Source: Opitutia bacterium (GTDB lineage: Bacteria > Verrucomicrobiota > Verrucomicrobiia > Opitutales > T3Sed10-336). Taken from it: a DNA stretch of 64,000 nucleotides. The translations under genes and the position numbers were made by a program. The stretch is from positions 128,001 to 192,000 of the forward strand of contig JBJHCF010000003.1 in the NCBI GenBank assembly GCA_050506795.1, written 5' to 3'. Below the pieces are notes generated by a model. That model was not told the DNA's origin. It was given only the letters and a program-made list of their open reading frames with translations, and did not search any database. Shown here in pieces: positions 1 through 64,000 of the stretch (position 1 is the stretch's first letter; the number at the start of each line of letters is the position of its first letter).

Positions 1-2
1 CG

Positions 3-1283
3 GAGCTCAATCGCGGCGCCGAGATCACTTCGCGGGAGCAGGTCGAGTTTGTTCTCGACCGGGCCTGGCGGCGTCAGGTGCGGGAACTCCTGGTAGCCCA
101 GCCTGTATTGCGTTCCCGCGATCGCCAGACTTTCCTTTACGAATCGGAAGGGTGGGTAATCGCCGGAGACGGGCCTGAGGCGCGGGTGGCGCCCCCGTAC
201 CGGGAGATGGCGGATCGGGTGTTGGTGGAGTACGATTTCCGCGAAGGAGGTGACGCCTTCGCACTGAGGATGCGTCTGCAAATGAATGAAGAGGATACCG
301 GGAGTATCGACGAAATCGTACTTCCGGTACACGCGGATGATTCGTGGCACCGGACCTACATCACCCTGGAAACAGAGGAAGGCGTTTGGCGATCCCCGGC
401 GCCGTTTTATCTGCTCCTGAGCAGCGGAGGCTGGAGCGATCTCACCTGGCGCAAGCCCGACTTTACCGGTTCGCGTTTCGCCTTCGAGTATTTCAAACCC
501 ATGCGACCTTCCGGCATGCCGCGTTCCGACCTTCAGCCGGGAGAAGTGATTCTGACCCTGGAGGTGGAAAAAAGCAGTCGCTTGCGGGCTATATGGGGGA
601 AGGCGGCGCGCAATTACGAAATGGTGTTCGCGGCAATGCCGTTCGCCCGTTACCTGGTCAACAGTTTCATTCTGGTTATTCTCAACATAATCGCGGCGCT
701 CATCAGCTGTTCGCTGGCCGGGTACGCTTTCGCCCGGCTCCGCTGGCGCGGGCGTCAGGTGTATTTTATCATCATGTTGGCCACCATGGCGATTCCCCCG
801 CAGGTGACCATGGTCCCGACCTTTATCATCATGCGCCACCTCGGGTTTTATAATACCTATTTGCCGCTGGTTCTGCCCTCGATGATCGCGGTGCCGTTTT
901 TTGTGTTCCTGCTCCGCCAATTTCTGATGAACGTGCCGCGGGATCTGGAGGACGCGGCGGTGATGGACGGGTGTTCGCACTTCCGCATCTATTGGAATGT
1001 GATGCTTCCGTTGATTCGTCCCACCCTGGTCATTGTGGCGCTGTTCAGCTTCATTTTCGCCTGGAACGATTTTCTGGGTCCCCTGATTTATCTCAGTGAC
1101 CAGAATCTCTACCCGGTTTCCCTGGGCATCTTCGCTTTTCAGAGTTATGCCACCGAGATCGGTTTGGGCAGTCCGGCGATCATGATGGCCGCCTCCACCC
1201 TGATGGTGGTGCCGGTGATCCTGGTGTTCTTCTTCGCCCAGCGCTACTTCGTGCAGGGAATCAAGATGACCGGATTGAAGTAA
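3..1283 (+). CDS. Carbohydrate ABC transporter permease (MalG/AraQ-like) with large extracytoplasmic insertion; 5' end lies outside the window
   Basis: C-terminal half has the EAA-type loop (LEDAAVMDGCSHFRIYWNVMLPL), FIFAWNDFLGPLIYL and the QRYFVQGI..TGLK end; frame is open to the left window edge. Confidence 0.9.
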   Translation, partial: ELNRGAEITSREQVEFVLDRAWRRQVRELLVAQPVLRSRDRQTFLYESEGWVIAGDGPEARVAPPYREMADRVLVEYDFREGGDAFALRMRLQMNEEDTGSIDEIVLPVHADDSWHRTYITLETEEGVWRSPAPFYLLLSSGGWSDLTWRKPDFTGSRFAFEYFKPMRPSGMPRSDLQPGEVILTLEVEKSSRLRAIWGKAARNYEMVFAAMPFARYLVNSFILVILNIIAALISCSLAGYAFARLRWRGRQVYFIIMLATMAIPPQVTMVPTFIIMRHLGFYNTYLPLVLPSMIAVPFFVFLLRQFLMNVPRDLEDAAVMDGCSHFRIYWNVMLPLIRPTLVIVALFSFIFAWNDFLGPLIYLSDQNLYPVSLGIFAFQSYATEIGLGSPAIMMAASTLMVVPVILVFFFAQRYFVQGIKMTGLK

Positions 1284-1297
1284 AGAGCGAAGGCCGG

Positions 1298-3673
1298 CTA
1301 ACGGAAAAGAAAGACGCCCTGCCTTGGGGTTTCAGTTTCCGGATCCTGGTTGTTCTTTTCGTAGCGGCCTTCGTTTGCGGAATCGAAGGTCAGCAGGAGT
1401 TCATCCTCCAGGATTGCCCCGGGGTCGCCGACCGGGGCGAGAAGGAGCGTGATTTGCGCCCGGCGGGAATCGATAATCTCATAACGGTAGCTGCCGGCCT
1501 CGTCGGAAAGGGGGACTGTGATTTCACCGTCCTCACCGAACTCGATCGTGTACCTCAGGCCCGGCCCGGTTTCCTGGTCCGCGTCCTCCAGGAGGATAAG
1601 CTCGAGGCCCGGTTCGAAGGCATTAGGATCGAGCCGAAACGCGGTCACATCGTTTCTGGCATGATGAAACAAGCGTACCCAAACATCCGGAACCTGTGCG
1701 CCGTTTTCCTCGCGGTAACTGCTGAACCACTGTCGCCGCGGGAAAAGGGGAGAGTCCGGGTAAAAGTAGAACCAGCCGACCTGGTGGACGTACACGAATG
1801 GGTAGGTCTCCCCGGTCATGTAGGTCCAGCGCTGTTGGCTGTGTCGCCAGAACCAACCGGTTCCGGACCAGTAGAGCCAGCCGTGTTGATCGTGGAATAA
1901 CCAGCCCTCGACAGCATCGATATCGAAGGTGTTGTTGAGCGCCAAGGTTCCGAGCCAGCGGGATTCGACCTGTCGGCCGGCGGTCATCCGGTCCGGCTGT
2001 TCCAGATCGAAGAAGGAAGCGATTCTTTCTTCCGGGGACGAGGAGTCGGGTGGAAAGGCGGTCTGAATGGAGCCGTTGTTTCTCGGGCTGTATCGAAATT
2101 TTGGCCACGGTCCTGCAAACAGCGGGCCTTCGCCGTTGAGAGCGTAAACGCGGTGGTTCCAGGAGCCGAAATAGATGGTCCCGTCGTCGCCGATCGCCGG
2201 AGCCGACTCGATCCGGGCGGCGGTTTCAAAGGACCAGATCGGCTCGCCGGTATCGCCGTCAAGGGCGTAGAGATGCCGGTCGCTGGAGCCGATGTAAACC
2301 GTGTTGTCGGCGCCGACTGCCGCTGAGGCCTGGTCAATGACGCCGCCGGTCTCATAACTCCAGATCGTTTCACCGTTACTCGTATCTATCGCGTAGATAC
2401 GACGATCGTTAGATCCCACAAAGAGTCTTTCGCCACTTCCCAGAACCGGTGACGAGTACACGGCCCCGCCGGTTCTCACCGACCAGAGCTCTTCTCCGGT
2501 CTGTCCGTCGAGGGCGTAGAGATGCCGGTCTCCGGAGCCGATGTAAACCGTTCCGTCGCTCCCGATGGCCGGGGACGAATAAACCAGACCAGAAGTGTTG
2601 AACGTCCAGATCTCTTCACCGGTGGCGCTGTTTAAGGCGTAGACGTTGCGATCGGCCGAGCCGACGTAAAGAATTCCGTTCCGGCCGATCGCGGGTGAGG
2701 ATCTCACGTTGTCCCCGGTGGCAAAGGTCCATAATTCCTCGCCAGTCGTTCCGTCAATGGCGTAAACGTAACCGTCGGCGGAACCCACGTAAACCGCGCC
2801 CGTCATTCCGATGGCCGGCGACGACTCCACCTGTCCCCCGGTTTCGAAGGCCCACAGTTCTTCTCCCGTGGCCCCCGCGATGGCGTAAACATGCCGGTCG
2901 GAGGAACCGACATAAACCGTGCCGTCCGTACGAATGGCCGGGGTGGAATTCACCATCCACCCGGTGGGAAAGGCCCAGCGTTCCTCGCCACTGACACCGT
3001 CAAGGGCGTAAAGCCGTCCGTCGCGGGACCCGATGCAAACCGTTCCGTCGGGACCGATCGCCGCCGAGGACTGGATGCCGCTGTTCGTTTCAAAGAACCA
3101 TTTCAGCGATCCGGGCCCGATCGTGTTCGCCACTTCGGTTCTCCCGCCCATAAATTCGTCGGTATCGCGGATTACGACGGTCCAGGCGAGTATAGAGCCC
3201 ACCTCAAAAATTTCATCGACGGTATCGTAAACGAACAAGCCTTCGAAGGCGTCGCCCGGAGCGATAGTGATGTCGGTCAAGGTGGCATCGATCTCGCGGC
3301 CGGTTCCACTGAGCCTCAGGTCGACGAAGGGAATTGTCCCGGCACTTCCGCCGGAGTTTGTGATCACGAACCGGACCTCCAGGGGGTCTCTCAAATCGAT
3401 GAACACCGGACTGGTGGCCTCAGTCAGGGTAAAAAAGCCCGGCAAACCCTGAACGGATGCCGCGTGGCCTATGGGTTCGCTGTCAATCTGCGGAAAAAGA
3501 TTGGGTTCGCAGTTCGTGACCAAATCCGATCCCTCGCTCCGGATGGTTGCCGGGGACAGTATTTCATCTTCGGTGAGTAAAGACCGTTTCTCCGTAACCG
3601 GCTCGCCCGGCAGTGTCGGGGAAAGGGTCAGCAAACCGAAGGCGCTGAGGCAGAGGAGCAATGTGGATTTCAT
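1298..3673 (-). CDS. Secreted PQQ-like (BamB-type) beta-propeller repeat protein
   Basis: Signal peptide MKSTLLLCLSAFGLL; about 8 tandem ~40-aa repeats W.F.TG..V.SSPAIG.DGTVYVGS.D..LYA; Trp-rich C-terminal region. Start placed at ATG 3673 rather than at the longer ORF start. Confidence 0.85.
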   Translation of the reverse strand: MKSTLLLCLSAFGLLTLSPTLPGEPVTEKRSLLTEDEILSPATIRSEGSDLVTNCEPNLFPQIDSEPIGHAASVQGLPGFFTLTEATSPVFIDLRDPLEVRFVITNSGGSAGTIPFVDLRLSGTGREIDATLTDITIAPGDAFEGLFVYDTVDEIFEVGSILAWTVVIRDTDEFMGGRTEVANTIGPGSLKWFFETNSGIQSSAAIGPDGTVCIGSRDGRLYALDGVSGEERWAFPTGWMVNSTPAIRTDGTVYVGSSDRHVYAIAGATGEELWAFETGGQVESSPAIGMTGAVYVGSADGYVYAIDGTTGEELWTFATGDNVRSSPAIGRNGILYVGSADRNVYALNSATGEEIWTFNTSGLVYSSPAIGSDGTVYIGSGDRHLYALDGQTGEELWSVRTGGAVYSSPVLGSGERLFVGSNDRRIYAIDTSNGETIWSYETGGVIDQASAAVGADNTVYIGSSDRHLYALDGDTGEPIWSFETAARIESAPAIGDDGTIYFGSWNHRVYALNGEGPLFAGPWPKFRYSPRNNGSIQTAFPPDSSSPEERIASFFDLEQPDRMTAGRQVESRWLGTLALNNTFDIDAVEGWLFHDQHGWLYWSGTGWFWRHSQQRWTYMTGETYPFVYVHQVGWFYFYPDSPLFPRRQWFSSYREENGAQVPDVWVRLFHHARNDVTAFRLDPNAFEPGLELILLEDADQETGPGLRYTIEFGEDGEITVPLSDEAGSYRYEIIDSRRAQITLLLAPVGDPGAILEDELLLTFDSANEGRYEKNNQDPETETPRQGVFLFR

Positions 3674-3954
3674 GGGATCGGGCTGATCGCAAGATCGGGA
3701 AGCGGGTTGACCGAAGGTTTGGAGCCTGCGGACGACAGGAAGGATTATGGGCGTATTGGAATAGGAATTGGGTCTGGTGGCAAGGCAATCCGATCGATAC
3801 AGTCTCCGGGCCCGAGGCTGTATCATTTGGTATCTGAAGGACGGATGAAAAAGCATTTTAGATCGAATAGCCTCGGTTAAGAGCCTGTGTCGTAGTAACG
3901 CCGGCAAAGGCGTCGCCTCCGTTGCAGGTAAAAAACCAAAGATTCTTTTTCTCT

Positions 3955-4010
3955 CACGGAGGCACAAAGCACACAAAGAATGCCTCCGTGCCTTGGTGCC
4001 CTTGTGAGAT
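3955..4010. repeat. Short palindromic intergenic repeat (cacggaggcac...gcctccgtg family)
   Basis: cacggaggca pairs with tgcctccgtg; related units at ~41858-41955 and ~46139-46240. Confidence 0.55.
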
Positions 4011-4155
4011 AATCAGACCGTATGAACCGCCTTAACCAAGTACCATTCATCCCAGTGCCATTGGGAGTCGTGGTTTCCAGCAGGCCGATTGTAACGGACC
4101 GGCCAAAATTAAGTTGAGCCCGGCTCCCGGCCCCGGCACAAAGGAGGGCGTTGCT

Positions 4156-6993
4156 ATGGGAGTGGAACGTTGTTTTCTGGCGCCGGAAATACCCCTGCCG
4201 TCATCCGCGGTGGAATTTCTGGCCCGTGAATGGACCTCCGGTCACCTGGATTTGCGGGAGTGGCTGGTGGTGGTGTCGAGCCGTCAGGCCGGGAGGCGTT
4301 TGCGCGAGGGGCTGGCGGCGCTGGCGGCCGGACGGGGGGCGGCGGTTTTCCCACCGCTGGTGGTGACGCCCGAGTTCCTGCTCACCTTCGGCGAGCAGGG
4401 AGGGAGGGTAGCGACGTCCCCGGATACTTTGCTGGCCTGGACAGAGGTTTTGCGGGGGATCGACTTTTCCTCCTTCGGCGCACTCTTTCCCGCGCCTCCG
4501 CGACGTCCCGATTTTTCCTGGGCTTTGGCCACCGGGAGGGAACTGGCCCGGGTCAAGCGGCTGTTGGCCGAGGGCGGGCTCGGTATGCGGGATGTTGAGA
4601 CGCGGGCGCCGGACGGATTTGGCGAGAACGAGCGCTGGCGCGCCCTGGCGGAGTTGGAGCGTCGTTATCGGGAAATGCTGAAAACCCATGGCCTGACGGA
4701 TCCGGACGAGGCCAAGATCGCGCGGGCGGCGAATCCGGTGACGCCGGATTCGGTGAAACGAATTGTGCTGCTGGCGGTGCCCGATCCTCTGCCGCTGGCG
4801 GTGGAGGCGCTGCAAAAGCTGAGTGAAACGCTTCCCGTCGTGGTGGCGATTCACGCCGACGCGAAGGACCGCGACGCTTTTGACGGGTGGGGGCGCCCGG
4901 TGGCGGAAGTGTGGGAGCAAAGGGTGGAGGATTGGGATTCGGGTGAGGATATGTTTTTCCCCTGCAGCGATGCAGCCGCGCAGGCGCGAACCGCCGGGCT
5001 CCTGCTCAGTGAATGCCAGGACCCGGCACGATCCGCCGCGCTGGGTGCGGCCGATCCCACGGTGATTCCATTCCTGGACCGGTCCTTGCCCCGCGATTGC
5101 GACCTGGAGGCTTACGATCCGGAAGGGCGCCCGGTGAAGGCGGAGGAACTGTATAACCTGCTCGCTTGTTTTCGGGATTTGTTGCGCGTCCGCGACTATG
5201 GATCCTGCGGTGAGTTGATTCGTTGTCCGGTGGTGATCCGTTACTTCGACCGTCTGTCCGGTTTGCCGCCGTTTCCCGCCTGGCTGCGTATTTGGGAGGA
5301 GTTCGGCGCGGACCATTTGCCCGGAGATCTCGCGGCCGCGCGTGGTTTGGCCCATGCCGAAGCGCGGAGAAATGTCGCGGTTCTGCGAATACACGAAGCC
5401 GTTGAGGAAATGCTCGGGCAATTGGATCGAGCCCCGGTCTGGGAGGCGTTGCCATCGGTGTTGCGGACGTTGCACGGCGACCGCAGTTTCCGCGAAGATG
5501 CGCCGGCGGATCGGCGTTATCTCGCAACCGCGGAAGCGATGATAGGAGTTCTGGAGGAACTGCGCGATTCACCCCTGACCGCCGAGCAGGGGGCGGTTGG
5601 CGGCGACGGCCTCGATCTGTTGCTGGGGCTTCTGGGAGACAAGCATATCGAGGAGGATCGACCGGAGACGGCGATTGACGTGCAGGGGTGGCTCGAGTTG
5701 CCCTGGGAGGAGGCGCCTTTTTTGGTCTTGACCGGCATGAACGAACACCATGTTCCGGAAACCATCGCCGGGGATCCGTTTGTTCCCGAGTCTTTGCGCC
5801 GGCCTCTGGGGTTGAAAAGCAACCGGATGCGCTTCGCCCGCGACCGTTATCTGCTGGAGTCTTTGATTAAGTGTCGACGGGAGAAAGGGAAGGTGGCCAT
5901 TCTCTTTGGAAGATTCGGACCCGAGGGAGAGCCGATGCGTCCGTCGCGCCTGCTGATGCGCTGCTCCCGCGAGGAGCTTCCTCAGCGCGTCAAACATCTC
6001 TTCGCCGACCCTCCAGCGGTTGACCGCCGGTCGGCCTGGAGTCATCCGTGGCGCTTGCGACCTGGCAGGGCGGCGGCGCCGGAAAGGATAAGCGTAACCC
6101 AATTCGGGGCCTACCTGCGCTGTCCTTTTCGATTTTACCTGTCGAATCTGCTGCGAATGGAACCGGTGGATCCTCGCAAGACGGAGATGGACGCGGCGGA
6201 ATTCGGCAGCGCCTGCCATCGGATTCTGGAAGCGTTTGGGCGGGATGAGGAGCTCCGACGCAGTCAGGACGCCGCGAAAATTCGGGCATTCTTCGACGGC
6301 GAATTGGACCGCTTTTTCCACGTTCGCTACGGTCGCGATTTACCGGTGCCGCTTGTGATCCAGAAGGAAGCGATTTCCGGGCGCCTGGCCCGGTTCGCCG
6401 AGGTACAGGCGGAGGAACGGCGGCGCGGCTGGATAATCGAGGAAGTGGAATGGCAATTCCCTGACGACAACACGCTTTGTATCGGAGGTCTGCCGGTGCG
6501 GGGAGTGATCGACCGTATTGAGCGAAACGAAACGGACGGGGCGTATCGGGTCTTGGATTACAAGACCGCCGATCAGGATCGGGAGCCGGAAAAGGATCAT
6601 TTCGTTGAGATCAAAAAAGACGAGGATGCTGAAGGGGTTCCGGAATACGCGCGTTTTGAGCTCGACGGCAAAGCCCACCGGTGGATCGGACTGCAATTGC
6701 CGCTTTATCTGTGGGCCTTGCGCGGGCGCTGCGGTGAGAAAACGGTCTGCGGCTATGTCAATTTGCCGAAAGCGGTGACCGAAACCGGGATCAGTCTCTG
6801 GCGAAACCGCTCGCGGGAGTTGGAGGAATCGGCCCATCGTTGTGCCGAAGGGGTGGTCGCGGATCTGCGGGCGGGAGTTTTCTGGCCGCCCGCTGCAAAA
6901 GTGACGTTCGATGATTTTAAAGAATTATTCTTCGGTGATATCGAAGGCCTGACCGACCCGAGTGACCTGCGCTTCCAGAACTTCGAATCATGA
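4156..6993 (+). CDS. addB: AddB/RexB-like helicase-nuclease subunit (PD-(D/E)XK nuclease)
   Basis: C-terminal SVTQFGAYLRCPFRFY, GVIDRIE, VLDYKT and LQLPLY motifs; ATGA overlap with the downstream UvrD-family gene. Confidence 0.85.
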   Translation: MGVERCFLAPEIPLPSSAVEFLAREWTSGHLDLREWLVVVSSRQAGRRLREGLAALAAGRGAAVFPPLVVTPEFLLTFGEQGGRVATSPDTLLAWTEVLRGIDFSSFGALFPAPPRRPDFSWALATGRELARVKRLLAEGGLGMRDVETRAPDGFGENERWRALAELERRYREMLKTHGLTDPDEAKIARAANPVTPDSVKRIVLLAVPDPLPLAVEALQKLSETLPVVVAIHADAKDRDAFDGWGRPVAEVWEQRVEDWDSGEDMFFPCSDAAAQARTAGLLLSECQDPARSAALGAADPTVIPFLDRSLPRDCDLEAYDPEGRPVKAEELYNLLACFRDLLRVRDYGSCGELIRCPVVIRYFDRLSGLPPFPAWLRIWEEFGADHLPGDLAAARGLAHAEARRNVAVLRIHEAVEEMLGQLDRAPVWEALPSVLRTLHGDRSFREDAPADRRYLATAEAMIGVLEELRDSPLTAEQGAVGGDGLDLLLGLLGDKHIEEDRPETAIDVQGWLELPWEEAPFLVLTGMNEHHVPETIAGDPFVPESLRRPLGLKSNRMRFARDRYLLESLIKCRREKGKVAILFGRFGPEGEPMRPSRLLMRCSREELPQRVKHLFADPPAVDRRSAWSHPWRLRPGRAAAPERISVTQFGAYLRCPFRFYLSNLLRMEPVDPRKTEMDAAEFGSACHRILEAFGRDEELRRSQDAAKIRAFFDGELDRFFHVRYGRDLPVPLVIQKEAISGRLARFAEVQAEERRRGWIIEEVEWQFPDDNTLCIGGLPVRGVIDRIERNETDGAYRVLDYKTADQDREPEKDHFVEIKKDEDAEGVPEYARFELDGKAHRWIGLQLPLYLWALRGRCGEKTVCGYVNLPKAVTETGISLWRNRSRELEESAHRCAEGVVADLRAGVFWPPAAKVTFDDFKELFFGDIEGLTDPSDLRFQNFES

Positions 6994-9900
6994 AAACGTC
7001 GATACAGAACGAGATGATTCTCGCCTCGGCCGGATCGGGCAAGACGTACCGTCTGACCAATCGCTACCTTCGGCTGATGGCCCTGGGGGCGGAGCCGGAG
7101 CGTATCGTGGCGTTGACCTTCACCCGCAAGGCGGCGGGCGAGTTCTTCGATGAGATTCTGAAAAAACTGGCTTGGGCGGCGGAAGATACTTCCGCAGGGG
7201 CCGCTCTGGCGGAAGGCATTGGTTGTCCCGATCTCGATTCCGTCGCGGCAACGGAAATGTTGGCGACCCTGGTCGATCGAATGCACCTGTTGGAACTGGG
7301 AACCCTTGACGGTTTTTTCTATCGCATCGTGCGCAACTTTCCTTTCGAACTGGGACTTTCGGCCCCTCCGGAACTGCTTGATGAAAACGCCATGCGGACG
7401 GAGAAGCGCCGGGTGTTCCGGCATGTGTTCAGAACTCCGGGGCAAAGCGGAGAAGCCGCCCGGCGCGAGTTCATCGAAGCGTTCAAACAGGCCACCTGGG
7501 GGTCCGAGGAAAAACGGTTGTCTTCCAAACTCGACCGGTTTGTCGACGAGCATCATGAGGTTTACCTGGCGGCGCCCGAAAGAGAATTGTGGGGCGTGGA
7601 ACGCCGCATCTGGCCCGAGGGTTGCCGTTGGCTTGGCTCCCGTGTCGATCACCGGAAGGCGCTGGCCGTGCTGGAGGAAAGTTTCCGCAGGAGGGAACTT
7701 ACCGAGGGACAGCGCAAGGCCTGGGGCAAGCTTTTCGCCGCGGCGGAGGAATGGGAGCCGGGGTCACCCTGGAGGGCCGAGTTCAAAACCCCGGTGGGCA
7801 ACGCGCTCAAGGTTTGGCCCGATCTGGAAGCCGGGTCGGCTGAGTTTATGATCGGACGCAAGGCGCTGCCGCTCGACCGGGCCGAATGTGCCGCGTTGAG
7901 GGATCTGGTGCGTTGCCTCTTTGCGTCGGAACTGGAGAAAAAACTGCAGATCACCCGCGGCCTTTATGAGATCCTGCGCGGGTTTGAATCCGCTTATGCG
8001 GACCTGGTTCGGTCGGGGGGGCGTTTGACCTTCGGGGATATCCTGATACTGCTCGCCGGCGGCGGAGACCAGGGACAGCGCCCCCGATTGAGTCAGGATG
8101 ACCACGGTCCGGGCCGGCTGGCGATCAATTACCGGATCGATGGACACTACGATCACTGGCTGCTGGACGAGTTTCAGGATACCAGCTTCGTGCAGTGGCG
8201 CGCGTTGAGCGACCTGATCGATGAAGTCGTGCAGGATGCGGAAGGGCGACGCAGCTTTTTCTACGTGGGTGACGTCAAGCAGGCGATCTTCGCCTGGCGG
8301 GAGGGGGATTCCCGTTTGTTCCGTGAGATCTATGATCATTACAACTGGGCGGGGTCCGGCGCCGGTATTGTCGAGCAGCGCATGAGCGAATCGTGGCGCT
8401 CCTCGCCGGCGGTGATCGAAAGCGTCAACCGGGTTTTCGGAGATCATGAGATTCTCAAGACGCTGTTTCCCTCCGACGCGGTTGTCCGATGGACCGATGG
8501 TTGGGATTCGCATCGGGCGCGTCACGAAGAACGTCAGGGCTGCGTTCGATTTTTTCAGGCCCCCGACCGGGAGAGTCGTCACGCCGCGGTATTGGCCCTC
8601 CTGCGGGAAGTCGATCCGCTGGCGCGGGGCCTTTCCTGTGCCATCCTGGTGCAGAAAAACGATCAGGCCGCGGAAATTCTGCAGTACCTTCGGGCGCATG
8701 GTGAATTTCCCGTGGCCGGTGAAATGGATGTTCGACCGGGAACTGACAATCCGTTGGGCATGGCGCTGATATCCCTTTTTAAATGGGCGGCGTATCCGGG
8801 TGATACCTACGCCTGGGAGCATATTCGCATGACCCCGATCGGATCGGTAATTGAGGCGAGGCAATCTTCCGCCGGGTGGGATTCGGTGGCGCGCGGGATC
8901 CTGGAGTCGATTCACCGGGACGGTTTCGCCGTCACGGCTGCCGAATGGATCGCGCAGTTGGAGAGGATAAACGGCATGGACCCGTTCAACCGGGAACGGG
9001 GAGAAATCATCGTGACCGCAGCGCGAGCCTTCGACGCTTTGGGAAGGCGATCGGTGGCCGACTTTGTTGAGTTTCTCAGCGATTACTCCCGGCACGAAAC
9101 CGGCTCGGATGGCACGGTGCGGGTAATGACGATTCACAAATCCAAGGGCTTGGGATTCGATGTGGTGATCCTCCCCGAATTGCAGGGGGAGCGGCTGGAT
9201 GCCCGCCGGCGAAAGCTGGCCGTGAGCCGAACGGCGGCGCGCGAAGTGGAGTGGGTATTGGATCCTCCCGCCAGGCAGATCGTGGAGCACGATGCCGTCT
9301 TGGCGGCCCACGACCGGACGGCGGGTGCCGACGCCTGTTACGAACGCTTTTGCCAGCTGTACGTCGCTATGACGCGCGCGAAACGGGCGACGTATCTGGT
9401 GGCGGAGCCTCTGAAGAAAAGCGCTTCCTCGGCGAACTTCGTCCGGTGGCTGAACACCGCGTTGGCAAAAGGCGATCCGGTAAACGTTTCCTGTGGAGAT
9501 ACCGTCCTGGAATTGCTCTACGAGACGGGAAATCCCGAGTGGTACGGCGAATTCACGCCGCCGCCGGAGGCAGTGATCGCGGAAAGCGGACGGCGGGAGG
9601 CGCGGGAATACGGGGTGCGCGAGCGACGTCGCCGTGGAACCCCGTCGCGGGCCAAACCGCGGGCGGTTGGCGCGGAAGGGTTGTTTTCGCTGGACTCCCA
9701 TCGAAGCCTGGAATTCGGCAGCCGGGTCCACGAGATCTTCTCCCGTGTTGGCTGGATTGAATCCGGTACCGTGGAGGAGTTGGAGCGCATGCGGAACGTC
9801 GAGGCCGATTCGCCTTTGATGGTCCGGGCCTTTGATGAGGTGCTTGCCTGTTTGCGGGATCCGGCGGTTCGCGCCGCTTTGACCCGGCCTGAAGGCGAGG

Positions 9901-10181
9901 TGGAGGTCTGGAGGGAGCGGACTTTCGAAGTGATTCTCGACAAAGAATGGTTAACTGGAACCTTTGACCGCGTGACGCTGGTCAGCGGGCCGGAGGGAAC
10001 GATTCAGCGGGCGGAAATCATTGATTTCAAGACCGACAAGGGCGAAGGCGATCTGGCCGCATACACCCGGCAATTGGCTGCCTACCGGCGGGTTCTCGCT
10101 TTTATGACCGGTCTGCCGCCCAAGGGTATTCTTTGCCGTCTCCTTTACACCCACCACCGGGAATTGGTGACGGTTTTTTAG
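6990..10181 (+). CDS. addA: AddA/RexA-like UvrD-family helicase-nuclease
   Basis: ASAGSGKT Walker A, LTFTRKAA, LLDEFQDTS, VGDVKQAIFAWR, MTIHKSKGLGFD, LYVAMTRAK, C-terminal GTFDRV..IIDFKTD nuclease. Confidence 0.9.
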   Translation: MKTSIQNEMILASAGSGKTYRLTNRYLRLMALGAEPERIVALTFTRKAAGEFFDEILKKLAWAAEDTSAGAALAEGIGCPDLDSVAATEMLATLVDRMHLLELGTLDGFFYRIVRNFPFELGLSAPPELLDENAMRTEKRRVFRHVFRTPGQSGEAARREFIEAFKQATWGSEEKRLSSKLDRFVDEHHEVYLAAPERELWGVERRIWPEGCRWLGSRVDHRKALAVLEESFRRRELTEGQRKAWGKLFAAAEEWEPGSPWRAEFKTPVGNALKVWPDLEAGSAEFMIGRKALPLDRAECAALRDLVRCLFASELEKKLQITRGLYEILRGFESAYADLVRSGGRLTFGDILILLAGGGDQGQRPRLSQDDHGPGRLAINYRIDGHYDHWLLDEFQDTSFVQWRALSDLIDEVVQDAEGRRSFFYVGDVKQAIFAWREGDSRLFREIYDHYNWAGSGAGIVEQRMSESWRSSPAVIESVNRVFGDHEILKTLFPSDAVVRWTDGWDSHRARHEERQGCVRFFQAPDRESRHAAVLALLREVDPLARGLSCAILVQKNDQAAEILQYLRAHGEFPVAGEMDVRPGTDNPLGMALISLFKWAAYPGDTYAWEHIRMTPIGSVIEARQSSAGWDSVARGILESIHRDGFAVTAAEWIAQLERINGMDPFNRERGEIIVTAARAFDALGRRSVADFVEFLSDYSRHETGSDGTVRVMTIHKSKGLGFDVVILPELQGERLDARRRKLAVSRTAAREVEWVLDPPARQIVEHDAVLAAHDRTAGADACYERFCQLYVAMTRAKRATYLVAEPLKKSASSANFVRWLNTALAKGDPVNVSCGDTVLELLYETGNPEWYGEFTPPPEAVIAESGRREAREYGVRERRRRGTPSRAKPRAVGAEGLFSLDSHRSLEFGSRVHEIFSRVGWIESGTVEELERMRNVEADSPLMVRAFDEVLACLRDPAVRAALTRPEGEVEVWRERTFEVILDKEWLTGTFDRVTLVSGPEGTIQRAEIIDFKTDKGEGDLAAYTRQLAAYRRVLAFMTGLPPKGILCRLLYTHHRELVTVF

Positions 10182-10471
10182 GTTCTGAAAAATCAGCGTT
10201 CGTTATTTCAAACGAGTGGCGAAAGGACAGGTAAACAAAGTATAAAAAGTGGGATTCTGTTTGACTGCGAAGTGGTTTTCCCTCCGTTACCGGCATTGGG
10301 ATGCTTCGTTAGGTTCTATGGATGAACGACTTGGCTTGGATAAACGATCGTATTTGACCGGAATGTTCCAACGTGATGTCCCTAACGTTAAAAGCTGGAT
10401 TACAGTTGCGAAACAAATGACTTGGCTGCAAATATCGTGCTTGTTTCCCACTTAAGTGATAGGAGTAAGTT

Positions 10472-11131
10472 ATGATCAGACGACATGCGGCAGCTATTGT
10501 GACTGCTTTTCTCGTGCCTGTGGCATTGGGCGCCCAGCTTGCGTTCGAGCAAACGGAGATTCGTGTGGAGCTTGATTTTGGCGCCGAACGAGTCAGCCGG
10601 GATTTTGTCTTTACCAACGAGGGAGATTTTCCGGTGGAGATTCTGGAAGTGCGCAGCAGTTGCGGGTGCACCACGGCGGCCCTGGATAAGACCGTTTATG
10701 AGCCGGGAGAAAGCGGCAGGATAACGGCGGAGTTCGAGGTGGGTCAACGGGTGGGCGAGCAGTCCAATCCCATTATGATCCGCACCGACAATGCCGAGCG
10801 GTCCATTCATTCGCTTGTGCTGTTTGTGGACATTCCCAGGGCGCTGACGCTTTCTCATCGATTTCTGATCTGGCAACGCGATGCCGACCCGGATACCCGT
10901 CGGGTGGAGGTCGTTTTCCATCCGAATGCACCCTACCGCCTGGAAGAGGTAGAAGTCGAAGGCGAAGCTTTCCGGGTCGAACTGACCAAGGACGAGGACG
11001 TGGAAGGCCGTTATTATCTTGATGTTACACCGCTGAACCTTTCGGAGTCCGACCGGGCGGCGATCGTTCTTCGTACAGATCCCGAGCCCTCGACTCCCCG
11101 GGCCTTCTCGCTTTACGCCTACGTCCGTTAA
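10472..11131 (+). CDS. DUF1573-domain exported protein
   Basis: Signal peptide; F.FTNEGD.PVEI.EVRSSCGCTTA..PGESG motif; AGGAG RBS upstream. Confidence 0.8.
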   Translation: MIRRHAAAIVTAFLVPVALGAQLAFEQTEIRVELDFGAERVSRDFVFTNEGDFPVEILEVRSSCGCTTAALDKTVYEPGESGRITAEFEVGQRVGEQSNPIMIRTDNAERSIHSLVLFVDIPRALTLSHRFLIWQRDADPDTRRVEVVFHPNAPYRLEEVEVEGEAFRVELTKDEDVEGRYYLDVTPLNLSESDRAAIVLRTDPEPSTPRAFSLYAYVR

Positions 11132-11172
11132 GCAGCAAAGCTCTTACGATCCACGGTGTGGCAAACAATTGT

Positions 11173-11205
11173 CCGCCAGATGTCTTGGCGGCATCTGGCG
11201 GTTTT
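11173..11205 (+). terminator. Intrinsic terminator between convergent genes
   Basis: ccgccagatg / catctggcgg stem followed by a T run. Confidence 0.65.
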
Positions 11206-11222
11206 CGTTTAGTGGGTGGCTA

Positions 11223-12365
11223 TCACTCGCGGGGCAGGAATTCGACATGCAGTCGAATGAACCGCCGGGGTGTTTCGCTTGAGATCGGCTCGGGGTCGGT
11301 GACACGATAGCGGGGAACGCCGTCGTGGTCGGGTTCGACGCTTTCCCAGGTACCGTTCAGGGGTTGCCAGGAAACCAGATCCTCGCTGACCTGGACTTCG
11401 TAAAGGAGGTCGCTGCGATCGTCGCGTTCCGCTTCACCTTCCGGCCGGCGTACCACAAGCGAGAGAAAGCTTTCCTCTCCGTTGCTCACAATCTCGGGTT
11501 GCGGCAGGTAGGGGGCGGCGTTTTCCGCGGGCGGGTATCCAAGGGCGTAGGCCAGGAGATTGGGGTGACCGTCGCCCGAAATATCGGCCGTAAGGGCGGC
11601 GTGAGGCTCGCGGGCTTCTTCCCGAAAATGACTCACGATCCACCAGTCGATCGGCGCGGGATCGACGAGAAAATAGAACGGGTGCGGCTGGCCCGAGGTT
11701 TCCTCACCCGAAGTCAGAACACCGTGGGGCCGAAACCAAAGCAGGTAGATCCCGGGATCGCGAAAAATCCAGTTCTGATGGGAATGTCCGCCGGCGAATT
11801 CCCGCTTCGTCCCATAGGGCGGTTCGGCGGAGGTGCTGTCCATTAGGAGGTCGAGATTGTTCGGGCCGCCGGTGTAGAGGAAGAAGTCTCCGGCGCCGTC
11901 GAAGTCGGACAATTCGATAAAAAACTCCCCGCCAGATGGCCCCTGGAAAACGCCCTGACCGACCCCGTAGCCGTTGAACCCGAGGAAAACTACGCCCTCG
12001 AGTTCCGTGGTGATGACGCGATAGTAGCTGTCACCCGCCTGTCCGAGAAAGGAGAGGGTGGGGGGCGGATCGGATTCCAGGGTCCGTTTGGACGCTTCGG
12101 TCAGGTGGAGAATTGTCCGGTCGGGGGTCAGAATTTCACCCGTTTCGCCGGGGACGTTGAAGGCCCCGCGGTCGACCGTCATGGTCCATTCGTCCTCCAC
12201 CGGATCGTATCCCGTGCTCAAGTCGGTGTGTTCTTCGAAAACGACCACCCAGTCTTTCCAGGCGACCGCACCGGCCCACGCCGGCACCGGCAGACCGACC
12301 GCAGTAAACAGGTGGCCCAGTCCGATCAAAAAGACGACCGCCGATCTGATACTCTGCTCCCTCAT
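11223..12365 (-). CDS. Exported protein with choice-of-anchor M (TIGR03769-like) domain, probable metal-binding surface protein
   Basis: Signal peptide, HTDL, FLGFN, GGHSHQNWIFRDPGIY motifs; C-terminal YEVQVSEDLVSW..RRFIRL domain. Confidence 0.7.
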   Translation of the reverse strand: MREQSIRSAVVFLIGLGHLFTAVGLPVPAWAGAVAWKDWVVVFEEHTDLSTGYDPVEDEWTMTVDRGAFNVPGETGEILTPDRTILHLTEASKRTLESDPPPTLSFLGQAGDSYYRVITTELEGVVFLGFNGYGVGQGVFQGPSGGEFFIELSDFDGAGDFFLYTGGPNNLDLLMDSTSAEPPYGTKREFAGGHSHQNWIFRDPGIYLLWFRPHGVLTSGEETSGQPHPFYFLVDPAPIDWWIVSHFREEAREPHAALTADISGDGHPNLLAYALGYPPAENAAPYLPQPEIVSNGEESFLSLVVRRPEGEAERDDRSDLLYEVQVSEDLVSWQPLNGTWESVEPDHDGVPRYRVTDPEPISSETPRRFIRLHVEFLPRE

Positions 12366-13081
12366 TTCGCCCGGGCTTCCGGAGGCAGGGCAATATTGAT
12401 GCCGCTTTCGATCTGGCGGCGAACCTCCGCCGCGGGAATGGTTTCGACATGGCCGTCGGCATACAAATAGTTTGCCGTGCCCTGGGTGCGATCCGTGCTG
12501 CGGCTTCCCGCGTGATGGCGATCGGGGGCGATGTCGTTGATGACCGCGGCCCAGTTATTGGCCCAGGATGAGGCATGAGTGTGGTCTTCGGTGACGGCAA
12601 GCCCGCGCGAATCGGAGCCGATAAAAGCGAGTTTCGTCTGGGACGGAGATCGCAGCCGGTCGAGGCGACGAAAATCGTTGCCCACGGGTTGACCAAGTTC
12701 GTCCTCGGCGGCGAAAAAAACCAGGTCGTTCATCAGATAACTGGTGGCGTAGTCGATCCGCCGCATTTCATCAGCCCGCGGATCGGCGGGGCAGATGCGA
12801 ACGTCGTCCACATCGTCGAGATAGGGCCGCAGGGAATAAATCCACGACTCTTCGGGGTTAATGTGGGCCGTGCCCGGAAGCCATCCGTTATGGTCGTCCG
12901 CGAATAACCGCAGGGCGGTCCCCAGTTGCCGCATGTTGGACGCGCATTTGGCCCGGTGAGCGGATGCCCGGACCTGACCGACCACCGGGATCAGGATCGA
13001 CGCCAGGATCCCTATGATGGCAATCACGGTCAGGAGTTCGATCAGGGTGAACCCGGCCCGCGGTTTTCCGGTGGTGGTCAT
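12362..13081 (-). CDS. Prepilin-type N-methylation / H-X9-DG domain protein (PVC-type pilin-like protein)
   Basis: GFTLIELLTVIAIIGILASILIP, CASNMRQLG, RH...ANYLYADGHV. Confidence 0.9.
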   Translation of the reverse strand: MTTTGKPRAGFTLIELLTVIAIIGILASILIPVVGQVRASAHRAKCASNMRQLGTALRLFADDHNGWLPGTAHINPEESWIYSLRPYLDDVDDVRICPADPRADEMRRIDYATSYLMNDLVFFAAEDELGQPVGNDFRRLDRLRSPSQTKLAFIGSDSRGLAVTEDHTHASSWANNWAAVINDIAPDRHHAGSRSTDRTQGTANYLYADGHVETIPAAEVRRQIESGINIALPPEARAK

Positions 13082-13218
13082 TTATCGCAAAAAGTTGGCA
13101 ATATGTGGCAAGAGTGCAAGTGTCTTTTTTAATAAGACCTCGGCGGAGCGGAAAAATTCCACGTTTCCGTGGTGGATTTCGGTTATAGTTAACCTGCGAA
13201 CGATAATGACGATCGGTC

Positions 13219-14124
13219 CTATTCCCGCAGCTTTCTTCCGGTAGACAGCAGGTAATAGGCGGCGGCGCCGAAAACCGCGACCGAAGCCGCTACCAGAAGC
13301 AGTCCGAGTCCGACCGGAACGTCGCTGACCCCGGTCATGCCGTAGCGTAGCCCGTTCACCATGTAGAGAATCGGATTGGCCAGCGATAGGGTGTCCCACG
13401 GGGCGGGAAGCATTTCGATGGAGTAAAAAACGCCACCCAGGAACGTCAACGGCATGAGAAGAAACGCCGGGAACAGGTTGATGTGATCGAAATCTTCCGC
13501 CAGGATGGCCACCGTCAGCCCGAAAAGCGCGAAGGCGGTCGAGGTCAGGATCATAAACAGCAGGGTGAATGCCGGGTTGTGCAGAGTGGATGCGCCCATG
13601 ACGCCCGCAACCAGCCAAATCATGCAACCGATGATCATTGCCCGCAACAGCGAGGCGGCGATGTAACCGACAATGAGCTGGATTGGAGTCAGGGGGGTCA
13701 GAAGCACGTCCACCACCGAACCGTGCACCTTGGAAATAAAGAGGGAAAATCCGGTATTCAGGAAGGCGTTGTTGATCAGGTTCAGCATGATCAGCCCCGG
13801 GACCAGAAAGTCGACGTAGGGCACGCCTTGAATCTCCTCGAGGCGGCTGCCGAGGGAATAACCGAACACCACGAACCAAAGCATGGTGGTGAGAACCGGG
13901 CTCACGATGGTTTGTCCGGCGACTCTCATAAACCTCGCCAGTTCGCGACGAAACAGCATCCAGGTCCCCAACCAGCCGCGGTTGTCGAGGGCGCGCTGTT
14001 CGACGCGGCTGATGTGTCGGCGCGCGGCCTCTTCCACAGCGGGGGGCAGCACACCCTCGTCGCTGTCCGTCGGCGAGGACTGCTGCCTGAAGGTGAGTTC
14101 GGTGGCGGGATTGTTAGTATTCAT
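13219..14124 (-). CDS. ABC-2 type transporter permease (YadH-like)
   Basis: YVDFLVPGLIM, PLTFLGGVFYSIEMLP, NPILYMVNGLRYG. Confidence 0.88.
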   Translation of the reverse strand: MNTNNPATELTFRQQSSPTDSDEGVLPPAVEEAARRHISRVEQRALDNRGWLGTWMLFRRELARFMRVAGQTIVSPVLTTMLWFVVFGYSLGSRLEEIQGVPYVDFLVPGLIMLNLINNAFLNTGFSLFISKVHGSVVDVLLTPLTPIQLIVGYIAASLLRAMIIGCMIWLVAGVMGASTLHNPAFTLLFMILTSTAFALFGLTVAILAEDFDHINLFPAFLLMPLTFLGGVFYSIEMLPAPWDTLSLANPILYMVNGLRYGMTGVSDVPVGLGLLLVAASVAVFGAAAYYLLSTGRKLRE

Positions 14125-14158
14125 GGTCGGGGGATGGTATTCGCATATCGTGGCCGTT

Positions 14159-15115
14159 TCAGGAATCCGCGTGCACGACCTCGCGGAAGATATCTTCCAG
14201 GCGACTGCGGCCGCCATCCAGGGTTTCAATTTCCAGACCGGCGCCTTGAATGGCCTGGGTCAGACGACGAACGGGGGCGCCGTCACCGCCGGTGCCGTGA
14301 TCCCGTTCGGGAAAGCTGATACGCACCCGGTCGGGTTGGGGCGTTTCCGGATGTAGACCTTCAAGGGCGTTAAGCAGTTCTCCGGTAGCCGGAGCCGAGA
14401 GGCGAACCTCGATCCAACGTCTGCCGAAATCCCGCATCAGGCTTTCCCGCGTGTCGACCCGCAGCAGGCGGCCGCGATTCACGATGCCGATTCGGTCGGC
14501 CAGGTTCTCCGCCTCCTCCAGGTAATGAGTGGTCAGCACGATGGTGGTGCCGGTATCGCGAAGTTTCTGAATGTAGGCCCAGAGCTCCTCGCGCAGATCC
14601 ACGTCGACTCCCGCGGTGGGTTCGTCGAGGAAAAGCAGGGCCGGCTCGTGCATCAGGGCTTTGCAGACCATTAGCCGGCGCTTCATGCCGCCGGAGAGTT
14701 TACGGGTATTCGCCTGGGCTTTTTCCGTAAGGGCAAAGGTTTTCAACAGATTCTCGGTGCGACGGCGAAGGTCCCGGCCACCAAAGTAGCCGCCCTGATA
14801 ACGAACCGTTTCGGCGGTGGGAAAGAAGCCGTCGAAGTTCAATTCCTGCGGCACCAGTCCCACCAGTTGGCGGGTGATACGATAATCGGTGCGCACATTG
14901 TATCCGGCGACGCGGATTTCGCCTTCGTAACGCGATATTAGTCCGGTAATGCAGCCGATCATCGTGGTTTTGCCGGCACCGTTCACCCCGAGCAGGGCGA
15001 AAATCTCGCCCGGCGCGATGTCCAGAGAAACGTTGTTTACCGCGGTGAGATCGCCGTAGCGTTTGGTCAGGTTGCGAATGGAAAGAAGGTGGGATTGCGA
15101 ATAAGGTTCGACCAT
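14159..15115 (-). CDS. ABC transporter ATP-binding protein (YadG-like)
   Basis: GVNGAGKTT, LSGGMKRR, LDEPTAGVD, TTHYLEEAE. Confidence 0.92.
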   Translation of the reverse strand: MVEPYSQSHLLSIRNLTKRYGDLTAVNNVSLDIAPGEIFALLGVNGAGKTTMIGCITGLISRYEGEIRVAGYNVRTDYRITRQLVGLVPQELNFDGFFPTAETVRYQGGYFGGRDLRRRTENLLKTFALTEKAQANTRKLSGGMKRRLMVCKALMHEPALLFLDEPTAGVDVDLREELWAYIQKLRDTGTTIVLTTHYLEEAENLADRIGIVNRGRLLRVDTRESLMRDFGRRWIEVRLSAPATGELLNALEGLHPETPQPDRVRISFPERDHGTGGDGAPVRRLTQAIQGAGLEIETLDGGRSRLEDIFREVVHADS

Positions 15116-15210
15116 TGTACTGAACGGCGCTGTTGATCAGGATTTGGCATTGAGGCCGCGACCGGCAAAGCCTTTACTTCTTACCTGAATCGAGGGGAAA
15201 CGCAAGAATC

Positions 15211-17214
15211 ATGGATCTTAAGGAGTTTTGGGACGAACTGAACGCTCCCGCCAAACCATTGCTGGAGCAGCGCTGGCCGGAAAACCGACGTTTCGGGTTC
15301 GTTGACGCGTTGCGGGAGATTCTTCCCGAGAAGCAAAGCCGTCTGGCGACCACCTTTCGCATTGCCCGGGAATTTGGTGACGTGCCCATTCTCGCGGTGG
15401 CGGGTCCCATCAACGGCGGCAAGTCCTCCCTGGTAAGCACTTTTCTAAGCGAGCGCGGTCGCGACAGGATCCCTACCGGATTGAGCGGTCGCGACGGAAC
15501 GCAGCGATTTGTTTTGTGGATTCCGCGTTCCTGGGAGCAGGACGAGGCGGTCTACACCCGGTTGGAGGAAATGCTGGCATTGGTCTTCGATGCGCTTCCC
15601 GAAAGACTGCCGGAGGACCCGGAGGAAGCTCGTGCGCTCTACGCGGATGTGGAAGCGTTTTCCCGCCCTTTGATTGCCTCCGATTCCGAACTCGATCGGC
15701 ATGGAATCGCGCTGATGGATTGTCCCGACATGCAGCGTCAGCATTCCGGGGAGGAGACGGGAGAAAACCGGCGATTGGAGGCGATCGTCAGGGCGTCCGA
15801 ACTCTGCGCCGGGGTAATTATCGTCACCCCCCGTTCTCAATTGGAAATCCGCGACCTGGCCGAACTCGTGCGCCGGCGTCTGCCTCAGGCGGTCCGGGTT
15901 TACGCCGTCAATCTGATCCGTCCGCCCGAACCCCCGGAAGTGGTTTACCGCGAGTTGCTCCTGGCCTTGGGAAAAGAGGAAGAAGACGTCATTTGCTACG
16001 GCGCCTATGATTTCCTGGTGCCGTCGTCCCGCGATTTCGCGCCTCCCTGGGACGAGTCCCCGAACCGGCCGGAGGAACTGCGCACGCCTTGTTTTTTTCG
16101 GGTTTTTCCGCAGGCGGATAAGAATCGTCCGGAAAGTGTTGCTTCCGACCGATCCATCCTGAGGCTGGCGGAGTGTATCCGTCCGGCCATGATGCGACAG
16201 AGGCGCCGGCAGGAGATTGTGGAGGATCTGTCGCGCCAGGTGCGCGAAGGCATCGAGGGACTCGAAAAACGGTCGGAAGCGGACCGGGAGCGAATGGCTC
16301 TGGCGGCTGAAGAACTTTACCTCCTGGCGCGGGACCTGATGCACGACGCCGACGGGCGTTTGCGTATCAAAATCGATCCGGCCATTGTCATGAGCTTTAA
16401 GGAAAGTATGGAACGGACGGCGCCTCTGCACCTGAAGCCGGTCATGGCCATGCGCCGCCGCATGGTCGATCGAGCGGCCGAGGCGGTTGGGCGAGGCCGC
16501 GACGCCATCGTGCGTGCTTTTCCCTGGATGCGCGTGCGCGGCGGACGGTATGAGACCATAAAAAGCCGGCTGCAGAAACGATTGATCCAGGAGGAGGACA
16601 TTCGCCAACTTCTCGAACGCTGGGCGGTGGCGGCGAAGGTCGACGCTCTGGACCGCGCCTGGGATACGGAAGCGCGTGAAATCCTGGAGCGTTATCGGGT
16701 AGAGGAAAGTACCGACATGACTCCGGAGGATTGGGACCGAATCACGCGCCGGATCTGGAAAAGCACCGGAAGGTTGCGGGCCACGGTGACGATTTTCGGT
16801 TCCTTCTTTGCCGGATTGGTCGCGGTGATTCTGATTCCATTCGACGGAGGCGTCTCGGTGCTCGGTATCACGGCCCTGGAATTGCTTGGAGTGCTCGGCT
16901 TCAGCGGCCTGATCGCCGGCGGTACCCTCAAATTGCTGGAAGAAGAGATGAAAGAAAAAATCGGCTACCGCCAATTCGGAAACTTTCTCGCCATCGCCGG
17001 GGATCGTATCGGAGTGCCTCGCGAGATGACGAACGAGGTCCTGCACCAACACAGTTTCCTGGAGCCCGCCATGGAGACGGCCCCCGCAGACCGAACTTTC
17101 GGCGCCGCGGAGGTCGGTTGGCGGCTTTGCCGGGTCGATCCGCAACGCCGGAAAGCGCTGTTCCGCACGCTTGACCGTTTTACCCGGGAGGAACATGTCG
17201 CCCACACCGCTTGA
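15211..17214 (+). CDS. Large P-loop GTPase with C-terminal transmembrane hairpin (dynamin-like/TRAFAC), first of a pair
   Basis: G1 AGPINGGKSS, G2 T in GRDGT, G3-like LMDCPD, helical region, hydrophobic segments TIFGSFFAGLVAVILIPF and LGVLGFSGLIAGG. Confidence 0.65.
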   Translation: MDLKEFWDELNAPAKPLLEQRWPENRRFGFVDALREILPEKQSRLATTFRIAREFGDVPILAVAGPINGGKSSLVSTFLSERGRDRIPTGLSGRDGTQRFVLWIPRSWEQDEAVYTRLEEMLALVFDALPERLPEDPEEARALYADVEAFSRPLIASDSELDRHGIALMDCPDMQRQHSGEETGENRRLEAIVRASELCAGVIIVTPRSQLEIRDLAELVRRRLPQAVRVYAVNLIRPPEPPEVVYRELLLALGKEEEDVICYGAYDFLVPSSRDFAPPWDESPNRPEELRTPCFFRVFPQADKNRPESVASDRSILRLAECIRPAMMRQRRRQEIVEDLSRQVREGIEGLEKRSEADRERMALAAEELYLLARDLMHDADGRLRIKIDPAIVMSFKESMERTAPLHLKPVMAMRRRMVDRAAEAVGRGRDAIVRAFPWMRVRGGRYETIKSRLQKRLIQEEDIRQLLERWAVAAKVDALDRAWDTEAREILERYRVEESTDMTPEDWDRITRRIWKSTGRLRATVTIFGSFFAGLVAVILIPFDGGVSVLGITALELLGVLGFSGLIAGGTLKLLEEEMKEKIGYRQFGNFLAIAGDRIGVPREMTNEVLHQHSFLEPAMETAPADRTFGAAEVGWRLCRVDPQRRKALFRTLDRFTREEHVAHTA

Positions 17215-19018
17215 ATCCTGCCGGCAACTGGCCGACGATGTGGAACGGCATGCCGGCGTTCTCGGGCTGGAATGGGAGGACCTTGCCGTCGTCCTGCGGA
17301 TGTGCGAGGATTTCCGGCGCTCCTGCGAAGAGGTCGCCGGAAACCGCGGCATCGATCATGTCACCATCGCGTTCACCGGTCCAAAAAATTCCGGCAAAAC
17401 CCGTCTGTTGTCGCTTTTCCTCACAGGGGAGGGCGTCCGGCGGCGATTGCGGGTCGGGTACGGGCGTTCCGACGCCACCGAAAAAGTCACCTGGATCGGG
17501 CCGCGTCCCCCCGGCGACCTGCTCGAAGAGAGCGAAGCTCACATCCCCTGCCACCAGGAGGATCTGGTCGACCTGGGATTCCCCTATACCCTGGTTGATG
17601 TGCCGGGCCTGAACGAAGCGGAGGAGCGTCGGTCGGAGGCCGCGGTACGCGCGCTGGACAGCGCGCTGGTCAAGGTGTTGGTCACCGCCCAGCGCGAACT
17701 GGAAGACAAGGCGCTGGGAAGCTACCTGGCGCGGGCCGATGGCAGCATGATCCTTCCGGTAATCAATTTTGTGCGCGCCGAACCGCCTCGGGAGGATATC
17801 GACGAGTTTCAGGCCATGTTGCGACAGGTATTGCCGCACAGCGAGGTGCGACCGCCGGTGTTGGTGCGTGACGGAGCCATCGCAGGTCGCGAGGAGGGAG
17901 GCGCCGGCGGCGGGGAGATCCTCCAGCGAGACGCGGATAATCTGCGCCGCGCGATACGCGAAGCGGCCGGACCGCGGCGTTTGCGGGATTTACCGCAGGC
18001 GCGGTTGAATCGGAAGTATCGGCAGTTTAAGGACGACATGGGCCGTTTTATGGCGGAGCGCCTGCCCGCCAGCCGGCGGGCATTGGAAGCTTTGCGCGAA
18101 TCGGAGGAAGGGTTGCCGCAGGAGACCCTGGGGCATTTGTTGGGGGCGGACCGGAACCTCCGCGCCGGGGTTCGCCAGCGGCTGCGCGCCACCCTGTTGC
18201 AGCGCACGCCATACGTTTTGTTTCCCTGGCGGGCGGCGCTGGCGCTGGCGAACCTGCTGCACGGTGCGGTGGAGCGGGTTCCGCTCGCTCTCATGGGCAG
18301 CATTCCGGCCTGGGTTTCCGGCGCCTTTACCGCCGCCCGCAATGTCAAGGGGGCCCGCGATTTCAACCGAGGCGTGGAAAGCGGTGTGCGCGGTTACGTG
18401 GAGGGCGCCGTGCGCGAAAAGATCCTCCCCAAAGTCCGCGACCTGGAATTTGTGCTCCAACGTGAGGTGCGGGCGGGCCGTGAGGAAATTCCGACCACCC
18501 CGACGGATCTGCAGGTGAAAATATCCGGGCTGGACAACCTGCAATCACGCTCTTCGGAAATCTTTCATTCCGCGGTGGAGCGGTGGTCCCCCTCCCGCGG
18601 CGCGGCGACTCTGATTGGTCTTGTCGGATTTCTGGTTTTCTGGGGATTCTTTGCCTGGCCGGTCTACGGGTTGTATCTGGATTTCTTCGACGCCGTGCGC
18701 GGACTTTGGGTTGACGAAGGCGGCGCCTCCGGCCGTTTTCCTTCGGCGCCTTTCGGGATGCTGGGAACCAGTTTGCTGCTGGCATTGTTGCCCATGGGAT
18801 TCTTCATGCTCGCTTCGGTTTCGCTTTTGATCCGGCCCGGAAGGGTGACTTCCTGCCTGGAGCAAATCCGTAGCGGACATAGCCGCGCGGTGGCCGAACT
18901 GGTCGATGCCGGACTTCTGAGAATCAAAGTCGAACAACCGCGCATCGACGCCTGCCTTTTCCTGCTCAAGCTGGCTCCGCAGGAAGCGGAGGAGAACTCC
19001 TCGGACCATCAGGCTTGA
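17195..19018 (+). CDS. Large P-loop GTPase with C-terminal transmembrane segments, second of a pair
   Basis: G1 TGPKNSGKT, G3 LVDVPG, G4-like VINFV; two C-terminal hydrophobic segments; overlaps the upstream gene. Confidence 0.65.
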   Translation: MSPTPLESCRQLADDVERHAGVLGLEWEDLAVVLRMCEDFRRSCEEVAGNRGIDHVTIAFTGPKNSGKTRLLSLFLTGEGVRRRLRVGYGRSDATEKVTWIGPRPPGDLLEESEAHIPCHQEDLVDLGFPYTLVDVPGLNEAEERRSEAAVRALDSALVKVLVTAQRELEDKALGSYLARADGSMILPVINFVRAEPPREDIDEFQAMLRQVLPHSEVRPPVLVRDGAIAGREEGGAGGGEILQRDADNLRRAIREAAGPRRLRDLPQARLNRKYRQFKDDMGRFMAERLPASRRALEALRESEEGLPQETLGHLLGADRNLRAGVRQRLRATLLQRTPYVLFPWRAALALANLLHGAVERVPLALMGSIPAWVSGAFTAARNVKGARDFNRGVESGVRGYVEGAVREKILPKVRDLEFVLQREVRAGREEIPTTPTDLQVKISGLDNLQSRSSEIFHSAVERWSPSRGAATLIGLVGFLVFWGFFAWPVYGLYLDFFDAVRGLWVDEGGASGRFPSAPFGMLGTSLLLALLPMGFFMLASVSLLIRPGRVTSCLEQIRSGHSRAVAELVDAGLLRIKVEQPRIDACLFLLKLAPQEAEENSSDHQA

Positions 19019-19166
19019 GTCGGATAAGAGTTCGTGAAGGGCTTCAGTTTCGCATTTCACGAAACCTTTGGAATTGAGTTTCGAAATCGCGGAAAGAACG
19101 ATCAGGTCCTCTTTGGCCTACGGCGGGATCTCCGAAGACTCTTTTTGTCCTAGGGATTGTTCCAGT

Positions 19167-22100
19167 GTTTCCAAGCCACTTGGGTGCGATAGCGACAACC
19201 GGGCCAAGGCGGCATGGGACCGGCTCAAGAGGTTTCCAAGCCACTTGGGTGCGATAGCGACGGATTGCCGGAAGGGCTGGCGGCCATGTATTATGGAGTT
19301 TCCAAGCCACTTGGGTGCGATAGCGACGCTTCCGGGACTTGCTGCTGCTGATCCGTCTCTTGAGTTTCCAAGCCACTTGGGTGCGATAGCGACGGGAAAC
19401 GCATACCTGTTTAACTTTTCGTGCGAGGATGTTTCCAAGCCACTTGGGTGCGATAGCGACGATGCAGCAGTCGATCCCCGGGATAGGGCAATACGTGTTT
19501 CCAAGCCACTTGGGTGCGATAGCGACCGAACGCGGGCTATTTGCAGACGCTGAAGCGTACGGGTTTCCAAGCCACTTGGGTGCGATAGCGACGGCCGGCC
19601 GCTACTCACCAAAGCCGGAGCGCTGAAAAGTTTCCAAGCCACTTGGGTGCGATAGCGACCGTTTTCCCTTCGCGCCGGGAGGGGCGGGTTTCACCGTTTC
19701 CAAGCCACTTGGGTGCGATAGCGACACGACCCCGGCCGCGTTCCGCGTCAATGCGGTAAACGTTTCCAAGCCACTTGGGTGCGATAGCGACCCTGGAGTA
19801 CAAGCGTGCTGCCTGGCATCCCGCAACGTTTCCAAGCCACTTGGGTGCGATAGCGACGCAGGAACTGCGTCAGGCGGTGGCGGCGGATCCGTTGTTTCCA
19901 AGCCACTTGGGTGCGATAGCGACACCGACGAGGATTTCGTGCGCTGGGATGGCGCGATCGTTTCCAAGCCACTTGGGTGCGATAGCGACGCAACTTTCGT
20001 AGTCAGGGCGGGTTGGGTCTTGGAGCGTTTCCAAGCCACTTGGGTGCGATAGCGACGATTCGGGGTTGTTCCTGCTCTTTCTGGAGAGTTCGGGTTTCCA
20101 AGCCACTTGGGTGCGATAGCGACGGCCTCGGAAGGGAAAGGATGGATGAGAATTAGGGAGGTTTCCAAGCCACTTGGGTGCGATAGCGACGATTCGGGGT
20201 TGTTCCTGCTCTTTCTGGAGAGTTCGGGTTTCCAAGCCACTTGGGTGCGATAGCGACTTACCGACGATTTCGACCATGACGACGGCACGTTCACGTTTCC
20301 AAGCCACTTGGGTGCGATAGCGACGGTCCAAAAGGTGGTTTCTTTGCGCTGGCGGGCCAAGTTTCCAAGCCACTTGGGTGCGATAGCGACGGCGCCATCG
20401 CCGAGTGGATGAATGTCCAGAGCGAAGTTTCCAAGCCACTTGGGTGCGATAGCGACCCGGAACATTTGATGGGGCGCGATCCGACATTGAGATGTTTCCA
20501 AGCCACTTGGGTGCGATAGCGACGAGCCATACAAGGGAACCCTGGCACTGACGGTTCTAGTTTCCAAGCCACTTGGGTGCGATAGCGACCCGGCCGTCGC
20601 CGCGATGGACCAGGCGCTCACCAACAGTTTCCAAGCCACTTGGGTGCGATAGCGACGGAGAGCGTCGGCGGCCCGGTAGTAGAGATCCGTATGTTTCCAA
20701 GCCACTTGGGTGCGATAGCGACGACGAGCAGCCCATCACCCCGCAAAACCTTTCCGAGGTTTCCAAGCCACTTGGGTGCGATAGCGACAGGTTGTCCACC
20801 ACCGGCGCGTCGCCGCCCGTCGGGGTTTCCAAGCCACTTGGGTGCGATAGCGACTTCCCGCTCCATGGCGGGCGGATCGGCGAGAGTTGCAGTTTCCAAG
20901 CCACTTGGGTGCGATAGCGACCGTGCTGATGCCCACCAAAACGGCCAGGATCTGGTGTTTCCAAGCCACTTGGGTGCGATAGCGACCACGCACCTCCCTC
21001 AGTGTTTTGTAGGCGCTCCTGGGTTTCCAAGCCACTTGGGTGCGATAGCGACATCCCGAGGTAAATGAGATTGCGCAGTTCTGAAGGAGTTTCCAAGCCA
21101 CTTGGGTGCGATAGCGACCCCACCTGGTCATTCGGCCGCGAGGGCAACCAGATAAGTTTCCAAGCCACTTGGGTGCGATAGCGACCTGAGAGCGGCGAGG
21201 ACGAAGAGGAAGAGGATTACAGTTTCCAAGCCACTTGGGTGCGATAGCGACGGAGATTCGGTGAGATCGTAATTCAAACTCTCCAATGTTTCCAAGCCAC
21301 TTGGGTGCGATAGCGACATCGAGGAGAGGCGACGGACGGACGGGCAATACACGTTTCCAAGCCACTTGGGTGCGATAGCGACCCTGGCCGCCGATCTCCG
21401 CGAGGCGATCGATCACCGTTTCCAAGCCACTTGGGTGCGATAGCGACCAAGTGAGAGAGGATGCGGCTCTGCGTCAACAAATGTTTCCAAGCCACTTGGG
21501 TGCGATAGCGACGACCGGTTTCGGGGTGCCCTGGTTGCCGGTGATCGGGGTTTCCAAGCCACTTGGGTGCGATAGCGACGAGCCTTCCGTTGCTCACGAA
21601 GGATCGGCTCAATCTGTTTCCAAGCCACTTGGGTGCGATAGCGACGGCAAACTCGCTCGGATTCGCGCCGCCATTGCCGGAGTTTCCAAGCCACTTGGGT
21701 GCGATAGCGACGCGGTCGCGGGCGTGTTTGCGGGTGAGTTGTTCGAGTTTCCAAGCCACTTGGGTGCGATAGCGACGGTGAAAAACCCGCCTCTAAACGG
21801 GCAGGAACGCAAGTTTCCAAGCCACTTGGGTGCGATAGCGACCCGCGCAACCCTCGGCGTCATCATCCCAGACCTTCATCGTTTCCAAGCCACTTGGGTG
21901 CGATAGCGACTCGGAACGATGCTCGCCCTGACCCGAACCGTTTCGCGTTTCCAAGCCACTTGGGTGCGATAGCGACCCTGGGAGGTTTTGCGGAGTTTTG
22001 AGTGGCTGTCTGTTTCCAAGCCACTTGGGTGCGATAGCGACTACGGGTCCGGGGATCGGTCTGGGCGATTACCTGGGTTTCCAAGCCACTTGGGTGCGAT

Positions 22101-22306
22101 AGCGACTCAAACAGGCGGAGCCGGTCGACTCTCCCGGATCGGTGTTTCCAAGCCACTTGGGTGCGATAGCGACGCGCGAAACGTCGGGGACATGCGGGGA
22201 GGCGGGAGGAGTTTCCAAGCCACTTGGGTGCGATAGCGACTTCGGCAGCTTGGCTCGGGATCGAATTGTTTCTTTTGTTTCCAAGCCACTTGGGTGCGAT
22301 AGCGAC
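19167..22306 (-). CRISPR. CRISPR array, 48 repeats / 47 spacers; repeat GTCGCTATCGCACCCAAGTGGCTTGGAAAC (30 nt), spacers about 35-38 nt
   Basis: Repeats counted by hand from 19167 to 22277 (start positions); orientation from the 3' GAAAC end and the leader next to cas2. Confidence 0.98.
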
Positions 22307-22452
22307 CCCGCGATTCTGGCGGGATCTGGATAGCAAAAGCCTTTTGGAATGCGGTTTGCGCGGTATGTTCGATTTAGGTTTGACTCAATTTTCTCTGTCG
22401 ATCCCCGGTGATGTTTTCACGTTCCCGTTCAGTCATAATGTGCATTGGTTGG
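22307..22452 (-). promoter_or_regulatory. CRISPR leader
   Basis: Non-coding, relatively AT-rich segment between the cas2 stop and the first repeat. Confidence 0.8.
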
Positions 22453-22713
22453 TCAGAGGATATTGGAAACATGTCCTTCGCCCGTGCCAAGTTCTTCTTT
22501 TTCGAGCATCTTTTCGTTATCGACCTTAAAGAAGACGATGTAGCTACTCGGATGGCGTACTTTTTTCAGGAGATGCTTGATTTCAACATATTGAGCTTCA
22601 GTCACGTTTCCTTCGAAAACGGAACGTTGATTCCACATCAAATGCTTTTTCAGTGACTTGTGGAGCTTCGCGCAGTTTTTCCGGTCCGTGTCGTAAACAA
22701 TAATCAGATACAT
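22453..22713 (-). CDS. cas2: CRISPR-associated endonuclease Cas2
   Basis: YLIIVYD, WNQRSVFEG motifs; 86 aa; next to cas1 and the array. Confidence 0.95.
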   Translation of the reverse strand: MYLIIVYDTDRKNCAKLHKSLKKHLMWNQRSVFEGNVTEAQYVEIKHLLKKVRHPSSYIVFFKVDNEKMLEKEELGTGEGHVSNIL

Positions 22714-22752
22714 CGAGAATACGGTTCAAAGTTTCAATTCTCAGGTTCGTGT

Positions 22753-23799
22753 TCAGTAGTTGATTCGGTGAGGTTCGTAGGGCGCGTCTTCCAAAAGGTG
22801 CTTGATCAGCTTGTAGCAGTCGAGCCGGAGCAATTGTCGGTAGGAAACATGACGATTCAGCCGCGGGTGCGCGACAGTCGTCTTCAAGAGTTCGTCCCAG
22901 CGTTCAAGGATTTTCTTCCGCGAGGCATCCTTGAGAAGGACTCCGTTTGAGTGGGCGTGAAAATCGGAGGCGCCGATCTCCTGTCGGTCCCATAGGCGGA
23001 ATAGAAGGCGGTCGACCAGCATGGGTTTGAAGGGTTCGACCAAATCGAGGGCGAGGGAGAAGCGACGAGACTGGGGGGAATGGAGATAGCTGATCCCCGG
23101 GTAAAGGGCGGTCCGGTAGAGTTCGGACACCATGGCGGTGTAGAGAAGAGAATTCAGAAACGAGATGAGGGCGTTGAGGGGGTTGTCGGGCGGGTGGTAC
23201 TTGCGAGTGAATTTTTGGCCGGAGTCCGGGAGCCAATGTCTCCAGCATCCGTAGTAGTAGCGGCGTGCGGAGCCTTCCAATCCCATTTGACCGTCGGTAT
23301 CCGGGGTCTGGTCGATCTGGTTCCGGAGGGCTTCGCTTTTCGATATTTCGGCGGCGACATCGGCGCCGCGTCGCTGATAGTACCGGAGATTCGACAGGAG
23401 ATTCCGAAAGGTTGCGTGCAGAATCTTTCCGGAAATATGAAGGCGCCGTTGCGGATCGCGGAACGCCTCCCCCTGGCGGATCACAAGGTCGCCGGAGAGT
23501 TGTTCTCCGTGGGGCAGAAACGTCCCGGAATGGTGACCGTAGTAATTAAAGAAGTGAACGGGAATTTTCTTTTGGGCGAGAAAGTTGAGCAGCTTCGAAT
23601 TTAGGGAGGTTTCGCCGAAAACGTAAATCGCATCGACGCTTTCGACCGGGAGGTGAACGCGTTTGTCGTGAGCGCCGTCTTCGAGTATGGGCGAATCTTC
23701 GTCGGAAAAAACGCTGTCTTCGGACAGGGTAACCAGTTCGAAGGTCAGACTGTTGTCTTTACGCCGCAGCCGTCCGGATCGTGTCAGGTAAAGGTTCAT
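22753..23799 (-). CDS. cas1: CRISPR-associated endonuclease Cas1 (type I-B-like)
   Basis: SGRLRRKDNSL, HFFNYYG, MGLEG..RRYYY, PPDNPLNALISFLNSLLY, ISYLH, SLALDLVEPFKP. Confidence 0.97.
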   Translation of the reverse strand: MNLYLTRSGRLRRKDNSLTFELVTLSEDSVFSDEDSPILEDGAHDKRVHLPVESVDAIYVFGETSLNSKLLNFLAQKKIPVHFFNYYGHHSGTFLPHGEQLSGDLVIRQGEAFRDPQRRLHISGKILHATFRNLLSNLRYYQRRGADVAAEISKSEALRNQIDQTPDTDGQMGLEGSARRYYYGCWRHWLPDSGQKFTRKYHPPDNPLNALISFLNSLLYTAMVSELYRTALYPGISYLHSPQSRRFSLALDLVEPFKPMLVDRLLFRLWDRQEIGASDFHAHSNGVLLKDASRKKILERWDELLKTTVAHPRLNRHVSYRQLLRLDCYKLIKHLLEDAPYEPHRINY

Positions 23800-23911
23800 T
23801 CGGGCTTTGAATTTTGGATCGCGGATTTTCGATTACACAAGGGGAACGGATGTATTGATGGCGGAGGGCAGATGAACGTTCAAGCAAGCTGGAAGCATGC
23901 TCAACTTTCGT

Positions 23912-24418
23912 TCAGGAAAAACAAAATTCGAAGAAGGCGCAGCTCTTGCAGTAAGGAAGTTTCACGACCGATGGAGGGCGGTCCCGGGAGATGACTTGCC
24001 GGGCTTCGGCCAGGGCGTCCTCTACCTCCCGATGGAACGCGCCGTTCCACTCGATCTCCTTCGTTCGTTTTTGTTTGGGATAATGAATGCGGGCGCCGCG
24101 GATGTCGATGCCGTGGTCACGCATCCACACCATGTAGTACTTGACCTGAAGCTCGTCGGCGTAAGCCGGCGTTTTACCTTTCTTGGTCTCGTGAAGTATC
24201 CCTTGTTTGAACTCCGCCCAATCGATCACGCCGACATCGCCGAGGGGAATGTCCTTTTCCTTCCGGTCGAAAGTCGAGTTTTGGATGTGCTTCCCGATCT
24301 TCACGTTGACGTGAGCGTTTTCCGGCTTGATGCCGTGTGTGTGCAGCCAGAGTTTGCGGCGGCAGATTTTCAGGTAGGTCAGCGCCGTGGCGGTAACGGG
24401 AGCGGGCGGGCTTGACAT
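23912..24418 (-). CDS. cas4: CRISPR-associated exonuclease Cas4
   Basis: CRRKLWL, IG.HI, HETKK, QVKYY, C-terminal CKSCAFFEFC Fe-S cysteines; start placed at MSSPPAP. Confidence 0.93.
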   Translation of the reverse strand: MSSPPAPVTATALTYLKICRRKLWLHTHGIKPENAHVNVKIGKHIQNSTFDRKEKDIPLGDVGVIDWAEFKQGILHETKKGKTPAYADELQVKYYMVWMRDHGIDIRGARIHYPKQKRTKEIEWNGAFHREVEDALAEARQVISRDRPPSVVKLPYCKSCAFFEFCFS

Positions 24419-24448
24419 GGCCATGTTTTTAGAGGAACCTGGCCATGC
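24412..24448 (+). promoter_or_regulatory. Putative phd-vapC promoter/operator overlapping the cas4 start codon
   Basis: TTGACA at 24412-24417; perfect palindrome ACATGGCCATGT at 24415-24426; second TGGCCATG at 24440-24447; the -10 element is weak. Confidence 0.55.
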
Positions 24449-24449
24449 G

Positions 24450-24785
24450 ATGCAAGTGAAAACCGCGGAGTTAAAAAACAACCTGAGCAAGTATCTGCGA
24501 CGAGTGCGGGAGACCGGGGAGTCGATAACCGTTTGCGACCGGGACAGGCCGGTGGCGGTTCTTTCGCCGTTGCCGGCGGAGCAAGTCGAGGTGGTGGAGA
24601 ATCGCGAATGGCTGAAGGAGCGGGAACGGATATTGAAGAAAGCGAAGCGGTTCGGCGTTCGCCTCACCATGCCCAAAAAGAAGCCGCGACCGATGCGGGA
24701 ACTCGGGATTTATCCGACGGTGGCGCCGGACGGGCGGACGGACATCAAGACGATCGACCTGGTGCGCGGCGGACGCGATTATTGA
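24450..24785 (+). CDS. Phd/YefM-family antitoxin
   Basis: MQVKTAELKNNLSKYLRRV.ETGESITVCDRDRPVAVLSP is a typical prevent-host-death N-terminus; upstream of a PIN gene. Confidence 0.88.
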   Translation: MQVKTAELKNNLSKYLRRVRETGESITVCDRDRPVAVLSPLPAEQVEVVENREWLKERERILKKAKRFGVRLTMPKKKPRPMRELGIYPTVAPDGRTDIKTIDLVRGGRDY

Positions 24786-24791
24786 GGAGCG

Positions 24792-25193
24792 ATGGTAACC
24801 TACTGGGACACGAGCGCGCTGCTCGCCTTGCTTTTCGAAGAAGTGCATTCCGCTCGGGCAAAGGCGGCCAACGACCGGACTGATTCCTTCCTTGCCTGGC
24901 GATGGATCGAAGTTGAGGCGCGCCTCGGGTGCGACCGACGAAACGCAAATCCGATCCAGCTGGATTTTCTCGACCGGTGGTTGAGCAACGCGGAATACGC
25001 AAATCTTCAGGAAGACGACTATCCCGTACTGATCGACCTCGGTCTCCGCCACAAACTCCGCGCTGCCGACGCCGGACACCTGCACTCCCTTCTCCAGGTC
25101 CGCCGCCTCTTTCCCGAGATCGCTTTTGTCTGCTTCGACGAAGCCCTGACCGCCGCCGCGAAGGCGGAAGGAGTTGCGGTTTGGGAGGGGTGA
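24792..25193 (+). CDS. vapC: PIN-domain (VapC-family) toxin
   Basis: YWDTSALL, E, LRAADAGHL, FVCFDEAL..AA..EG acidic PIN motifs; GAGGAG RBS. Confidence 0.88.
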   Translation: MVTYWDTSALLALLFEEVHSARAKAANDRTDSFLAWRWIEVEARLGCDRRNANPIQLDFLDRWLSNAEYANLQEDDYPVLIDLGLRHKLRAADAGHLHSLLQVRRLFPEIAFVCFDEALTAAAKAEGVAVWEG

Positions 25194-25207
25194 GTGGGCG
25201 CAGTCAG

Positions 25208-27562
25208 TTATATTACGATTCCTGGGCCTCCCACAGGCGTTTCAGAAAATTCCAAACCTCGATCAGCACTGTAAGGCTGGTCCGCCAACATAATTCGGTG
25301 TTCGGAACAGCGTGTGATCAATTGCTTGGCGCTCAGCATCCTGAAATGACCGTGCGAAATTGGAACCGTTAACATCCCGGCCTCAAGGTATCTTCCTTCG
25401 GCATGAAGCTCCAGGAATTCCTGGAAGAGAGATGATGGAAGAATTTCAGTTCCGTCGAAAAGGGCTTCGAACTGCTCAACGGCATCTTCGTCGGACTGGA
25501 ACGCGATCAGCCGCTTCGAACCACAAATGCTCTCGAACGCTTCAATACCATTTTCAATACACTCTTCGATTATTTGCCGTTCCGGAGCGTAGATTTCATC
25601 CAGCCATTCCGACACCGTTGCTTCATCCAAGATTTCCCCATCATGTTTTTTTAAGTGTTCGACCGTCCGATGAAGCAGAGCCTCCTGCCCATAAGGACGT
25701 CTCCAATCCACAGGTTCATTGAAAACGATGACAGGGCGGTGATCGTGTAACCGCCGGCGATTAACCCGCCCAAAACGCTGAAAGAGAGCTTCCAATGGGG
25801 CGGGTTCGGTGAACAGAACATCAAAGTCCACGTCCAGGCTTACCTCGACAACTTGCGTAGCTGCCACAATCAACCCCTTTCCGTCCTGAGAATTCGTGCA
25901 TTTTAAAACGTAATCCTCTTTTTCAAAGCGATCACGTGCGGTAAACCGGCTATGAAGCAGCAACACTTCCAGTTGATCCTCTGATTCGCGAAGCGCTGAA
26001 AAAACCTCTTGCGCCGTCTTAACCATATTGGCGACGACCAGAACTTTCATTCCTAGCCGGGCTTTTATCAGAATTTCTTGTATTGATGCCTCAGCCGTTA
26101 CTGGACCACTTATGACCGTCATGCGATGCCGCTTGAATTCTTCGAATAATGCAGGCGCTGCTTCCACTTTCGCGCATGGGGCTAGTGCCTCGGCGCAGCG
26201 TTCGTTGAGCCAAGTCGGCATGGTAGCCGACATGCAAAGGATCCGGCCCTGGCACTGCTCGCGTAGAGCTCGAAGCAGCCCGAGTATCAGGCCAAGGCGC
26301 TTCGGCTCGTAGCCATGAATTTCGTCGAGGATGAACCGGCCATGTCGCAGCATAAGCCATTGGGCTTCGTAACCGGGCAGCCGAAATGCCGCTCGCAGGA
26401 GCTGGTAAGGAGTGGCGACCATCACGGGGTTTGTGGCCAATTTCGAAAGCGAACGACTTTGCTTTGCCCGATGAGACGCTGTAAGAAAGTCCACACCCTG
26501 TTCGTCCAGGTCCCGATAAAGCGCAGCCGTGGCGCGACTGTGTAAAAGAGCGGTTTGTGCTTCGCCAAATTCGTATCTGTCACGAATTCGTTGATACATG
26601 GCATTGATGCTCGCTTGAAACGGAAGGACATAAAATAGTGATGGCGCACCCGCCGCCGTTTCCAGATTCCGTTTTGCCCAGAATAGAGCCGCTTCGGTCT
26701 TGCCACTTCCCGTCGGAGCTCGCAGGAGGACGTTTCCTTCGATTTCTCCACACTCGCGTTGGTGTTCAAACCAGTCGGTCCGTGTGCGCGCCAAGAATTC
26801 GATTCTCTCCAAATTTGGCTTGGAAAGCGTCTCGGCACCAGCACTGGCGAGACGGTCGGCTTCGAGGATTAGCCCGCGCAGGACTAGAAGCTGACGACGG
26901 AGACGGGGGTTACCGTTCCTGTTGCGAAAAGACGATTTCTGTTCTTTGAAAAGGCAATCGAAAATTCTCAAAGCCGCTTGGATCAGTTCAGGTGCTTTCT
27001 GAAAGAAACCAGCAAGCTCCTTTTGGCTGAAAGCTAAGCACGTCGCCGGAAGATCTCCGACAACGGCAGATCGAGCGGTGTCTGCCTCTTCCACCGTCCA
27101 CCGCCAAAGAGCGTCGATAATATCGTAGGAGATTTCCGAGCGCCATCTTTCATCTATAACGGATTCGGAAATCTCCGGTTGATCGGTTATGTAAGTTCGT
27201 TCGATAAAATCATGGTCGCGGTGATGGGAAACGACCGCCGCGGCCGCGAACTTGAACTCTTCGCTGTCCGGCTCAAACACCCAAGCTAAGAACGGCAGAG
27301 ACAAAACCTCATGGCGATATCCCCAAGGGGTCTTCGTCCGCAGTTGGCGCTGGAACCCGGGAGCCGCTTTCCCGAAATCATGAAACCAAACTGCCCAAGA
27401 GACGATTTGCCATAGTTGCGGGAGTTCGATCTCGTCCGCTAAAGCCGGTAATCGCTGGCGCAACTGCCCCAAGCGACGCATTACTTGCCGGGTATGTTCA
27501 GGTAGCGTCTCGCCGCCTGGCACAGGGCTTTTGGCGTAGAACCTTTCTGCCTCAATCGGCAT
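25208..27562 (-). CDS. cas3: CRISPR-associated helicase/nuclease Cas3 (HD + SF2 helicase)
   Basis: TLPEHT, HDFGKA, HEVLS, SHH, ADRLAS, APTGSGKTE, LDEIH, MSAT, HSRF, ATQVVEVSLDVDFD, QRFGRVNR. Confidence 0.97.
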   Translation of the reverse strand: MPIEAERFYAKSPVPGGETLPEHTRQVMRRLGQLRQRLPALADEIELPQLWQIVSWAVWFHDFGKAAPGFQRQLRTKTPWGYRHEVLSLPFLAWVFEPDSEEFKFAAAAVVSHHRDHDFIERTYITDQPEISESVIDERWRSEISYDIIDALWRWTVEEADTARSAVVGDLPATCLAFSQKELAGFFQKAPELIQAALRIFDCLFKEQKSSFRNRNGNPRLRRQLLVLRGLILEADRLASAGAETLSKPNLERIEFLARTRTDWFEHQRECGEIEGNVLLRAPTGSGKTEAALFWAKRNLETAAGAPSLFYVLPFQASINAMYQRIRDRYEFGEAQTALLHSRATAALYRDLDEQGVDFLTASHRAKQSRSLSKLATNPVMVATPYQLLRAAFRLPGYEAQWLMLRHGRFILDEIHGYEPKRLGLILGLLRALREQCQGRILCMSATMPTWLNERCAEALAPCAKVEAAPALFEEFKRHRMTVISGPVTAEASIQEILIKARLGMKVLVVANMVKTAQEVFSALRESEDQLEVLLLHSRFTARDRFEKEDYVLKCTNSQDGKGLIVAATQVVEVSLDVDFDVLFTEPAPLEALFQRFGRVNRRRLHDHRPVIVFNEPVDWRRPYGQEALLHRTVEHLKKHDGEILDEATVSEWLDEIYAPERQIIEECIENGIEAFESICGSKRLIAFQSDEDAVEQFEALFDGTEILPSSLFQEFLELHAEGRYLEAGMLTVPISHGHFRMLSAKQLITRCSEHRIMLADQPYSADRGLEFSETPVGGPGIVI

Positions 27563-28277
27563 TGGAGAAATGGTGAAACTCAATCAAGTGAGGTTCCCCG
27601 GGCGACAGCGCCGCATCCGCCCAGAGTTCCAGCGATCCATCAAGGCAAACAGCGCGATTTGGTCCGGCCAATAGAAATTGGGAGACGGCGATGTACAAGC
27701 CCCACGATCTATTTTCCCGATTCGTAGGGTCCATCACCCTTGGCATTCGGAGCATTTCACCGGCGGGGAGAACCTCGGCCATCTCAGGAGAAAACAATCC
27801 GGGACCCAAGCGACCATGGTTCGCCTTTTCCAGCGTAACCTTCGTGACCGTTCTGATCGAAGCCAGATCCTGAGATCGTCCCAAAACCGGCGGATAGCGA
27901 GGGGAACGAAAAGCATTTATCCAGAAATCCAGAGATTCACCCGCCAAATACAACGTCAATCGGGGAAAGATCAACCATTCGCGCGGCAGGATATTGCTGT
28001 TCCCCTCGAGGTTGAATTCTTTCGATGGACCCCGGGTCGATTTGTTTGGCTCCAAAAACCAAATTTTTTCGATATCGTCGATCCGCTCACCTTCGCATTC
28101 AAAGCGATAAGCGAATGAAATACTGGCCGGGTCCGGAGGGATTCCGGCAGCACAGGTCAACAGACCGTAAATTGTCGAAGGAGGCGGCATCGGGAATGTT
28201 GGCTGCCGCCCAATCAGAAAATGCGGAAAGCGAAACGAGGCGGTAGGGCCGCTAATTTCAATGCGCAAGGCATTCAT
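27552..28277 (-). CDS. cas5: CRISPR-associated protein Cas5 (Cas5t-like)
   Basis: TASFRFP..PTFPMPPPSTIYGLL, LGRSQDLA. Confidence 0.93.
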   Translation of the reverse strand: MNALRIEISGPTASFRFPHFLIGRQPTFPMPPPSTIYGLLTCAAGIPPDPASISFAYRFECEGERIDDIEKIWFLEPNKSTRGPSKEFNLEGNSNILPREWLIFPRLTLYLAGESLDFWINAFRSPRYPPVLGRSQDLASIRTVTKVTLEKANHGRLGPGLFSPEMAEVLPAGEMLRMPRVMDPTNRENRSWGLYIAVSQFLLAGPNRAVCLDGSLELWADAALSPGEPHLIEFHHFSNAD

Positions 28278-28288
28278 ACTCTCTTAAA

Positions 28289-29362
28289 TCAATTGAACCA
28301 ATCCGGGTTTTTATCGACTAAATCGGCGAGACGCTCAAAGGCATGCCGCGGATGGCAGAGTTCCAGTCCATGGGGGAAACTGCTCTGAAGTTTTTCGAGG
28401 TTCGATTTGAGTTTCAGACGGCCTTCCTCGCAATATCCGGTCGTCCATCCGACGAATACGGGAGAAAGAGTTTGATCTCCCCACACTTCCCCGGCTTCCC
28501 GGAGTGAATCGAGCGCGGGGGTAATCTCTCCGTTTTCCATTGCCTGAACGCTGTATTGGAAAGGGTTGTTCGCACCCTTGAACGCGGCGGCAATGACGAT
28601 GACCGGCGATACGTCCGTATAATGCAATCCCAGTTTGGCACCACCAGACACATGCGGCACAGCTCTGAGCAGCATTCCGACACGGTTTTGCCTTGTTTTG
28701 ATAGGAAGCCGGAATGCCTTATTCGGTTCGTCGTTTTCAAGGTTCTTTTCTTCGCAGAGCTTCCTTCGTTCCTTATCCAGATTCAGATGCCCGGTCTGGT
28801 TAAGGTAGGAAAACGAGCCGGAGGTCGAAAGGTCGAGGGAAAACAATCCTTTTAGCGCGGTCTTGTAGAACTGATGCTCGTGCGGCACCGCATCGCCTTC
28901 ATGCCGGCTCATGGTTCCGAAGTCAGAGGTGATTCCATCGGTCATTCCGACTAAAGTTCCCACGCGAAAGGGAGAAACACGCGTTATGGTGACTTTCGCC
29001 TCAACCGGGGTTGCGCCCACCATCGTTGCCCGGCTTTCAGCTGCCTCGACCTTCTTTCCTGGCGCTCGCATATAACCGAAAAGGTCGTCGTCACTATAAC
29101 GGATAGGATTGGCATCGGTGTAGGCTACCTTTGCCTCTCGATAAATCGGGGCTCGTTCCCATTCGTCCGGGTAGAGCCTCTCGACGGTCTCGCGAAGCCA
29201 CCGTCGATAAGCTTGGGCGGAAACATAGGGATATTGTTTGCGACCGACACGAAGAAACTTGGTTGCGACAGCATTCTCCATTGTCGTGCCAGACGCTGCG
29301 CCAGCATTGTTCAATGCGCTCCCAGGGGCGTCGATAATTTGAATTCCGGTTATATGGGCCAT
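28289..29362 (-). CDS. cas7: CRISPR-associated protein Cas7 (Cst2/DevR family)
   Basis: SALNNAG, YPYVSAQAYRRWLR, NPIRYSDDDLFGYMRA, RVSPF, GGAK..HYTDVSP. Confidence 0.93.
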   Translation of the reverse strand: MAHITGIQIIDAPGSALNNAGAASGTTMENAVATKFLRVGRKQYPYVSAQAYRRWLRETVERLYPDEWERAPIYREAKVAYTDANPIRYSDDDLFGYMRAPGKKVEAAESRATMVGATPVEAKVTITRVSPFRVGTLVGMTDGITSDFGTMSRHEGDAVPHEHQFYKTALKGLFSLDLSTSGSFSYLNQTGHLNLDKERRKLCEEKNLENDEPNKAFRLPIKTRQNRVGMLLRAVPHVSGGAKLGLHYTDVSPVIVIAAAFKGANNPFQYSVQAMENGEITPALDSLREAGEVWGDQTLSPVFVGWTTGYCEEGRLKLKSNLEKLQSSFPHGLELCHPRHAFERLADLVDKNPDWFN

Positions 29363-29411
29363 GACTATTTTTTCTCGCTTGTGTTTATAGAGCTAAAAGC
29401 CTCGCAAACGG

Positions 29412-30896
29412 TCAACGAAGCTCATCGATTGTTTCAATTGCAATTTCGTCCGGGGCGACAACCTCATCGTCTTCCTCACGTCTGAGCGCGGGCCAATTCT
29501 TGAGTTGCTCAAGGCAGCGTATGCGGATCATATCACGCGCTAGGAAAAATCCTCCGTGAGGAACGTTTTCCTCGTCCTCGAAGATCTCCGTAAAATCGTC
29601 CAGGGTGAGGAGAAGTTTGGGTTCGTTCTTCAACAGCTTCAGCGCGGTCCGAACAAGAATTGCGCGGAACGCCGTATAAGAATTGGTGGACTGAGTCCGT
29701 CCCATGATCTGGCTGAAGAGCTTCTTATCGTTTGTTTTCTGGATGATGCCAGAAAGTTCATCGGCCAGGAGTCGTATTTTCTCAATTTGTTCTTTTTTCA
29801 TAAGGATTACAATTCGCAGAAAGACGGAAAGTAGATCCCAGAGCTGAATAGGAGTCGCATCCAGATTCTTTCGGTACCCCGCCAGGTTTTCGGCATAACT
29901 TTGAAAATAGCGTCGAAGGAAGGCTTGGACATTGGCGGGAAGGCTGTAGAGATCATCGTATAAGGAGTTGTTGGAAACCCGATTTTTCTCGTTGGTCAAA
30001 ACATCGTCGGAAGACTCCGTTTTACCCTTCCACCAAAACGCATTGACAAAGGTCAGCCACGACTGCCGAAGGTCTGCCATGTTCACTCGGATTAGGAATC
30101 GTGAGACCATGGGCTGCAGCGAATAAATATCGATGGCGCAACCCTGACTGCTGTTCGACAGAAAGTAGAGAATTACGCCGGGGCGTTTAGTCGAACGCGA
30201 CAAATCCCGTGTGAGTTTGGATTCCGCTGCGAAAATATCATCCAATCGTTGGGCTACACGAGTTTTTTGACCCTTCCTGTCGGGTAACGCTGTTCCATGA
30301 AGTCGAGCTTTCGCGAGATCGGTTTGTTGCTGTTCATACCAACCGAACAAGAAGGAAAGCAGGAGATCTTTGCTTTCCATGGCGACAACCGGCATTCGTC
30401 CGCTTACCACGGGAAGTACTTGAGGAATCGCGAGCAGACAGCCATAGGCGATTCCTGAAAGTGGAATCTCCGCACGGCCGCTAGGATAGAAATTCACCTG
30501 GTTTCGCCCCTGAACCATTGGAAATTGATCCCTCGCCGCCCGGATGACCGCAGGAAACTCCTGGAAGAAAGCACAACGATCAACCGTCGTGTCTTCGATG
30601 TCCGACAGACTGTTCACGAACCCAAACGCTTCCTCAATCGCCTTCTTTCGTTTTTCCCCTTTGAATGCCGGATTATCGAAGCTGTTTGTGGTAAAGAGGA
30701 TTCCAGTTGGCTTCTTCAACAAGCCATCGAGATAATCCTCTTTGATGCGGTTCATCGTTTTTACCCAATCAGTCCAAGTCACCTCGCAAGGATTTCCCAC
30801 CTCACAAGCCAAAACGACTGAGGCCACGCCCGTGTCGATTAGGGGCTCGCCAGTCCACCGGAGGAACTTAGAGCGGTTGGTTCTGGTATCGGTCAT
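29412..30896 (-). CDS. cas8: Cascade large subunit Cas8 (Cst1, Cas8a1/b1-like)
   Basis: N-terminal WTGEPLIDTG, FPMVQG..NFYP, YFLSN motifs; lies directly upstream of cas7-cas5-cas3. Confidence 0.8.
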   Translation of the reverse strand: MTDTRTNRSKFLRWTGEPLIDTGVASVVLACEVGNPCEVTWTDWVKTMNRIKEDYLDGLLKKPTGILFTTNSFDNPAFKGEKRKKAIEEAFGFVNSLSDIEDTTVDRCAFFQEFPAVIRAARDQFPMVQGRNQVNFYPSGRAEIPLSGIAYGCLLAIPQVLPVVSGRMPVVAMESKDLLLSFLFGWYEQQQTDLAKARLHGTALPDRKGQKTRVAQRLDDIFAAESKLTRDLSRSTKRPGVILYFLSNSSQGCAIDIYSLQPMVSRFLIRVNMADLRQSWLTFVNAFWWKGKTESSDDVLTNEKNRVSNNSLYDDLYSLPANVQAFLRRYFQSYAENLAGYRKNLDATPIQLWDLLSVFLRIVILMKKEQIEKIRLLADELSGIIQKTNDKKLFSQIMGRTQSTNSYTAFRAILVRTALKLLKNEPKLLLTLDDFTEIFEDEENVPHGGFFLARDMIRIRCLEQLKNWPALRREEDDEVVAPDEIAIETIDELR

Positions 30897-30897
30897 G

Positions 30898-30988
30898 GTT
30901 TGGCGTTGTCCGCATTGACGGGAAAGGAGCTTAGTTCTTTTTTAATGAGAAACATGTTTTCAAGCCACTTTAAGGTACGATAGATTAC
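30898..30988 (-). ncRNA. Putative crRNA-like regulatory RNA (mini-CRISPR: degenerate repeat, 36-nt spacer, highly degenerate second repeat)
   Basis: 30956-30988 minus strand GTAATCTATCGTACCTTAAAGTGGCTTGAAAAC versus array repeat GTCGCTATCGCACCCAAGTGGCTTGGAAAC; spacer 30920-30955; GTC...AAAC remnant 30898-30919; spacer seed matches 31209-31223. Confidence 0.75.
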
Positions 30989-31173
30989 TATGGCTCCTTT
31001 CCCGTCAGATCGCGGCAAATCTTTCGTGCAAGGCGTTCTGGTATCTCGTTATGGCGAGGGACAGCTTGCCATTCTCCTGTCTTCGTATTCTCCCAGAGGC
31101 TGTGTCTTGACCCTTCACGTCGGAGGCGACATCCATGGCGACGAAGAAACCGGAGAAGTAGCGCTCTCTTCAT
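30988..31173 (-). CDS. hicA: HicA-family mRNA interferase toxin
   Basis: 61 aa basic protein, GC.L.REGSRHS.W.N..TG...VPRH.EI...LARKICRDL; conserved His retained. Confidence 0.9.
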   Translation of the reverse strand: MKRALLLRFLRRHGCRLRREGSRHSLWENTKTGEWQAVPRHNEIPERLARKICRDLTGKEP

Positions 31174-31195
31174 CCTGACTTGAAAACCTTTCCGT

Positions 31196-31236
31196 TTGAA
31201 AAATCCAATTTAATGAGTAACATTGGATCTTTTCAA
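31196..31236 (-). promoter_or_regulatory. Putative sigma70 promoter for hicA and downstream cas genes, containing the mini-CRISPR target and an inverted repeat
   Basis: Minus strand TTGAAA (31231-31236), 18 nt, TAAATT (31207-31212); CCA PAM at 31224-31226; protospacer 31209-31223. Confidence 0.6.
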
Positions 31237-31289
31237 TCGAACGCAACCAGACAAGTCAAGCACTTCTTGGGGTTAAGTCACCGTTATTA

Positions 31290-31502
31290 TCAGGAGATGG
31301 CTTCGATAACCACGGACTCGGTCTTCGCTCTGCCGATCTCCGTGTTTCTTCTTTCTTCGAAGATTAAGTCGATCGCCGCCTTCAGATCTTCGATACACTC
31401 TTCGCGTGTCTTTCCCATCCCGTTGGCAGCGGGCACTTCGGCACACGTGGCTGTCCACCAATCGCCTTCCTCGCGTAATATGGCTGTGAAAGTTTGGATC
31501 AT
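31290..31502 (-). CDS. hicB: Short HicB-family antitoxin without DNA-binding domain
   Basis: FTAILREEGDWWTATCAEVPAANGMGKTREECIEDLKAAIDLI matches the HicB partial RNase H fold; GGAG RBS. Confidence 0.88.
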   Translation of the reverse strand: MIQTFTAILREEGDWWTATCAEVPAANGMGKTREECIEDLKAAIDLIFEERRNTEIGRAKTESVVIEAIS

Positions 31503-31556
31503 AGTTCTCCATTACAATGGCTGATTCATTCGCGGGAAGCAAATGGATTTCCTTCA

Positions 31557-31808
31557 TCAACCCCAATCCTGTGCGCGGTTCAATTTTTTGAGGATCCGAT
31601 CAATGCGAGGATCGGACGGGTCGGGTTCTGGAACGGATAGCCGGCCAACCCATTTCCTTACGAAGCTGCCGTCGAATTCGCCTTCCTCCACAAAAGCCCG
31701 AAGATCCTTCTCGACTACTGCGGAAAGGGAAATTCCTTCATTCCGTGCCATCAATCGGGCTTTGCGAAGCACCTCCGGATCGATTCTAACGGTGAGATTC
31801 TTTTTCAT
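31557..31808 (-). CDS. Ribbon-helix-helix antitoxin-like protein (DUF6364/CopG-like), no adjacent cognate toxin
   Basis: MKKNLTVRIDPEVLRKARLMARNEGISLSAVVE is an RHH signature. Confidence 0.7.
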   Translation of the reverse strand: MKKNLTVRIDPEVLRKARLMARNEGISLSAVVEKDLRAFVEEGEFDGSFVRKWVGRLSVPEPDPSDPRIDRILKKLNRAQDWG

Positions 31809-31847
31809 TGGAGTAAGAATCAAGTGCATTTGCCTTCCTGAACATTT

Positions 31848-32714
31848 TCATCCCGCGTCCACCGCTCCGAAGCCCATGGAGTTCATTTCGCCGAGGCCGG
31901 CGGACCAGATGAGGCGCTGGAGTGGGATTGGGGCGGTGACTTTGACCGGTGCGGCCCAACTGCGGACGGGGATATTTTTGATGTGAAAGAGCCGGGTTCG
32001 GGCCTTGCCCGGATCGGCGAGTTCCACCTGGACGTCCTGGCGGGCGGCCCAGGCTTTGGTTTCCGTCGGAGTCGCGCCGTTGAGACCGGCCCAGCGGGCT
32101 GCAATGTCGGGACGGCCGGTTTCGTCAGTGAAACGAAGCCATTTGTGGAAGAGGTTTTGACAGATCAGTTCCGCGCAGTCGTGGCCTTCGGCCGGATTGT
32201 CGGGCAGGGCGTAGTGCTTGGCGCCGGTTTCCCGGTTTTTCCAGCTCGTCACGATCGACGCTTCTCGGACGGGTTGCCAGAACATTGTTTCCCGGAAGGC
32301 GGGTTGGGGGATGACTATGGCGGATTTGATCAGGAAGTCGGAGGCGGCCAATCGAAGATTTCCGGCGGCGAGGAGTCCTTCACTGACCGCCGATAACAAT
32401 TCCGGCCAGGGGGAAAACAGGCGAAACGTCGCTTCGCCTTCGATGAGGAGCCCAGGGCGGGTTGTTTCGCCGTTTTCGTTGTCAGGCAAGTGAGATCCTT
32501 TTCCGCCGCGATTGACCGTCATGCGACGGCACCGGAGCGGCGAAAATCCGAATAGTTTGATCCGGTCTTTATGCTGTTCGCCGTGGTGCAAATCGGCGGC
32601 GAACTCCGGCTGAACAGTTTCAAGGGATTGATACAATGCGGCCGAAAGAAACGGATAATAGGAAAACGGCAGGTTCGCCGGTGTGGTAGGGGCTATGGTA
32701 ACAGCGAATTGCAT
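31848..32714 (-). CDS. cas6: CRISPR-associated endoribonuclease Cas6
   Basis: LPFSY, LHHG...KLFGFSPL, C-terminal Gly-rich GLGEMNSMGFG loop. Confidence 0.92.
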   Translation of the reverse strand: MQFAVTIAPTTPANLPFSYYPFLSAALYQSLETVQPEFAADLHHGEQHKDRIKLFGFSPLRCRRMTVNRGGKGSHLPDNENGETTRPGLLIEGEATFRLFSPWPELLSAVSEGLLAAGNLRLAASDFLIKSAIVIPQPAFRETMFWQPVREASIVTSWKNRETGAKHYALPDNPAEGHDCAELICQNLFHKWLRFTDETGRPDIAARWAGLNGATPTETKAWAARQDVQVELADPGKARTRLFHIKNIPVRSWAAPVKVTAPIPLQRLIWSAGLGEMNSMGFGAVDAG

Positions 32715-33061
32715 GCGGAGATGACGCCTGGTGGAGTTAGCAATTGACGGGCTTAATCGAGGAAGTGCGAGGTGGCCGGAATCGAAACGACAAGATAGCC
32801 TCAACCAAGTCAAACGATTTCGAACGCCATCGGTTCCTGCCGACATCATTGCGCCGGACCGAGGCCCACCGAATCGTTTTTGTGGATGGGGGTTGAACTC
32901 TTGGGTGGGGCCGCTATCGAGGGGTTCGGCGTAGAGTGAACCTGTGTCACGGCGGACACAGGTGGATCTTTTCATTTGGGTGCCTTGAAAATAGTGAGAG
33001 CCGGATGCTCGCGTTCCCGGTGGTGATTTTTTTGGTCGCGGACCACGAAAGCGCGGGTCGG

Positions 33062-34423
33062 CTAACGATTGCGCTCGGCGATTGCCTCCAACCGCTCGTC
33101 GAGGGTCTCCCGGGAAAACCAGCGGCCGTGCCGCACCACTCCTTCGATAGCCTGGGCGTTGGCGAGGTCTTCCAGGGGATTCGCGCGCAAGAGAACCAGG
33201 TCCGCTTTTAAACCCTCGGCCACCCGGCCAAAGACGTCCTCTTCGCCCAGATATACGGCGGGATTTACAGTGCCGGTTCGCAATACTTCGTATGGGCTGA
33301 GCCCGGCGCTTTCCATCACCGCCATTTCACGATGCACCGAAAAACCGGGGACATTGAACCACTGGGGAGCGTCCGAACCGAGAAGCAGGCCGGCGCCGGC
33401 ATCGTGCAGCGCCTTGATCAGGTCCAGTCGAACCTGGATAAATGCATCGCCCGCTTCCTGATCGTAATGGCTCTCATTGCGGAAATTGGTCACCCAGTTG
33501 ATCCAGCCGTCGACGATGTTCTGCGGCATGTAACGAAATTCCGGCCGCTCCTCCCGGACGGTTTCCAGGTCGACGGCGAAAGCGCTGTGCATGATGGTTT
33601 CGGTCGGAACGTTCCACACGCCGGCTTCTTTGGTTTGTTCCACGATCGCCTGGAGGCGGTCCTCCCGGGCATAGGGCGCCAGGCGGTAGCCAAAGAATCC
33701 GCCGTCAATGCCTTCGGTTTCGTCGGGATCCACCAGGGTCGGCATGTAGGCGTCGAAGTGATCGATGGTGGAGTACCCGGCTTCGAGTGCCCGGGGAACG
33801 CCCACCGCGCCCGGCACGTGACCGGAGAACTCAATGTTCGCCGCATGGGCGGCTTCCGCCATGGCGTTGAAGGCGTCGAGCGGCATACCCCAGAAGATCT
33901 TTAGCAAATCGTACCCGGCTTCGGCTTGCTGCCGGGCGATGCGGATTCCGTCGGCCGGAGTCTGCACGTTGCCCCCGAGTCCGGGTCCGGCTGAAATCAG
34001 GCGCGGTCCGTCGACCGAACCATCGGCCAGTTGTTGACGCAATTGCAGGTGTACCGGAGCTCCGAGCATGCTCCGCGCCAGGGTGACTCCATTGGCCAGG
34101 TACAGGAATGCCACGTCTTCGCGGTATTGCCGGTCATCACCCTGTCCGGGCATGTGAGCGTGCATCTCCGCCAGGCCGGGCATGAGATAGTGGCCGCCGG
34201 CATCGATCACCTGGGCGCCACCGGGAACGTCGGCCTCAGCCGCCGGGGTGATACTTACAATGCGCCCGGCGTCGATTACCACGGTTTGGTCCCGCAGGAC
34301 ACGCTCTTCGTCCATGGGGATTACGTTGACGCCGCTGAAAACCAGCGTTCCCTGGGATCGGAGATCGGTGAGTCCCAGAGATATGAGGAGAATGGCTATT
34401 AGGGTAAAACGTGAGGCGGTCAT
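33062..34423 (-). CDS. Exported amidohydrolase family protein
   Basis: PGLAEMHAH, SGHVP, TIDH, LLGSDAP, GLKADLVLLRANPLED. Confidence 0.9.
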   Translation of the reverse strand: MTASRFTLIAILLISLGLTDLRSQGTLVFSGVNVIPMDEERVLRDQTVVIDAGRIVSITPAAEADVPGGAQVIDAGGHYLMPGLAEMHAHMPGQGDDRQYREDVAFLYLANGVTLARSMLGAPVHLQLRQQLADGSVDGPRLISAGPGLGGNVQTPADGIRIARQQAEAGYDLLKIFWGMPLDAFNAMAEAAHAANIEFSGHVPGAVGVPRALEAGYSTIDHFDAYMPTLVDPDETEGIDGGFFGYRLAPYAREDRLQAIVEQTKEAGVWNVPTETIMHSAFAVDLETVREERPEFRYMPQNIVDGWINWVTNFRNESHYDQEAGDAFIQVRLDLIKALHDAGAGLLLGSDAPQWFNVPGFSVHREMAVMESAGLSPYEVLRTGTVNPAVYLGEEDVFGRVAEGLKADLVLLRANPLEDLANAQAIEGVVRHGRWFSRETLDERLEAIAERNR

Positions 34424-34582
34424 GGATCGGCCCTTTCGGTTGATCGGTTAACGTTGATAGAGAGCAGTTGTTCGCAAACAGGACGCTTTATTTTGCCGGA
34501 AATCGTTGGCAGGTCAAGTGGGGAGGGATATTTGTGTTTTCGCTGGCGGAGCTTGATGGGTTTTGCTACGGTTTCCTCTATT

Positions 34583-35512
34583 ATGAGATCAATTCCCACC
34601 ATTGATGAATTGCGCCGGCGAGCCGGTGCAGTGTTGTTTTCGTTGGCTTGTGCCGCATACCTGACCGGGGGATTGCCTGCCACGGTTACCGCGGCTGAAA
34701 CGGAGGATGGCGAGGTGAAGAAACTGGTGCTGGTGGCTGGAACCCCGAGTCACGGCCGCGGCCAGCACGAGCACAACGCCGGAGTCCGTCTCTTCAAGGA
34801 TTCTCTGGCTGATTTTCCGGGACTTGAAGTCACGGCCCACTACAATGGCTGGCCGGAAGACGAGAATGCGTTTGCCGAAGCCGATGCGATCCTGATTTAC
34901 ATGGATGGAGGAGGCGGGCACCCGATTCTTCGCCGCCAACGCCTGGAGCAAATGGCGGAATTGATGGAGCGAGGGGTGGGACTGGCTGCTTTCCATTTCG
35001 CGGTGGAGGTGCCCGCGGATCGCGCGGGAGAACATTTTCAGGACTGGATCGGCGGTTTTTACGAGTCGAATTATTCCGTGAACCCGATCTGGACCGCCGA
35101 ATTCGTCGAGCTTCCCGATCATCCGATAACCCGTGGAGTGGAGCCTTTTGCCATCCGCGATGAATGGTACTTCAATATTCGTTTTCGCCCCGAAATGGAA
35201 GGGGTCGTGCCTATTCTGCAAGCCAAGCCATCGGACGATACCCGGGCTGGACCCTATGTCCACCCGCAAGGCCCGTACCCGCACATCGTGGAAGCCAGCG
35301 GCCGGACGGAAACCCTGGCCTGGGCGGTGGAACGCGAGAATGGCGGTCGTGGATTCGGATTTACCGGCGGGCATTTTCACCAAAACTGGGGTGATCCGAA
35401 TTTTCGCAAAATCGCCTTGAATGCCCTGGTATGGATCACCGGCGGCGAAGTCCCTGAAAACGGAGTAGCCTTCACGGTGACCGACGAATATCTCGAAGCT
35501 CACCTCGATTGA
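34583..35512 (+). CDS. ThuA-like (class I glutamine amidotransferase-like) domain protein
   Basis: VLVAGTPSHG.G.HEHNAG, HPITRGV..F...DEWYF, GGRGFGFTGGHFHQNW. Confidence 0.85.
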   Translation: MRSIPTIDELRRRAGAVLFSLACAAYLTGGLPATVTAAETEDGEVKKLVLVAGTPSHGRGQHEHNAGVRLFKDSLADFPGLEVTAHYNGWPEDENAFAEADAILIYMDGGGGHPILRRQRLEQMAELMERGVGLAAFHFAVEVPADRAGEHFQDWIGGFYESNYSVNPIWTAEFVELPDHPITRGVEPFAIRDEWYFNIRFRPEMEGVVPILQAKPSDDTRAGPYVHPQGPYPHIVEASGRTETLAWAVERENGGRGFGFTGGHFHQNWGDPNFRKIALNALVWITGGEVPENGVAFTVTDEYLEAHLD

Positions 35513-35541
35513 AGTGTTTCAACCTCTACGTTAACGACCTT

Positions 35542-36537
35542 ATGAACAGACACACCGTATCCGAAACCTCATCATCTTCACCCATCAGCCGTCGCGACAT
35601 GCTAATTCGCAGTGCCGGGCTGCTGGCCGCCGGAGGCGCAGCGCTTACCGGTATCAACCGAGCCGTCGCCGCGGACGGTCCGCAAAGGCGTCCGGAGGGG
35701 CCGGCGGTGCGCAATGGACGCATCAAGCAATCGATCGTGCAATGGCCGTTTGAATATTTCGGCGAACACTGGACCCTGGAGCAGACCTGCGAGGTCGCCA
35801 AAAGCCTTGGGGTGGACAGTATCGAGCTGCTCACCGCCGATCAGTTTCATATCGTGGCGGAACACGGCCTCACCTGCGCCATCGCCCAGATCAACATGGC
35901 GCCGGATCCGCCATTTCTGCGGGGCTTCAACAACCCGGATTTCTGGCCCGAGGTGATGGCCACCACCCGCGAAACGATCGAAGCCGCCGCCGAGTACGGC
36001 ATTCCCAATGTGATCTGTTTCACCGGATTCAGCGCCAAGGATCCCCACGACCCTGACAGCCCGGAGTGGGACCTCGACGAGGGCGCCCAAAACTGCATTG
36101 AGGGGATCAAGCAGATCATCGGTTTCGCCGAGGAGAAGGGGGTCACCCTCTGTCTGGAGAATTTGAATACCCGGGACGACAGTCATCCCATGAAGGGACA
36201 CCCAGGTTACCAGGGCGCCGAGACCGATTACTGCATCGACATCATCAAGGGAGTGGGGTCACCGCGGATGAAGATGCTTTTCGACATTTACCATGCTCAG
36301 ATCATGGACGGCGACATCATCCGTCGCATTCGCGAGCACGCCGAATATATCGGGCACGTCCATACCGCCGGAAACCCGGGACGGCACGAACTGGACGACA
36401 CCCAGGAGCTCAACTACCGTCCGATGATGGAAGCCCTCCTGGAGGTTGGTTACACCGGCTACGTCGGCCAGGAATTTCTGTCCACCCGCGACCCCTACCA
36501 AGGGCTGTACGAAGCCATCCGCCTGTGTGACGTCTGA
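35542..36537 (+). CDS. Tat-exported hydroxypyruvate isomerase-family TIM barrel protein
   Basis: SRRDML twin-arginine signal, LENLN, FDIYHAQIMDGD, HVHTAGNPGRHE, GQEF. Confidence 0.88.
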   Translation: MNRHTVSETSSSSPISRRDMLIRSAGLLAAGGAALTGINRAVAADGPQRRPEGPAVRNGRIKQSIVQWPFEYFGEHWTLEQTCEVAKSLGVDSIELLTADQFHIVAEHGLTCAIAQINMAPDPPFLRGFNNPDFWPEVMATTRETIEAAAEYGIPNVICFTGFSAKDPHDPDSPEWDLDEGAQNCIEGIKQIIGFAEEKGVTLCLENLNTRDDSHPMKGHPGYQGAETDYCIDIIKGVGSPRMKMLFDIYHAQIMDGDIIRRIREHAEYIGHVHTAGNPGRHELDDTQELNYRPMMEALLEVGYTGYVGQEFLSTRDPYQGLYEAIRLCDV

Positions 36538-36570
36538 TCGACTCGGTTGATCCCGGTGCCGATTCGCAAC

Positions 36571-36606
36571 GAAAAGGCGTTCGACTCTCCCGTCGAACGC
36601 CTTTTC
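36571..36606. terminator. Bidirectional intrinsic terminator
   Basis: gaaaaggcgttcgac / gtcgaacgccttttc perfect 15-bp inverted repeat between convergent genes. Confidence 0.8.
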
Positions 36607-36666
36607 TCGTGCCGGCTTACACCGCAGAACACCGGTCAGTTTGGTCTTGAGGAAAGGCTTGGTGTC

Positions 36667-37599
36667 TTACCCTTTCACCGCCCCGGAAGTGAGACCCCCT
36701 ATGAACTCGCGCTGCAGGAGCAGGAAGAGCACGGCGATGGGAAAGATGGACAGGAAGGTACCGGCGAGGAAGAGTCCGTAGTCTTCGGAGAACTCGGTGA
36801 CGTATTGATTGAGCACGACAGGGAGCGGGTACTTGTAGGTGGACTGGAGAAAGACCTGCGGTCCGATAAAGCCGTTCCATTGTCCCATGAACACAATAAG
36901 GCAGAATGCCGCCGTCATTGGCCGAACGAGGGGGATCACGATCGACCAATAGATATAAAACTCTCCCGCGCCGTCCACCCGGGCCGCTTCAATGAGTCCG
37001 TCGGGCACGCTGAGCATGGACTGGCGGAAAAGGAAAATACCAAAGGCGCTGGCCGCGCCGGGCACGAGCAGGGCGAGGTAGGTGTCGATCCAGCCGAAGC
37101 GCGCGATCAATTCGTAAAGGGGCGCCAGAAAGAGCATGACCGGCAGCATCATGGTCCCCAGCATAAAGAGCATCAGGGCCTTGCGGCCGCGGAAGCGGTA
37201 CTTCGCCAGGGCGTAGCCCGCCATGGAGCAAAAGAAAACCTGAATGACGGTCGCCGCGCTGGCCAGAAAGAGGGAGTTGAGGAAATGCTGGCCGAATCCG
37301 ACTTCCCCCTGGAGGGTGGGACGGGGAGTGAAGAGGTTGCGGAAGTTGTCGAGACCGAGCGTGGCGTGCCATTCGGTAATGGGCGGAAGAAACGGGTACT
37401 GCATCAGCACCGGTCCGAGCTTGAAGGCGGCGCTCGTCACCCAAACGAACGGCGTCAGGATAACGGCGGAGATCAGGCACAGCAGAACCAACCGGGCGTA
37501 GCGCCAGGCGAGTTGAGGGCGGCGCGGATCGATCGCCACGAGAAAGAGACCGACGGCGAGCAGGGCGAGAAGCAGCCAATGTATCCAATTCAGGCTCAT
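36667..37599 (-). CDS. Carbohydrate ABC transporter permease (MalG-like)
   Basis: LIEAARVDGAGEF, QWNGFIGP, QREFIGGLTSGAVKG. Confidence 0.9.
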   Translation of the reverse strand: MSLNWIHWLLLALLAVGLFLVAIDPRRPQLAWRYARLVLLCLISAVILTPFVWVTSAAFKLGPVLMQYPFLPPITEWHATLGLDNFRNLFTPRPTLQGEVGFGQHFLNSLFLASAATVIQVFFCSMAGYALAKYRFRGRKALMLFMLGTMMLPVMLFLAPLYELIARFGWIDTYLALLVPGAASAFGIFLFRQSMLSVPDGLIEAARVDGAGEFYIYWSIVIPLVRPMTAAFCLIVFMGQWNGFIGPQVFLQSTYKYPLPVVLNQYVTEFSEDYGLFLAGTFLSIFPIAVLFLLLQREFIGGLTSGAVKG

Positions 37600-37602
37600 G
37601 AC

Positions 37603-37698
37603 TCAGCTTTCATCCCTGTAGGCTCCGGAAAGGCCGATTTGGGTAATACTCACGGTGATCATGATAAGGGCCAGAACCCACCCCACCGCGGCCGCCAG
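37603..37698 (-). pseudogene. C-terminal remnant of a MalF-like sugar ABC permease
   Basis: Reads LAAAVGWVLALIMITVSITQIGLSGAYRDES-stop just before the MalG-like start; in-frame stop shortly upstream and no ATG. Confidence 0.6.
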
Positions 37699-37822
37699 TT
37701 TGTTTGAGCGACTGGTACGTCGTCATTTTTCATGACAACGTCCATCGAATTCCCACTGGCCAATTCCCGGTCCGTGCCGGCAGAATCCTTGCGGCTTCTC
37801 CAACTTTTACCGACACACGCTC

Positions 37823-40339
37823 ATGCCTTCTCCGGAACCTCCCGCCCGATCGCCACATCAATTCGATCTTGCCGCGCTTCCCTGGAAAATGCGCCAGGCA
37901 GGACAGCGCGACTGGCTGCCCGCAACAGTTCCCGGGTGCCTTCATACCGACTTGATCGCTGCGAAGCGCATCTCCGATCCGTTTTACGGGCTCAACGAAC
38001 TTGACCTTCAATGGATCGAAGAGGAGACCTGGGAGTACCGGGTTGGATTCGACTGCTCCGATGAACTGCGCCAAGAGGAATGCGTCGACCTGGTCGCCGA
38101 TGGATTGGATACCGTCGCCCTGGTCACGCTCAATGGAAAAGAGGTCGCCCGCACCGAGAACATGTTCACCGGTTACCGCTGGCCGGTGAAGGCGCTGTTG
38201 AAACCCGCCGGCAACGAACTGGTGGTTCGGTTCGAAAGCGCCATGGATTACATCCGCAACCACCGAACCAATCACCGGCCGAGGGAGATCAATGATCCGG
38301 TCGGTGGCTGCACCAGGATTCGCAAGCAGCAATGCCAGTTCGGTTGGGACTGGGGGCCGCGCTTCGTGACCGCCGGCATCTGGCGGGGCATCCGGCTGGA
38401 GGGCTGGAGCGTCGATCGTCTCGACTCGGTTCGCATCGAACAAAAGCACGGCAAAGACGGAGGTGTCTCTCTGAGGTTAAGTCCCGAACCGGCTCGCGGG
38501 GCCGTCAAGGTGAATTGCCAGTACCGCCTGACGCTGGACGGGGTGATTGTGGCCGAAGGGAAGGGGACGAACGTACGGGTGCCCGAACCTCGTTTGTGGT
38601 GGCCCAACGGGCAGGGCGAGCAGCCGCTTTACCATCTGGAGGTGGACGTCGCCGGGCAGGGTGGACGCCGAATGGGACGGTGGTCGCGGCGCATAGGGCT
38701 CAGGAAGATCGAACTCGACCGCCGCAAGGACAAATGGGGCGAGGCGTTTCAGTTTCGGATTAATGGCCGTCCGGTTTTCGCCAAGGGCGCCAACTGGATT
38801 CCCGCCCATACCTTCGTGGCCGGCTTGGCCCGTAAAGACTACGAACGCGACATCCGGGCCGCCGCCGAAGCGAACATGAACATGATCCGTGTCTGGGGAG
38901 GCGGTATCTACGAAAGCGAAGATTTTTTCGACTTATGCGATGAGCTCGGATTGCTGGTGTGGCAGGACTTTATGTTCGCCTGTACCCTCTATCCGGGCGA
39001 CGCGAGTTTCGTTAAAAGCGTCGAGGCGGAAGCCGAATACCAGGTGCGCCGCCTGCGACACCGGGCGAGCCTCGCCTTGTGGTGCGGCAACAACGAAGTC
39101 TGGCACTGCAACGGACACCAACTGGAAGACCCTAAGTTCAAGCGTTATCGCAAGGCGGCCGAGCGGCTTTTCCACGAGGTCCTTCCGAAGGTGGTCGAGA
39201 GGGAGGATCCGGCGACGCCGTACTGGCCTTCCTCTCCCTGGAGAGGAGACGAATCGCGCGACCATGAGACCGGGACTCAGCGGGGAGACACCCATTTCTG
39301 GGATGTCTGGCACGGGCGGGCGCCGGTCGGCGATTACGAAAAATGGCCGTTCCGCTTCGTATCCGAATTCGGAATGCAAAGCTATTCGTCTCCCGCCACC
39401 AACGCGACCTTTTGCCCCAAAGACAACGACAACATCTTTGGGCCGGTGATGGAAAACCACCAGAAGAACCGGGGTGGCAATCAGGTGATCCTCGACTACG
39501 TGTCCCGGCGCTACCGTTTTCCCAAGTCGCAGGAGGATCTGATCTACCTGTCACAGCTCAATCAAGCCCACTGCATGCAGACCGGCGTCGAGTACTACCG
39601 CCGAAACCGTCCTCGCTGCATGGGCGCCCTCTACTGGCAGCTCAACGACTGCTGGCCGGTGGCCTCCTGGAGCTCAATCGAATTCACGGGGCGCTGGCGG
39701 GTCCTCCACCACCTGGCGCGACGCTTTTTTGCACCCGTGCTGGTGACCGCACAGGTGCAGGGAACCGAAGGGGTCGTCATCGGCAACTACCGCAAGTCGA
39801 CGGTTCATGCGGTGGAACTGTACACCGTAAACGACCGGCCCGAGGTTTGTCCGGCACTGCTGCGGTGGGACGTCATGCATGTCGACGGCCGGCGTCTCGG
39901 CGGTGGAATGAAACGGATCCGGCTGGCGGCCGGCGCCAGCCAGGCCTGGAAAGAACTGGACCTGTCGCGAATCCTGGCCGACCACGGAACGGACAACCTT
40001 TATCTCCGTATCGCACTGGACATCGACGGCGCCCGCGAGAGCGAGGAGACGGTTTTCCTGACCGCCCCGCGATTCGTCGCCCTGCCGAAAGGCAAAACGA
40101 CGACGGAGGTCAAATCCGTCAGCCCGCGCGAGTACGACCTGACCCTCGTCTCAACCGTTTTCCAGCACCGTTTCGCGGTCGACTTCAAAGGTCTTGGTCT
40201 GGCCTTCAAAGCAAGCGACAATTCCTTCGAACTCTATCCCGACGAACCCAAACGGATCCGCTTGCGCTTCGACAGGGACGTGACCGTCACCCGCGTCCGC
40301 CGCGCCCTGATCTGCCGCTCACTGGTCGATACCTATTGA
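37823..40339 (+). CDS. Beta-mannosidase (glycoside hydrolase family 2)
   Basis: ATVPG, FGWDWGP, KGANWIP, NMIRVWGGGIYE, WQDFMFAC, WCGNNE, SEFG, YWQLND. Confidence 0.93.
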   Translation: MPSPEPPARSPHQFDLAALPWKMRQAGQRDWLPATVPGCLHTDLIAAKRISDPFYGLNELDLQWIEEETWEYRVGFDCSDELRQEECVDLVADGLDTVALVTLNGKEVARTENMFTGYRWPVKALLKPAGNELVVRFESAMDYIRNHRTNHRPREINDPVGGCTRIRKQQCQFGWDWGPRFVTAGIWRGIRLEGWSVDRLDSVRIEQKHGKDGGVSLRLSPEPARGAVKVNCQYRLTLDGVIVAEGKGTNVRVPEPRLWWPNGQGEQPLYHLEVDVAGQGGRRMGRWSRRIGLRKIELDRRKDKWGEAFQFRINGRPVFAKGANWIPAHTFVAGLARKDYERDIRAAAEANMNMIRVWGGGIYESEDFFDLCDELGLLVWQDFMFACTLYPGDASFVKSVEAEAEYQVRRLRHRASLALWCGNNEVWHCNGHQLEDPKFKRYRKAAERLFHEVLPKVVEREDPATPYWPSSPWRGDESRDHETGTQRGDTHFWDVWHGRAPVGDYEKWPFRFVSEFGMQSYSSPATNATFCPKDNDNIFGPVMENHQKNRGGNQVILDYVSRRYRFPKSQEDLIYLSQLNQAHCMQTGVEYYRRNRPRCMGALYWQLNDCWPVASWSSIEFTGRWRVLHHLARRFFAPVLVTAQVQGTEGVVIGNYRKSTVHAVELYTVNDRPEVCPALLRWDVMHVDGRRLGGGMKRIRLAAGASQAWKELDLSRILADHGTDNLYLRIALDIDGARESEETVFLTAPRFVALPKGKTTTEVKSVSPREYDLTLVSTVFQHRFAVDFKGLGLAFKASDNSFELYPDEPKRIRLRFDRDVTVTRVRRALICRSLVDTY

Positions 40340-40438
40340 TCGGCGCAAGTCGCTTAGATCGAAATCCCGTCGAGTTTATCCCTTCTGAATTTTGTAGCTT
40401 ACCGGTCTGCCGATAACCACGGGCAATTTCTATCGGCT

Positions 40439-41821
40439 TCATGGCTCTGAAATTCTGATGTTGCTTCCTTCGTTTTCTTCGACCGGGCCGCGGGTGATGA
40501 TCTCGCAGTCCTCGGCCTGGGCGGCGATGATGATCGGCATGGTGGTATTGTTGACGAGCGTCAGGTCGCGGGCCGGACGGCGGCCGTAGGGGGACATGGC
40601 TTCGCCGGCGCCGGGTTGGGAGTAGGCGACCAGGATGGGGATGGGAAGGGTGCGGTTCTGGTCTCCGGCGGGGCGGATGCTCACGCGGTGGCCGGACCCG
40701 TGGATGGTGGCCAAACCATGGACGGTCATACCGGATTCATCGGGCAGGAGTTCCAGTTCAACCGAGGCGTTGTCACCTTCCAGAAAGAGCAGCGGCCCGT
40801 AGCGTGCGTCGCCGCGGCTGTTGATGACCCGGGCGTTACTGGATACCCAGAACCCGCGTTCGCAGCCGATGGCGGCGCTGTTTTCCACATGAACCCCTCC
40901 CTGGGTGCGCAGTTCGAATCCGCCGCGCATGTAGCGGGCGGTGCAGTTGATGAAGGTCAGGTTTTCGGCTTGGGAATAGGTGCGAAAACCGTCCTCGGCC
41001 AGGGACTTCATGTACCCGGGGGTCACGCGATGCTCGCCGTCGCGGTTTCGGTATTCGGAGCGGAACTCCACGTCATAGGCGGGACCCGAGGTTTCGGCCA
41101 GCATATCGTCGGTCGAGCGCATCACGCCCTCAACATAACAATCTTCAAAGTGATGATTGTTGCCGCCCTGGATGAAATACCCGTGCCCGTAGGAGCGCAT
41201 AAAAAGGCGGCATCCGATCAGGGTGGCGCTTTCGCCGGTGATGAGTACGCCGCTGTGTTTGCGGTGATGGATCACCGGGCTGCCGCCTTTGCCGAAGAGG
41301 TCCCCATAGCCGTAGGGAAAGGATCCCTGCACCCAGAAAGCACAATCGCGCAGGGTGTTGCGGTCGCCGGAAATGCGGAGCAGTTCGCCGGCGGCCGAGG
41401 TGCCGTCGCCGATGGTGGTGATATTCAGTCCGATGATTTCATTGTTGTCGCCGGAGACGATGAACTCCGGATTGTGGATAGGCGCGCGCAGCGCCTGCCG
41501 CAGCGCGGTGTCGACTTCGATGGTGACGCCGTTCAGATGGAAGACGTTGTCGCTGCCGCTGAAGCTGATAAATTGCAACTCACCGCGCTCGCGGCGCTCC
41601 GGCATGGTTTCGACCGGCAGGTAGTCGGAAATCGCATACAGTCCGGGTTGCATGATAATCGTATTGCCGCTCTCCCCGGCGTAGCGATCGAGTTCCTCCA
41701 GGCTGGAAATACGAATGGGCTCCTCAGCTTGAATACAGGAAGCGGAGAAGACCATCCCGATAATCAAGGCAAAAGGTGCACGGGATTGTTTGAAGGAACG
41801 AAGTGTGGGTTTTGATTTCAT
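40439..41821 (-). CDS. Exported right-handed beta-helix protein (pectin-lyase-like fold)
   Basis: Signal peptide; repetitive beta-helix pattern (ISFSGSDN, IVSGDNN, RISGDRN); GSFPYGYGDLFGKG. Confidence 0.65.
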   Translation of the reverse strand: MKSKPTLRSFKQSRAPFALIIGMVFSASCIQAEEPIRISSLEELDRYAGESGNTIIMQPGLYAISDYLPVETMPERRERGELQFISFSGSDNVFHLNGVTIEVDTALRQALRAPIHNPEFIVSGDNNEIIGLNITTIGDGTSAAGELLRISGDRNTLRDCAFWVQGSFPYGYGDLFGKGGSPVIHHRKHSGVLITGESATLIGCRLFMRSYGHGYFIQGGNNHHFEDCYVEGVMRSTDDMLAETSGPAYDVEFRSEYRNRDGEHRVTPGYMKSLAEDGFRTYSQAENLTFINCTARYMRGGFELRTQGGVHVENSAAIGCERGFWVSSNARVINSRGDARYGPLLFLEGDNASVELELLPDESGMTVHGLATIHGSGHRVSIRPAGDQNRTLPIPILVAYSQPGAGEAMSPYGRRPARDLTLVNNTTMPIIIAAQAEDCEIITRGPVEENEGSNIRISEP

Positions 41822-41912
41822 TGCATTCTTAGGTTTGGACGTTGTATCGGGAAGAGACTCACACGGAGGTCCGGAGCCACGGCTCCATAGCTATCACCAG
41901 GAAGATTCTCCG

Positions 41913-43793
41913 TCATACTTTCCATTCTCCGTGTCTCCGTGCCTCCGTGTGAGACATTGCTTTTCCCTCGGTGGTTTCGTTTGTTGATCCGGCGCCCTTG
42001 TTGAACTCCGGATCCTTGCGTTTGGAAATCGCGTAGAACCATAATCCCAGTCCGGCAATGGTGCCGCCGCAAAAGAGAAAGGCCGCTCGGCCCCACAGGG
42101 GATTGGGCAGGAGTAGGAGGAGCAGAATAAACCCGCCGTAGGCCATACAGACCATGCTGATGACCCGGTACTGGACGCGGTCTTCCGCCCAACCGGCCAC
42201 GCCCTCGGCTTTCTGGTCGATGGGGGTGTGCATGTCGCGGAAGAACTTCTCGACCTCCTCCCGATACTTCGGGGAGGTTCGTTTCCAAAAGAGCATCGAG
42301 AAAAGAAACCAGCTCAGGCAGACCGTGAAATTGGCGCCGGTGGTGATGGCCAGGCGGAGGTCCCTCACTTCCTCGGGTCCGAGTTCGGCCCCGCCGCGAC
42401 CCTGAACGAGGGCTTGCAGGTTGGGCTCGGCGATCAGGCCGGTAACCCCGAATACAGGGAGGCCGTGCAACACCAGGAACATGCCGAAACCGACCAGCAC
42501 GGTGCTCCAACCCGCCCAGGGAGGGGTGCGTTTGATGAAGATTCCGAAGAACAGCGGCACCGCGGTCGGCAGCCCGACGATGGCCGAAATCAGGAGGATC
42601 AGATCGAAAAGCGGCAGGCTCGGGTACTGGGCAAAGATGAGTCCGACGATGATCTGGGAGGCGCCAAGGAGCAGGGTGAAGACCTTGCCCAGTCCGATCT
42701 GCCGGGCTTCGCTGATATCGGGATTGATCACCTGACGGTAAAAATTCCGCACCAGAATGCCGGCGGCCCGGTTGAGCCCGGTGTCCATGCTGGACATGGT
42801 GGCGGCGAAAATCGCGCACGTGAGCAGTCCCAGCATGCCGGTGGGCAGCACTTCCATGGCCATGACGACGTAGGCGGCTTCGGACGGATTATTGAGGTTC
42901 GGGTACTGCGCGGCCAGGTCGGGGTGGACGATGCTCGCGGCCATGGCGGGGATGATGAACACCGGGGTGATGATCGCGCTGCCGAGGATCGAAATCACAA
43001 TGGCTTTGCGCGCCTCGCGGCCGCTTTTGACGTAAATGAATTTCTGCGCTCCTTCGTTGATGCTGTTGGGCTGTATGGTCTGGGTGATGAGCAGTCCCAA
43101 TACAAAAAGAACCAGGACCCACGGGCGGTTGAATTCGGTCCAGTCCAGGTGGGCGGCCGGGAGTTGCTCCAGCATTCCGGAAAGCCCGCCGACCTGCGGG
43201 TGGACGAGCACCAGCAGCGCCATCACCAAGGTAATGGTGAGAATGGTCATCATCTGCACGTAGTCGCTGGCAATGACCGCCCAGGCGCCGCCGAAGACGG
43301 CCATTACGGTGACCACGACGCCGAGTGTGATGATGACCGTGGGCAGGTCCACGCCGAAGACCACAGACATGAAAATTCCGATGGCGTAAAGCCCGATGCC
43401 TCCGAACAGAATGCCGAACGGAATCGGCATCCAGGTGAAGAACTGCTCGTTGGCCGGACCGAAGCGTTTGCGCACGGCTTCGACGATCGTTATCACCCGC
43501 ATCTGACGAAACCGATGGGCGGTGAAGAAGAACGTGAAAAACAATCCAACGATGTTCGCCCCGATGAGCGTGAAGAAAAACGTTCCCTCGGTGTAGGCTT
43601 TCCCGGCGCCTCCGGTGAAGGTCCACGCGCTGAACGTCATCACCCAGGCCGACGCCCCCACCATCCACCACAACATGCCGCCCCCGGCCCGAAAGTAGTC
43701 GCTCGCCGTTTTACTGAAACGTTTGTAAACCGGCCCAAGCGCCAGGACAAAGGCAAGGTAGGTTCCAATGACCAGGTAGTCGATGAGTGTCAT
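41913..43793 (-). CDS. Sodium:solute symporter family transporter
   Basis: DYFRAGG, FSAWTFTGGAG, AATMSSMDTGLN; many transmembrane segments. Confidence 0.88.
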   Translation of the reverse strand: MTLIDYLVIGTYLAFVLALGPVYKRFSKTASDYFRAGGGMLWWMVGASAWVMTFSAWTFTGGAGKAYTEGTFFFTLIGANIVGLFFTFFFTAHRFRQMRVITIVEAVRKRFGPANEQFFTWMPIPFGILFGGIGLYAIGIFMSVVFGVDLPTVIITLGVVVTVMAVFGGAWAVIASDYVQMMTILTITLVMALLVLVHPQVGGLSGMLEQLPAAHLDWTEFNRPWVLVLFVLGLLITQTIQPNSINEGAQKFIYVKSGREARKAIVISILGSAIITPVFIIPAMAASIVHPDLAAQYPNLNNPSEAAYVVMAMEVLPTGMLGLLTCAIFAATMSSMDTGLNRAAGILVRNFYRQVINPDISEARQIGLGKVFTLLLGASQIIVGLIFAQYPSLPLFDLILLISAIVGLPTAVPLFFGIFIKRTPPWAGWSTVLVGFGMFLVLHGLPVFGVTGLIAEPNLQALVQGRGGAELGPEEVRDLRLAITTGANFTVCLSWFLFSMLFWKRTSPKYREEVEKFFRDMHTPIDQKAEGVAGWAEDRVQYRVISMVCMAYGGFILLLLLLPNPLWGRAAFLFCGGTIAGLGLWFYAISKRKDPEFNKGAGSTNETTEGKAMSHTEARRHGEWKV

Positions 43794-43806
43794 AATAGGA
43801 CCGGGG

Positions 43807-45957
43807 TTATCGCGTTTCCAACAGGATCACGTTTCCCTGAAAGTCGCCGGACAGGTTTAGGCTGAGCGTTTGATCGACAATCGATGCTTTGGGTTCCGTA
43901 AGGGAATCCGCGATACGCCAGGAAGCCGGCGAGGGCGGGAGCGGAATCTCCACTTCGGCCGGCGATTCGGCGAAGGTATGGATCACGACCAGCGCCTGCG
44001 GCCCATTGCTTCCGGTCCGTACCACGGCCTGCCAGCCGCGCGGGTGCCGCCAGCTTTCGCCAATTTGGCCGAAACGACGGCTGCGCCCGTGTTTGATAAC
44101 GGGGACCGCCAAACGGTACAGGCGCTGGGCGTTCAGGACGAGGTCCCATTGCTTCTCGGAAAGCTCGGCGATGCCCCCGGAGAGACACATACGACCCAGG
44201 AAGGTGGCGGCCAGACTGTAGGCCAGGCGCCGCATGCTGTCAGAGCGGTGCAGAACGGCCCAGATCTGGGATTGGCGGGGGAGCATGAGGCGATGCAGGT
44301 TGGCGGCGATGATGGGGATTTCCACCGCTTCGTGGGCGTCGGAGAACGAGGACATGGCGGTGCGTCCGAGCATGGAAGGCTCCAGCCGGTGGCCGCCGGA
44401 GGCGCAGTTTTCGATCACCAGTCCAGGCAGGCGCTCGCGGAGGGCCGTCAGAAACCGGTATCCGGCCAGAACCTGCCGGCGCAGCCCTTCTCCGAGCGAA
44501 TCGGGGTGGTCGGATCCGATGCCGGCGGTCTCGTTGTAATCGATTTTCAGATACCCGAATCCGTCCCGTTCGAGACGATCGATCACTTTTTCGGTGAGGT
44601 AGTCGAAGGCCTTTGGATCGTTCAGGTTGAGGAATCGTCGTTCCCGCACCGTGATCGGCTGCCCGTCGCGTTGCAGGGTGTGCGCGGCCATTTCGCAGAA
44701 GGCGGTGGACTGGGAGCCCAGCGTTTCCATTTCGAACCAGAGTCCGGGAATCATGCCGGCTTCCCGGATGGCCGCCGCGGTTTGGTCGAGGCCGCCGGGA
44801 AAAAGGTCTTCGCCGGGGTTCCAGTCCCCGTGCCCACTGCTCCAATCCGTATTCTTCTCTTTGTACCAGCCCGCGTCGATCACCAAGTAGCGCACCTCGG
44901 ATCCTTTCAGCCGGTTGGCGATGGCGACGATTTTTTCGTGACGCGGATCGCCCCAGGTGGTGCACCATTCATTAAAGACGATGGGCAGGTCGTGTTCGAC
45001 CTCCGGATGCGTTTCCGCAGACCGTTGCTGTACGGCGGTCATTCGGTCGCAAAGGTCGTCAAGGTCGCCGGCGACGCAGGAAATATAGGCGGGGGGAGTG
45101 ATGAGGGATTCGCCCGGCGCCAGGGTTTTCATCCAGTGCCCGAACTCGCGGTCGGCCAGGCCGCCGGACAGGCAGACGTCGTCGTGTTGGCGGAAAACTT
45201 CCATCTGCCAGGAACCCGCCCAGGCGAGTTGCGCGCCCCAGAGGACACCCGCTTCGGTGTCCTCCACGGCCACAAACGGGAACCAGCGTCGCACCGGCAG
45301 GGTGCCGACCTGACCGAAACGCTCGCTGAAAGCTCCGGCCCCGCTCCAGGAACGCTCCAGGTGCAGGCCTTCGATTGATTGGGTGTCCAGGCGTCCCTCC
45401 GCGCTCCAGACGGATCGGAAGCGGTGCACTTTGAGGCGCCCGGGAGCGTCGGCGGAATGGAACGGGGTGATTCCGCCCAGGGAAAAGCTGCTGAGCATTT
45501 CGAGGGTGATCGGGTGGGAGGACCGATTGTGGCAAAGGGTGGAAACCTCGATCGCGGACTCGCCTTCGATCCAGGAGATGCGGTGTTCGAGGTTGATGCC
45601 GGCGGAGTCCTCCAGACGGGTGATCCGGGTGGCGCGGTTGCCTTCGGTCACGGTTTCGTGGGACGCATACCGGAAGCGGTCCACCGATGGGCTGTTGCGC
45701 ATGCTGTGCCCCTGGACAAAGGCGCCCGGATAGGGATCGCCGAGTCGTTTGATTTGCACCAATGAATCGATGCTCGCGGCCGGCGCATCATGGGGTCCCG
45801 GGGTTCCAGGAAGGTGTGGAAGCCCGCCCAGGGTCTTGCGACGAGGCTTCAACGATCCGTTGAGCGCGGAAGGGAAAAGCATCAGCCCCAGAGCTCCGGT
45901 TTCCGGATCGTACGGGAAGCGAACGGTGATGTCGGCAATGCGCAAGTCGGCAATCAT
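43807..45957 (-). CDS. Alpha-galactosidase (glycoside hydrolase family 36)
   Basis: FNEWCTTW, LVIDAGWY, PGLWFE, YLKIDYN, IENCASGG.R. Confidence 0.9.
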   Translation of the reverse strand: MIADLRIADITVRFPYDPETGALGLMLFPSALNGSLKPRRKTLGGLPHLPGTPGPHDAPAASIDSLVQIKRLGDPYPGAFVQGHSMRNSPSVDRFRYASHETVTEGNRATRITRLEDSAGINLEHRISWIEGESAIEVSTLCHNRSSHPITLEMLSSFSLGGITPFHSADAPGRLKVHRFRSVWSAEGRLDTQSIEGLHLERSWSGAGAFSERFGQVGTLPVRRWFPFVAVEDTEAGVLWGAQLAWAGSWQMEVFRQHDDVCLSGGLADREFGHWMKTLAPGESLITPPAYISCVAGDLDDLCDRMTAVQQRSAETHPEVEHDLPIVFNEWCTTWGDPRHEKIVAIANRLKGSEVRYLVIDAGWYKEKNTDWSSGHGDWNPGEDLFPGGLDQTAAAIREAGMIPGLWFEMETLGSQSTAFCEMAAHTLQRDGQPITVRERRFLNLNDPKAFDYLTEKVIDRLERDGFGYLKIDYNETAGIGSDHPDSLGEGLRRQVLAGYRFLTALRERLPGLVIENCASGGHRLEPSMLGRTAMSSFSDAHEAVEIPIIAANLHRLMLPRQSQIWAVLHRSDSMRRLAYSLAATFLGRMCLSGGIAELSEKQWDLVLNAQRLYRLAVPVIKHGRSRRFGQIGESWRHPRGWQAVVRTGSNGPQALVVIHTFAESPAEVEIPLPPSPASWRIADSLTEPKASIVDQTLSLNLSGDFQGNVILLETR

Positions 45958-46090
45958 AAATTGCAAAAGGAATAATGGAAGCCCGAGATGCGCGACGAAA
46001 CCCGTACAGGAGTTTCATTGGAAACTGACCGCGGGAACCGGGGGAATCGGCGACGTCGTCTCCGTAGCGCCGCTCTTCAGACGGCGTCTT

Positions 46091-46149
46091 CCAACCGGCG
46101 GGCAAACTGCCCGCGCCCCAGAACCGGAACCAAGCTTCACCACGAAGGA
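46091..46149 (+). repeat. Imperfect ~59-bp direct repeat, copy 1 (copy 2 at 49269-49328)
   Basis: Identical 28-nt core aaccggaaccaagcttcaccacgaagga at 46122-46149 and 49301-49328. Confidence 0.8.
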
Positions 46150-46635
46150 CACGAAAAGCACGAAGGGTAACGTCGCGGAACCAGGAACCCCGATCTTCGA
46201 ACCAAGAACTCAACCACAGATTTCTCAGATGGACACGGATAAGGGAGAGGGGAGTGTGGCGCCGGTTGATGGTTGCTGGTTGTGGGGGATCTTCCGTAGC
46301 GCCCTGCTTTAGCGGGCGAACCACCGTCGCAAGGAGGCGAGGAGCGCGGAAGTATTGGAGCAGTGGAGCCGGAGCGAGGGGGCGGAATCACTGGGAACGC
46401 GGGCATACCTGCCTGTGGGAATCCAGCAATCTGTGGTCAAAATCTCCGTGACCCCTCACCGGCCCGAGCTTGTCATTTCGACCCAAACTCCAACAATTGG
46501 TGGCAATCCTCCCCCCCTCCCAGGATCGTCGCCCGAGATCCGCCTGAACAGCCGTTTCTTGCCCTGGGCCTTGTGAGGAACGGAAAAATCTTTTTCTTGA
46601 CTTCATTATGTTCCGTGATTTCTGTCCTTACAGAA

Positions 46636-47190
46636 ATGGAGAAAATAGACCTTACGCCCGCGCAGCAGCATTACATCCTTCACTGGGGAGAGATGGGGAC
46701 CCATTGGGGCATCAACCGGACGGTGGCCCAGGTCCATGCTTTGCTTTTCATTTCGCCGGATCCGCTCAATGCTGAACAGATCAGTAACACTCTCCAGGTG
46801 GCGCGGTCGAATGTCAGCAACTCGCTTCGTGAACTGATGGGCTGGGGCATCGTTCGCCGGGTCCATGTCCTCAGTGATCGCCGCGATCACTTCGAGTCGC
46901 TGGAGGATGTTTGGGACATGTTTCGAATCATCCTGAATGAACGCAAGAAACGGGAGATCGACCCCACCCTGGTGATGCTGGAAGAGTGCCTGAAGGAGGC
47001 CCGGAAGGAAAAAGGGGACGGAAGCCGCTATACCGCCAATCGTCTGCAGGACCTTCACGACTTCATGAACATCACCTCCCGATGGTACGGCCAGATCAGC
47101 AAGTGGCCGACCAACTTGCTGGTCCGTTTTCTCAAAACCGGGGACGGTCTGCTCGGACTGTTTCAGAAGAAAAAGAAGGAAACGGAGTAA
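46636..47190 (+). CDS. GbsR/MarR-family transcriptional regulator
   Basis: ILHWGEMG..WGINRTVAQVHALL, VARSNVSNSLREL..WG, ERKKREIDPT. Confidence 0.9.
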   Translation: MEKIDLTPAQQHYILHWGEMGTHWGINRTVAQVHALLFISPDPLNAEQISNTLQVARSNVSNSLRELMGWGIVRRVHVLSDRRDHFESLEDVWDMFRIILNERKKREIDPTLVMLEECLKEARKEKGDGSRYTANRLQDLHDFMNITSRWYGQISKWPTNLLVRFLKTGDGLLGLFQKKKKETE

Positions 47191-47365
47191 CGCCAAACCA
47201 AAGGAAGTCCTATCGGGTTTATCACCGAATTTTATTTCTGTTATTTCTGAAATTCCTGTTATTATGATCACGCAAGACAGGCAACAAGGTGGCGGCCGCC
47301 GGATCTGCGCCGTTCTTTACCGGTGGGTTGCGACAAACCATTATCGCTACGGCGTCGTCTGCGCC

Positions 47366-48241
47366 ATGCGGCGCTCATTTTTTCCGGCCATTTTGGTAAC
47401 GGCGGCCGCCTTCCTGCCGATCGCCGCTTTCGCGACGACTCGTCACCTGGAACCGTGGATCATGATGTGGGCTCTCGCGGTCGGGATCTTTTTCGCCTGC
47501 AAACTCCTGATGCTCGCCCGGCATTTTCGGAACTGGACGGCCTCCTGGAAAATCGTCTCCTACCTGTTCTTTTGGCCGGGAATGGATCCTCGCCCTTTTA
47601 GGGAACGAGCGAAGTCGGCACCGCGTCCGCCGATTCAGGCATGGCTTGCTCCTGCCGCGAAACTTACGGCTGGGATCCTCCTCCTGGGGGCGATCGTGCC
47701 AACGATCGGAGGCGCCCGGCCACTGGCGGCCGCTTGGTTCGGAATGGCCGGGATCGTTCTCGTGTTGCACTTCGGACTGTTTCATCTCCTCACCCTGTTT
47801 TGGCAATTGAGGGGGGTTCCGGTTCGTCCGCTGATGGAGACCCCGTTTCGAGCCACCTCGCTGGCCGATTTCTGGGGCGGCCGCTGGAACCGTCCCTTCA
47901 GCGACCTTTCTCGGGACCTGGTCTATCGTCCGCTCTGGCGGCGGATCGGTCCGGCGTCCTGCACGATGCTCGTCTTCCTGATCTCGGGCCTGGTGCATGA
48001 TCTGGTGATCTCGGCGCCGTCCCGGGGCGGCTATGGCCTGCCGACGCTCTACTTTCTCGTCCAGGGAATCGGACTTCTCGTGGAGCGGTCTGCGGCCGGG
48101 AGGCGGCTTGGTTTCGGTGAAGGGCTTCGGGGGCGGGTTTTTGCCCTGACGGTTTTGGCCGCACCGCTTTTTTGGCTCTTCCATCCGGCCTTCATTGAAC
48201 GGGTCGTTCTTCCATTCCTCAAAACCATCCAAAGCTTATGA
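47366..48241 (+). CDS. MBOAT-family (wax synthase-like) membrane acyltransferase
   Basis: PFRATSLADFWGGRWN, FLISGLVHD; hydrophobic throughout. Confidence 0.8.
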   Translation: MRRSFFPAILVTAAAFLPIAAFATTRHLEPWIMMWALAVGIFFACKLLMLARHFRNWTASWKIVSYLFFWPGMDPRPFRERAKSAPRPPIQAWLAPAAKLTAGILLLGAIVPTIGGARPLAAAWFGMAGIVLVLHFGLFHLLTLFWQLRGVPVRPLMETPFRATSLADFWGGRWNRPFSDLSRDLVYRPLWRRIGPASCTMLVFLISGLVHDLVISAPSRGGYGLPTLYFLVQGIGLLVERSAAGRRLGFGEGLRGRVFALTVLAAPLFWLFHPAFIERVVLPFLKTIQSL

Positions 48242-48657
48242 AACTCGAAATCCTAATCTTACTTGGAGGAGCCCTTCACTTCCTGATCCTGATCGCGAGC
48301 GCGCAGGCTCCGCGACTCCTCGGGTGGAAGGAACATCTCGCCAGCCTTCCGGAGCAACTGCGCCTCCTGTTTTGGGTTTACGGCGGGTTTATCGTGCTGA
48401 CGATCGTTGGCTTTGGCGTTCTCTCGGCCCTGTTCTTCGAAGAGATCGCCGCCGGCTCTCCGCTGGCGCGCGGATTCGCCGCCTTTGTGGCTCTGTTTTG
48501 GGCCGCCCGGCTCGGCGTGCAGTTCTGGATCTTCGATGCCAAAGCAATGCTCACGCGGCCGATTCACCGGTTTGGATACCACCTTTTAACGATTCTCTTC
48601 GTCCTCATCGTTCTGATCTATGCGTCAGCGGCACTTCAACTGGAGCCCTTCGGGTGA
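48238..48657 (+). CDS. Hypothetical four-helix membrane protein
   Basis: ATGA coupling with the MBOAT gene; four hydrophobic segments; FWAARL motif. Confidence 0.75.
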   Translation: MKLEILILLGGALHFLILIASAQAPRLLGWKEHLASLPEQLRLLFWVYGGFIVLTIVGFGVLSALFFEEIAAGSPLARGFAAFVALFWAARLGVQFWIFDAKAMLTRPIHRFGYHLLTILFVLIVLIYASAALQLEPFG

Positions 48658-48692
48658 CGCGACCTGTTGTCCTTTGCCAACCGTATAATGAA

Positions 48693-49124
48693 ATGAATAC
48701 AATCGAAAATCTAACCTTTTCGCTTCAGACGGTGGCCGTCCTGCAGTTGGGTGTCGCCATTATCAATCTGAGACTTGTCAGAATTCTTCACTGGGAGGAG
48801 GAAGTGAAAAACATGAGCCTGCTCCTCCGCCAGGTCTTTCAGATCCATGGCTGGTATATTTCTCTGACGATGGCGATCTTTGCGGTGCTGACCTGGCGGT
48901 TCGCCGGCGAGATGGCGATTGGCGCCCACCCCGCCCTGCAGTGGCTTTGCGGGTCGATCGCGCTCTTTTGGGGATCGCGGGTCATTCTCCAGTTCGTTCA
49001 CTACAGCCCGAGTCACTGGAAAGGCCGCCCTGGACGAACGGTGATTCATTGCCTGTTGATCCTGACCTATACCGGTTTCACCATCACCTATTTGCTCGGG
49101 GCAATTGCGATCGCCACGGGCTAG
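48693..49124 (+). CDS. Hypothetical four-helix membrane protein resembling the upstream gene
   Basis: Same layout (L.W.E, LL..F, FW..R...Q). Confidence 0.7.
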   Translation: MNTIENLTFSLQTVAVLQLGVAIINLRLVRILHWEEEVKNMSLLLRQVFQIHGWYISLTMAIFAVLTWRFAGEMAIGAHPALQWLCGSIALFWGSRVILQFVHYSPSHWKGRPGRTVIHCLLILTYTGFTITYLLGAIAIATG

Positions 49125-49128
49125 GAAC

Positions 49129-49275
49129 ATGAAAACGACCTGTGAGGCCCCTCCGACAATTTCTGAAGACGCTCGCGCCACATTCCTGGAGTGGGAGGGG
49201 CGGCCCATCCTTTTCGCGGACTGGAAACCGGCGCTGTTCGTTCACTTCGCGGTCGAGCCGAGGCTTCTCCAACCG
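49129..49275 (+). pseudogene. Truncated DUF2071/YqjF-family gene (N-terminus only)
   Basis: ADWKPALFVHFAVEPRLLQP resembles the YqjF N-terminus; the frame then runs into the direct-repeat copy. Confidence 0.6.
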
Positions 49276-49650
49276 CCCGACAAACCACGCACGCCCCCAA
49301 AACCGGAACCAAGCTTCACCACGAAGGAGTGCTTCCGTGTGACCCAGTTCTCATCGAGCAAGACTCGCCCCTATGCGCCTCCTTACTCGCTCCGAAGCTT
49401 CTTCCGTCCGCGAAGCCGCCTTGCTCCAATCCATAGTGCACAAAAGGTGGCTATAAAGGTCGCGCTCGTTGCCGGTTCGGGGATAATGGTAATACTGTGA
49501 AATGTCAGGCTGGTTTCGGGAAGAATCCTGCTATTGAATCAACTCCGCGGGTGCGTCCGGAATGGGTTCCATGCGGCGGTGGCGTCAGTCATCAATCCTT
49601 CGGGGAACAATTGGATTAGCGTGAATGGGATTCGGTTAATCGGTTGATTG

Positions 49651-49828
49651 TTTGAGAAACCGAATCGAAATCGAAATCGATCCTCTGCTCGCCGCCGGTG
49701 CGGGGCAGGATGCCCGCGCTCGTGTGCCGGCGGCCATTGGGGAGCATGGCCGCCCTCCAGGGGAACGGCCGATGCGATCAAGCTAAGCTCCTTTGATCCA
49801 CCACCTTAACCGAGTGCCATTCGGATTA
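49651..49828 (+). repeat. ~170-bp dispersed repeat (MITE/REP-like), inverted relative to the copy at 51919-52078
   Basis: Shared blocks aaaccgaatcgaaatcg, ggatgcccgcgctc, gccggcggccat, gggagcatggcc, gccgatgcg, gatccacca. Confidence 0.75.
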
Positions 49829-49860
49829 CAGTGCGCTCGGAAAGATTTACATCGTCACTG

Positions 49861-50841
49861 CTACTGGATCTCGCGAATTCGTTGCGACCATTCCCGGGGA
49901 GTGATGATCGGATCGCTGCGGTCGTTGATGCGAAAGCGTTCCCGGGCCTCCTCTCGCGCGCCGTTGAAGTCGAGGAGATCGTGTTCGTGAAGCACGTTGT
50001 CGGCGAGTCCGGGGAAGAGGATTCGGAGGTCGTTTCGCAGCGGGCGGGCGGTCAGTTTGTTGACGTGGAGGAGAATGTTGGTCACGCAGTTGTTGGTGAC
50101 GGAGTTGTAGTACTCGGGGTGCCGCGACAGGTGGTCAGCGCGTTCAATCATGGAGCGAAAGAGAGCCCGGGCGTTTTCCGGGGCGGTCCGAATCGGGTAA
50201 AGGTAAACCGGATTCCGGCGCACGTTCGTACGCTCGCCGATCAGGTCGGTTTCTCGCCCGATTACGTAGATCAGTTCATAGTTTCGGAACAGGCCGGGAA
50301 GTGGGTGGTAGGATTGACCTGCCGGTCGCCTGGCCTCGACCGAGATTGCCAGGTGTCTGCCGTCGGAGAAGGCAAACGTTAGAAATCCGTGCGCCACTAG
50401 GCCTCTGGGCGAGAGGATTTCGTGCACGAAATCGACCCGTTCGATTTCGTCGATCGGGAAGGCATCCGATTCCCAGTTGCGCAATGTTATCTGGCCGTCC
50501 TCGCCAAACGTCCGGTTGCGGATGTTTTCGATGATGACGGTTTCGTCAATGAACGAGACCCGCACCGCGTTCTCCTGGTCAGGGATCCAGGCGCGCGCGG
50601 CGCTCGGGGCGCGGGTGAAGTGGATCGTGCCGATCACGACAATCCCGGCTGCGGTGGCGCCGATCCAGAGGGAATCGAAGCGCCTGTGGAACCCTCCGCC
50701 TGCAACCGCGAGCGCCCAGAGCGATGCCAGGAGGACGCCGGCCGTCAGAGGTAATGCCGGGGAAAGGACAGTGGCGAGGCACGACCAGAGGAAGAACGGA
50801 GCGAGACTCCCCGCAAATATCAGATTGGTTCTGCGAGCCAT
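49861..50841 (-). CDS. DUF4105 (Lnb N-terminal-like) domain membrane protein
   Basis: IENIRN, AHGFLTFAF, AISVEAR, YELIYVIG.E.D, YNSVTNNCVTN. Confidence 0.85.
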   Translation of the reverse strand: MARRTNLIFAGSLAPFFLWSCLATVLSPALPLTAGVLLASLWALAVAGGGFHRRFDSLWIGATAAGIVVIGTIHFTRAPSAARAWIPDQENAVRVSFIDETVIIENIRNRTFGEDGQITLRNWESDAFPIDEIERVDFVHEILSPRGLVAHGFLTFAFSDGRHLAISVEARRPAGQSYHPLPGLFRNYELIYVIGRETDLIGERTNVRRNPVYLYPIRTAPENARALFRSMIERADHLSRHPEYYNSVTNNCVTNILLHVNKLTARPLRNDLRILFPGLADNVLHEHDLLDFNGAREEARERFRINDRSDPIITPREWSQRIREIQ

Positions 50842-51143
50842 CTTGGTTGAATCCTGACGGCCCCGGCTGCACGAGTGAAGCCGGAAATCAATTGCCCGGC
50901 GATTCATCATGTCGATTTTCGGAATGGCTCCCTTTGGCGATCATCGAAATCCGGAGGAGGCGTGGGAGGTCATACCGTCGGCGGTCGAACTCGGTGAATC
51001 CGGATCGCAGCCCACACTTGAAGGACGCCTTGTACGGCGGTTCGAGGTTCCATTTGAAGGTTCCTGGTATGAGCTTGCCGAGTTCAACATGGCGCACGCT
51101 CACTTGCTCGTTAAGTACGACGAAATTCGATGGCGAGCCGAGG

Positions 51144-51801
51144 AAACCCGCCCTGGGTGCCTACGGCGACGGGACGGCTATCACTCCGGAGATGGATCGG
51201 CTGGCCGCGATGGGCATGCGTTTCGAGTCGGCGTATTCGAATCAGGCGGTATGCGCTCCGTCCCGCTACAGCCTGATGCTGGGAAGCCGCTCCACGTCGA
51301 CCGGGATCTACGATTTCGGCAGGAACTTTCGGGATTTTTATCCGCATGCGATCACGCTTCCCCAGCAATTCATGCATCACGGATATCATGCCGAAGCGAT
51401 GGGCAAGGTGTACCATATCGGTCACAATACTTACAATGACGACGCTCCTCGAATTGGCCGGAGTGCCGATGCGTGAGACCTCGCAACCGATCGACGGCGT
51501 CAGCTTGGTTCCGGTCCTGCGGGATCCCGAGGCCCGGGTGCGTGACTACGCTTATCACTGCTTCGGACACGGGGGACGTATGGGGCGCGCGATCCGGACG
51601 GCCGACTACCGTCTCGTCGAATGGAAGCGAATCGGCGAAGCGCCGGAAACCGCGGATATCGAGCTTTACGAATACGGCGAAGGTCCGGTCGAGCGCCGGA
51701 ATATCGCCGACGAAAAACCTGAAGTCGTGGCCGAATTGCGCGCGATACTGGATCGCCATCCGGAAGCGAGGCACGTCAGACCGGAGAGCGCGTGGCGGTG
51801 A
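51144..51801 (+). pseudogene. Sulfatase (iduronate-2-sulfatase-like) pseudogene with missing start and large internal deletion
   Basis: LGAYGD...TPEMDRLA, QAVCAPSR active-site motif, GKVYH; then a frame jump at ~51440 directly to the C-terminal TLLELAG..IDGVSLVP..IRTADYR..ELY segment. Confidence 0.8.
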
Positions 51802-51918
51802 GTGAGCCGGCGGCCGCGTGAGAAGTGCGGACGTTTATTGTTTTTTGAAAACCACTAATTAAAGATCGATTTTGCTTCGGAGTCATCCCGCAAGGCGAGA
51901 TGCCACGACCGAGGACCT

Positions 51919-52078
51919 TAACCGGATTAGTACTTGTTTAAGATGGTGGATCGAAGGCGTGTATCTAAACGCATCGGCTGTTCCGCTGGAGGGCCATGCT
52001 CCCGCATGGCCGCCGGCTTGGGAGCGCGGGCATCCAGGAAGCAGAGACGCGATTCCGATTTCGATTCGGTTTATCAAA
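51919..52078 (-). repeat. Second, inverted copy of the ~170-bp dispersed repeat
   Basis: Reverse complement aligns with 49651-49828. Confidence 0.75.
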
Positions 52079-52135
52079 TGATGAACTCGCTTGACTGAGT
52101 GGCATTCGCCTTAACCGAGTGGCATGCGGGCTACA

Positions 52136-54808
52136 CTAGGTTCGCGAGTTCCATGCTTGCAGGACGGCCGCCAGTTTCTCCGGATGTTTGCCCCCGCCCA
52201 TGGCGAAGTCGGGTTTGCCGCCGCCTTTGCCGCCGAGTTGGGGGGCGAGTTCCCGGATAATGTCGCCGGCGCGGTGACCCGCCTTGACGGCCTCCTTGGA
52301 GGCGAAGGCGACCAGAGTGGTTTTTTCGCCGAAGGCTGCGCCGAGAACAACGATGCCTTCCCGGAGTTCGCCGAGGACCTGCATGCCCAAAGAGCGGAGT
52401 TCGTCCGGCGAGCCGGCGTCCACTTTGGCGGACACGGTTTTGAGACCGTTGCGATCATTTGCACCGGCGGCCAGATCGCCGGCCTGGGCGGCGGCTTCAC
52501 GTTGACGATTCCTGCGGACTTCCTTTTCGAGGCTTTCGGTTTCGGCGCGAAGGTGTTCCAGTCGGGATTCGAGTTCGTCCGGCCGGCAGGAGAGACGACG
52601 GGAGAGGTTCTGTAACAGGGCGTGACTTTCACTCAGGAGCTGCCAGGCGGGGTCGCCGGCTACGGCTTCCAGTCGCCGGGTGCCGGCGGCGATGCCGCTT
52701 TCGGCGGTGATCTTGAACGGACCGATCTCGCCGGTGGCGCCCACATGAGTGCCGCCGCAAAGCTCTTTGGAATAACCGCCGATATCGACCACCCGCACGC
52801 GTTCGCCGTATTTTTCCCCGAAAAAGGCGATGATGTCGTCGGGTTTGTCGGCGAAGTCGATCTCATAGGCCTGCACCGGACTGTTCCCGAGGATGCATCG
52901 ATTCACGATCGATTCGATCTCGCGAATCTGCTCCGGGGTCACCGGCTCGAAATGGGAGAAGTCGAAGCGCAGCCGGTCGGGAGCGACCAGCGAGCCGGCC
53001 TGGTGGACGTGCGTGCCGACGATATTCCGCAGGGCGTGATGGAGCAGGTGGGTGGCGGAGTGGTGCCTCTCGATGGCTCGGCGCCGGTCGAGATCGAGGT
53101 TGACTTGGGCGCGTTGACCGGCGAGATCAGCGGGGACCTCGGAATCGGCGCGGTGAAGGAATCGTCCGGCCGAATCCTTGCGGGTGTCCGTGAGCCGCAG
53201 GGTGAGATTGCCGGCGCGCAGGGTTCCGATGTCGCCGAGCTGTCCCCCCATTTCGGCGTAGAAAGGCGTTTGATCGAAGACCAGCCAGGTTTCTCCGTCC
53301 TGCCGGATTACGTCGACCACGTTGACCTCGAACGGGCCGGCGGAATCGATTTCGTAGCCGGTGAACGGGGTGGCGCCGGCGGAGTCGTCGCCGGTGGCCA
53401 CTTTGATTTCGGTTTTCTTCTGGGCGGCGCGGGCGCGTTTCCGCTGTTGGTCCATTTCCGCTTCAAATCCCGCCGTGTCCACGGCCAGGCCGCGTTCGCG
53501 CGCCAGGATCTGGGTCAGATCGAGGGGGAACCCGTAGGTGTCGTAGAGCGTAAAGGCGTCGCGACCGGAGATGGTTCCGTCCGCCTGGTCGGCGATGCCC
53601 TGGAAAAGCTGCATGCCGCGATCGAGGGTGCGGCTGAAGGTATCCTCTTCGGCCCGAATAACCTTGCGGATGACTTCCTCCTGCCGCCGCAGTTCGGGGA
53701 AGGTTTCGCCCAGTTTGTCCACCACCGGGTCGATCAGTTTTTCGAAGAAACCGGCCTCCATTCCAAGTCGCCGGCCGAAGTGGACGGCCCGGCGGAGGAT
53801 GCGGCGCAGCACGTAGTTGCGCCCCTCGTTGCCGGGAAGGATGCCGTCGGCGATGGAGCAGGAGAGGGTGCGAATGTGGTCGGCCAGGACGCGGAAGGCG
53901 ACGTCGTCGGACTCCTGTTCGGAAAGGCCGCCCTCGCGCGATTCGGGCAGGGTTCCCAGGTAACGTTTGCCTGAGAGATCGACGATTCGTTCGAAGATCG
54001 AGGTGAAAAGATCGCTTTCGTAGTTGGAGGGGGGCCGGGAAAAATCGGTGAAGTTTTTGGTGGCGGCGAGAATTCCCGCGATGCGCTCGAACCCCATGCC
54101 GGTGTCCACGTGTTTGGCGGCCAGCGGGGTGAAGTTGCCCTGGCTGTCGGCGTTGAATTGAATGAAGACCAGGTTCCAGATCTCCATGCACCAGGGGGAG
54201 TCCTGATTGACCAGTTCGCCGCCGGTGTCGCCGCCGGGGGTGAGGTCGATGTGGATTTCGCTGCACGGCCCGCAGGGGCCGGTGTCGCCCATCATCCAGA
54301 AGTTGTCGGCCTTGTTGCCGTACCGAATATGGACCTCCGGGTTCAGTCCGGCGGCGGTGAAAATGGCCTTCCAGTGATCGTAGGCTTCCTGGTCGAAATC
54401 GGCGGGATCGCCGGGGCCGGGTTTATAGACTGTGGCGTAGAGGCGTTCCTTGGGGAATCCCCAACCTTCGGTGAGCAGTTCCCAGGCCCAGGCAATCGCT
54501 TCCGCTTTAAAGTAGTCCCCGAACGACCAGTTCCCCAGCATCTCGAAGAAGGTGTGGTGGTAACTGTCGAACCCGACATCCTCCAGGTCGTTGTGTTTTC
54601 CCCCGGCGCGGATGCATTTCTGGGTGTCGGCCACCCGTGGATCCGGAGCGGTGCGCTCGCCCAGGAAATAGGGCACGAACGGATTCATTCCGGCGTTGGT
54701 GAACAGGAGGTTGGGGGCCGTCGGCAGCAGGGACGCCGAAGGCACGATCTTGTGTCCGCGGGCCGCGAAGAAATCGAGAAAGGATTGGCGGATTTCCTGG
54801 GAAGTCAT
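52136..54808 (-). CDS. alaS: Alanine--tRNA ligase
   Basis: LLFTNAGM, QKCIRAGGKHNDL, HHTFFEMLGNWSFGDYFK, HSATHLLH, ELCGGTHV, GGKGGG. Confidence 0.98.
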   Translation of the reverse strand: MTSQEIRQSFLDFFAARGHKIVPSASLLPTAPNLLFTNAGMNPFVPYFLGERTAPDPRVADTQKCIRAGGKHNDLEDVGFDSYHHTFFEMLGNWSFGDYFKAEAIAWAWELLTEGWGFPKERLYATVYKPGPGDPADFDQEAYDHWKAIFTAAGLNPEVHIRYGNKADNFWMMGDTGPCGPCSEIHIDLTPGGDTGGELVNQDSPWCMEIWNLVFIQFNADSQGNFTPLAAKHVDTGMGFERIAGILAATKNFTDFSRPPSNYESDLFTSIFERIVDLSGKRYLGTLPESREGGLSEQESDDVAFRVLADHIRTLSCSIADGILPGNEGRNYVLRRILRRAVHFGRRLGMEAGFFEKLIDPVVDKLGETFPELRRQEEVIRKVIRAEEDTFSRTLDRGMQLFQGIADQADGTISGRDAFTLYDTYGFPLDLTQILARERGLAVDTAGFEAEMDQQRKRARAAQKKTEIKVATGDDSAGATPFTGYEIDSAGPFEVNVVDVIRQDGETWLVFDQTPFYAEMGGQLGDIGTLRAGNLTLRLTDTRKDSAGRFLHRADSEVPADLAGQRAQVNLDLDRRRAIERHHSATHLLHHALRNIVGTHVHQAGSLVAPDRLRFDFSHFEPVTPEQIREIESIVNRCILGNSPVQAYEIDFADKPDDIIAFFGEKYGERVRVVDIGGYSKELCGGTHVGATGEIGPFKITAESGIAAGTRRLEAVAGDPAWQLLSESHALLQNLSRRLSCRPDELESRLEHLRAETESLEKEVRRNRQREAAAQAGDLAAGANDRNGLKTVSAKVDAGSPDELRSLGMQVLGELREGIVVLGAAFGEKTTLVAFASKEAVKAGHRAGDIIRELAPQLGGKGGGKPDFAMGGGKHPEKLAAVLQAWNSRT

Positions 54809-54809
54809 T

Positions 54810-55910
54810 TTAAAGGTTCCGGATTATCGCTTCACCCATTTCGCGGGTGCCGACACTTTGGCCCCCGAAGGCGATGTCGCCGGTGCGGGTGCCGGAGGTT
54901 ACGGTTTTCCGCACCGCGGCTTCGATGCGGTCGGCCAGGGCTTCGAGTCCGAAACTGAAACGCAGCATCATGGCGGCGGAAAGGACCTGGGCGCAGGGAT
55001 TGGCCAGGTTTTTGCCGGCGATATCGGGAGCGGTTCCCCCGGCGGGTTCGTAGAGACCGAAGCGGTGCCCGTGACGATTGCTTCCGGTACCCAGGCTGGC
55101 GGAGGACAACATTCCGAGTGAGCCGCACACCACGGCCATTTCGTCGGAAAGAATGTCGCCGAACATGTTTTCAGTCAGAATGACATCGAACTGGTTCGGA
55201 TCGCGCGCCAGTTGCATGGCGGCATTATCCACGTACATGTGGGTCAGTTCGATCTCCGGGGCCTTGGCCGCCAGGTAGTCGGTTACTGTTTGCCGCCAGA
55301 GGACCGAGGTTTCCAGGACGTTGGCTTTGTCCACCGAGCAAATCCGGTTTTTGCGTCCGCGGGCGGTGGTTATGGCGACCTCGGTGATGCGTTCGACTTC
55401 GCTCTGGCGGTAAACCATGGTGTCGATGGCCTCCCGGTCGCCGTCGGGCAAATCCCTGGTGGCCTTGGGCTGACCGAAATAGATGCCGCCGGTAAGTTCG
55501 CGAATGCAGACCAGGTCGATGCCGTCGGGAATTCTTTCCTTTTTCAGCGGAGAGGCGTCCACCAGTTCCGGGTAAAGCAAACCCGGGCGGATGTTGGCAA
55601 AAAGGGAGAAATGTTTCCTCAGCGGCAGCAGGGCGGCGCGTTCCGGCTGTTCTTTGGGGGGAAGGGACTCCCATTTCGGGCCGCCGACGGAGCCGAACAG
55701 AATGGCGTCGCTTTGGGTGCAGGTCTCAAGGGTTTCCGCCGGGAGAGCGCTGCCATGACGATCGATGGCGATGCCGCCGGCGTCGGCTTCTGACGCTTCC
55801 AGTCGAAGGCCTTCTGACTCGGCGGCGCGTTCCAGGACGGCCAGGGCGACCGCCATAACTTCAGGTCCGATCCCGTCTCCGGGCAATACGGCGAATTTGA
55901 GCGTATCCAT
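54810..55910 (-). CDS. leuB: 3-isopropylmalate dehydrogenase
   Basis: [54 protein letters not shown]. Confidence 0.97.
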
Positions 55911-56053
55911 AAAGGATTGAATTATATGCGCCGGGATGGATTGGGTTTAAAGGAAATTTTTCCGGCAAAGAATTCGTTCGATGATTCTTGATGGCGGCGA
56001 TTTGGCCGTTAGGCTCTCGCTTTAGGTTGTTTTTTTTCGTGGATGACTCTTTG

Positions 56054-57973
56054 ATGCCTGGAATGAGCGGTTTATTTAAGCGTGGTGTGTCGATTTGGGC
56101 CTGCGGAGCTTTTGTCCTTGCCGGTTGCCAACACACCCAGGACCGCGGTGACGATCCTTCCCGGGGAGGGGATCGGGCGATGGGCCAGCGGGTGAGCGAC
56201 CGGTACGACGATGAGATCCGCGAAGTGCTCTCGCTGGTGAGGCGTAACGAGTGGGATGCGGCTCAGGCGCAGGCGGCGGCACTGCATGCGCTCGATCCGG
56301 AAGATCCCGAGATCGAAAGGATTCACAACTGGGTGGTAATGGAGAACCAGCGGCGCCAGCAAAAGGCGCTGGAGGAGGAACTCCGCGATATTGAAGCACA
56401 GGATTCCCGGTTTTCTCCCAGTGTGAGGAACATTCTTTTCGACCGGCGTTCGCGCGGATTGAGCCTGCCGACCGATCTCCGCAACACTCTGGACGAACTC
56501 AGCCGCCAGCCCCTGGTGCCGTCATCCTTTAACCGGGTGATTGAGCGTCAGGGTCCATTATATGACTTTGATCGCGCTCCCCGCGCCATGGAGGAAGTCC
56601 TCGGTAGAAAGGTGAGCATTCAGTTGGATAATGTAACCCTCGAAGAAATCATCTTCACCATGGGGCGATCGGAGAACATCAATTTTGTCGCCGACCGCAA
56701 CCTGGCCGCGTTCGCGCAGACGCTGAGTGTTCGCATGGAAGACGTGTCGATGTCCGAGTTTCTCGATTACGTCTCCCGTAATTTCGACATCCACTTCCAC
56801 GTGGGACCGAATCTGGTCTGGATCGTTGACGGCGCAGCCAACACGAATCGCCTCGAGGAAACGCGTTTTTACCGCCTTCGCCGGGGGTTCATTATGCCGG
56901 CGGAATTCGGGGCTGCCGAAATACGGCGGGAAACCCGGGGTCGGGGTGACGACCAGGTCACCATCGAAACCCAGCAAATCGAGAAGTTCGTCCGGGACAA
57001 CGCCCCCAACGAGCCGGCCATCCAGCAGGCGATCGAAAGGTTTTTCCAGGGGTCGGATTACATGATTGATTTTGAGCGAAACCTGATCGTGGCCACCGGC
57101 ACCCCGTTGCAGCTAAGAACCCTGGAGCGGATAATCGAGCAGTTCGATCAACCGGTTCAACAGGTTTTGATCGAGGCCCGTTTTGTCACCGTTACCGAGG
57201 CCGCCTTTCTGCAACTGGGTACGATCTGGGAAACCACCGGCGACCCTCGCGCCGACCGGAGAACCCCGGAAGACTTCACCGGCTTTGGCACCGACGTCGG
57301 TCGCGGATTGGCGAGGACGTTCACCAACGTGTTGTCGGTTCGGAACCTAAACGCAACCTTGACCGCGCTGGAACAAAGCGGGGAGAGCCAGACGCTCAGT
57401 TCCCCCCGCCTGACGGTGGTCAATAACCGGCCCGCCACCATTTCCGACGGCAAACGGCAGTTTTATTATGAAGAGTACGAGGTGTCGCAACAGATCCTGG
57501 AGCGGCGGTCGAGTTCCACGCTGGTTCCCAAGGGCCGGCCGACCGAATTGCGTTCGGGCGTTTCCCTCGATGTTCTGGCCAGCATCGGAGGTGACGGGGA
57601 AAGTATAATGCTGGCTTTGAATCCGAAGGTGAAGCAGGACGTTGAGCTCGTGACTTTTGCCACGGTGAGTGACTTTGATGAGTTTGGCAACGTGATCAAG
57701 GACTTCGAAATTCGCCTGCCGGAATCGCGGGACCAGGAACTGTCCACCCGGGTGGTCGTCCGCTCCGGTGAGACCGTTGTGATGGGTGGAGTCATGGAAA
57801 ATGTGCAAACCACCTTCACCGAGGCGGTGCCGATTTTGGGAAATCTGCCGATTATCGGCGCGGCGTTCCGGCGGCAGACTGAATTCGAGCAGCCGCGGTA
57901 CCTCCTAATTTTTGTGACTGCCACTCTGCTCTCCGAGAGCGGTGAATTCATTCAGCAGACTTCCCTGTGGTAG
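56054..57973 (+). CDS. Secretin (GspD/PilQ family), lipoprotein signal
   Basis: LAGC lipobox; QVLIEARFV, SSPRLTVVNN, GETVVMGG, VPILGNLPIIGAAFR, LLIFVTA. Confidence 0.9.
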   Translation: MPGMSGLFKRGVSIWACGAFVLAGCQHTQDRGDDPSRGGDRAMGQRVSDRYDDEIREVLSLVRRNEWDAAQAQAAALHALDPEDPEIERIHNWVVMENQRRQQKALEEELRDIEAQDSRFSPSVRNILFDRRSRGLSLPTDLRNTLDELSRQPLVPSSFNRVIERQGPLYDFDRAPRAMEEVLGRKVSIQLDNVTLEEIIFTMGRSENINFVADRNLAAFAQTLSVRMEDVSMSEFLDYVSRNFDIHFHVGPNLVWIVDGAANTNRLEETRFYRLRRGFIMPAEFGAAEIRRETRGRGDDQVTIETQQIEKFVRDNAPNEPAIQQAIERFFQGSDYMIDFERNLIVATGTPLQLRTLERIIEQFDQPVQQVLIEARFVTVTEAAFLQLGTIWETTGDPRADRRTPEDFTGFGTDVGRGLARTFTNVLSVRNLNATLTALEQSGESQTLSSPRLTVVNNRPATISDGKRQFYYEEYEVSQQILERRSSSTLVPKGRPTELRSGVSLDVLASIGGDGESIMLALNPKVKQDVELVTFATVSDFDEFGNVIKDFEIRLPESRDQELSTRVVVRSGETVVMGGVMENVQTTFTEAVPILGNLPIIGAAFRRQTEFEQPRYLLIFVTATLLSESGEFIQQTSLW

Positions 57974-58001
57974 GCCGGGGAAGGGGCGGCAGCTTTTAAG
58001 G

Positions 58002-59765
58002 ATGATCAGTATTGGGAAAACCCGTTCGGCGGGCTTGATGGCCAGGATTTTCAGGGGACAACGTTCCCTGGTTATCGATCACGGTGGCAGCGCGATTAAG
58101 GTTCTGCTGGCGGAGCGTTCCGGCGGCGGCATTAGGGTGTTGCATGCGCTTACGGTCAATCTCCGGGATGAAGGTCTGCTGAACGCCGACGAAATCGGTC
58201 GTTACCTGTCTCGCATGCTGGAAGCCTTCGGCGATGTGCCGGTGACCCTCCTTGTGCGGCAATCGAGCACCATTTCGCAACTCATGGAGATGGGGGGCAA
58301 GTGGCCCCACAATGTGCGCCGTGCAATCCGGGAGGAGACGCGGAACCTCAGTGGTTTAAGTGAACGGGCCATACTTTACGATTTTGTGCCCATGCGTCCC
58401 TTTGCCCGGTTTCAGGCGCCTTACTGGGTGACCATCGCGCGGGAGAACGAAGTCGAGGAACAGATTGAACCGCTACGCCATCAAGAGTGCCAGATTTCCG
58501 CGGTCACCACTCCGGCCAATTCACTGATCAACGCGTTCACCACCCTCAATCCGGGCGGCAAGGAAGGATTGCTCCTGGAAATCGGGGAGACCTCGACCAC
58601 CGTCGCCATCGTCGAAGGAGGCCAGGGTGTGTTCGCCACCAATGTCGCGCTGGGCGGGGAGCATGTCACCGAGGCGATCTCCGACGATTTGGGGGTGGAT
58701 TATGATCGGGCGGAGTCACTCAAGCACGAGTCCGATGTTTTTGCCGAGGGCCGGCCCACCGAGATGCTTGGGCGGGTCCTGGGCCGCTGGCGTGAGGAGA
58801 TCGATGAAGTCGTGCTCGAGTGGAGCCGGGAGCAGGGGCTTGATGTCAATCATTACCGTTACCTGCCGTGCTGGCTTTCCGGCGGAGGTTCACGACAGCC
58901 GGGGCTGCGCCGTCACCTCGCCGGCCAATGGGAACGCGAGATTTGCGATTGGCCCCAGTTGTCGAAAGATCTGCCGGATGGCGGGGCGGCGGACTATGCG
59001 GTGGCCTATGGCGCCGCGTTGGGTTCGTTTCGCAAGGGTCCCTGTCCGGTAAACCTGTTGCCGACCGATTTGCGCCGGGCACGCGGATTCGAGCGCAAGG
59101 TCCATGCTCTCTACTGGGTTTGCGCCTTGTGTTTCGTGCTGGCTTTTTTTCTCGTATTCCGGGGAGCTGAGAATTTGCGGGAGGAGATCAGGGTAGGCCG
59201 TGCGGATCTCGAGAGCGCGCGCGAGGCGGTTCGACTCGCCAATGAAGTCGATTCCCAACGCGAGCTGAGACGCCGGATCTATTACGAGACGCTTCCGGTG
59301 TTGCACCGGAAGAAACTCACCCGGGATTTCCTCGAGACGCTGGCCTTTCTGCGCGGGCTCAGTGAGAGAGAGGAATATTGGTTTGTGCTTTTTTCCGATG
59401 ACGACAGTTATTTTGGAGAAGGAACCGGCGTTGCTGCTCCGCGAGTTACCTCTGAGACGATCTCGCTTTCAGAGCTGGTCGGTCGGTCGCCCGGTTTTAT
59501 CGTTGAGCTTTGTGTGCCCGGCGAGGAGGAGTTGGCGGAGGATTCGGCGCTTGGCGAGGTAGTGAGCGGACTTCGTGTCGCTGATTTTCTAAGCGGGGTC
59601 GACAAACTTCCGGCGGGCCAACGGCGGTTGAGGGTTCCGTCACAGGCCACCCTTCCGGAATACACCTACACACTCACCCTGGAGTTGGAACCGTTCCAGC
59701 ACGGACTGGGGGATCTTTCCCAGGGGAATGGGACCCGATCGCAATTGCTGTTTCCTCGCCCTTGA
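58002..59765 (+). CDS. PilM-like actin-fold assembly protein fused to a PilN-like membrane segment (GspL-like architecture)
   Basis: IDHGGSAIKV, LEIGETST, GGEHVTEAI...AESLK, LSGGGS, then VNLLP and a transmembrane helix. Confidence 0.75.
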   Translation: MISIGKTRSAGLMARIFRGQRSLVIDHGGSAIKVLLAERSGGGIRVLHALTVNLRDEGLLNADEIGRYLSRMLEAFGDVPVTLLVRQSSTISQLMEMGGKWPHNVRRAIREETRNLSGLSERAILYDFVPMRPFARFQAPYWVTIARENEVEEQIEPLRHQECQISAVTTPANSLINAFTTLNPGGKEGLLLEIGETSTTVAIVEGGQGVFATNVALGGEHVTEAISDDLGVDYDRAESLKHESDVFAEGRPTEMLGRVLGRWREEIDEVVLEWSREQGLDVNHYRYLPCWLSGGGSRQPGLRRHLAGQWEREICDWPQLSKDLPDGGAADYAVAYGAALGSFRKGPCPVNLLPTDLRRARGFERKVHALYWVCALCFVLAFFLVFRGAENLREEIRVGRADLESAREAVRLANEVDSQRELRRRIYYETLPVLHRKKLTRDFLETLAFLRGLSEREEYWFVLFSDDDSYFGEGTGVAAPRVTSETISLSELVGRSPGFIVELCVPGEEELAEDSALGEVVSGLRVADFLSGVDKLPAGQRRLRVPSQATLPEYTYTLTLELEPFQHGLGDLSQGNGTRSQLLFPRP

Positions 59766-59779
59766 TTCGACCGGACAAG

Positions 59780-60577
59780 ATGAACCTTTTTACCGAAAGA
59801 AAAACCTACGAGAAGACCATCCTGCTTTTTGGCGTGGTCGTGCTGCTGGCGTTTCTTTTCGTCTATTTGCCGCTGACCCGTGAAAAGCGTGAGTTGGCGA
59901 ATGATCTCAAGGAGACTCTCGGCATTCTGGAAGAGCGGGGGTATGGAGTGGAGCAGGAATGGATCATGGCGAATCTTCGGACCGTCGAAGGTGAAATCCG
60001 TTTGCTGAAGAATGAGAACGGAACGGAAGGTTGGACCCTGGAAAACGATCCGTTTATCAGGGACCGGATTAACGCCCCGTTTCAGTACTTTGAATTTGAT
60101 CGCGAACGAAACAGTGTGGTGTCCCAACTCAGGGTGCTGGCCGCCGAGCGCGGGGTTTCCTTGAATCCCGGAGTTACCGAATCCCTTCCCGAGTACGTCG
60201 GACAAACACGCGACTATCGCCTTTGGGCGCAGTTGGCGCTGGCCCATCAGGTGCTGCGCGGTGCGATGGAGAATGGGGTGAGTGCCGTCGAATCACTCAG
60301 TTTGCCGCGGATCCGGGTGGTTGTGGGAGAGGACGCGGAGTTGTACGAAGAGGTCGGAGTGACCATTCGGCTTACGGGGCGAATGGACGCGTTGCAGCCA
60401 TTTTTTCTTTTCCTGGCGATGGATGCGGCGCAAGTGGAGGCCGCTGGAATGCCTGAGATCTATCCCGGCAAGCGTCCACTTTTTATCGACCGGTTTTTGT
60501 TGCGGAAAAAGGACCTGCGCGAACCCGACGAGGTGATTGCCGATCTTTCAATCAAGAGCTTCCTCAGAATCCATTGA
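59780..60577 (+). CDS. PilO/GspM-like bitopic membrane protein
   Basis: N-terminal transmembrane helix, coiled coil, position in the pilus/T2SS cluster. Confidence 0.55.
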   Translation: MNLFTERKTYEKTILLFGVVVLLAFLFVYLPLTREKRELANDLKETLGILEERGYGVEQEWIMANLRTVEGEIRLLKNENGTEGWTLENDPFIRDRINAPFQYFEFDRERNSVVSQLRVLAAERGVSLNPGVTESLPEYVGQTRDYRLWAQLALAHQVLRGAMENGVSAVESLSLPRIRVVVGEDAELYEEVGVTIRLTGRMDALQPFFLFLAMDAAQVEAAGMPEIYPGKRPLFIDRFLLRKKDLREPDEVIADLSIKSFLRIH

Positions 60578-60581
60578 ACCT

Positions 60582-61169
60582 GTGAAACATCCCTGGAAGA
60601 TTCTGATTGCACCGGTCTTATTGCTCTTTGTTGCGATAACACTGATTGTCGGGCTCCTGTGGTCCCAACGGTCCGCCGGGCCGGTACAGAGCATCGCTGT
60701 CACTTCGGAAGGCCACGATGTCCCGGAGCGGCTTTCGCCTCAGGAATCGGACTTGATCGAATTCTTTGGCCGCCTCCCGCTGGAGGTCAGTCGTCTCACG
60801 GCCGGGGGAAATCCGTTTTACAATATTTACCGGGAACCTGAACCCGTACCCGAGGAGCCTCCCGAGCCGGAGGAACCGGAAGAGCCGGAAGAACCGGAGG
60901 AAGTAGAGGAGCCACCGCCTCCGCCTCGCCGGGTTGAAATCCGCTATGTCGGTTTCCTGCGCGGGAGTGTCGGTAACGATCAAGTGTACCTCACAAAGAA
61001 CGGGACCACGTTGATTGGTGAGGAGGGAATGCAAGTGGTTGACGTCTGGAGGGTCACTGACTTTGATTCCCTGCGAGTGATCATGGAAGACGATTCGGGT
61101 GAGAGGTTGGAAATCGGCTTTAATCAAACCGGGATACTGGAGATCCCGGTGGATTCGAACGGCCGGTGA
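60582..61169 (+). CDS. Hypothetical PilP/GspC-like protein with Pro/Glu linker
   Basis: Transmembrane helix, NPF motif, EPEEPE repeats, C-terminal beta domain; operon context. Confidence 0.55.
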   Translation: MKHPWKILIAPVLLLFVAITLIVGLLWSQRSAGPVQSIAVTSEGHDVPERLSPQESDLIEFFGRLPLEVSRLTAGGNPFYNIYREPEPVPEEPPEPEEPEEPEEPEEVEEPPPPPRRVEIRYVGFLRGSVGNDQVYLTKNGTTLIGEEGMQVVDVWRVTDFDSLRVIMEDDSGERLEIGFNQTGILEIPVDSNGR

Positions 61170-61173
61170 ACCC

Positions 61174-62892
61174 ATGGCAGGCGGACGCGACATAGGCGCC
61201 CTCCTTTTGGAGAAGGGTGAAATCACGGCGGATCAGCTGGAAATGGCCCGCCGGCGATCTCTCCGCCAACGCACGCCGCTGGTGCGCGCCCTGACCGAGT
61301 TGAACCTGGTTTCCGAGGAAACCGCCTACCGCGTATCGGCCCAGTTCCACGGGTTGGAATTCGTTGAACCGGAGAACATTTCCGTGGACCGCTCCGTGCT
61401 GGAACTGGTCCCTATCAAGCTGGTTCTTCACTACCGTCTGGCGCCGGTGCGATTCGAAGGAGGCGTGATTACGCTGGCGTTTTCCGACCCACCCGATTTG
61501 AGCGAGATGGGCAATCTCCGCCTGTTGATCGGTTATCGCATCCGGGCGGTTTTGGCCACTCCGAGCGGGATCCACGCCTTTATCAAAAAGAACTACGGGT
61601 TGGGCGCGGAGACGATTCAGCACCTGCGCCACGACGAGTCTCTGCCCGATCTGAATCAGGAGATCACCTTCGATGTCGATGCCTCGGAGGAACAGGGCGA
61701 ACTGGACATCTCGATTTCGCGATTCGTCAATCAGATCCTGATGGAGGCTCTGCGCTTGGGCGCCACCGACGTCCATATCGAGCCCTACACCGCGAGTATT
61801 CGGTTGCGTTACCGCATTGACGGAGTGCTGCAAACGATTCCGGTACCCCCCGGGTTGCGCCAGTTGTATCCCACGATCATTTCGCGTCTCAAGGTGATGG
61901 CCGGTCTGAACATTACGGAAAAACGCGTTCCCCACGACGGCCGGATTTCGATGAAGACCAGTTCCGACGCCTACGATCTTCGCGTTTCCATCATTCCCAC
62001 CACCTTCGGCGAAGCGGTCTGCCTCCGCATTCTCGGGCGCGAGAGCATGTTCATGGATCTCGAACAGCTTGGCATGGAACGCGACCAGATGCGCATCCTG
62101 GAAGACATTACCCAACTCCCCCAGGGAATGGTGCTTCTGACCGGTCCGACGGGAAGTGGAAAGACAACAACTCTTTATGCTTTGCTTGCCCACGCCAACG
62201 ACGAAGGGCGGAAAATCGTCACCATCGAAAATCCCGTTGAATACAAACTGGAGGGCATTTCGCAGATACAAATTCGGCCGGAGGTCGGCCTCGATTTTTC
62301 CAGCTGTCTGCGGTCGGTCCTCCGGCACGATCCCGATGTCATTCTCATCGGGGAGATCCGCGACCAGGAAACGGCGGAAATCGCCATTCGTTCGGCGCAG
62401 ACGGGCCACCTGGTCTTCTCGACCCTGCACACCAACGACAGCGTGAGCACCGTGACCCGGTTGCTGGAAATGCGTGTGGAGCCATTCCTCATTGGTTCGA
62501 CCCTGGTGTGCAGTATCGCCCAGCGCCTGGCTCGACGCATCTGCCGTCATTGCCAACGCGAAGATACCGACATCCCGGCTCAGGCTCGCGAGGAAATGGC
62601 GGCGGTCCTGGGAATCAAACCCGATGCGGTGCGGGCCTCGGTCGGCTACGGTTGCGTCGAGTGTAACGACCGCGGTTATCGGGGACGAGTGGCGATTTAC
62701 GAGTTTTTCCTGCTCGACGAAGCGGTAATGGACGCGCTTGAACCCGGGATAAAAACCAGTGAATTGCGCCGTATCGCCCAAAGAGGCGGCTGGAAATCCT
62801 TGCGGGAACAGGGGTGGCACAAGGTACAGGACGGGGTGATTTCCGTGGAGGAAAACCAGCGCCTTACCCGCCGTCTGCAGATCACTTATTGA
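61174..62892 (+). CDS. GspE/PilB-family secretion/pilus assembly ATPase
   Basis: ATDVHIEP, RYRIDG, GPTGSGKTTTLY, LRHDPDVILIGEIRD, TGHLVFSTLHTND, CxxC..CxxC. Confidence 0.93.
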   Translation: MAGGRDIGALLLEKGEITADQLEMARRRSLRQRTPLVRALTELNLVSEETAYRVSAQFHGLEFVEPENISVDRSVLELVPIKLVLHYRLAPVRFEGGVITLAFSDPPDLSEMGNLRLLIGYRIRAVLATPSGIHAFIKKNYGLGAETIQHLRHDESLPDLNQEITFDVDASEEQGELDISISRFVNQILMEALRLGATDVHIEPYTASIRLRYRIDGVLQTIPVPPGLRQLYPTIISRLKVMAGLNITEKRVPHDGRISMKTSSDAYDLRVSIIPTTFGEAVCLRILGRESMFMDLEQLGMERDQMRILEDITQLPQGMVLLTGPTGSGKTTTLYALLAHANDEGRKIVTIENPVEYKLEGISQIQIRPEVGLDFSSCLRSVLRHDPDVILIGEIRDQETAEIAIRSAQTGHLVFSTLHTNDSVSTVTRLLEMRVEPFLIGSTLVCSIAQRLARRICRHCQREDTDIPAQAREEMAAVLGIKPDAVRASVGYGCVECNDRGYRGRVAIYEFFLLDEAVMDALEPGIKTSELRRIAQRGGWKSLREQGWHKVQDGVISVEENQRLTRRLQITY

Positions 62893-62967
62893 AGGGGGGC
62901 GTGGGGCGAGGGGCGAAAACTGGGGGCGGGGGTTGCAAAAGCGGGGTTTTCGTCAAAGGTTCATCAC

Positions 62968-63798
62968 ATGATGAAGTTGCGTGCCCTTTGCCTTGCCTCC
63001 CTTTTTGCTTTCTATGGCCTCGTGTACGGTCAGGAGTATGAAGGGGTCAATCTGATCGAGCCCAGCATTCTGGCGGACAGCGAAACTCTGGTGCCCGGCC
63101 AGCCGGTGACGGTCGCCATTCGGCTTTCCATTGCCGATGGATGGCATACCTACTGGGAGAACCCCGGTGATTCCGGCATACCGGCTCGTGTCGTTTGGGA
63201 CGTTCCGGAAGGGATTCGTGTCGGTCCCATGCAGTGGCCGGTGCCGCAGCGCCTGGTTGAGCCAGGAAATTTGCAGGTCTACGCCTTTAAGGACGAAGTG
63301 GTTCTCCTTGCGCGCCTGTTTGTGGCTCCCGGGCTGGATCTGGACGAGGTCACCCTCAAGGCTTCGGCCGATTGGTTGGTCTGTCGTGAAAGCTGCATTC
63401 CCGGCGAGGCTGAACTCAGCTTGACTCTTCCGGTGGCCGATGAACTCGTGCCGGTGAACCGCGAACGCTTTGCCGAATACCGGCAGCGGTTACCGCGAAG
63501 GCTGGCGCTCGACCCGGAGAACGGATTGAGAACAGATTGGAAGAGAGACGGAAACACGTTGTACCTGCTTCTGGCCGAGGTTCCTGAAGGATCAAAACTG
63601 GAGTTTTTTCCCTTGCCCGACGCGGGAGTGCTCACCGGGCACTCCAATCCGGTGGAATCGTGGTCGGGAGAGGCATCGTTCGAGCCGGATCAGGTGCTGT
63701 CCATTCCGCTGGAAGCGAGCCCGGCCGGGCTTGAGCGATTGCGCGGCGTGCTGGTGGTTTCAGGGGAAGACGGGGAGTCAACGGGCTGGCTTTTCTAG
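62968..63798 (+). CDS. DsbD N-terminal domain (thiol:disulfide interchange) protein
   Basis: GWHTYWENPGDSG, WPVP, WLVCRESCIPG. Confidence 0.85.
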   Translation: MMKLRALCLASLFAFYGLVYGQEYEGVNLIEPSILADSETLVPGQPVTVAIRLSIADGWHTYWENPGDSGIPARVVWDVPEGIRVGPMQWPVPQRLVEPGNLQVYAFKDEVVLLARLFVAPGLDLDEVTLKASADWLVCRESCIPGEAELSLTLPVADELVPVNRERFAEYRQRLPRRLALDPENGLRTDWKRDGNTLYLLLAEVPEGSKLEFFPLPDAGVLTGHSNPVESWSGEASFEPDQVLSIPLEASPAGLERLRGVLVVSGEDGESTGWLF

Positions 63799-63894
63799 AT
63801 ATTTTCGCGCGATAAGTGCAACAAATGTCGCCTCTGCGTGTTTAATAAGTGGCGTGAGATTTATTAATACTGAAAACGAAAAACTGAAGACACT

Positions 63895-64000
63895 ATGAAA
63901 AAACTGACTGCCTTATTCGCCTCCCTGGCCATCACCTTTACCGCGTCCGCCACTTTGAGCGGCGCTGAAATCGGAGAGCCGGCTCCCGATTTCACCTTGA
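63895..64000 (+). CDS. Exported thioredoxin-like/redoxin protein, truncated by the window end
   Basis: MKKLTALFASLAITFTASATLSGAEIGEPAPDFTL; follows the DsbD-N gene. Confidence 0.65.
   Translation, partial: MKKLTALFASLAITFTASATLSGAEIGEPAPDFTL

Follow-up and report, generated by a model that had tools for sequence, protein, structure and literature searches.

CreTA of the type I-B system of Haloarcula hispanica was reportedly described by Li et al. in 2021. In this archaeal system, one guide between cas6 and cas8 jointly controls a toxin and the cas8 operon, and CreA represses both PcreT and Pcas8 (10.1101/2023.03.10.532045). The window, which is the whole 64,000-nucleotide stretch of bacterial DNA analysed here, resembles CreTA in its type I-B system and in having a module between cas6 and cas8. 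Both have a degenerate repeat-derived guide with short PAM-proximal complementarity to a promoter, and joint repression of the toxin and the cas8 operon is predicted for the window. In contrast, the CreTA toxin is a small RNA, whereas the window has a HicA protein with a putative protein antitoxin of its own. Two promoters diverge from one target in CreTA, while a single promoter would read the toxin, guide, and cas8 one way in the window, and the bacterial host has a Cst1-type Cas8b.

The CrePA system of Acinetobacter baylyi has a protein toxin, according to two reports (10.1101/2024.01.05.574328; PMC12737573). Like the window, it has the toxin gene 3′ of the CreA target within the cas locus, and its target is CC-flanked with mismatches at a sixth-multiple position. 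The CrePA toxin is a KilAC-domain cell-division inhibitor without a protein antitoxin, in contrast to the RNase-family HicA that is split from its putative HicB partner here, and the subtype is I-F instead of I-B.

Toxin–antitoxin (TA) cargo under regulatory mini-arrays was predicted by Shmakov et al. (PMC10120712). There, mini-array spacers are partly complementary to the promoters of cas8 or TA cargo, the cargo slot is a gene-shuffling hot spot, and type I-B loci show an enrichment of TA genes, in line with the window. Their cargo cases belong to type I-D, and the mini-array precedes both the cargo and the target, whereas the window has its target between antitoxin and toxin, with the guide downstream of the toxin. 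The CRISIS preprint (10.1101/2024.12.27.630466) shows crlRNA targets with mismatches at positions 6 and 12. Cascade and a crRNA-like RNA restrain potentially self-harming cargo there, and type I-B cases are mentioned, but the cargo is multi-gene defence cargo and mostly under type I-C. HicA is absent from the main text of Shmakov et al., and HicA and HicB are absent from that of CRISIS. HicAB of Leptotrichia is activated by Cas13a (PMC13448076); the module is functionally tied to CRISPR-Cas, but through type VI and apparently not through repression of transcription by a Cascade guide.

A first-pass annotation of the window proposed a combination of cas autoregulation with a toxin switch. Joint control by CreTA, the protein toxin of CrePA, and TA cargo of mini-arrays are published, so the idea is less new than the annotation implied; no version with HicA turned up in the literature. 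The kind of circuit is known; the toxin and the wiring are new.

The window contains the type I-B signature genes and features, namely cas8b, cas7 (Cst2), cas5b, cas3, cas6b, cas4-1-2, and an array (Table 1). Profiles TIGR01908, TIGR02585, TIGR01895, and TIGR03641 each exceed their cut-offs, which assigns the system to type I-B. The array spacers are 35–38 nt long, and 24 of the 47 are 36 nt. The annotation had placed a mini-CRISPR at 30898..31236, and all of its coordinates and letters were reproduced on re-check. On balance, this segment is probably a CreA/CreR-type regulatory mini-CRISPR of the type I-B (Cas8b/Cst1) system, forming one unit of promoter with target, hicA, guide, and cas8-cas7-cas5-cas3. 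Cascade-guided repression of the hicA/cas8 promoter is the part of this reading held with good confidence. HicA may be the toxic arm of the circuit, which is suggested with more reserve.

Table 1. Positions of the features in the window
Feature	Positions	Strand	Remarks
CRISPR array	19167..22306	-	48 identical 30-nt repeats, 47 spacers; leader on cas2 side
cas2	22453-22713	-	NCBIfam and Pfam matches
cas1	22753-23799	-	NCBIfam and Pfam matches
cas4	23912-24676	-	NCBIfam and Pfam matches
cas3	25208-27583	-	NCBIfam and Pfam matches
cas5	27552-28277	-	NCBIfam and Pfam matches
cas7, Cst2/DevR type, type I-B	28289..29362	-	TIGR02585, 160.6 bits (cut-off 72.75)
cas8b, Cst1 type	29412..30896	-	TIGR01908, 31.2 bits (cut-off 19.4); PADLOC Cas8b 6e-78
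Claimed second repeat remnant	30898..30919	-	As a repeat, not above chance
15-bp stem, 3′ arm	30916..30930	-	Guide nt 26-36 plus 4 nt
Guide, spacer-like, 36 nt	30920..30955	-	nt 1-15 match target
psiR1, degenerate repeat	30956..30988	-	Retains core AAGTGGCTTG; handle 7/8 identical
psiR1 8-nt handle TTGAAAAC	start ~30963	-	
hicA, 61 aa	30988..31173	-	PF07927, 34.8 bits (cut-off 27)
15-bp stem, 5′ arm	30993..31007	-	Within last codons of hicA
Imperfect palindrome round target	31190..31241	.	20-nt arms (75% complementary) separated by 12 nt; could be a protein operator
Promoter-like site	31207..31236	-	-35 TTGAAA 31236-31231, -10 TAAATT 31212-31207, 18 nt between; consensus scan only
Target	31209..31226	-	Protospacer 31223-31209, PAM CCA 31226-31224
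ORF70, HicB N-domain-like putative antitoxin	31290..31502	-	Just upstream of promoter-like site, outside the putatively repressed unit
ORF90, ribbon-helix-helix protein (DUF6364 / HicB C-terminal type)	31557..31829	-	Both families above cut-offs
cas6b	31848..32975	-	Profile matches; PADLOC Cas6b 1.8e-31

The annotated degenerate repeat with a near-intact handle, psiR1, is the best repeat match of the window outside the array. It is identical to the array repeat at 25 of 30 repeat positions in the alignment, with 3 inserted bases, and its gapped score is 23 against 16 for the runner-up on both strands. A degenerate repeat that keeps the handle, lies outside the array, and is on the cas strand is what CreA/CreR-type guides have. 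The 36 nt that follow psiR1 have the typical spacer length of the array, as had been stated, and cas8b is the first gene 3′ of the mini-array. A second repeat, annotated as a GTC...AAAC remnant (30919-30898), is not confirmed, as 5.5% of random 22-mers of the window align to the repeat equally well. By this control, a second degenerate repeat with a 3′-handle part is not supported in the window. Solitary repeat units are described too in CRISIS (10.1101/2024.12.27.630466).

The place of the claimed second repeat is occupied by a perfect 15-bp stem, which surrounds psiR1 and the seed. By itself, psiR1 has a weak fold. The fold of stem and guide reaches -39.1 kcal/mol (z = -4.8), is equalled by none of 200 shuffles, and retains the 15-bp stem when 316 nt are folded. 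The stem arms were rejected as a mobile or repeated element, with only two copies in the genome. Rfam has nothing near the gathering score, and phage and plasmid collections contain no copies of 30890-31300. Over 12 nt, psiR1 is complementary to the hicA ribosome-binding region; this pairing is missing from the 316-nt fold and, like the 10-nt direct repeat TTGAAAA(C/G)AT, is within chance as estimated from region size.

Exactly as annotated, guide nucleotides 1–15 match the target at 14 of 15 positions; the one mismatch is at position 6, and CCA precedes the match. At two mismatches or fewer, the window holds just the guide and target copies; 0.07 are expected, and two copies occur in 0 of 100 shuffles. 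The 10-nt seed (positions 1–5 and 7–11) is found at 12 further sites of the 4.9-Mb genome, none of them CCN-flanked. Among the seed sites, the target is the longest match and the sole one with a CCN PAM. The target had been placed in a -35/-10 promoter, and the scan does find TTGAAA and TAAATT there, but the scan is weak, with 3 matches in 2.5 kb against 0.8 expected. Apart from the site that holds the target, nothing promoter-like precedes hicA, the mini-array, and cas8. The ATG of hicA lies 33 nt past the -10 box, in an open frame without another start codon. As in CreTA and CrePA, the toxin gene is under a guide-targeted promoter-like site.

Among homologous cas8 loci, an independent one, L003, has a spacer/target pair of its own and is the sole comparative locus for the layout. 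Its Cas8 is 39% identical to the Cas8 of the window (tblastn), and its layout is the same, namely target, small gene, mini-array, and cas8. Its psiR1 ends at 6409, and its psiR2 (6444-6470) lies directly before cas8. The best match of the L003 guide in 17 kb is CCT followed by ACATAATTGGATG at 6095, which agrees at 11 of 13 positions, has mismatches at positions 6 and 12 only, and is unrelated in its letters to the pair of the window. The targets are thus flanked by CCA in the window and CCT in L003. The three mismatches of both loci all fall on sixth positions, with a chance of about 2/15 x 1/78 = 0.002 by our own arithmetic. L003 has a counterpart of the stem (z = -2.4), and 3 of 200 shuffles fold as well. 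A small ORF of 59 aa occupies the same slot as hicA; it has no family at significance and no Atlas look-alike. Near the L003 target, the consensus scan detects no promoter of the sigma-70 type. A 15-mer direct repeat in L003 was rejected as within chance, as estimated from region size. Searching 80 relatives of the L003 genome did not recover its Cas8, and the L003 array spacers match nothing in phages or in their own genome.

Since the L003 layout recurs with an unrelated spacer/target pair, it supports a CreA/CreR-type guide that would park Cascade on a promoter. The guide/target pair bears all signatures expected for Cascade targeting, as is supported by the start at nucleotide 1, CCN, and mismatches at sixth positions only. 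The earlier claim that Cascade silences the hicA/cas8 promoter is partly supported by these signatures and by the recurrence in L003, at the sequence level only. Present round the guide in both the window and L003, the stem points to a way of processing crRNA-like RNAs that may do without a second repeat.

The array spacers of the window have no protospacer in their own genome (26/28 at best), no usable protospacer among INPHARED phages (two marginal matches, E 0.3–0.9), and none in the plasmid collection (one marginal match). Their matches in 300 genomes of the order are all partial, reaching 31/37 at best, and have inconsistent flanks. Exact 26-mers from 3 of the 47 spacers have no match in IMG/VR. 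A consensus CCA PAM is known from a type I-B system, according to PMC10732046.

The proposed circuit begins with co-transcription of hicA, the guide, and the Cascade genes from one promoter. Cas6, from a separate upstream unit, would cut psiR1 and leave the 8-nt handle, and either the 15-bp stem or trimming would define the guide 3′ end, without a second repeat. Cascade loaded with the guide would then bind the promoter. Since Cas3 would not be licensed by as few as 15 matched bases, Cascade would block RNA polymerase without cutting, and this blockade of the promoter by its own products would give negative feedback. Because one promoter would read the toxin, guide, and Cascade genes, the guide would repress its own synthesis, and the levels of toxin and effector would be locked. 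Loss of Cascade would raise HicA, guide, and Cas protein levels jointly, and so would its titration by ordinary crRNAs or its inhibition by an anti-CRISPR.

By family, HicA belongs to the RNase toxins. The HicA of the window looks intact, and all 15 columns that are invariant in 13 aligned sequences, His24 among them, are retained. A search by sequence finds no solved structure for it at E≤0.01. The first-pass annotation named no protein partner for hicA, yet the gene is not an orphan, as the HicB-like ORF70 lies just upstream of the promoter-like site. Among profiles, ORF70 matches DUF7387 alone (E 0.024, below cut-off). Its homologue in another type I-B locus, L071, reaches 24.3 bits against a cut-off of 27.3 for UPF0150 and is also below the cut-off for HicB_lk, while an 81% identical homologue is named HicB family by JGI. 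The predicted complex of ORF70 and HicA scores 0.78 against 0.01 for the best control, with a contact agreement of 100% and a partner pLDDT of at least 87. Of the solved complexes, 116 of 157 attain this mark, as do 2 of the 215 mismatched pairs; HicAB complexes are already solved, however, and the pass may therefore reflect likeness only. ORF70 is predicted to bind across the invariant His24.

An ORF70-like gene lies just upstream of a hicA homologue on the same strand in 21 of 30 loci. These 21 pairs overlap by 4 nt (16 pairs) or 1 nt (2 pairs) or are unclear (3 pairs), and a gap occurs in none. The gap of 116 nt in the window, which carries the promoter-like site and the target, is derived, judging from this comparison of sequences. 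Synteny and the predicted complex support ORF70 as a HicB-type antitoxin. The guide and Cascade are thus not the sole candidate antitoxin, as ORF70 is adjacent and is paired with hicA in the loci above. Since this HicB-type gene adjoins hicA, release of HicA need not kill the cell, and since ORF70 is predicted to bind HicA, the derepressed toxin may be neutralised. As ORF70 is not part of the putatively repressed unit, it would buffer leakage but would not be co-induced. Growth arrest after derepression, as addiction or abortive infection, is plausible and would depend on stoichiometry.

It is possible, though rather doubtful, that a type II toxin was re-wired here as a CRISPR-guarded toxin. 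An insert of 116 nt with a Cascade-targeted promoter would have freed hicA from the overlapping hicB. HicA would be made only with the guide and the Cascade genes, the antitoxin would be controlled separately, and the guide would be released from a long stem instead of a second repeat. HicA would then be a two-key sensor of Cascade integrity, the keys being the protein antitoxin and RNA-guided Cascade, and each induction of the CRISPR effector would be tied to a pulse of RNase-driven dormancy. If the proposed circuit is true, protein TA pairs can be taken apart and the toxin placed under RNA-guided Cascade control. CRISPR guarding of the CreTA/CrePA type would then reach HicA, a very common RNase family, and bacterial Cst1-type I-B systems. 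The single-unit geometry would couple CRISPR induction to anti-CRISPR sensing and to dormancy in a testable way. The module is compact (~350 bp) and could serve kill-switch designs, which have already been built from CreTA.

Pure cas autoregulation is an unlikely alternative reading of the same features. The guide would act as a CreR only and throttle the cas8 operon, and the hicB-like gene and hicA would be an ordinary type II TA passenger that happens to share the promoter and has no part in guarding CRISPR. The adjoining ORF70 as the predicted binder of HicA agrees with this, as do the TA genes that are common cargo of CRISPR loci (PMC10120712). L071 has the same ORF70/hicA pair elsewhere, after cas3 and on the opposite strand. 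Furthermore, the segment is replaced in close relatives. Contigs of four metagenome runs span cas8 and cas6 without 30973-31577, and one contig each in X2 and X4 joins 30739 to 31629 via 409 other letters in place of 889 nt. These relatives have near-identical cas6 and cas8, with the whole segment swapped for a shorter one. In contrast, a passive passenger is expected to remain a tight operon, so the insert of promoter and target that splits the pair exactly at the toxin, as in 0 of the 21 homologous pairs, counts against the passenger. The small gene kept in the same slot of L003 also disagrees with it.

The promoter might instead be operated by a protein, which is improbable. The palindrome centred on the target would be the operator of ORF90 or of a HicB complex, hicA would be regulated as in an ordinary TA pair, and the guide match would be secondary. 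The imperfect palindrome and the family matches of ORF90 (Table 1) are in line with this, and the cas6-proximal part of ORF90 is covered beside cas6 in relatives. However, ORF70 itself has no DNA-binding domain of its own, and the repeat-like handle, PAM, sixth-position mismatch, and L003 parallel are left unexplained. A protein operator is also compatible with the guide reading and thus not exclusive of it. The most improbable reading, a relic without function in which a decayed array fragment is left and the 15-nt match is a direct repeat from insertion of a hicA cassette, agrees with the two 15-mers, direct repeats on either side of hicA at a spacing of 268 nt, with the replaced segment and the first ~55 Cas8 residues, far more diverged than the remainder, as signs of a recombination hot spot, and with a psiR2 not above chance in the window, but the match starts exactly at guide nucleotide 1, the preceding 3 nt differ (CCA as PAM at the target, AAC of the handle at the guide), the mismatch is at position 6, L003 shows the same start, PAM, and sixth-position mismatch with other letters, and the stem is far stronger than in shuffles.

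In L082-L085, L087, L088, and L089, which belong to the same Cas8 clade, cas6 abuts cas8, and neither cargo nor a mini-array is seen by eye. A search of 60 relatives within the order did not recover the Cas8 of the window, and G006 of the same family has no cas7 or cas8 with the queries used. The Cas8 P0002 is 89% identical to the Cas8 of the window, and the array repeat of G006 differs by one base.

The CRISPR system of the window is of type I-B, and every gene of the locus lies on the minus strand. The interval between hicA and cas8b holds a worn one-spacer CRISPR unit (the mini-array), made up of a degenerate repeat, psiR1, and the 36 nt after it, which probably act as a spacer. The locus looks horizontally acquired, because a search of 60 relatives from its order did not find the window's Cas8, which has few homologues overall.

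Features of the type I-B locus and its mini-array
Feature	Coordinates	Strand	Remarks
cas6b	31848-32975	minus	
ORF90	31557-31829	minus	ribbon-helix-helix, DUF6364/HicB C-terminal type
ORF70	31290-31502	minus	HicB N-domain-like
ORF70-hicA intergenic gap			116 nt
hicA	30988-31173	minus	PF07927 above its cut-off
hicA-cas8b interval			91-nt stretch
Stem arm	31007-30993	minus	last codons of hicA
psiR1	30988-30956	minus	degenerate repeat
Guide	30955-30920	minus	
Stem arm	30930-30916	minus	guide nt 26-36 plus 4 nt
cas8b/Cst1	29412-30896	minus	followed by cas7, cas5, cas3, cas4, cas1, cas2
CRISPR array	19167-22306		48 identical 30-nt repeats, 47 spacers

The degenerate repeat that the first-pass annotation placed 3' of the hicA stop is real. 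It keeps 25 of the 30 repeat positions with three bases inserted, has an intact core (AAGTGGCTTG) and seven of eight handle positions, and is the top non-array repeat match on both strands of the window (score 23 vs. 16 for the next). The second repeat remnant claimed with it does not rise above chance. Guide nt 1-15 match 31223-31209 at 14 of 15 positions, as had been reported, with the sole mismatch at position 6 and CCA preceding the match. No other site in the window matches the guide at two or fewer mismatches; the expectation is 0.07, and two matches occurred in 0 of 100 shuffles. Across the whole 4.9-Mb genome, the 10-nt seed (positions 1-5 and 7-11) is present at 12 other sites, and the target is the only seed site with CCN and the longest match. 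In C. difficile, the type I-B system has a documented CCA PAM (PMC10732046). The array spacers gave no PAM from their own genome, phage and plasmid collections, 300 genomes of the order, or IMG/VR (3 of 47 spacers).

The target does lie between TTGAAA and TAAATT, 18 nt apart; the promoter call that was built on these boxes is weaker, being one of three consensus matches in 2.5 kb vs. 0.8 expected. The end of the -10 box is 33 nt from the hicA ATG. The target sits at the centre of an imperfect palindrome (31190-31241, core TTGAAAAGATCCAAT ... ATTGGATTTTTCAA), which could be a protein operator; the ribbon-helix-helix protein ORF90 may be its ligand.

At the level of sequence, the parts of the unit and their relations are established. 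In the proposed circuit, a single promoter would transcribe hicA, the guide, and cas8-7-5-3, and Cas6 would cut psiR1. Guide-loaded Cascade would then bind the CCA-flanked site and block initiation, with no cleavage by Cas3 because only 15 nt pair; CreA and CreR, repeat-derived guide RNAs that park Cascade on promoters, are the established precedent (10.1101/2023.03.10.532045). Such a circuit would regulate itself by negative feedback and would gate HicA as well: if Cascade were lost, inhibited, or occupied by abundant competing crRNAs, the levels of HicA, the guide, and the Cas proteins would rise together.

An independent locus, L003, has the same layout. Alignment of Cas7 homologues from species genomes yielded 80 type I-B loci, of which only two, L003 and L031, share the window's 30-nt ...ATCGCAC... 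repeat class. The first, L003, lies on an Ignavibacteria MAG contig; its Cas8 is 39% identical to that of the window (tblastn), and a mini-array is placed directly 5' of its cas8. Its psiR1 keeps the 3' repeat part (...ATAGAATTGAAAG, ending at 6409), its second degenerate repeat, psiR2 (6444-6470), keeps the 5' part, and a 34-nt spacer lies between them. The best match of this spacer on both strands of the 17-kb locus is 315 nt upstream and reads CCT followed by ACATAATTGGATG; positions 1-5, 7-11, and 13 are identical, and 6 and 12 are mismatched. Between target and mini-array, a 59-codon ORF (6190-6369) with a strong ribosome-binding site (GGAGG) and no detectable family occupies the slot held by hicA in the window. 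The two loci thus share a common architecture of CCN-flanked target, small gene, mini-array, and cas8. Their guide and target letters are unrelated, as selection on pairing would predict. By our own arithmetic, the chance that all three mismatches in the two loci fall on sixth positions is about 0.002, and published crlRNA (crRNA-like RNA) targets have the same pattern (10.1101/2024.12.27.630466). Comparative support for the layout comes from this one locus; in other loci of the Cas8 clade, read by eye, cas6 abuts cas8 with no cargo. The cas6-cas8 gap of L003 also carries an HTH-WYL-WCX regulator (4923-5924).

Both psiR1 and guide nt 1-25 lie between the arms of a perfect inverted repeat of 15 bp. 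Its fold has -39.1 kcal/mol (z = -4.8; 0 of 200 shuffles as good) and is kept in a 316-nt fold, and the arms have no further copies in the genome. The L003 mini-array is likewise enclosed by a 13-nt stem, 92% complementary (z = -2.4). Such a stem may serve in processing or in presentation.

ORF70 is probably an antitoxin of the HicB N-domain type. Its Pfam matches are sub-threshold only, and a homologue 81% identical is labelled HicB family by JGI. A search of 300 other genomes of the order found HicA homologues in 42. In a neighbourhood set of 30 hicA loci (29 from the order search plus L071, a type I-B locus), an ORF70-like gene in the same orientation immediately precedes hicA at 21, and nine have no ORF70-like match. 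The two genes overlap by 4 nt in 16 of the 21 pairs and by 1 nt in two; three gave large negative values, an artefact of the start-codon rule used, and none has a gap. In the window, ORF70 and hicA are parted by 116 nt containing the promoter-like site and the target, an arrangement that would place the toxin in the unit under Cascade control and leave the putative antitoxin out of it. Complex prediction supports ORF70-HicA binding, with a score of 0.78 vs. 0.01 for the best control. Among solved complexes, 116 of 157 reach this mark; among mismatched pairs, 2 of 215 do. Three runs gave 100% contact agreement with partner pLDDT of at least 87, and the predicted interface covers HicA His24. The prediction may show likeness only, because HicAB complexes are solved. 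L071, from a Firmicutes MAG, has the same hicB-like/hicA pair at 6979-7382, with identities of 53% and 61%; the two genes overlap by 4 nt and form an operon that lies immediately past cas3, on the other strand. This hints that such pairs recur at type I-B loci.

Guide-based repression of a toxin together with cas8 is already known, and the HicA version appears to be absent from the literature searched. In a type I-B system, CreA, located between cas6 and cas8, represses both creT and cas8 (10.1101/2023.03.10.532045), and the protein toxin CreP (10.1101/2024.01.05.574328; PMC12737573), toxin-antitoxin cargo under mini-arrays (PMC10120712), and crlRNA-supervised defence systems (10.1101/2024.12.27.630466) are published. 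The word HicA does not occur in the main texts of these papers, and the search found no paper with HicA under Cascade or crlRNA control; supplements might tabulate such cases. The only HicAB-CRISPR link found concerns Cas13a (PMC13448076).

The segment varies among close relatives. Soda- and salt-lake metagenome contigs cover cas8 and cas6 at ~85-97% identity and leave 30973-31577 uncovered. In two runs, with one contig each and with cas8 and cas6 at ~90% identity, 889 nt (30740-31628) are swapped for 409 other letters, which leave too little room for ORF70 and hicA. This fits the cargo-shuffling hot spot in CRISPR loci described by Shmakov et al. (PMC10120712). In an 89% identical Cas8 (P0002), the first ~55 residues are far more diverged than the remainder; together with the swap, this marks a recombination break inside cas8.

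In a genome of the same family (G006), the array of locus L117 (G006:C19:3189-3803) has a repeat one base off that of the window and reaches the contig end; cas7 and cas8 were not found in this assembly with the window's proteins as queries. In the window's own array, spacers 34 and 32 from the leader (20057-20093 and 20191-20227) are identical 37-mers with one other spacer between them. A 204-aa ORF (24471-25085) between cas3 and cas4, without a Pfam or NCBIfam match, overlaps the N-terminal extension of the 254-aa cas4 frame. A tandem repeat at 2713-3012 (period 123 nt, 2.4 copies, 70% match) is probably a repeated protein domain.

Follow-up and report, generated by a model that had tools for sequence, protein, structure and literature searches.

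The locus described here raises the question of why the two genes of a hicBA toxin-antitoxin (TA) pair stand apart from each other within a cas operon, and whether a CRISPR-like guide acting on the space between them could place the toxin gene under the control of the CRISPR-Cas system itself. The DNA analysed, called the window below, is a stretch of 64,000 nucleotides from an Opitutia bacterium; coordinates are those of the window, and features lie on its minus strand unless otherwise stated.

Gene organization of the type I-B locus

The CRISPR-Cas system in the window is of type I-B, of the Cas8b1/Cst2 kind, with Cas8b1, Cas7/Cst2, Cas5b, Cas3, Cas1b and the array all found. Along the minus strand the order is cas6, a DUF6364/ribbon-helix-helix (RHH) gene, hicB, a 116-bp gap, hicA, 91 bp, cas8b1, cas7/Cst2, cas5b and cas3. 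The first gene of the operon, cas6 (31848..32714), matched PF21350 and PF01881 above their cut-offs, and hicB would be transcribed from a promoter upstream of it. The RHH gene (31557..31808), encoding 83 aa counted from its second ATG, lies 54 bp upstream of hicB and matched PF19891 with 34 bits and PF05534 with 26 bits, both above cut-off; related loci lacking hicBA have it too (contigs of runs X2, X3, X4 and X6). Matches above cut-off to TIGR01908, TIGR02585 and TIGR01895 identified cas8b1/Cst1 (29412..30896), cas7/Cst2/DevR (28289..29362) and cas5b (Cas5t; 27552..28277), respectively, and cas3 (25208..27583) is an uninterrupted open reading frame with HD and helicase domain matches. Beyond cas3 follow a phd-vapC pair on the opposite strand (24426-25193, plus strand; a second TA pair, with Phd/YefM and PIN domain matches), then cas4, cas1, cas2 and the cognate array, in which a repeat search located 48 exact 30-nt repeats (19167..22306). 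One array spacer occurs twice, at 20057-20093 and 20191-20227. Elsewhere in the window, 2221-3074 holds six copies of a repeat of about 113 nt at a spacing of 123 nt, probably a protein repeat. The proposal of the initial annotation that the TA module sits inside the cas operon was borne out, with hicB and hicA lying between cas6 and cas8b1 on the same strand.

Cas8 was not found in the 60 related genomes searched, nor Cas7 in 400 genomes of the phylum, and a search of 351 genomes of another phylum for Cas7 gave one partial match; the nearest Cas7 proteins were about 60% identical, except for one copy at 98%. The CRISPR system would appear to have arrived horizontally.

Identity and pairing of HicB and HicA

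Both open reading frames of the pair are intact. hicA (30988..31173) encodes a 61-aa protein of an mRNA-interferase toxin family, assigned by a profile match to PF07927 (34.8 bits; cut-off, 27), and has no clear ribosome-binding site. Its His24, which we take to be the catalytic histidine, is invariant across 28 aligned relatives. The single HicA sequence matched no solved structure, but a profile of the 28 sequences matched E. coli HicA 6HPB, with the histidines aligned. hicB (31290..31502) is preceded by a GGAG ribosome-binding site and encodes 70 aa of a class 2 antitoxin, an assignment resting on profile matches and on the modelled HicA complex. As a single sequence HicB gave a weak match to DUF7387 and nothing more; a profile of HicB with 27 relatives matched solved HicB proteins over the N-terminal part, roughly 50 positions long, and PF15919 was matched by 5/28 members of the HicB set. 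Compared with Pfam, neither HicB nor the 28-member set matched an HTH or RHH family, so that the short HicB lacking such a domain ahead of hicA, as first described, was confirmed.

By the account of Gerdes 2024 (PMC10865869), the hicBA order with a small HicB (63-103 codons) that has no DNA-binding domain defines class 2, the commonest hicBA class, the regulation of which is presented there as an open question. The pair in the window resembles this class in gene order, in the small HicB without a DNA-binding domain and in sizes, which fall within the range. The idea that CRISPR control had replaced antitoxin autoregulation could thus not be upheld: as the commonest class, on that account, has a HicB with no DNA-binding domain, there would be no antitoxin autoregulation for CRISPR to replace.

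A structure model of HicA with HicB scored 0.75, the best control reaching 0.01; the score used as the mark was attained by 51/78 solved pairs and 2/108 mismatched pairs. The model runs agreed in 100% of contacts, with a partner pLDDT of at least 74. The model supports binding of HicA by HicB, and since similar complexes have already been solved, it indicates likeness only. A second hicAB pair in the genome, with hicA first and the genes overlapping or adjacent, is located at L002:1492-1907 (G000 contig C19).

The gap between hicB and hicA

We confirmed the reported split: hicB (31290-31502) and hicA (30988-31173) are separated by 116 bp (31174..31289, given without strand), with a G+C content of 38% vs 59% genome-wide. 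For comparison we used 31 loci of HicA relatives with 44-64% identity, 29 obtained by a phylum search and two by a genome scan; L006 and L007, with weak partial matches, were left out. An intact HicB gene lay upstream in 29/31, and in all 29 it overlapped hicA, by -4 in 28 and by -1 in one; of the remaining two loci, one is on a contig that ends 104 nt upstream and the other has a broken pair. Two of the 29 overlapping relatives have a damaged hicA. The initial annotation had named the same gap in close non-CRISPR homologues as grounds against its reading, and none of the 29 relatives with an intact HicB gene, chosen by HicA identity and not by cas context, had it. In the class 2 table of Gerdes, a hand count of parts 2-3 of the 190-row sheet found a gap of at least 100 bp in 1/69 rows (125 bp). 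Class 2 hicBA genes are mostly close or overlapping (PMC10865869), a usual and not an absolute property, whereas the present pair is separated by 116 bp that include a candidate site of CRISPR control. Judged by these comparisons, the gap is anomalous against close relatives. An apparent relic of an ATGA overlap at the hicA start was discarded as weak, any Met-Lys start yielding ATGA.

A CRISPR-like guide and its target

Directly after the hicA stop codon lies a solitary degenerate CRISPR repeat (30956..30985), identical to the array repeat at 18/30 positions and at 14 of the last 15, which would leave the usual 8-nt 5' handle, cognate to the array. It is followed by a 36-nt pseudo-spacer (30920..30955), the first 15 nt of which match the gap by genome comparison. 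The target (31209..31226) consists of a CCA PAM at 31226-31224 and a 15-nt protospacer at 31223-31209, in which 14/15 bases match the guide, with a single mismatch at position 6. This was the best match of the guide seed in the 4.94-Mb genome, and it is 268 bp away. Among the 12 genome sites, the guide itself excepted, with a seed run of at least 11, the gap target has the longest run and is the only one with a CCN PAM. Both CCA and CCT are tested PAMs in the type I-B system of C. difficile, as reported in PMC6079278; from this and from the CCN motif of ten related guide-target pairs (see below), CCA may be read as the cognate PAM of the target, the interference PAM itself being predicted.

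At the expected place of a second repeat the identity is 9/30, and none could be recognised; this candidate was ruled out, and the same stretch is also present in a cassette-free relative. As described for CrePA (10.1101/2024.01.05.574328), most creA genes carry two repeats, and one-repeat forms are known from the account in 10.1101/2024.12.27.630466. Of the "mini-CRISPR" target first placed in the gap, the target thus stood, with its CCA PAM and 14/15 match, and the mini-CRISPR did not, the repeat being solitary with no recognisable second copy. The array spacers matched no phage, and none had a convincing match in the organism's own genome from which a PAM could be read; exact copies of the target, or of the handle joined to the seed, were likewise not found among viral contigs. 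Near 127632 of G000:C8 (minus strand), in an AT-rich region distant from the cas locus, 11 nt match the 3' end of the repeat. We consider it very likely that the guide-target pair is real and that it is a regulator.

Promoter, palindrome and transcription unit

The promoter that the initial annotation placed in the gap fared unevenly. A consensus scan found a candidate sigma-70 promoter, TTGAAA-18-TAAATT (31207..31236; -35 box, 31236-31231; -10 box, 31212-31207), which lies in AT-rich DNA, matches the consensus at 9/12 positions and has its -10 box inside the protospacer; such sites in 2.4 kb, however, numbered 3 vs 0.9 +/- 1.3 in shuffles, which is not significant. A crude and partial genome-wide tally revealed a preference for 17-nt spacing after TTGAC (0.134 vs 0.075 on the reverse strand) and little after TTGAA, and therefore does not support the candidate. 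TTGACT at 31259 was rejected as a -35 box, as no -10 match occurs 16-19 nt from it. Between the candidate promoter and cas8, we found neither a terminator nor a further promoter; the candidate would therefore not be the toxin-only internal promoter once suggested, since it would also feed the guide and cas8-cas7-cas5-cas3. The placement of hicB upstream of the target, outside the unit reading hicA-guide-cas8-cas7-cas5-cas3, held good.

The target is surrounded by an operator-like imperfect inverted repeat (31196..31236, given without strand) with arms at 31236-31222 and 31209-31196 and a weaker outer pair of arms at 31260-31252 and 31182-31174; the self-complement score of the gap was reached by 2/1000 shuffles. 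With the DUF6364/RHH gene and this palindrome at hand, control of the gap by a protein is also possible. A 12-mer in the left arm (31224-31235) recurs in the genome only at 32963-32974, about 250 bp upstream of cas6, and is possibly a shared operator or promoter element. The palindrome also yields a plus-strand promoter-like site (31196-31223), antisense into hicB.

A stem enclosing the repeat and seed

A perfect 15-bp stem can form between 31007-30993, the final codons of hicA, and 30930-30916, made up of the guide's 3' part and cas8 leader sequence (30916..31007 overall; fold z-score, -4.46), so that the repeat and seed are enclosed. Such stems number 38 genome-wide, many of them, as judged by eye, being recurring repeat elements. 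Enclosing stems of 10 and 14 bp were observed in two related loci, L056 and L087, where they are followed by T-rich runs; in all, 3/4 guides on the cas8 strand and 0/7 on the opposite strand had one. By tying up the 3' part of the guide, the stem could hinder its loading.

Similar guides in related I-B loci

Related I-B loci were searched ahead of cas8 for a handle plus spacer with a local target, the handle pattern being of our own choice; the shuffles used for comparison exchanged blocks of two letters, which does not strictly keep the dinucleotide content. Among 80 metagenome loci, 65 had enough sequence, and 7/65 carried a guide with a local target, all with CCN; shuffles gave 0.1 CC pairs per replicate of 66 loci, and a stricter scan retained 5/65 pairs along with two non-CC pairs. 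From 36 genome matches, of which 35 were fetched and 32 usable, six pairs were obtained, three with CCN, and none appeared in 10 shuffle replicates. Guide-target pairs with a CCN PAM thus occurred upstream of cas8 in 10/97 related I-B loci. Nine of these ten, CreR-like and with a CCC or CCT PAM, are in Cas8b1/Cst2 I-B loci L056, L075, L080, L085, L087, L118, L125, L139 and L140, and the tenth is in L063 (see below).

No toxin gene was tied to the target in the other nine CCN pairs, as assessed by a Pfam scan of 83 upstream ORFs in the metagenome loci; this fits plain cas autorepression. HicA and HicB profiles run over 115 other I-B loci detected one HicA, in L063, and a split pair in 0/115, so the split arrangement is not conserved across several genomes. 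In L063 (3885-4530), cas8 and an unsplit hicAB point away from each other; a guide with a solitary repeat is found at 4490 and its target at 4464. The target is flanked by CCT, has one extra mismatch at position 9, and lies about 95 bp ahead of hicA. L063 may be a second candidate for a CRISPR-repressed HicAB, and CRISPR-like control near hicAB thus appears twice, with the pair split once.

Origin and distribution of the cassette

Contigs from other sequencing runs represent related loci at about 81-98% identity. No contig of runs X2 to X6 covers 30965-31594, and the joins across this region were used instead. In X6, 168 letters link the RHH gene to 30924 on a contig of 321 nt (depth, 2.7); in the window, 171 letters lead from the same point of the RHH gene to a direct repeat at 31538, the partner copy of which starts at 30924. 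The left copy (31527..31538) matches the right copy (30913..30924) at 10/12 positions, and the right copy is the start of the cas8 leader common to the cassette-free relative. The two copies would border a 614-bp cassette, the border being taken from the X6 contig, that comprises hicB, the gap, hicA, the repeat and most of the spacer, and X6 would represent the empty site. The cas6-cas8 junction is 409 vs 889 nt in X2/X4 (480 shorter than in the window) and 168 vs 785 nt in X6. Between cas6 and the RHH gene the X2/X4 contigs have a further insert, with 441 letters vs 113 at 31738-31852. One X2 contig of 184 nt, with four differences, covers the pseudo-spacer as far as 30954. No copy of the cassette DNA was found in 11 family genomes; a search with the HicA protein returned one relative, and none from plasmids. 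Because close relatives are without the cassette, selection on it cannot be read from them. Junctions of this kind are described by Shmakov et al. as gene-shuffling hot spots.

A possible regulatory circuit and its alternatives

Taken together, the arrangement may represent a circuit of the CreR/CrePA/CRISIS type with the target between antitoxin and toxin, in which HicB buffers leaky expression and HicA overshoots when Cascade fails; we give this reading an even chance. One of its parts, the repression of hicA together with the cas genes, is probable. From the sequence we infer four steps, namely promoter activity, processing, repression and toxin excess. The gap promoter would yield one transcript of hicA, the guide, cas8, cas7, cas5 and cas3, from which Cas6 would excise the guide. 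Guide-loaded Cascade would then bind the match, which at 15 nt would be too short for Cas3 to be licensed, and would cover the -10 region; it may also stop read-through from the cas6 promoter. A polymerase coming from cas6 would reach the PAM side first, which is the blocking side for dCas9 and dCas12a according to PMC9758054, and Cascade may block in a like manner. hicA and the downstream cas genes would thereby be repressed and the upstream hicB would stay on, making the circuit a negative feedback loop. Mild de-repression, as when ordinary crRNAs out-compete the guide, would produce more Cascade and a little HicA, absorbed by HicB; complete loss of Cascade binding, through an anti-CRISPR or loss of cas genes, would let HicA exceed HicB and arrest growth, so that the pair would guard the CRISPR system. 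Against this guarding role we count the single occurrence, the modest promoter, the lack of a clear ribosome-binding site at hicA and the absence of a toxin at nine targets. In particular, hicA neither overlaps hicB nor has a clear ribosome-binding site, and hicB has one, so that HicA may never exceed HicB. An elaboration in which the antitoxin sets the threshold of an anti-anti-CRISPR switch, and the 15-bp stem lets translation of the toxin free the guide or the cas8 leader as a second feedback loop, seems to us unlikely.

The data may instead be explained by a guide that, like any ordinary CreR, autorepresses the cas8 operon, with hicB and hicA as passengers flanking the cas8 promoter, HicA being poorly translated or always neutralised and loss of Cascade raising cas expression only. 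We regard this as a serious possibility that falls somewhat short of even. The missing ribosome-binding site of hicA would suit it, as would the 9/10 related CCN pairs that lie shortly before cas8 and for which no toxin gene was found, and the variability of the cas6-cas8 junction among close relatives, a hot spot of gene shuffling in the terms of Shmakov et al. However, both genes are intact and are modelled as a pair, the split requires that the usual -4 overlap was broken exactly at the gene junction, and L063 links a guide target to hicAB. A rather improbable alternative is that the gap serves mainly as the operator of a protein repressor, most likely the DUF6364/RHH protein, in a three-gene module of regulator, antitoxin and toxin to which the CRISPR match is secondary. 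An RHH gene that exceeds the cut-off of PF05534, a HicB family, 54 bp before hicB, a significant palindrome over the candidate promoter and the left-arm 12-mer recurring only about 250 bp upstream of cas6 are consistent with such a module, but related loci that have neither hicBA nor the gap carry the RHH gene as well, the guide-target match with a clade-typical PAM would need a separate explanation, and both controls could act together. That the whole is a decaying or chance assembly, with a guide not made or not loaded and a gap without regulatory role, is very improbable: its single occurrence, the lack of a second repeat and the locking of the 3' part of the guide in a stable stem would agree with decay, but the best target genome-wide is at a distance of 268 bp, has a CCN PAM and is mismatched at position 6, shuffles yield 0.1 such pairs per replicate of 66 loci, and a near-identical pseudo-spacer is present in another run (X2).

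Comparison with known systems

The circuit proposed here, with the target between antitoxin and toxin, resembles CRISIS (10.1101/2024.12.27.630466) as described there in having a target before a non-cas gene in a cas operon, followed by a solitary repeat and then the effector genes, and in its match of about 15-16 nt with a position-6 mismatch and a cognate PAM. The tests of CRISIS were made in type I-C and covered Nezha, Gabija and eight further systems, all regulated as whole units, whereas the present locus is of type I-B (Cas8b1/Cst2), has a type II toxin as cargo and keeps the antitoxin outside the regulated unit; furthermore, the CRISIS start sites reported are 37-46 bp past the target, whereas the candidate -10 box here is inside it. 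As in CrePA (10.1101/2024.01.05.574328) and CreTA (PMC8501985), the predicted role of a crRNA-like RNA is to repress a toxin gene lying between cas genes, and loss of Cascade would release the toxin. In those accounts, however, the toxins are a KilA-C protein (CreP) and an RNA (CreT), and no protein antitoxin accompanies either, whereas here the toxin is HicA, its cognate HicB is kept and one repeat is recognisable. The degenerate repeat between cas6 and cas8, with a spacer matching the promoter region of the cas8 operon, is shared with CreR and cas autorepression as presented in 10.1101/2023.03.10.532045, which also describes co-repression of the toxin and cas8 by CreA in H. hispanica; unlike CreR, the present locus has a toxin gene between target and cas8, which would hence be co-regulated.

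TA genes in CRISPR loci with predicted upstream targets, enriched in I-B among others and with relatives that have empty sites, are described as mini-array-regulated cargo in 10.1101/2023.03.03.530964, and guide-regulated TA cargo in general is thus already published. The Cas13a-HicAB of Leptotrichia (PMC13448076) likewise ties a HicAB module functionally to a CRISPR system, but that system is of type VI and, as reported, acts by protein-protein and RNA-protein contacts and not by guide-directed transcriptional repression. Our search, in literature mostly outside the subscription journals, found no report of a CRISPR target placed between the genes of a toxin and its antitoxin; supplements may list HicA cargo. 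To our knowledge, the CRISPR-repressed toxins so far described have no protein antitoxin.

The cassette measures about 600 bp, and as a single case it carries limited weight. If the circuit with the target between antitoxin and toxin is real, a guide target placed between two genes would be a simple route from a common TA pair to a CRISPR guard, and, with the antitoxin kept, the ordinary ups and downs of a promoter that also serves cas8 would not be lethal. It would also give one candidate answer to the question, raised for class 2 in PMC10865869, of how a hicBA pair is regulated when its antitoxin lacks a DNA-binding domain.
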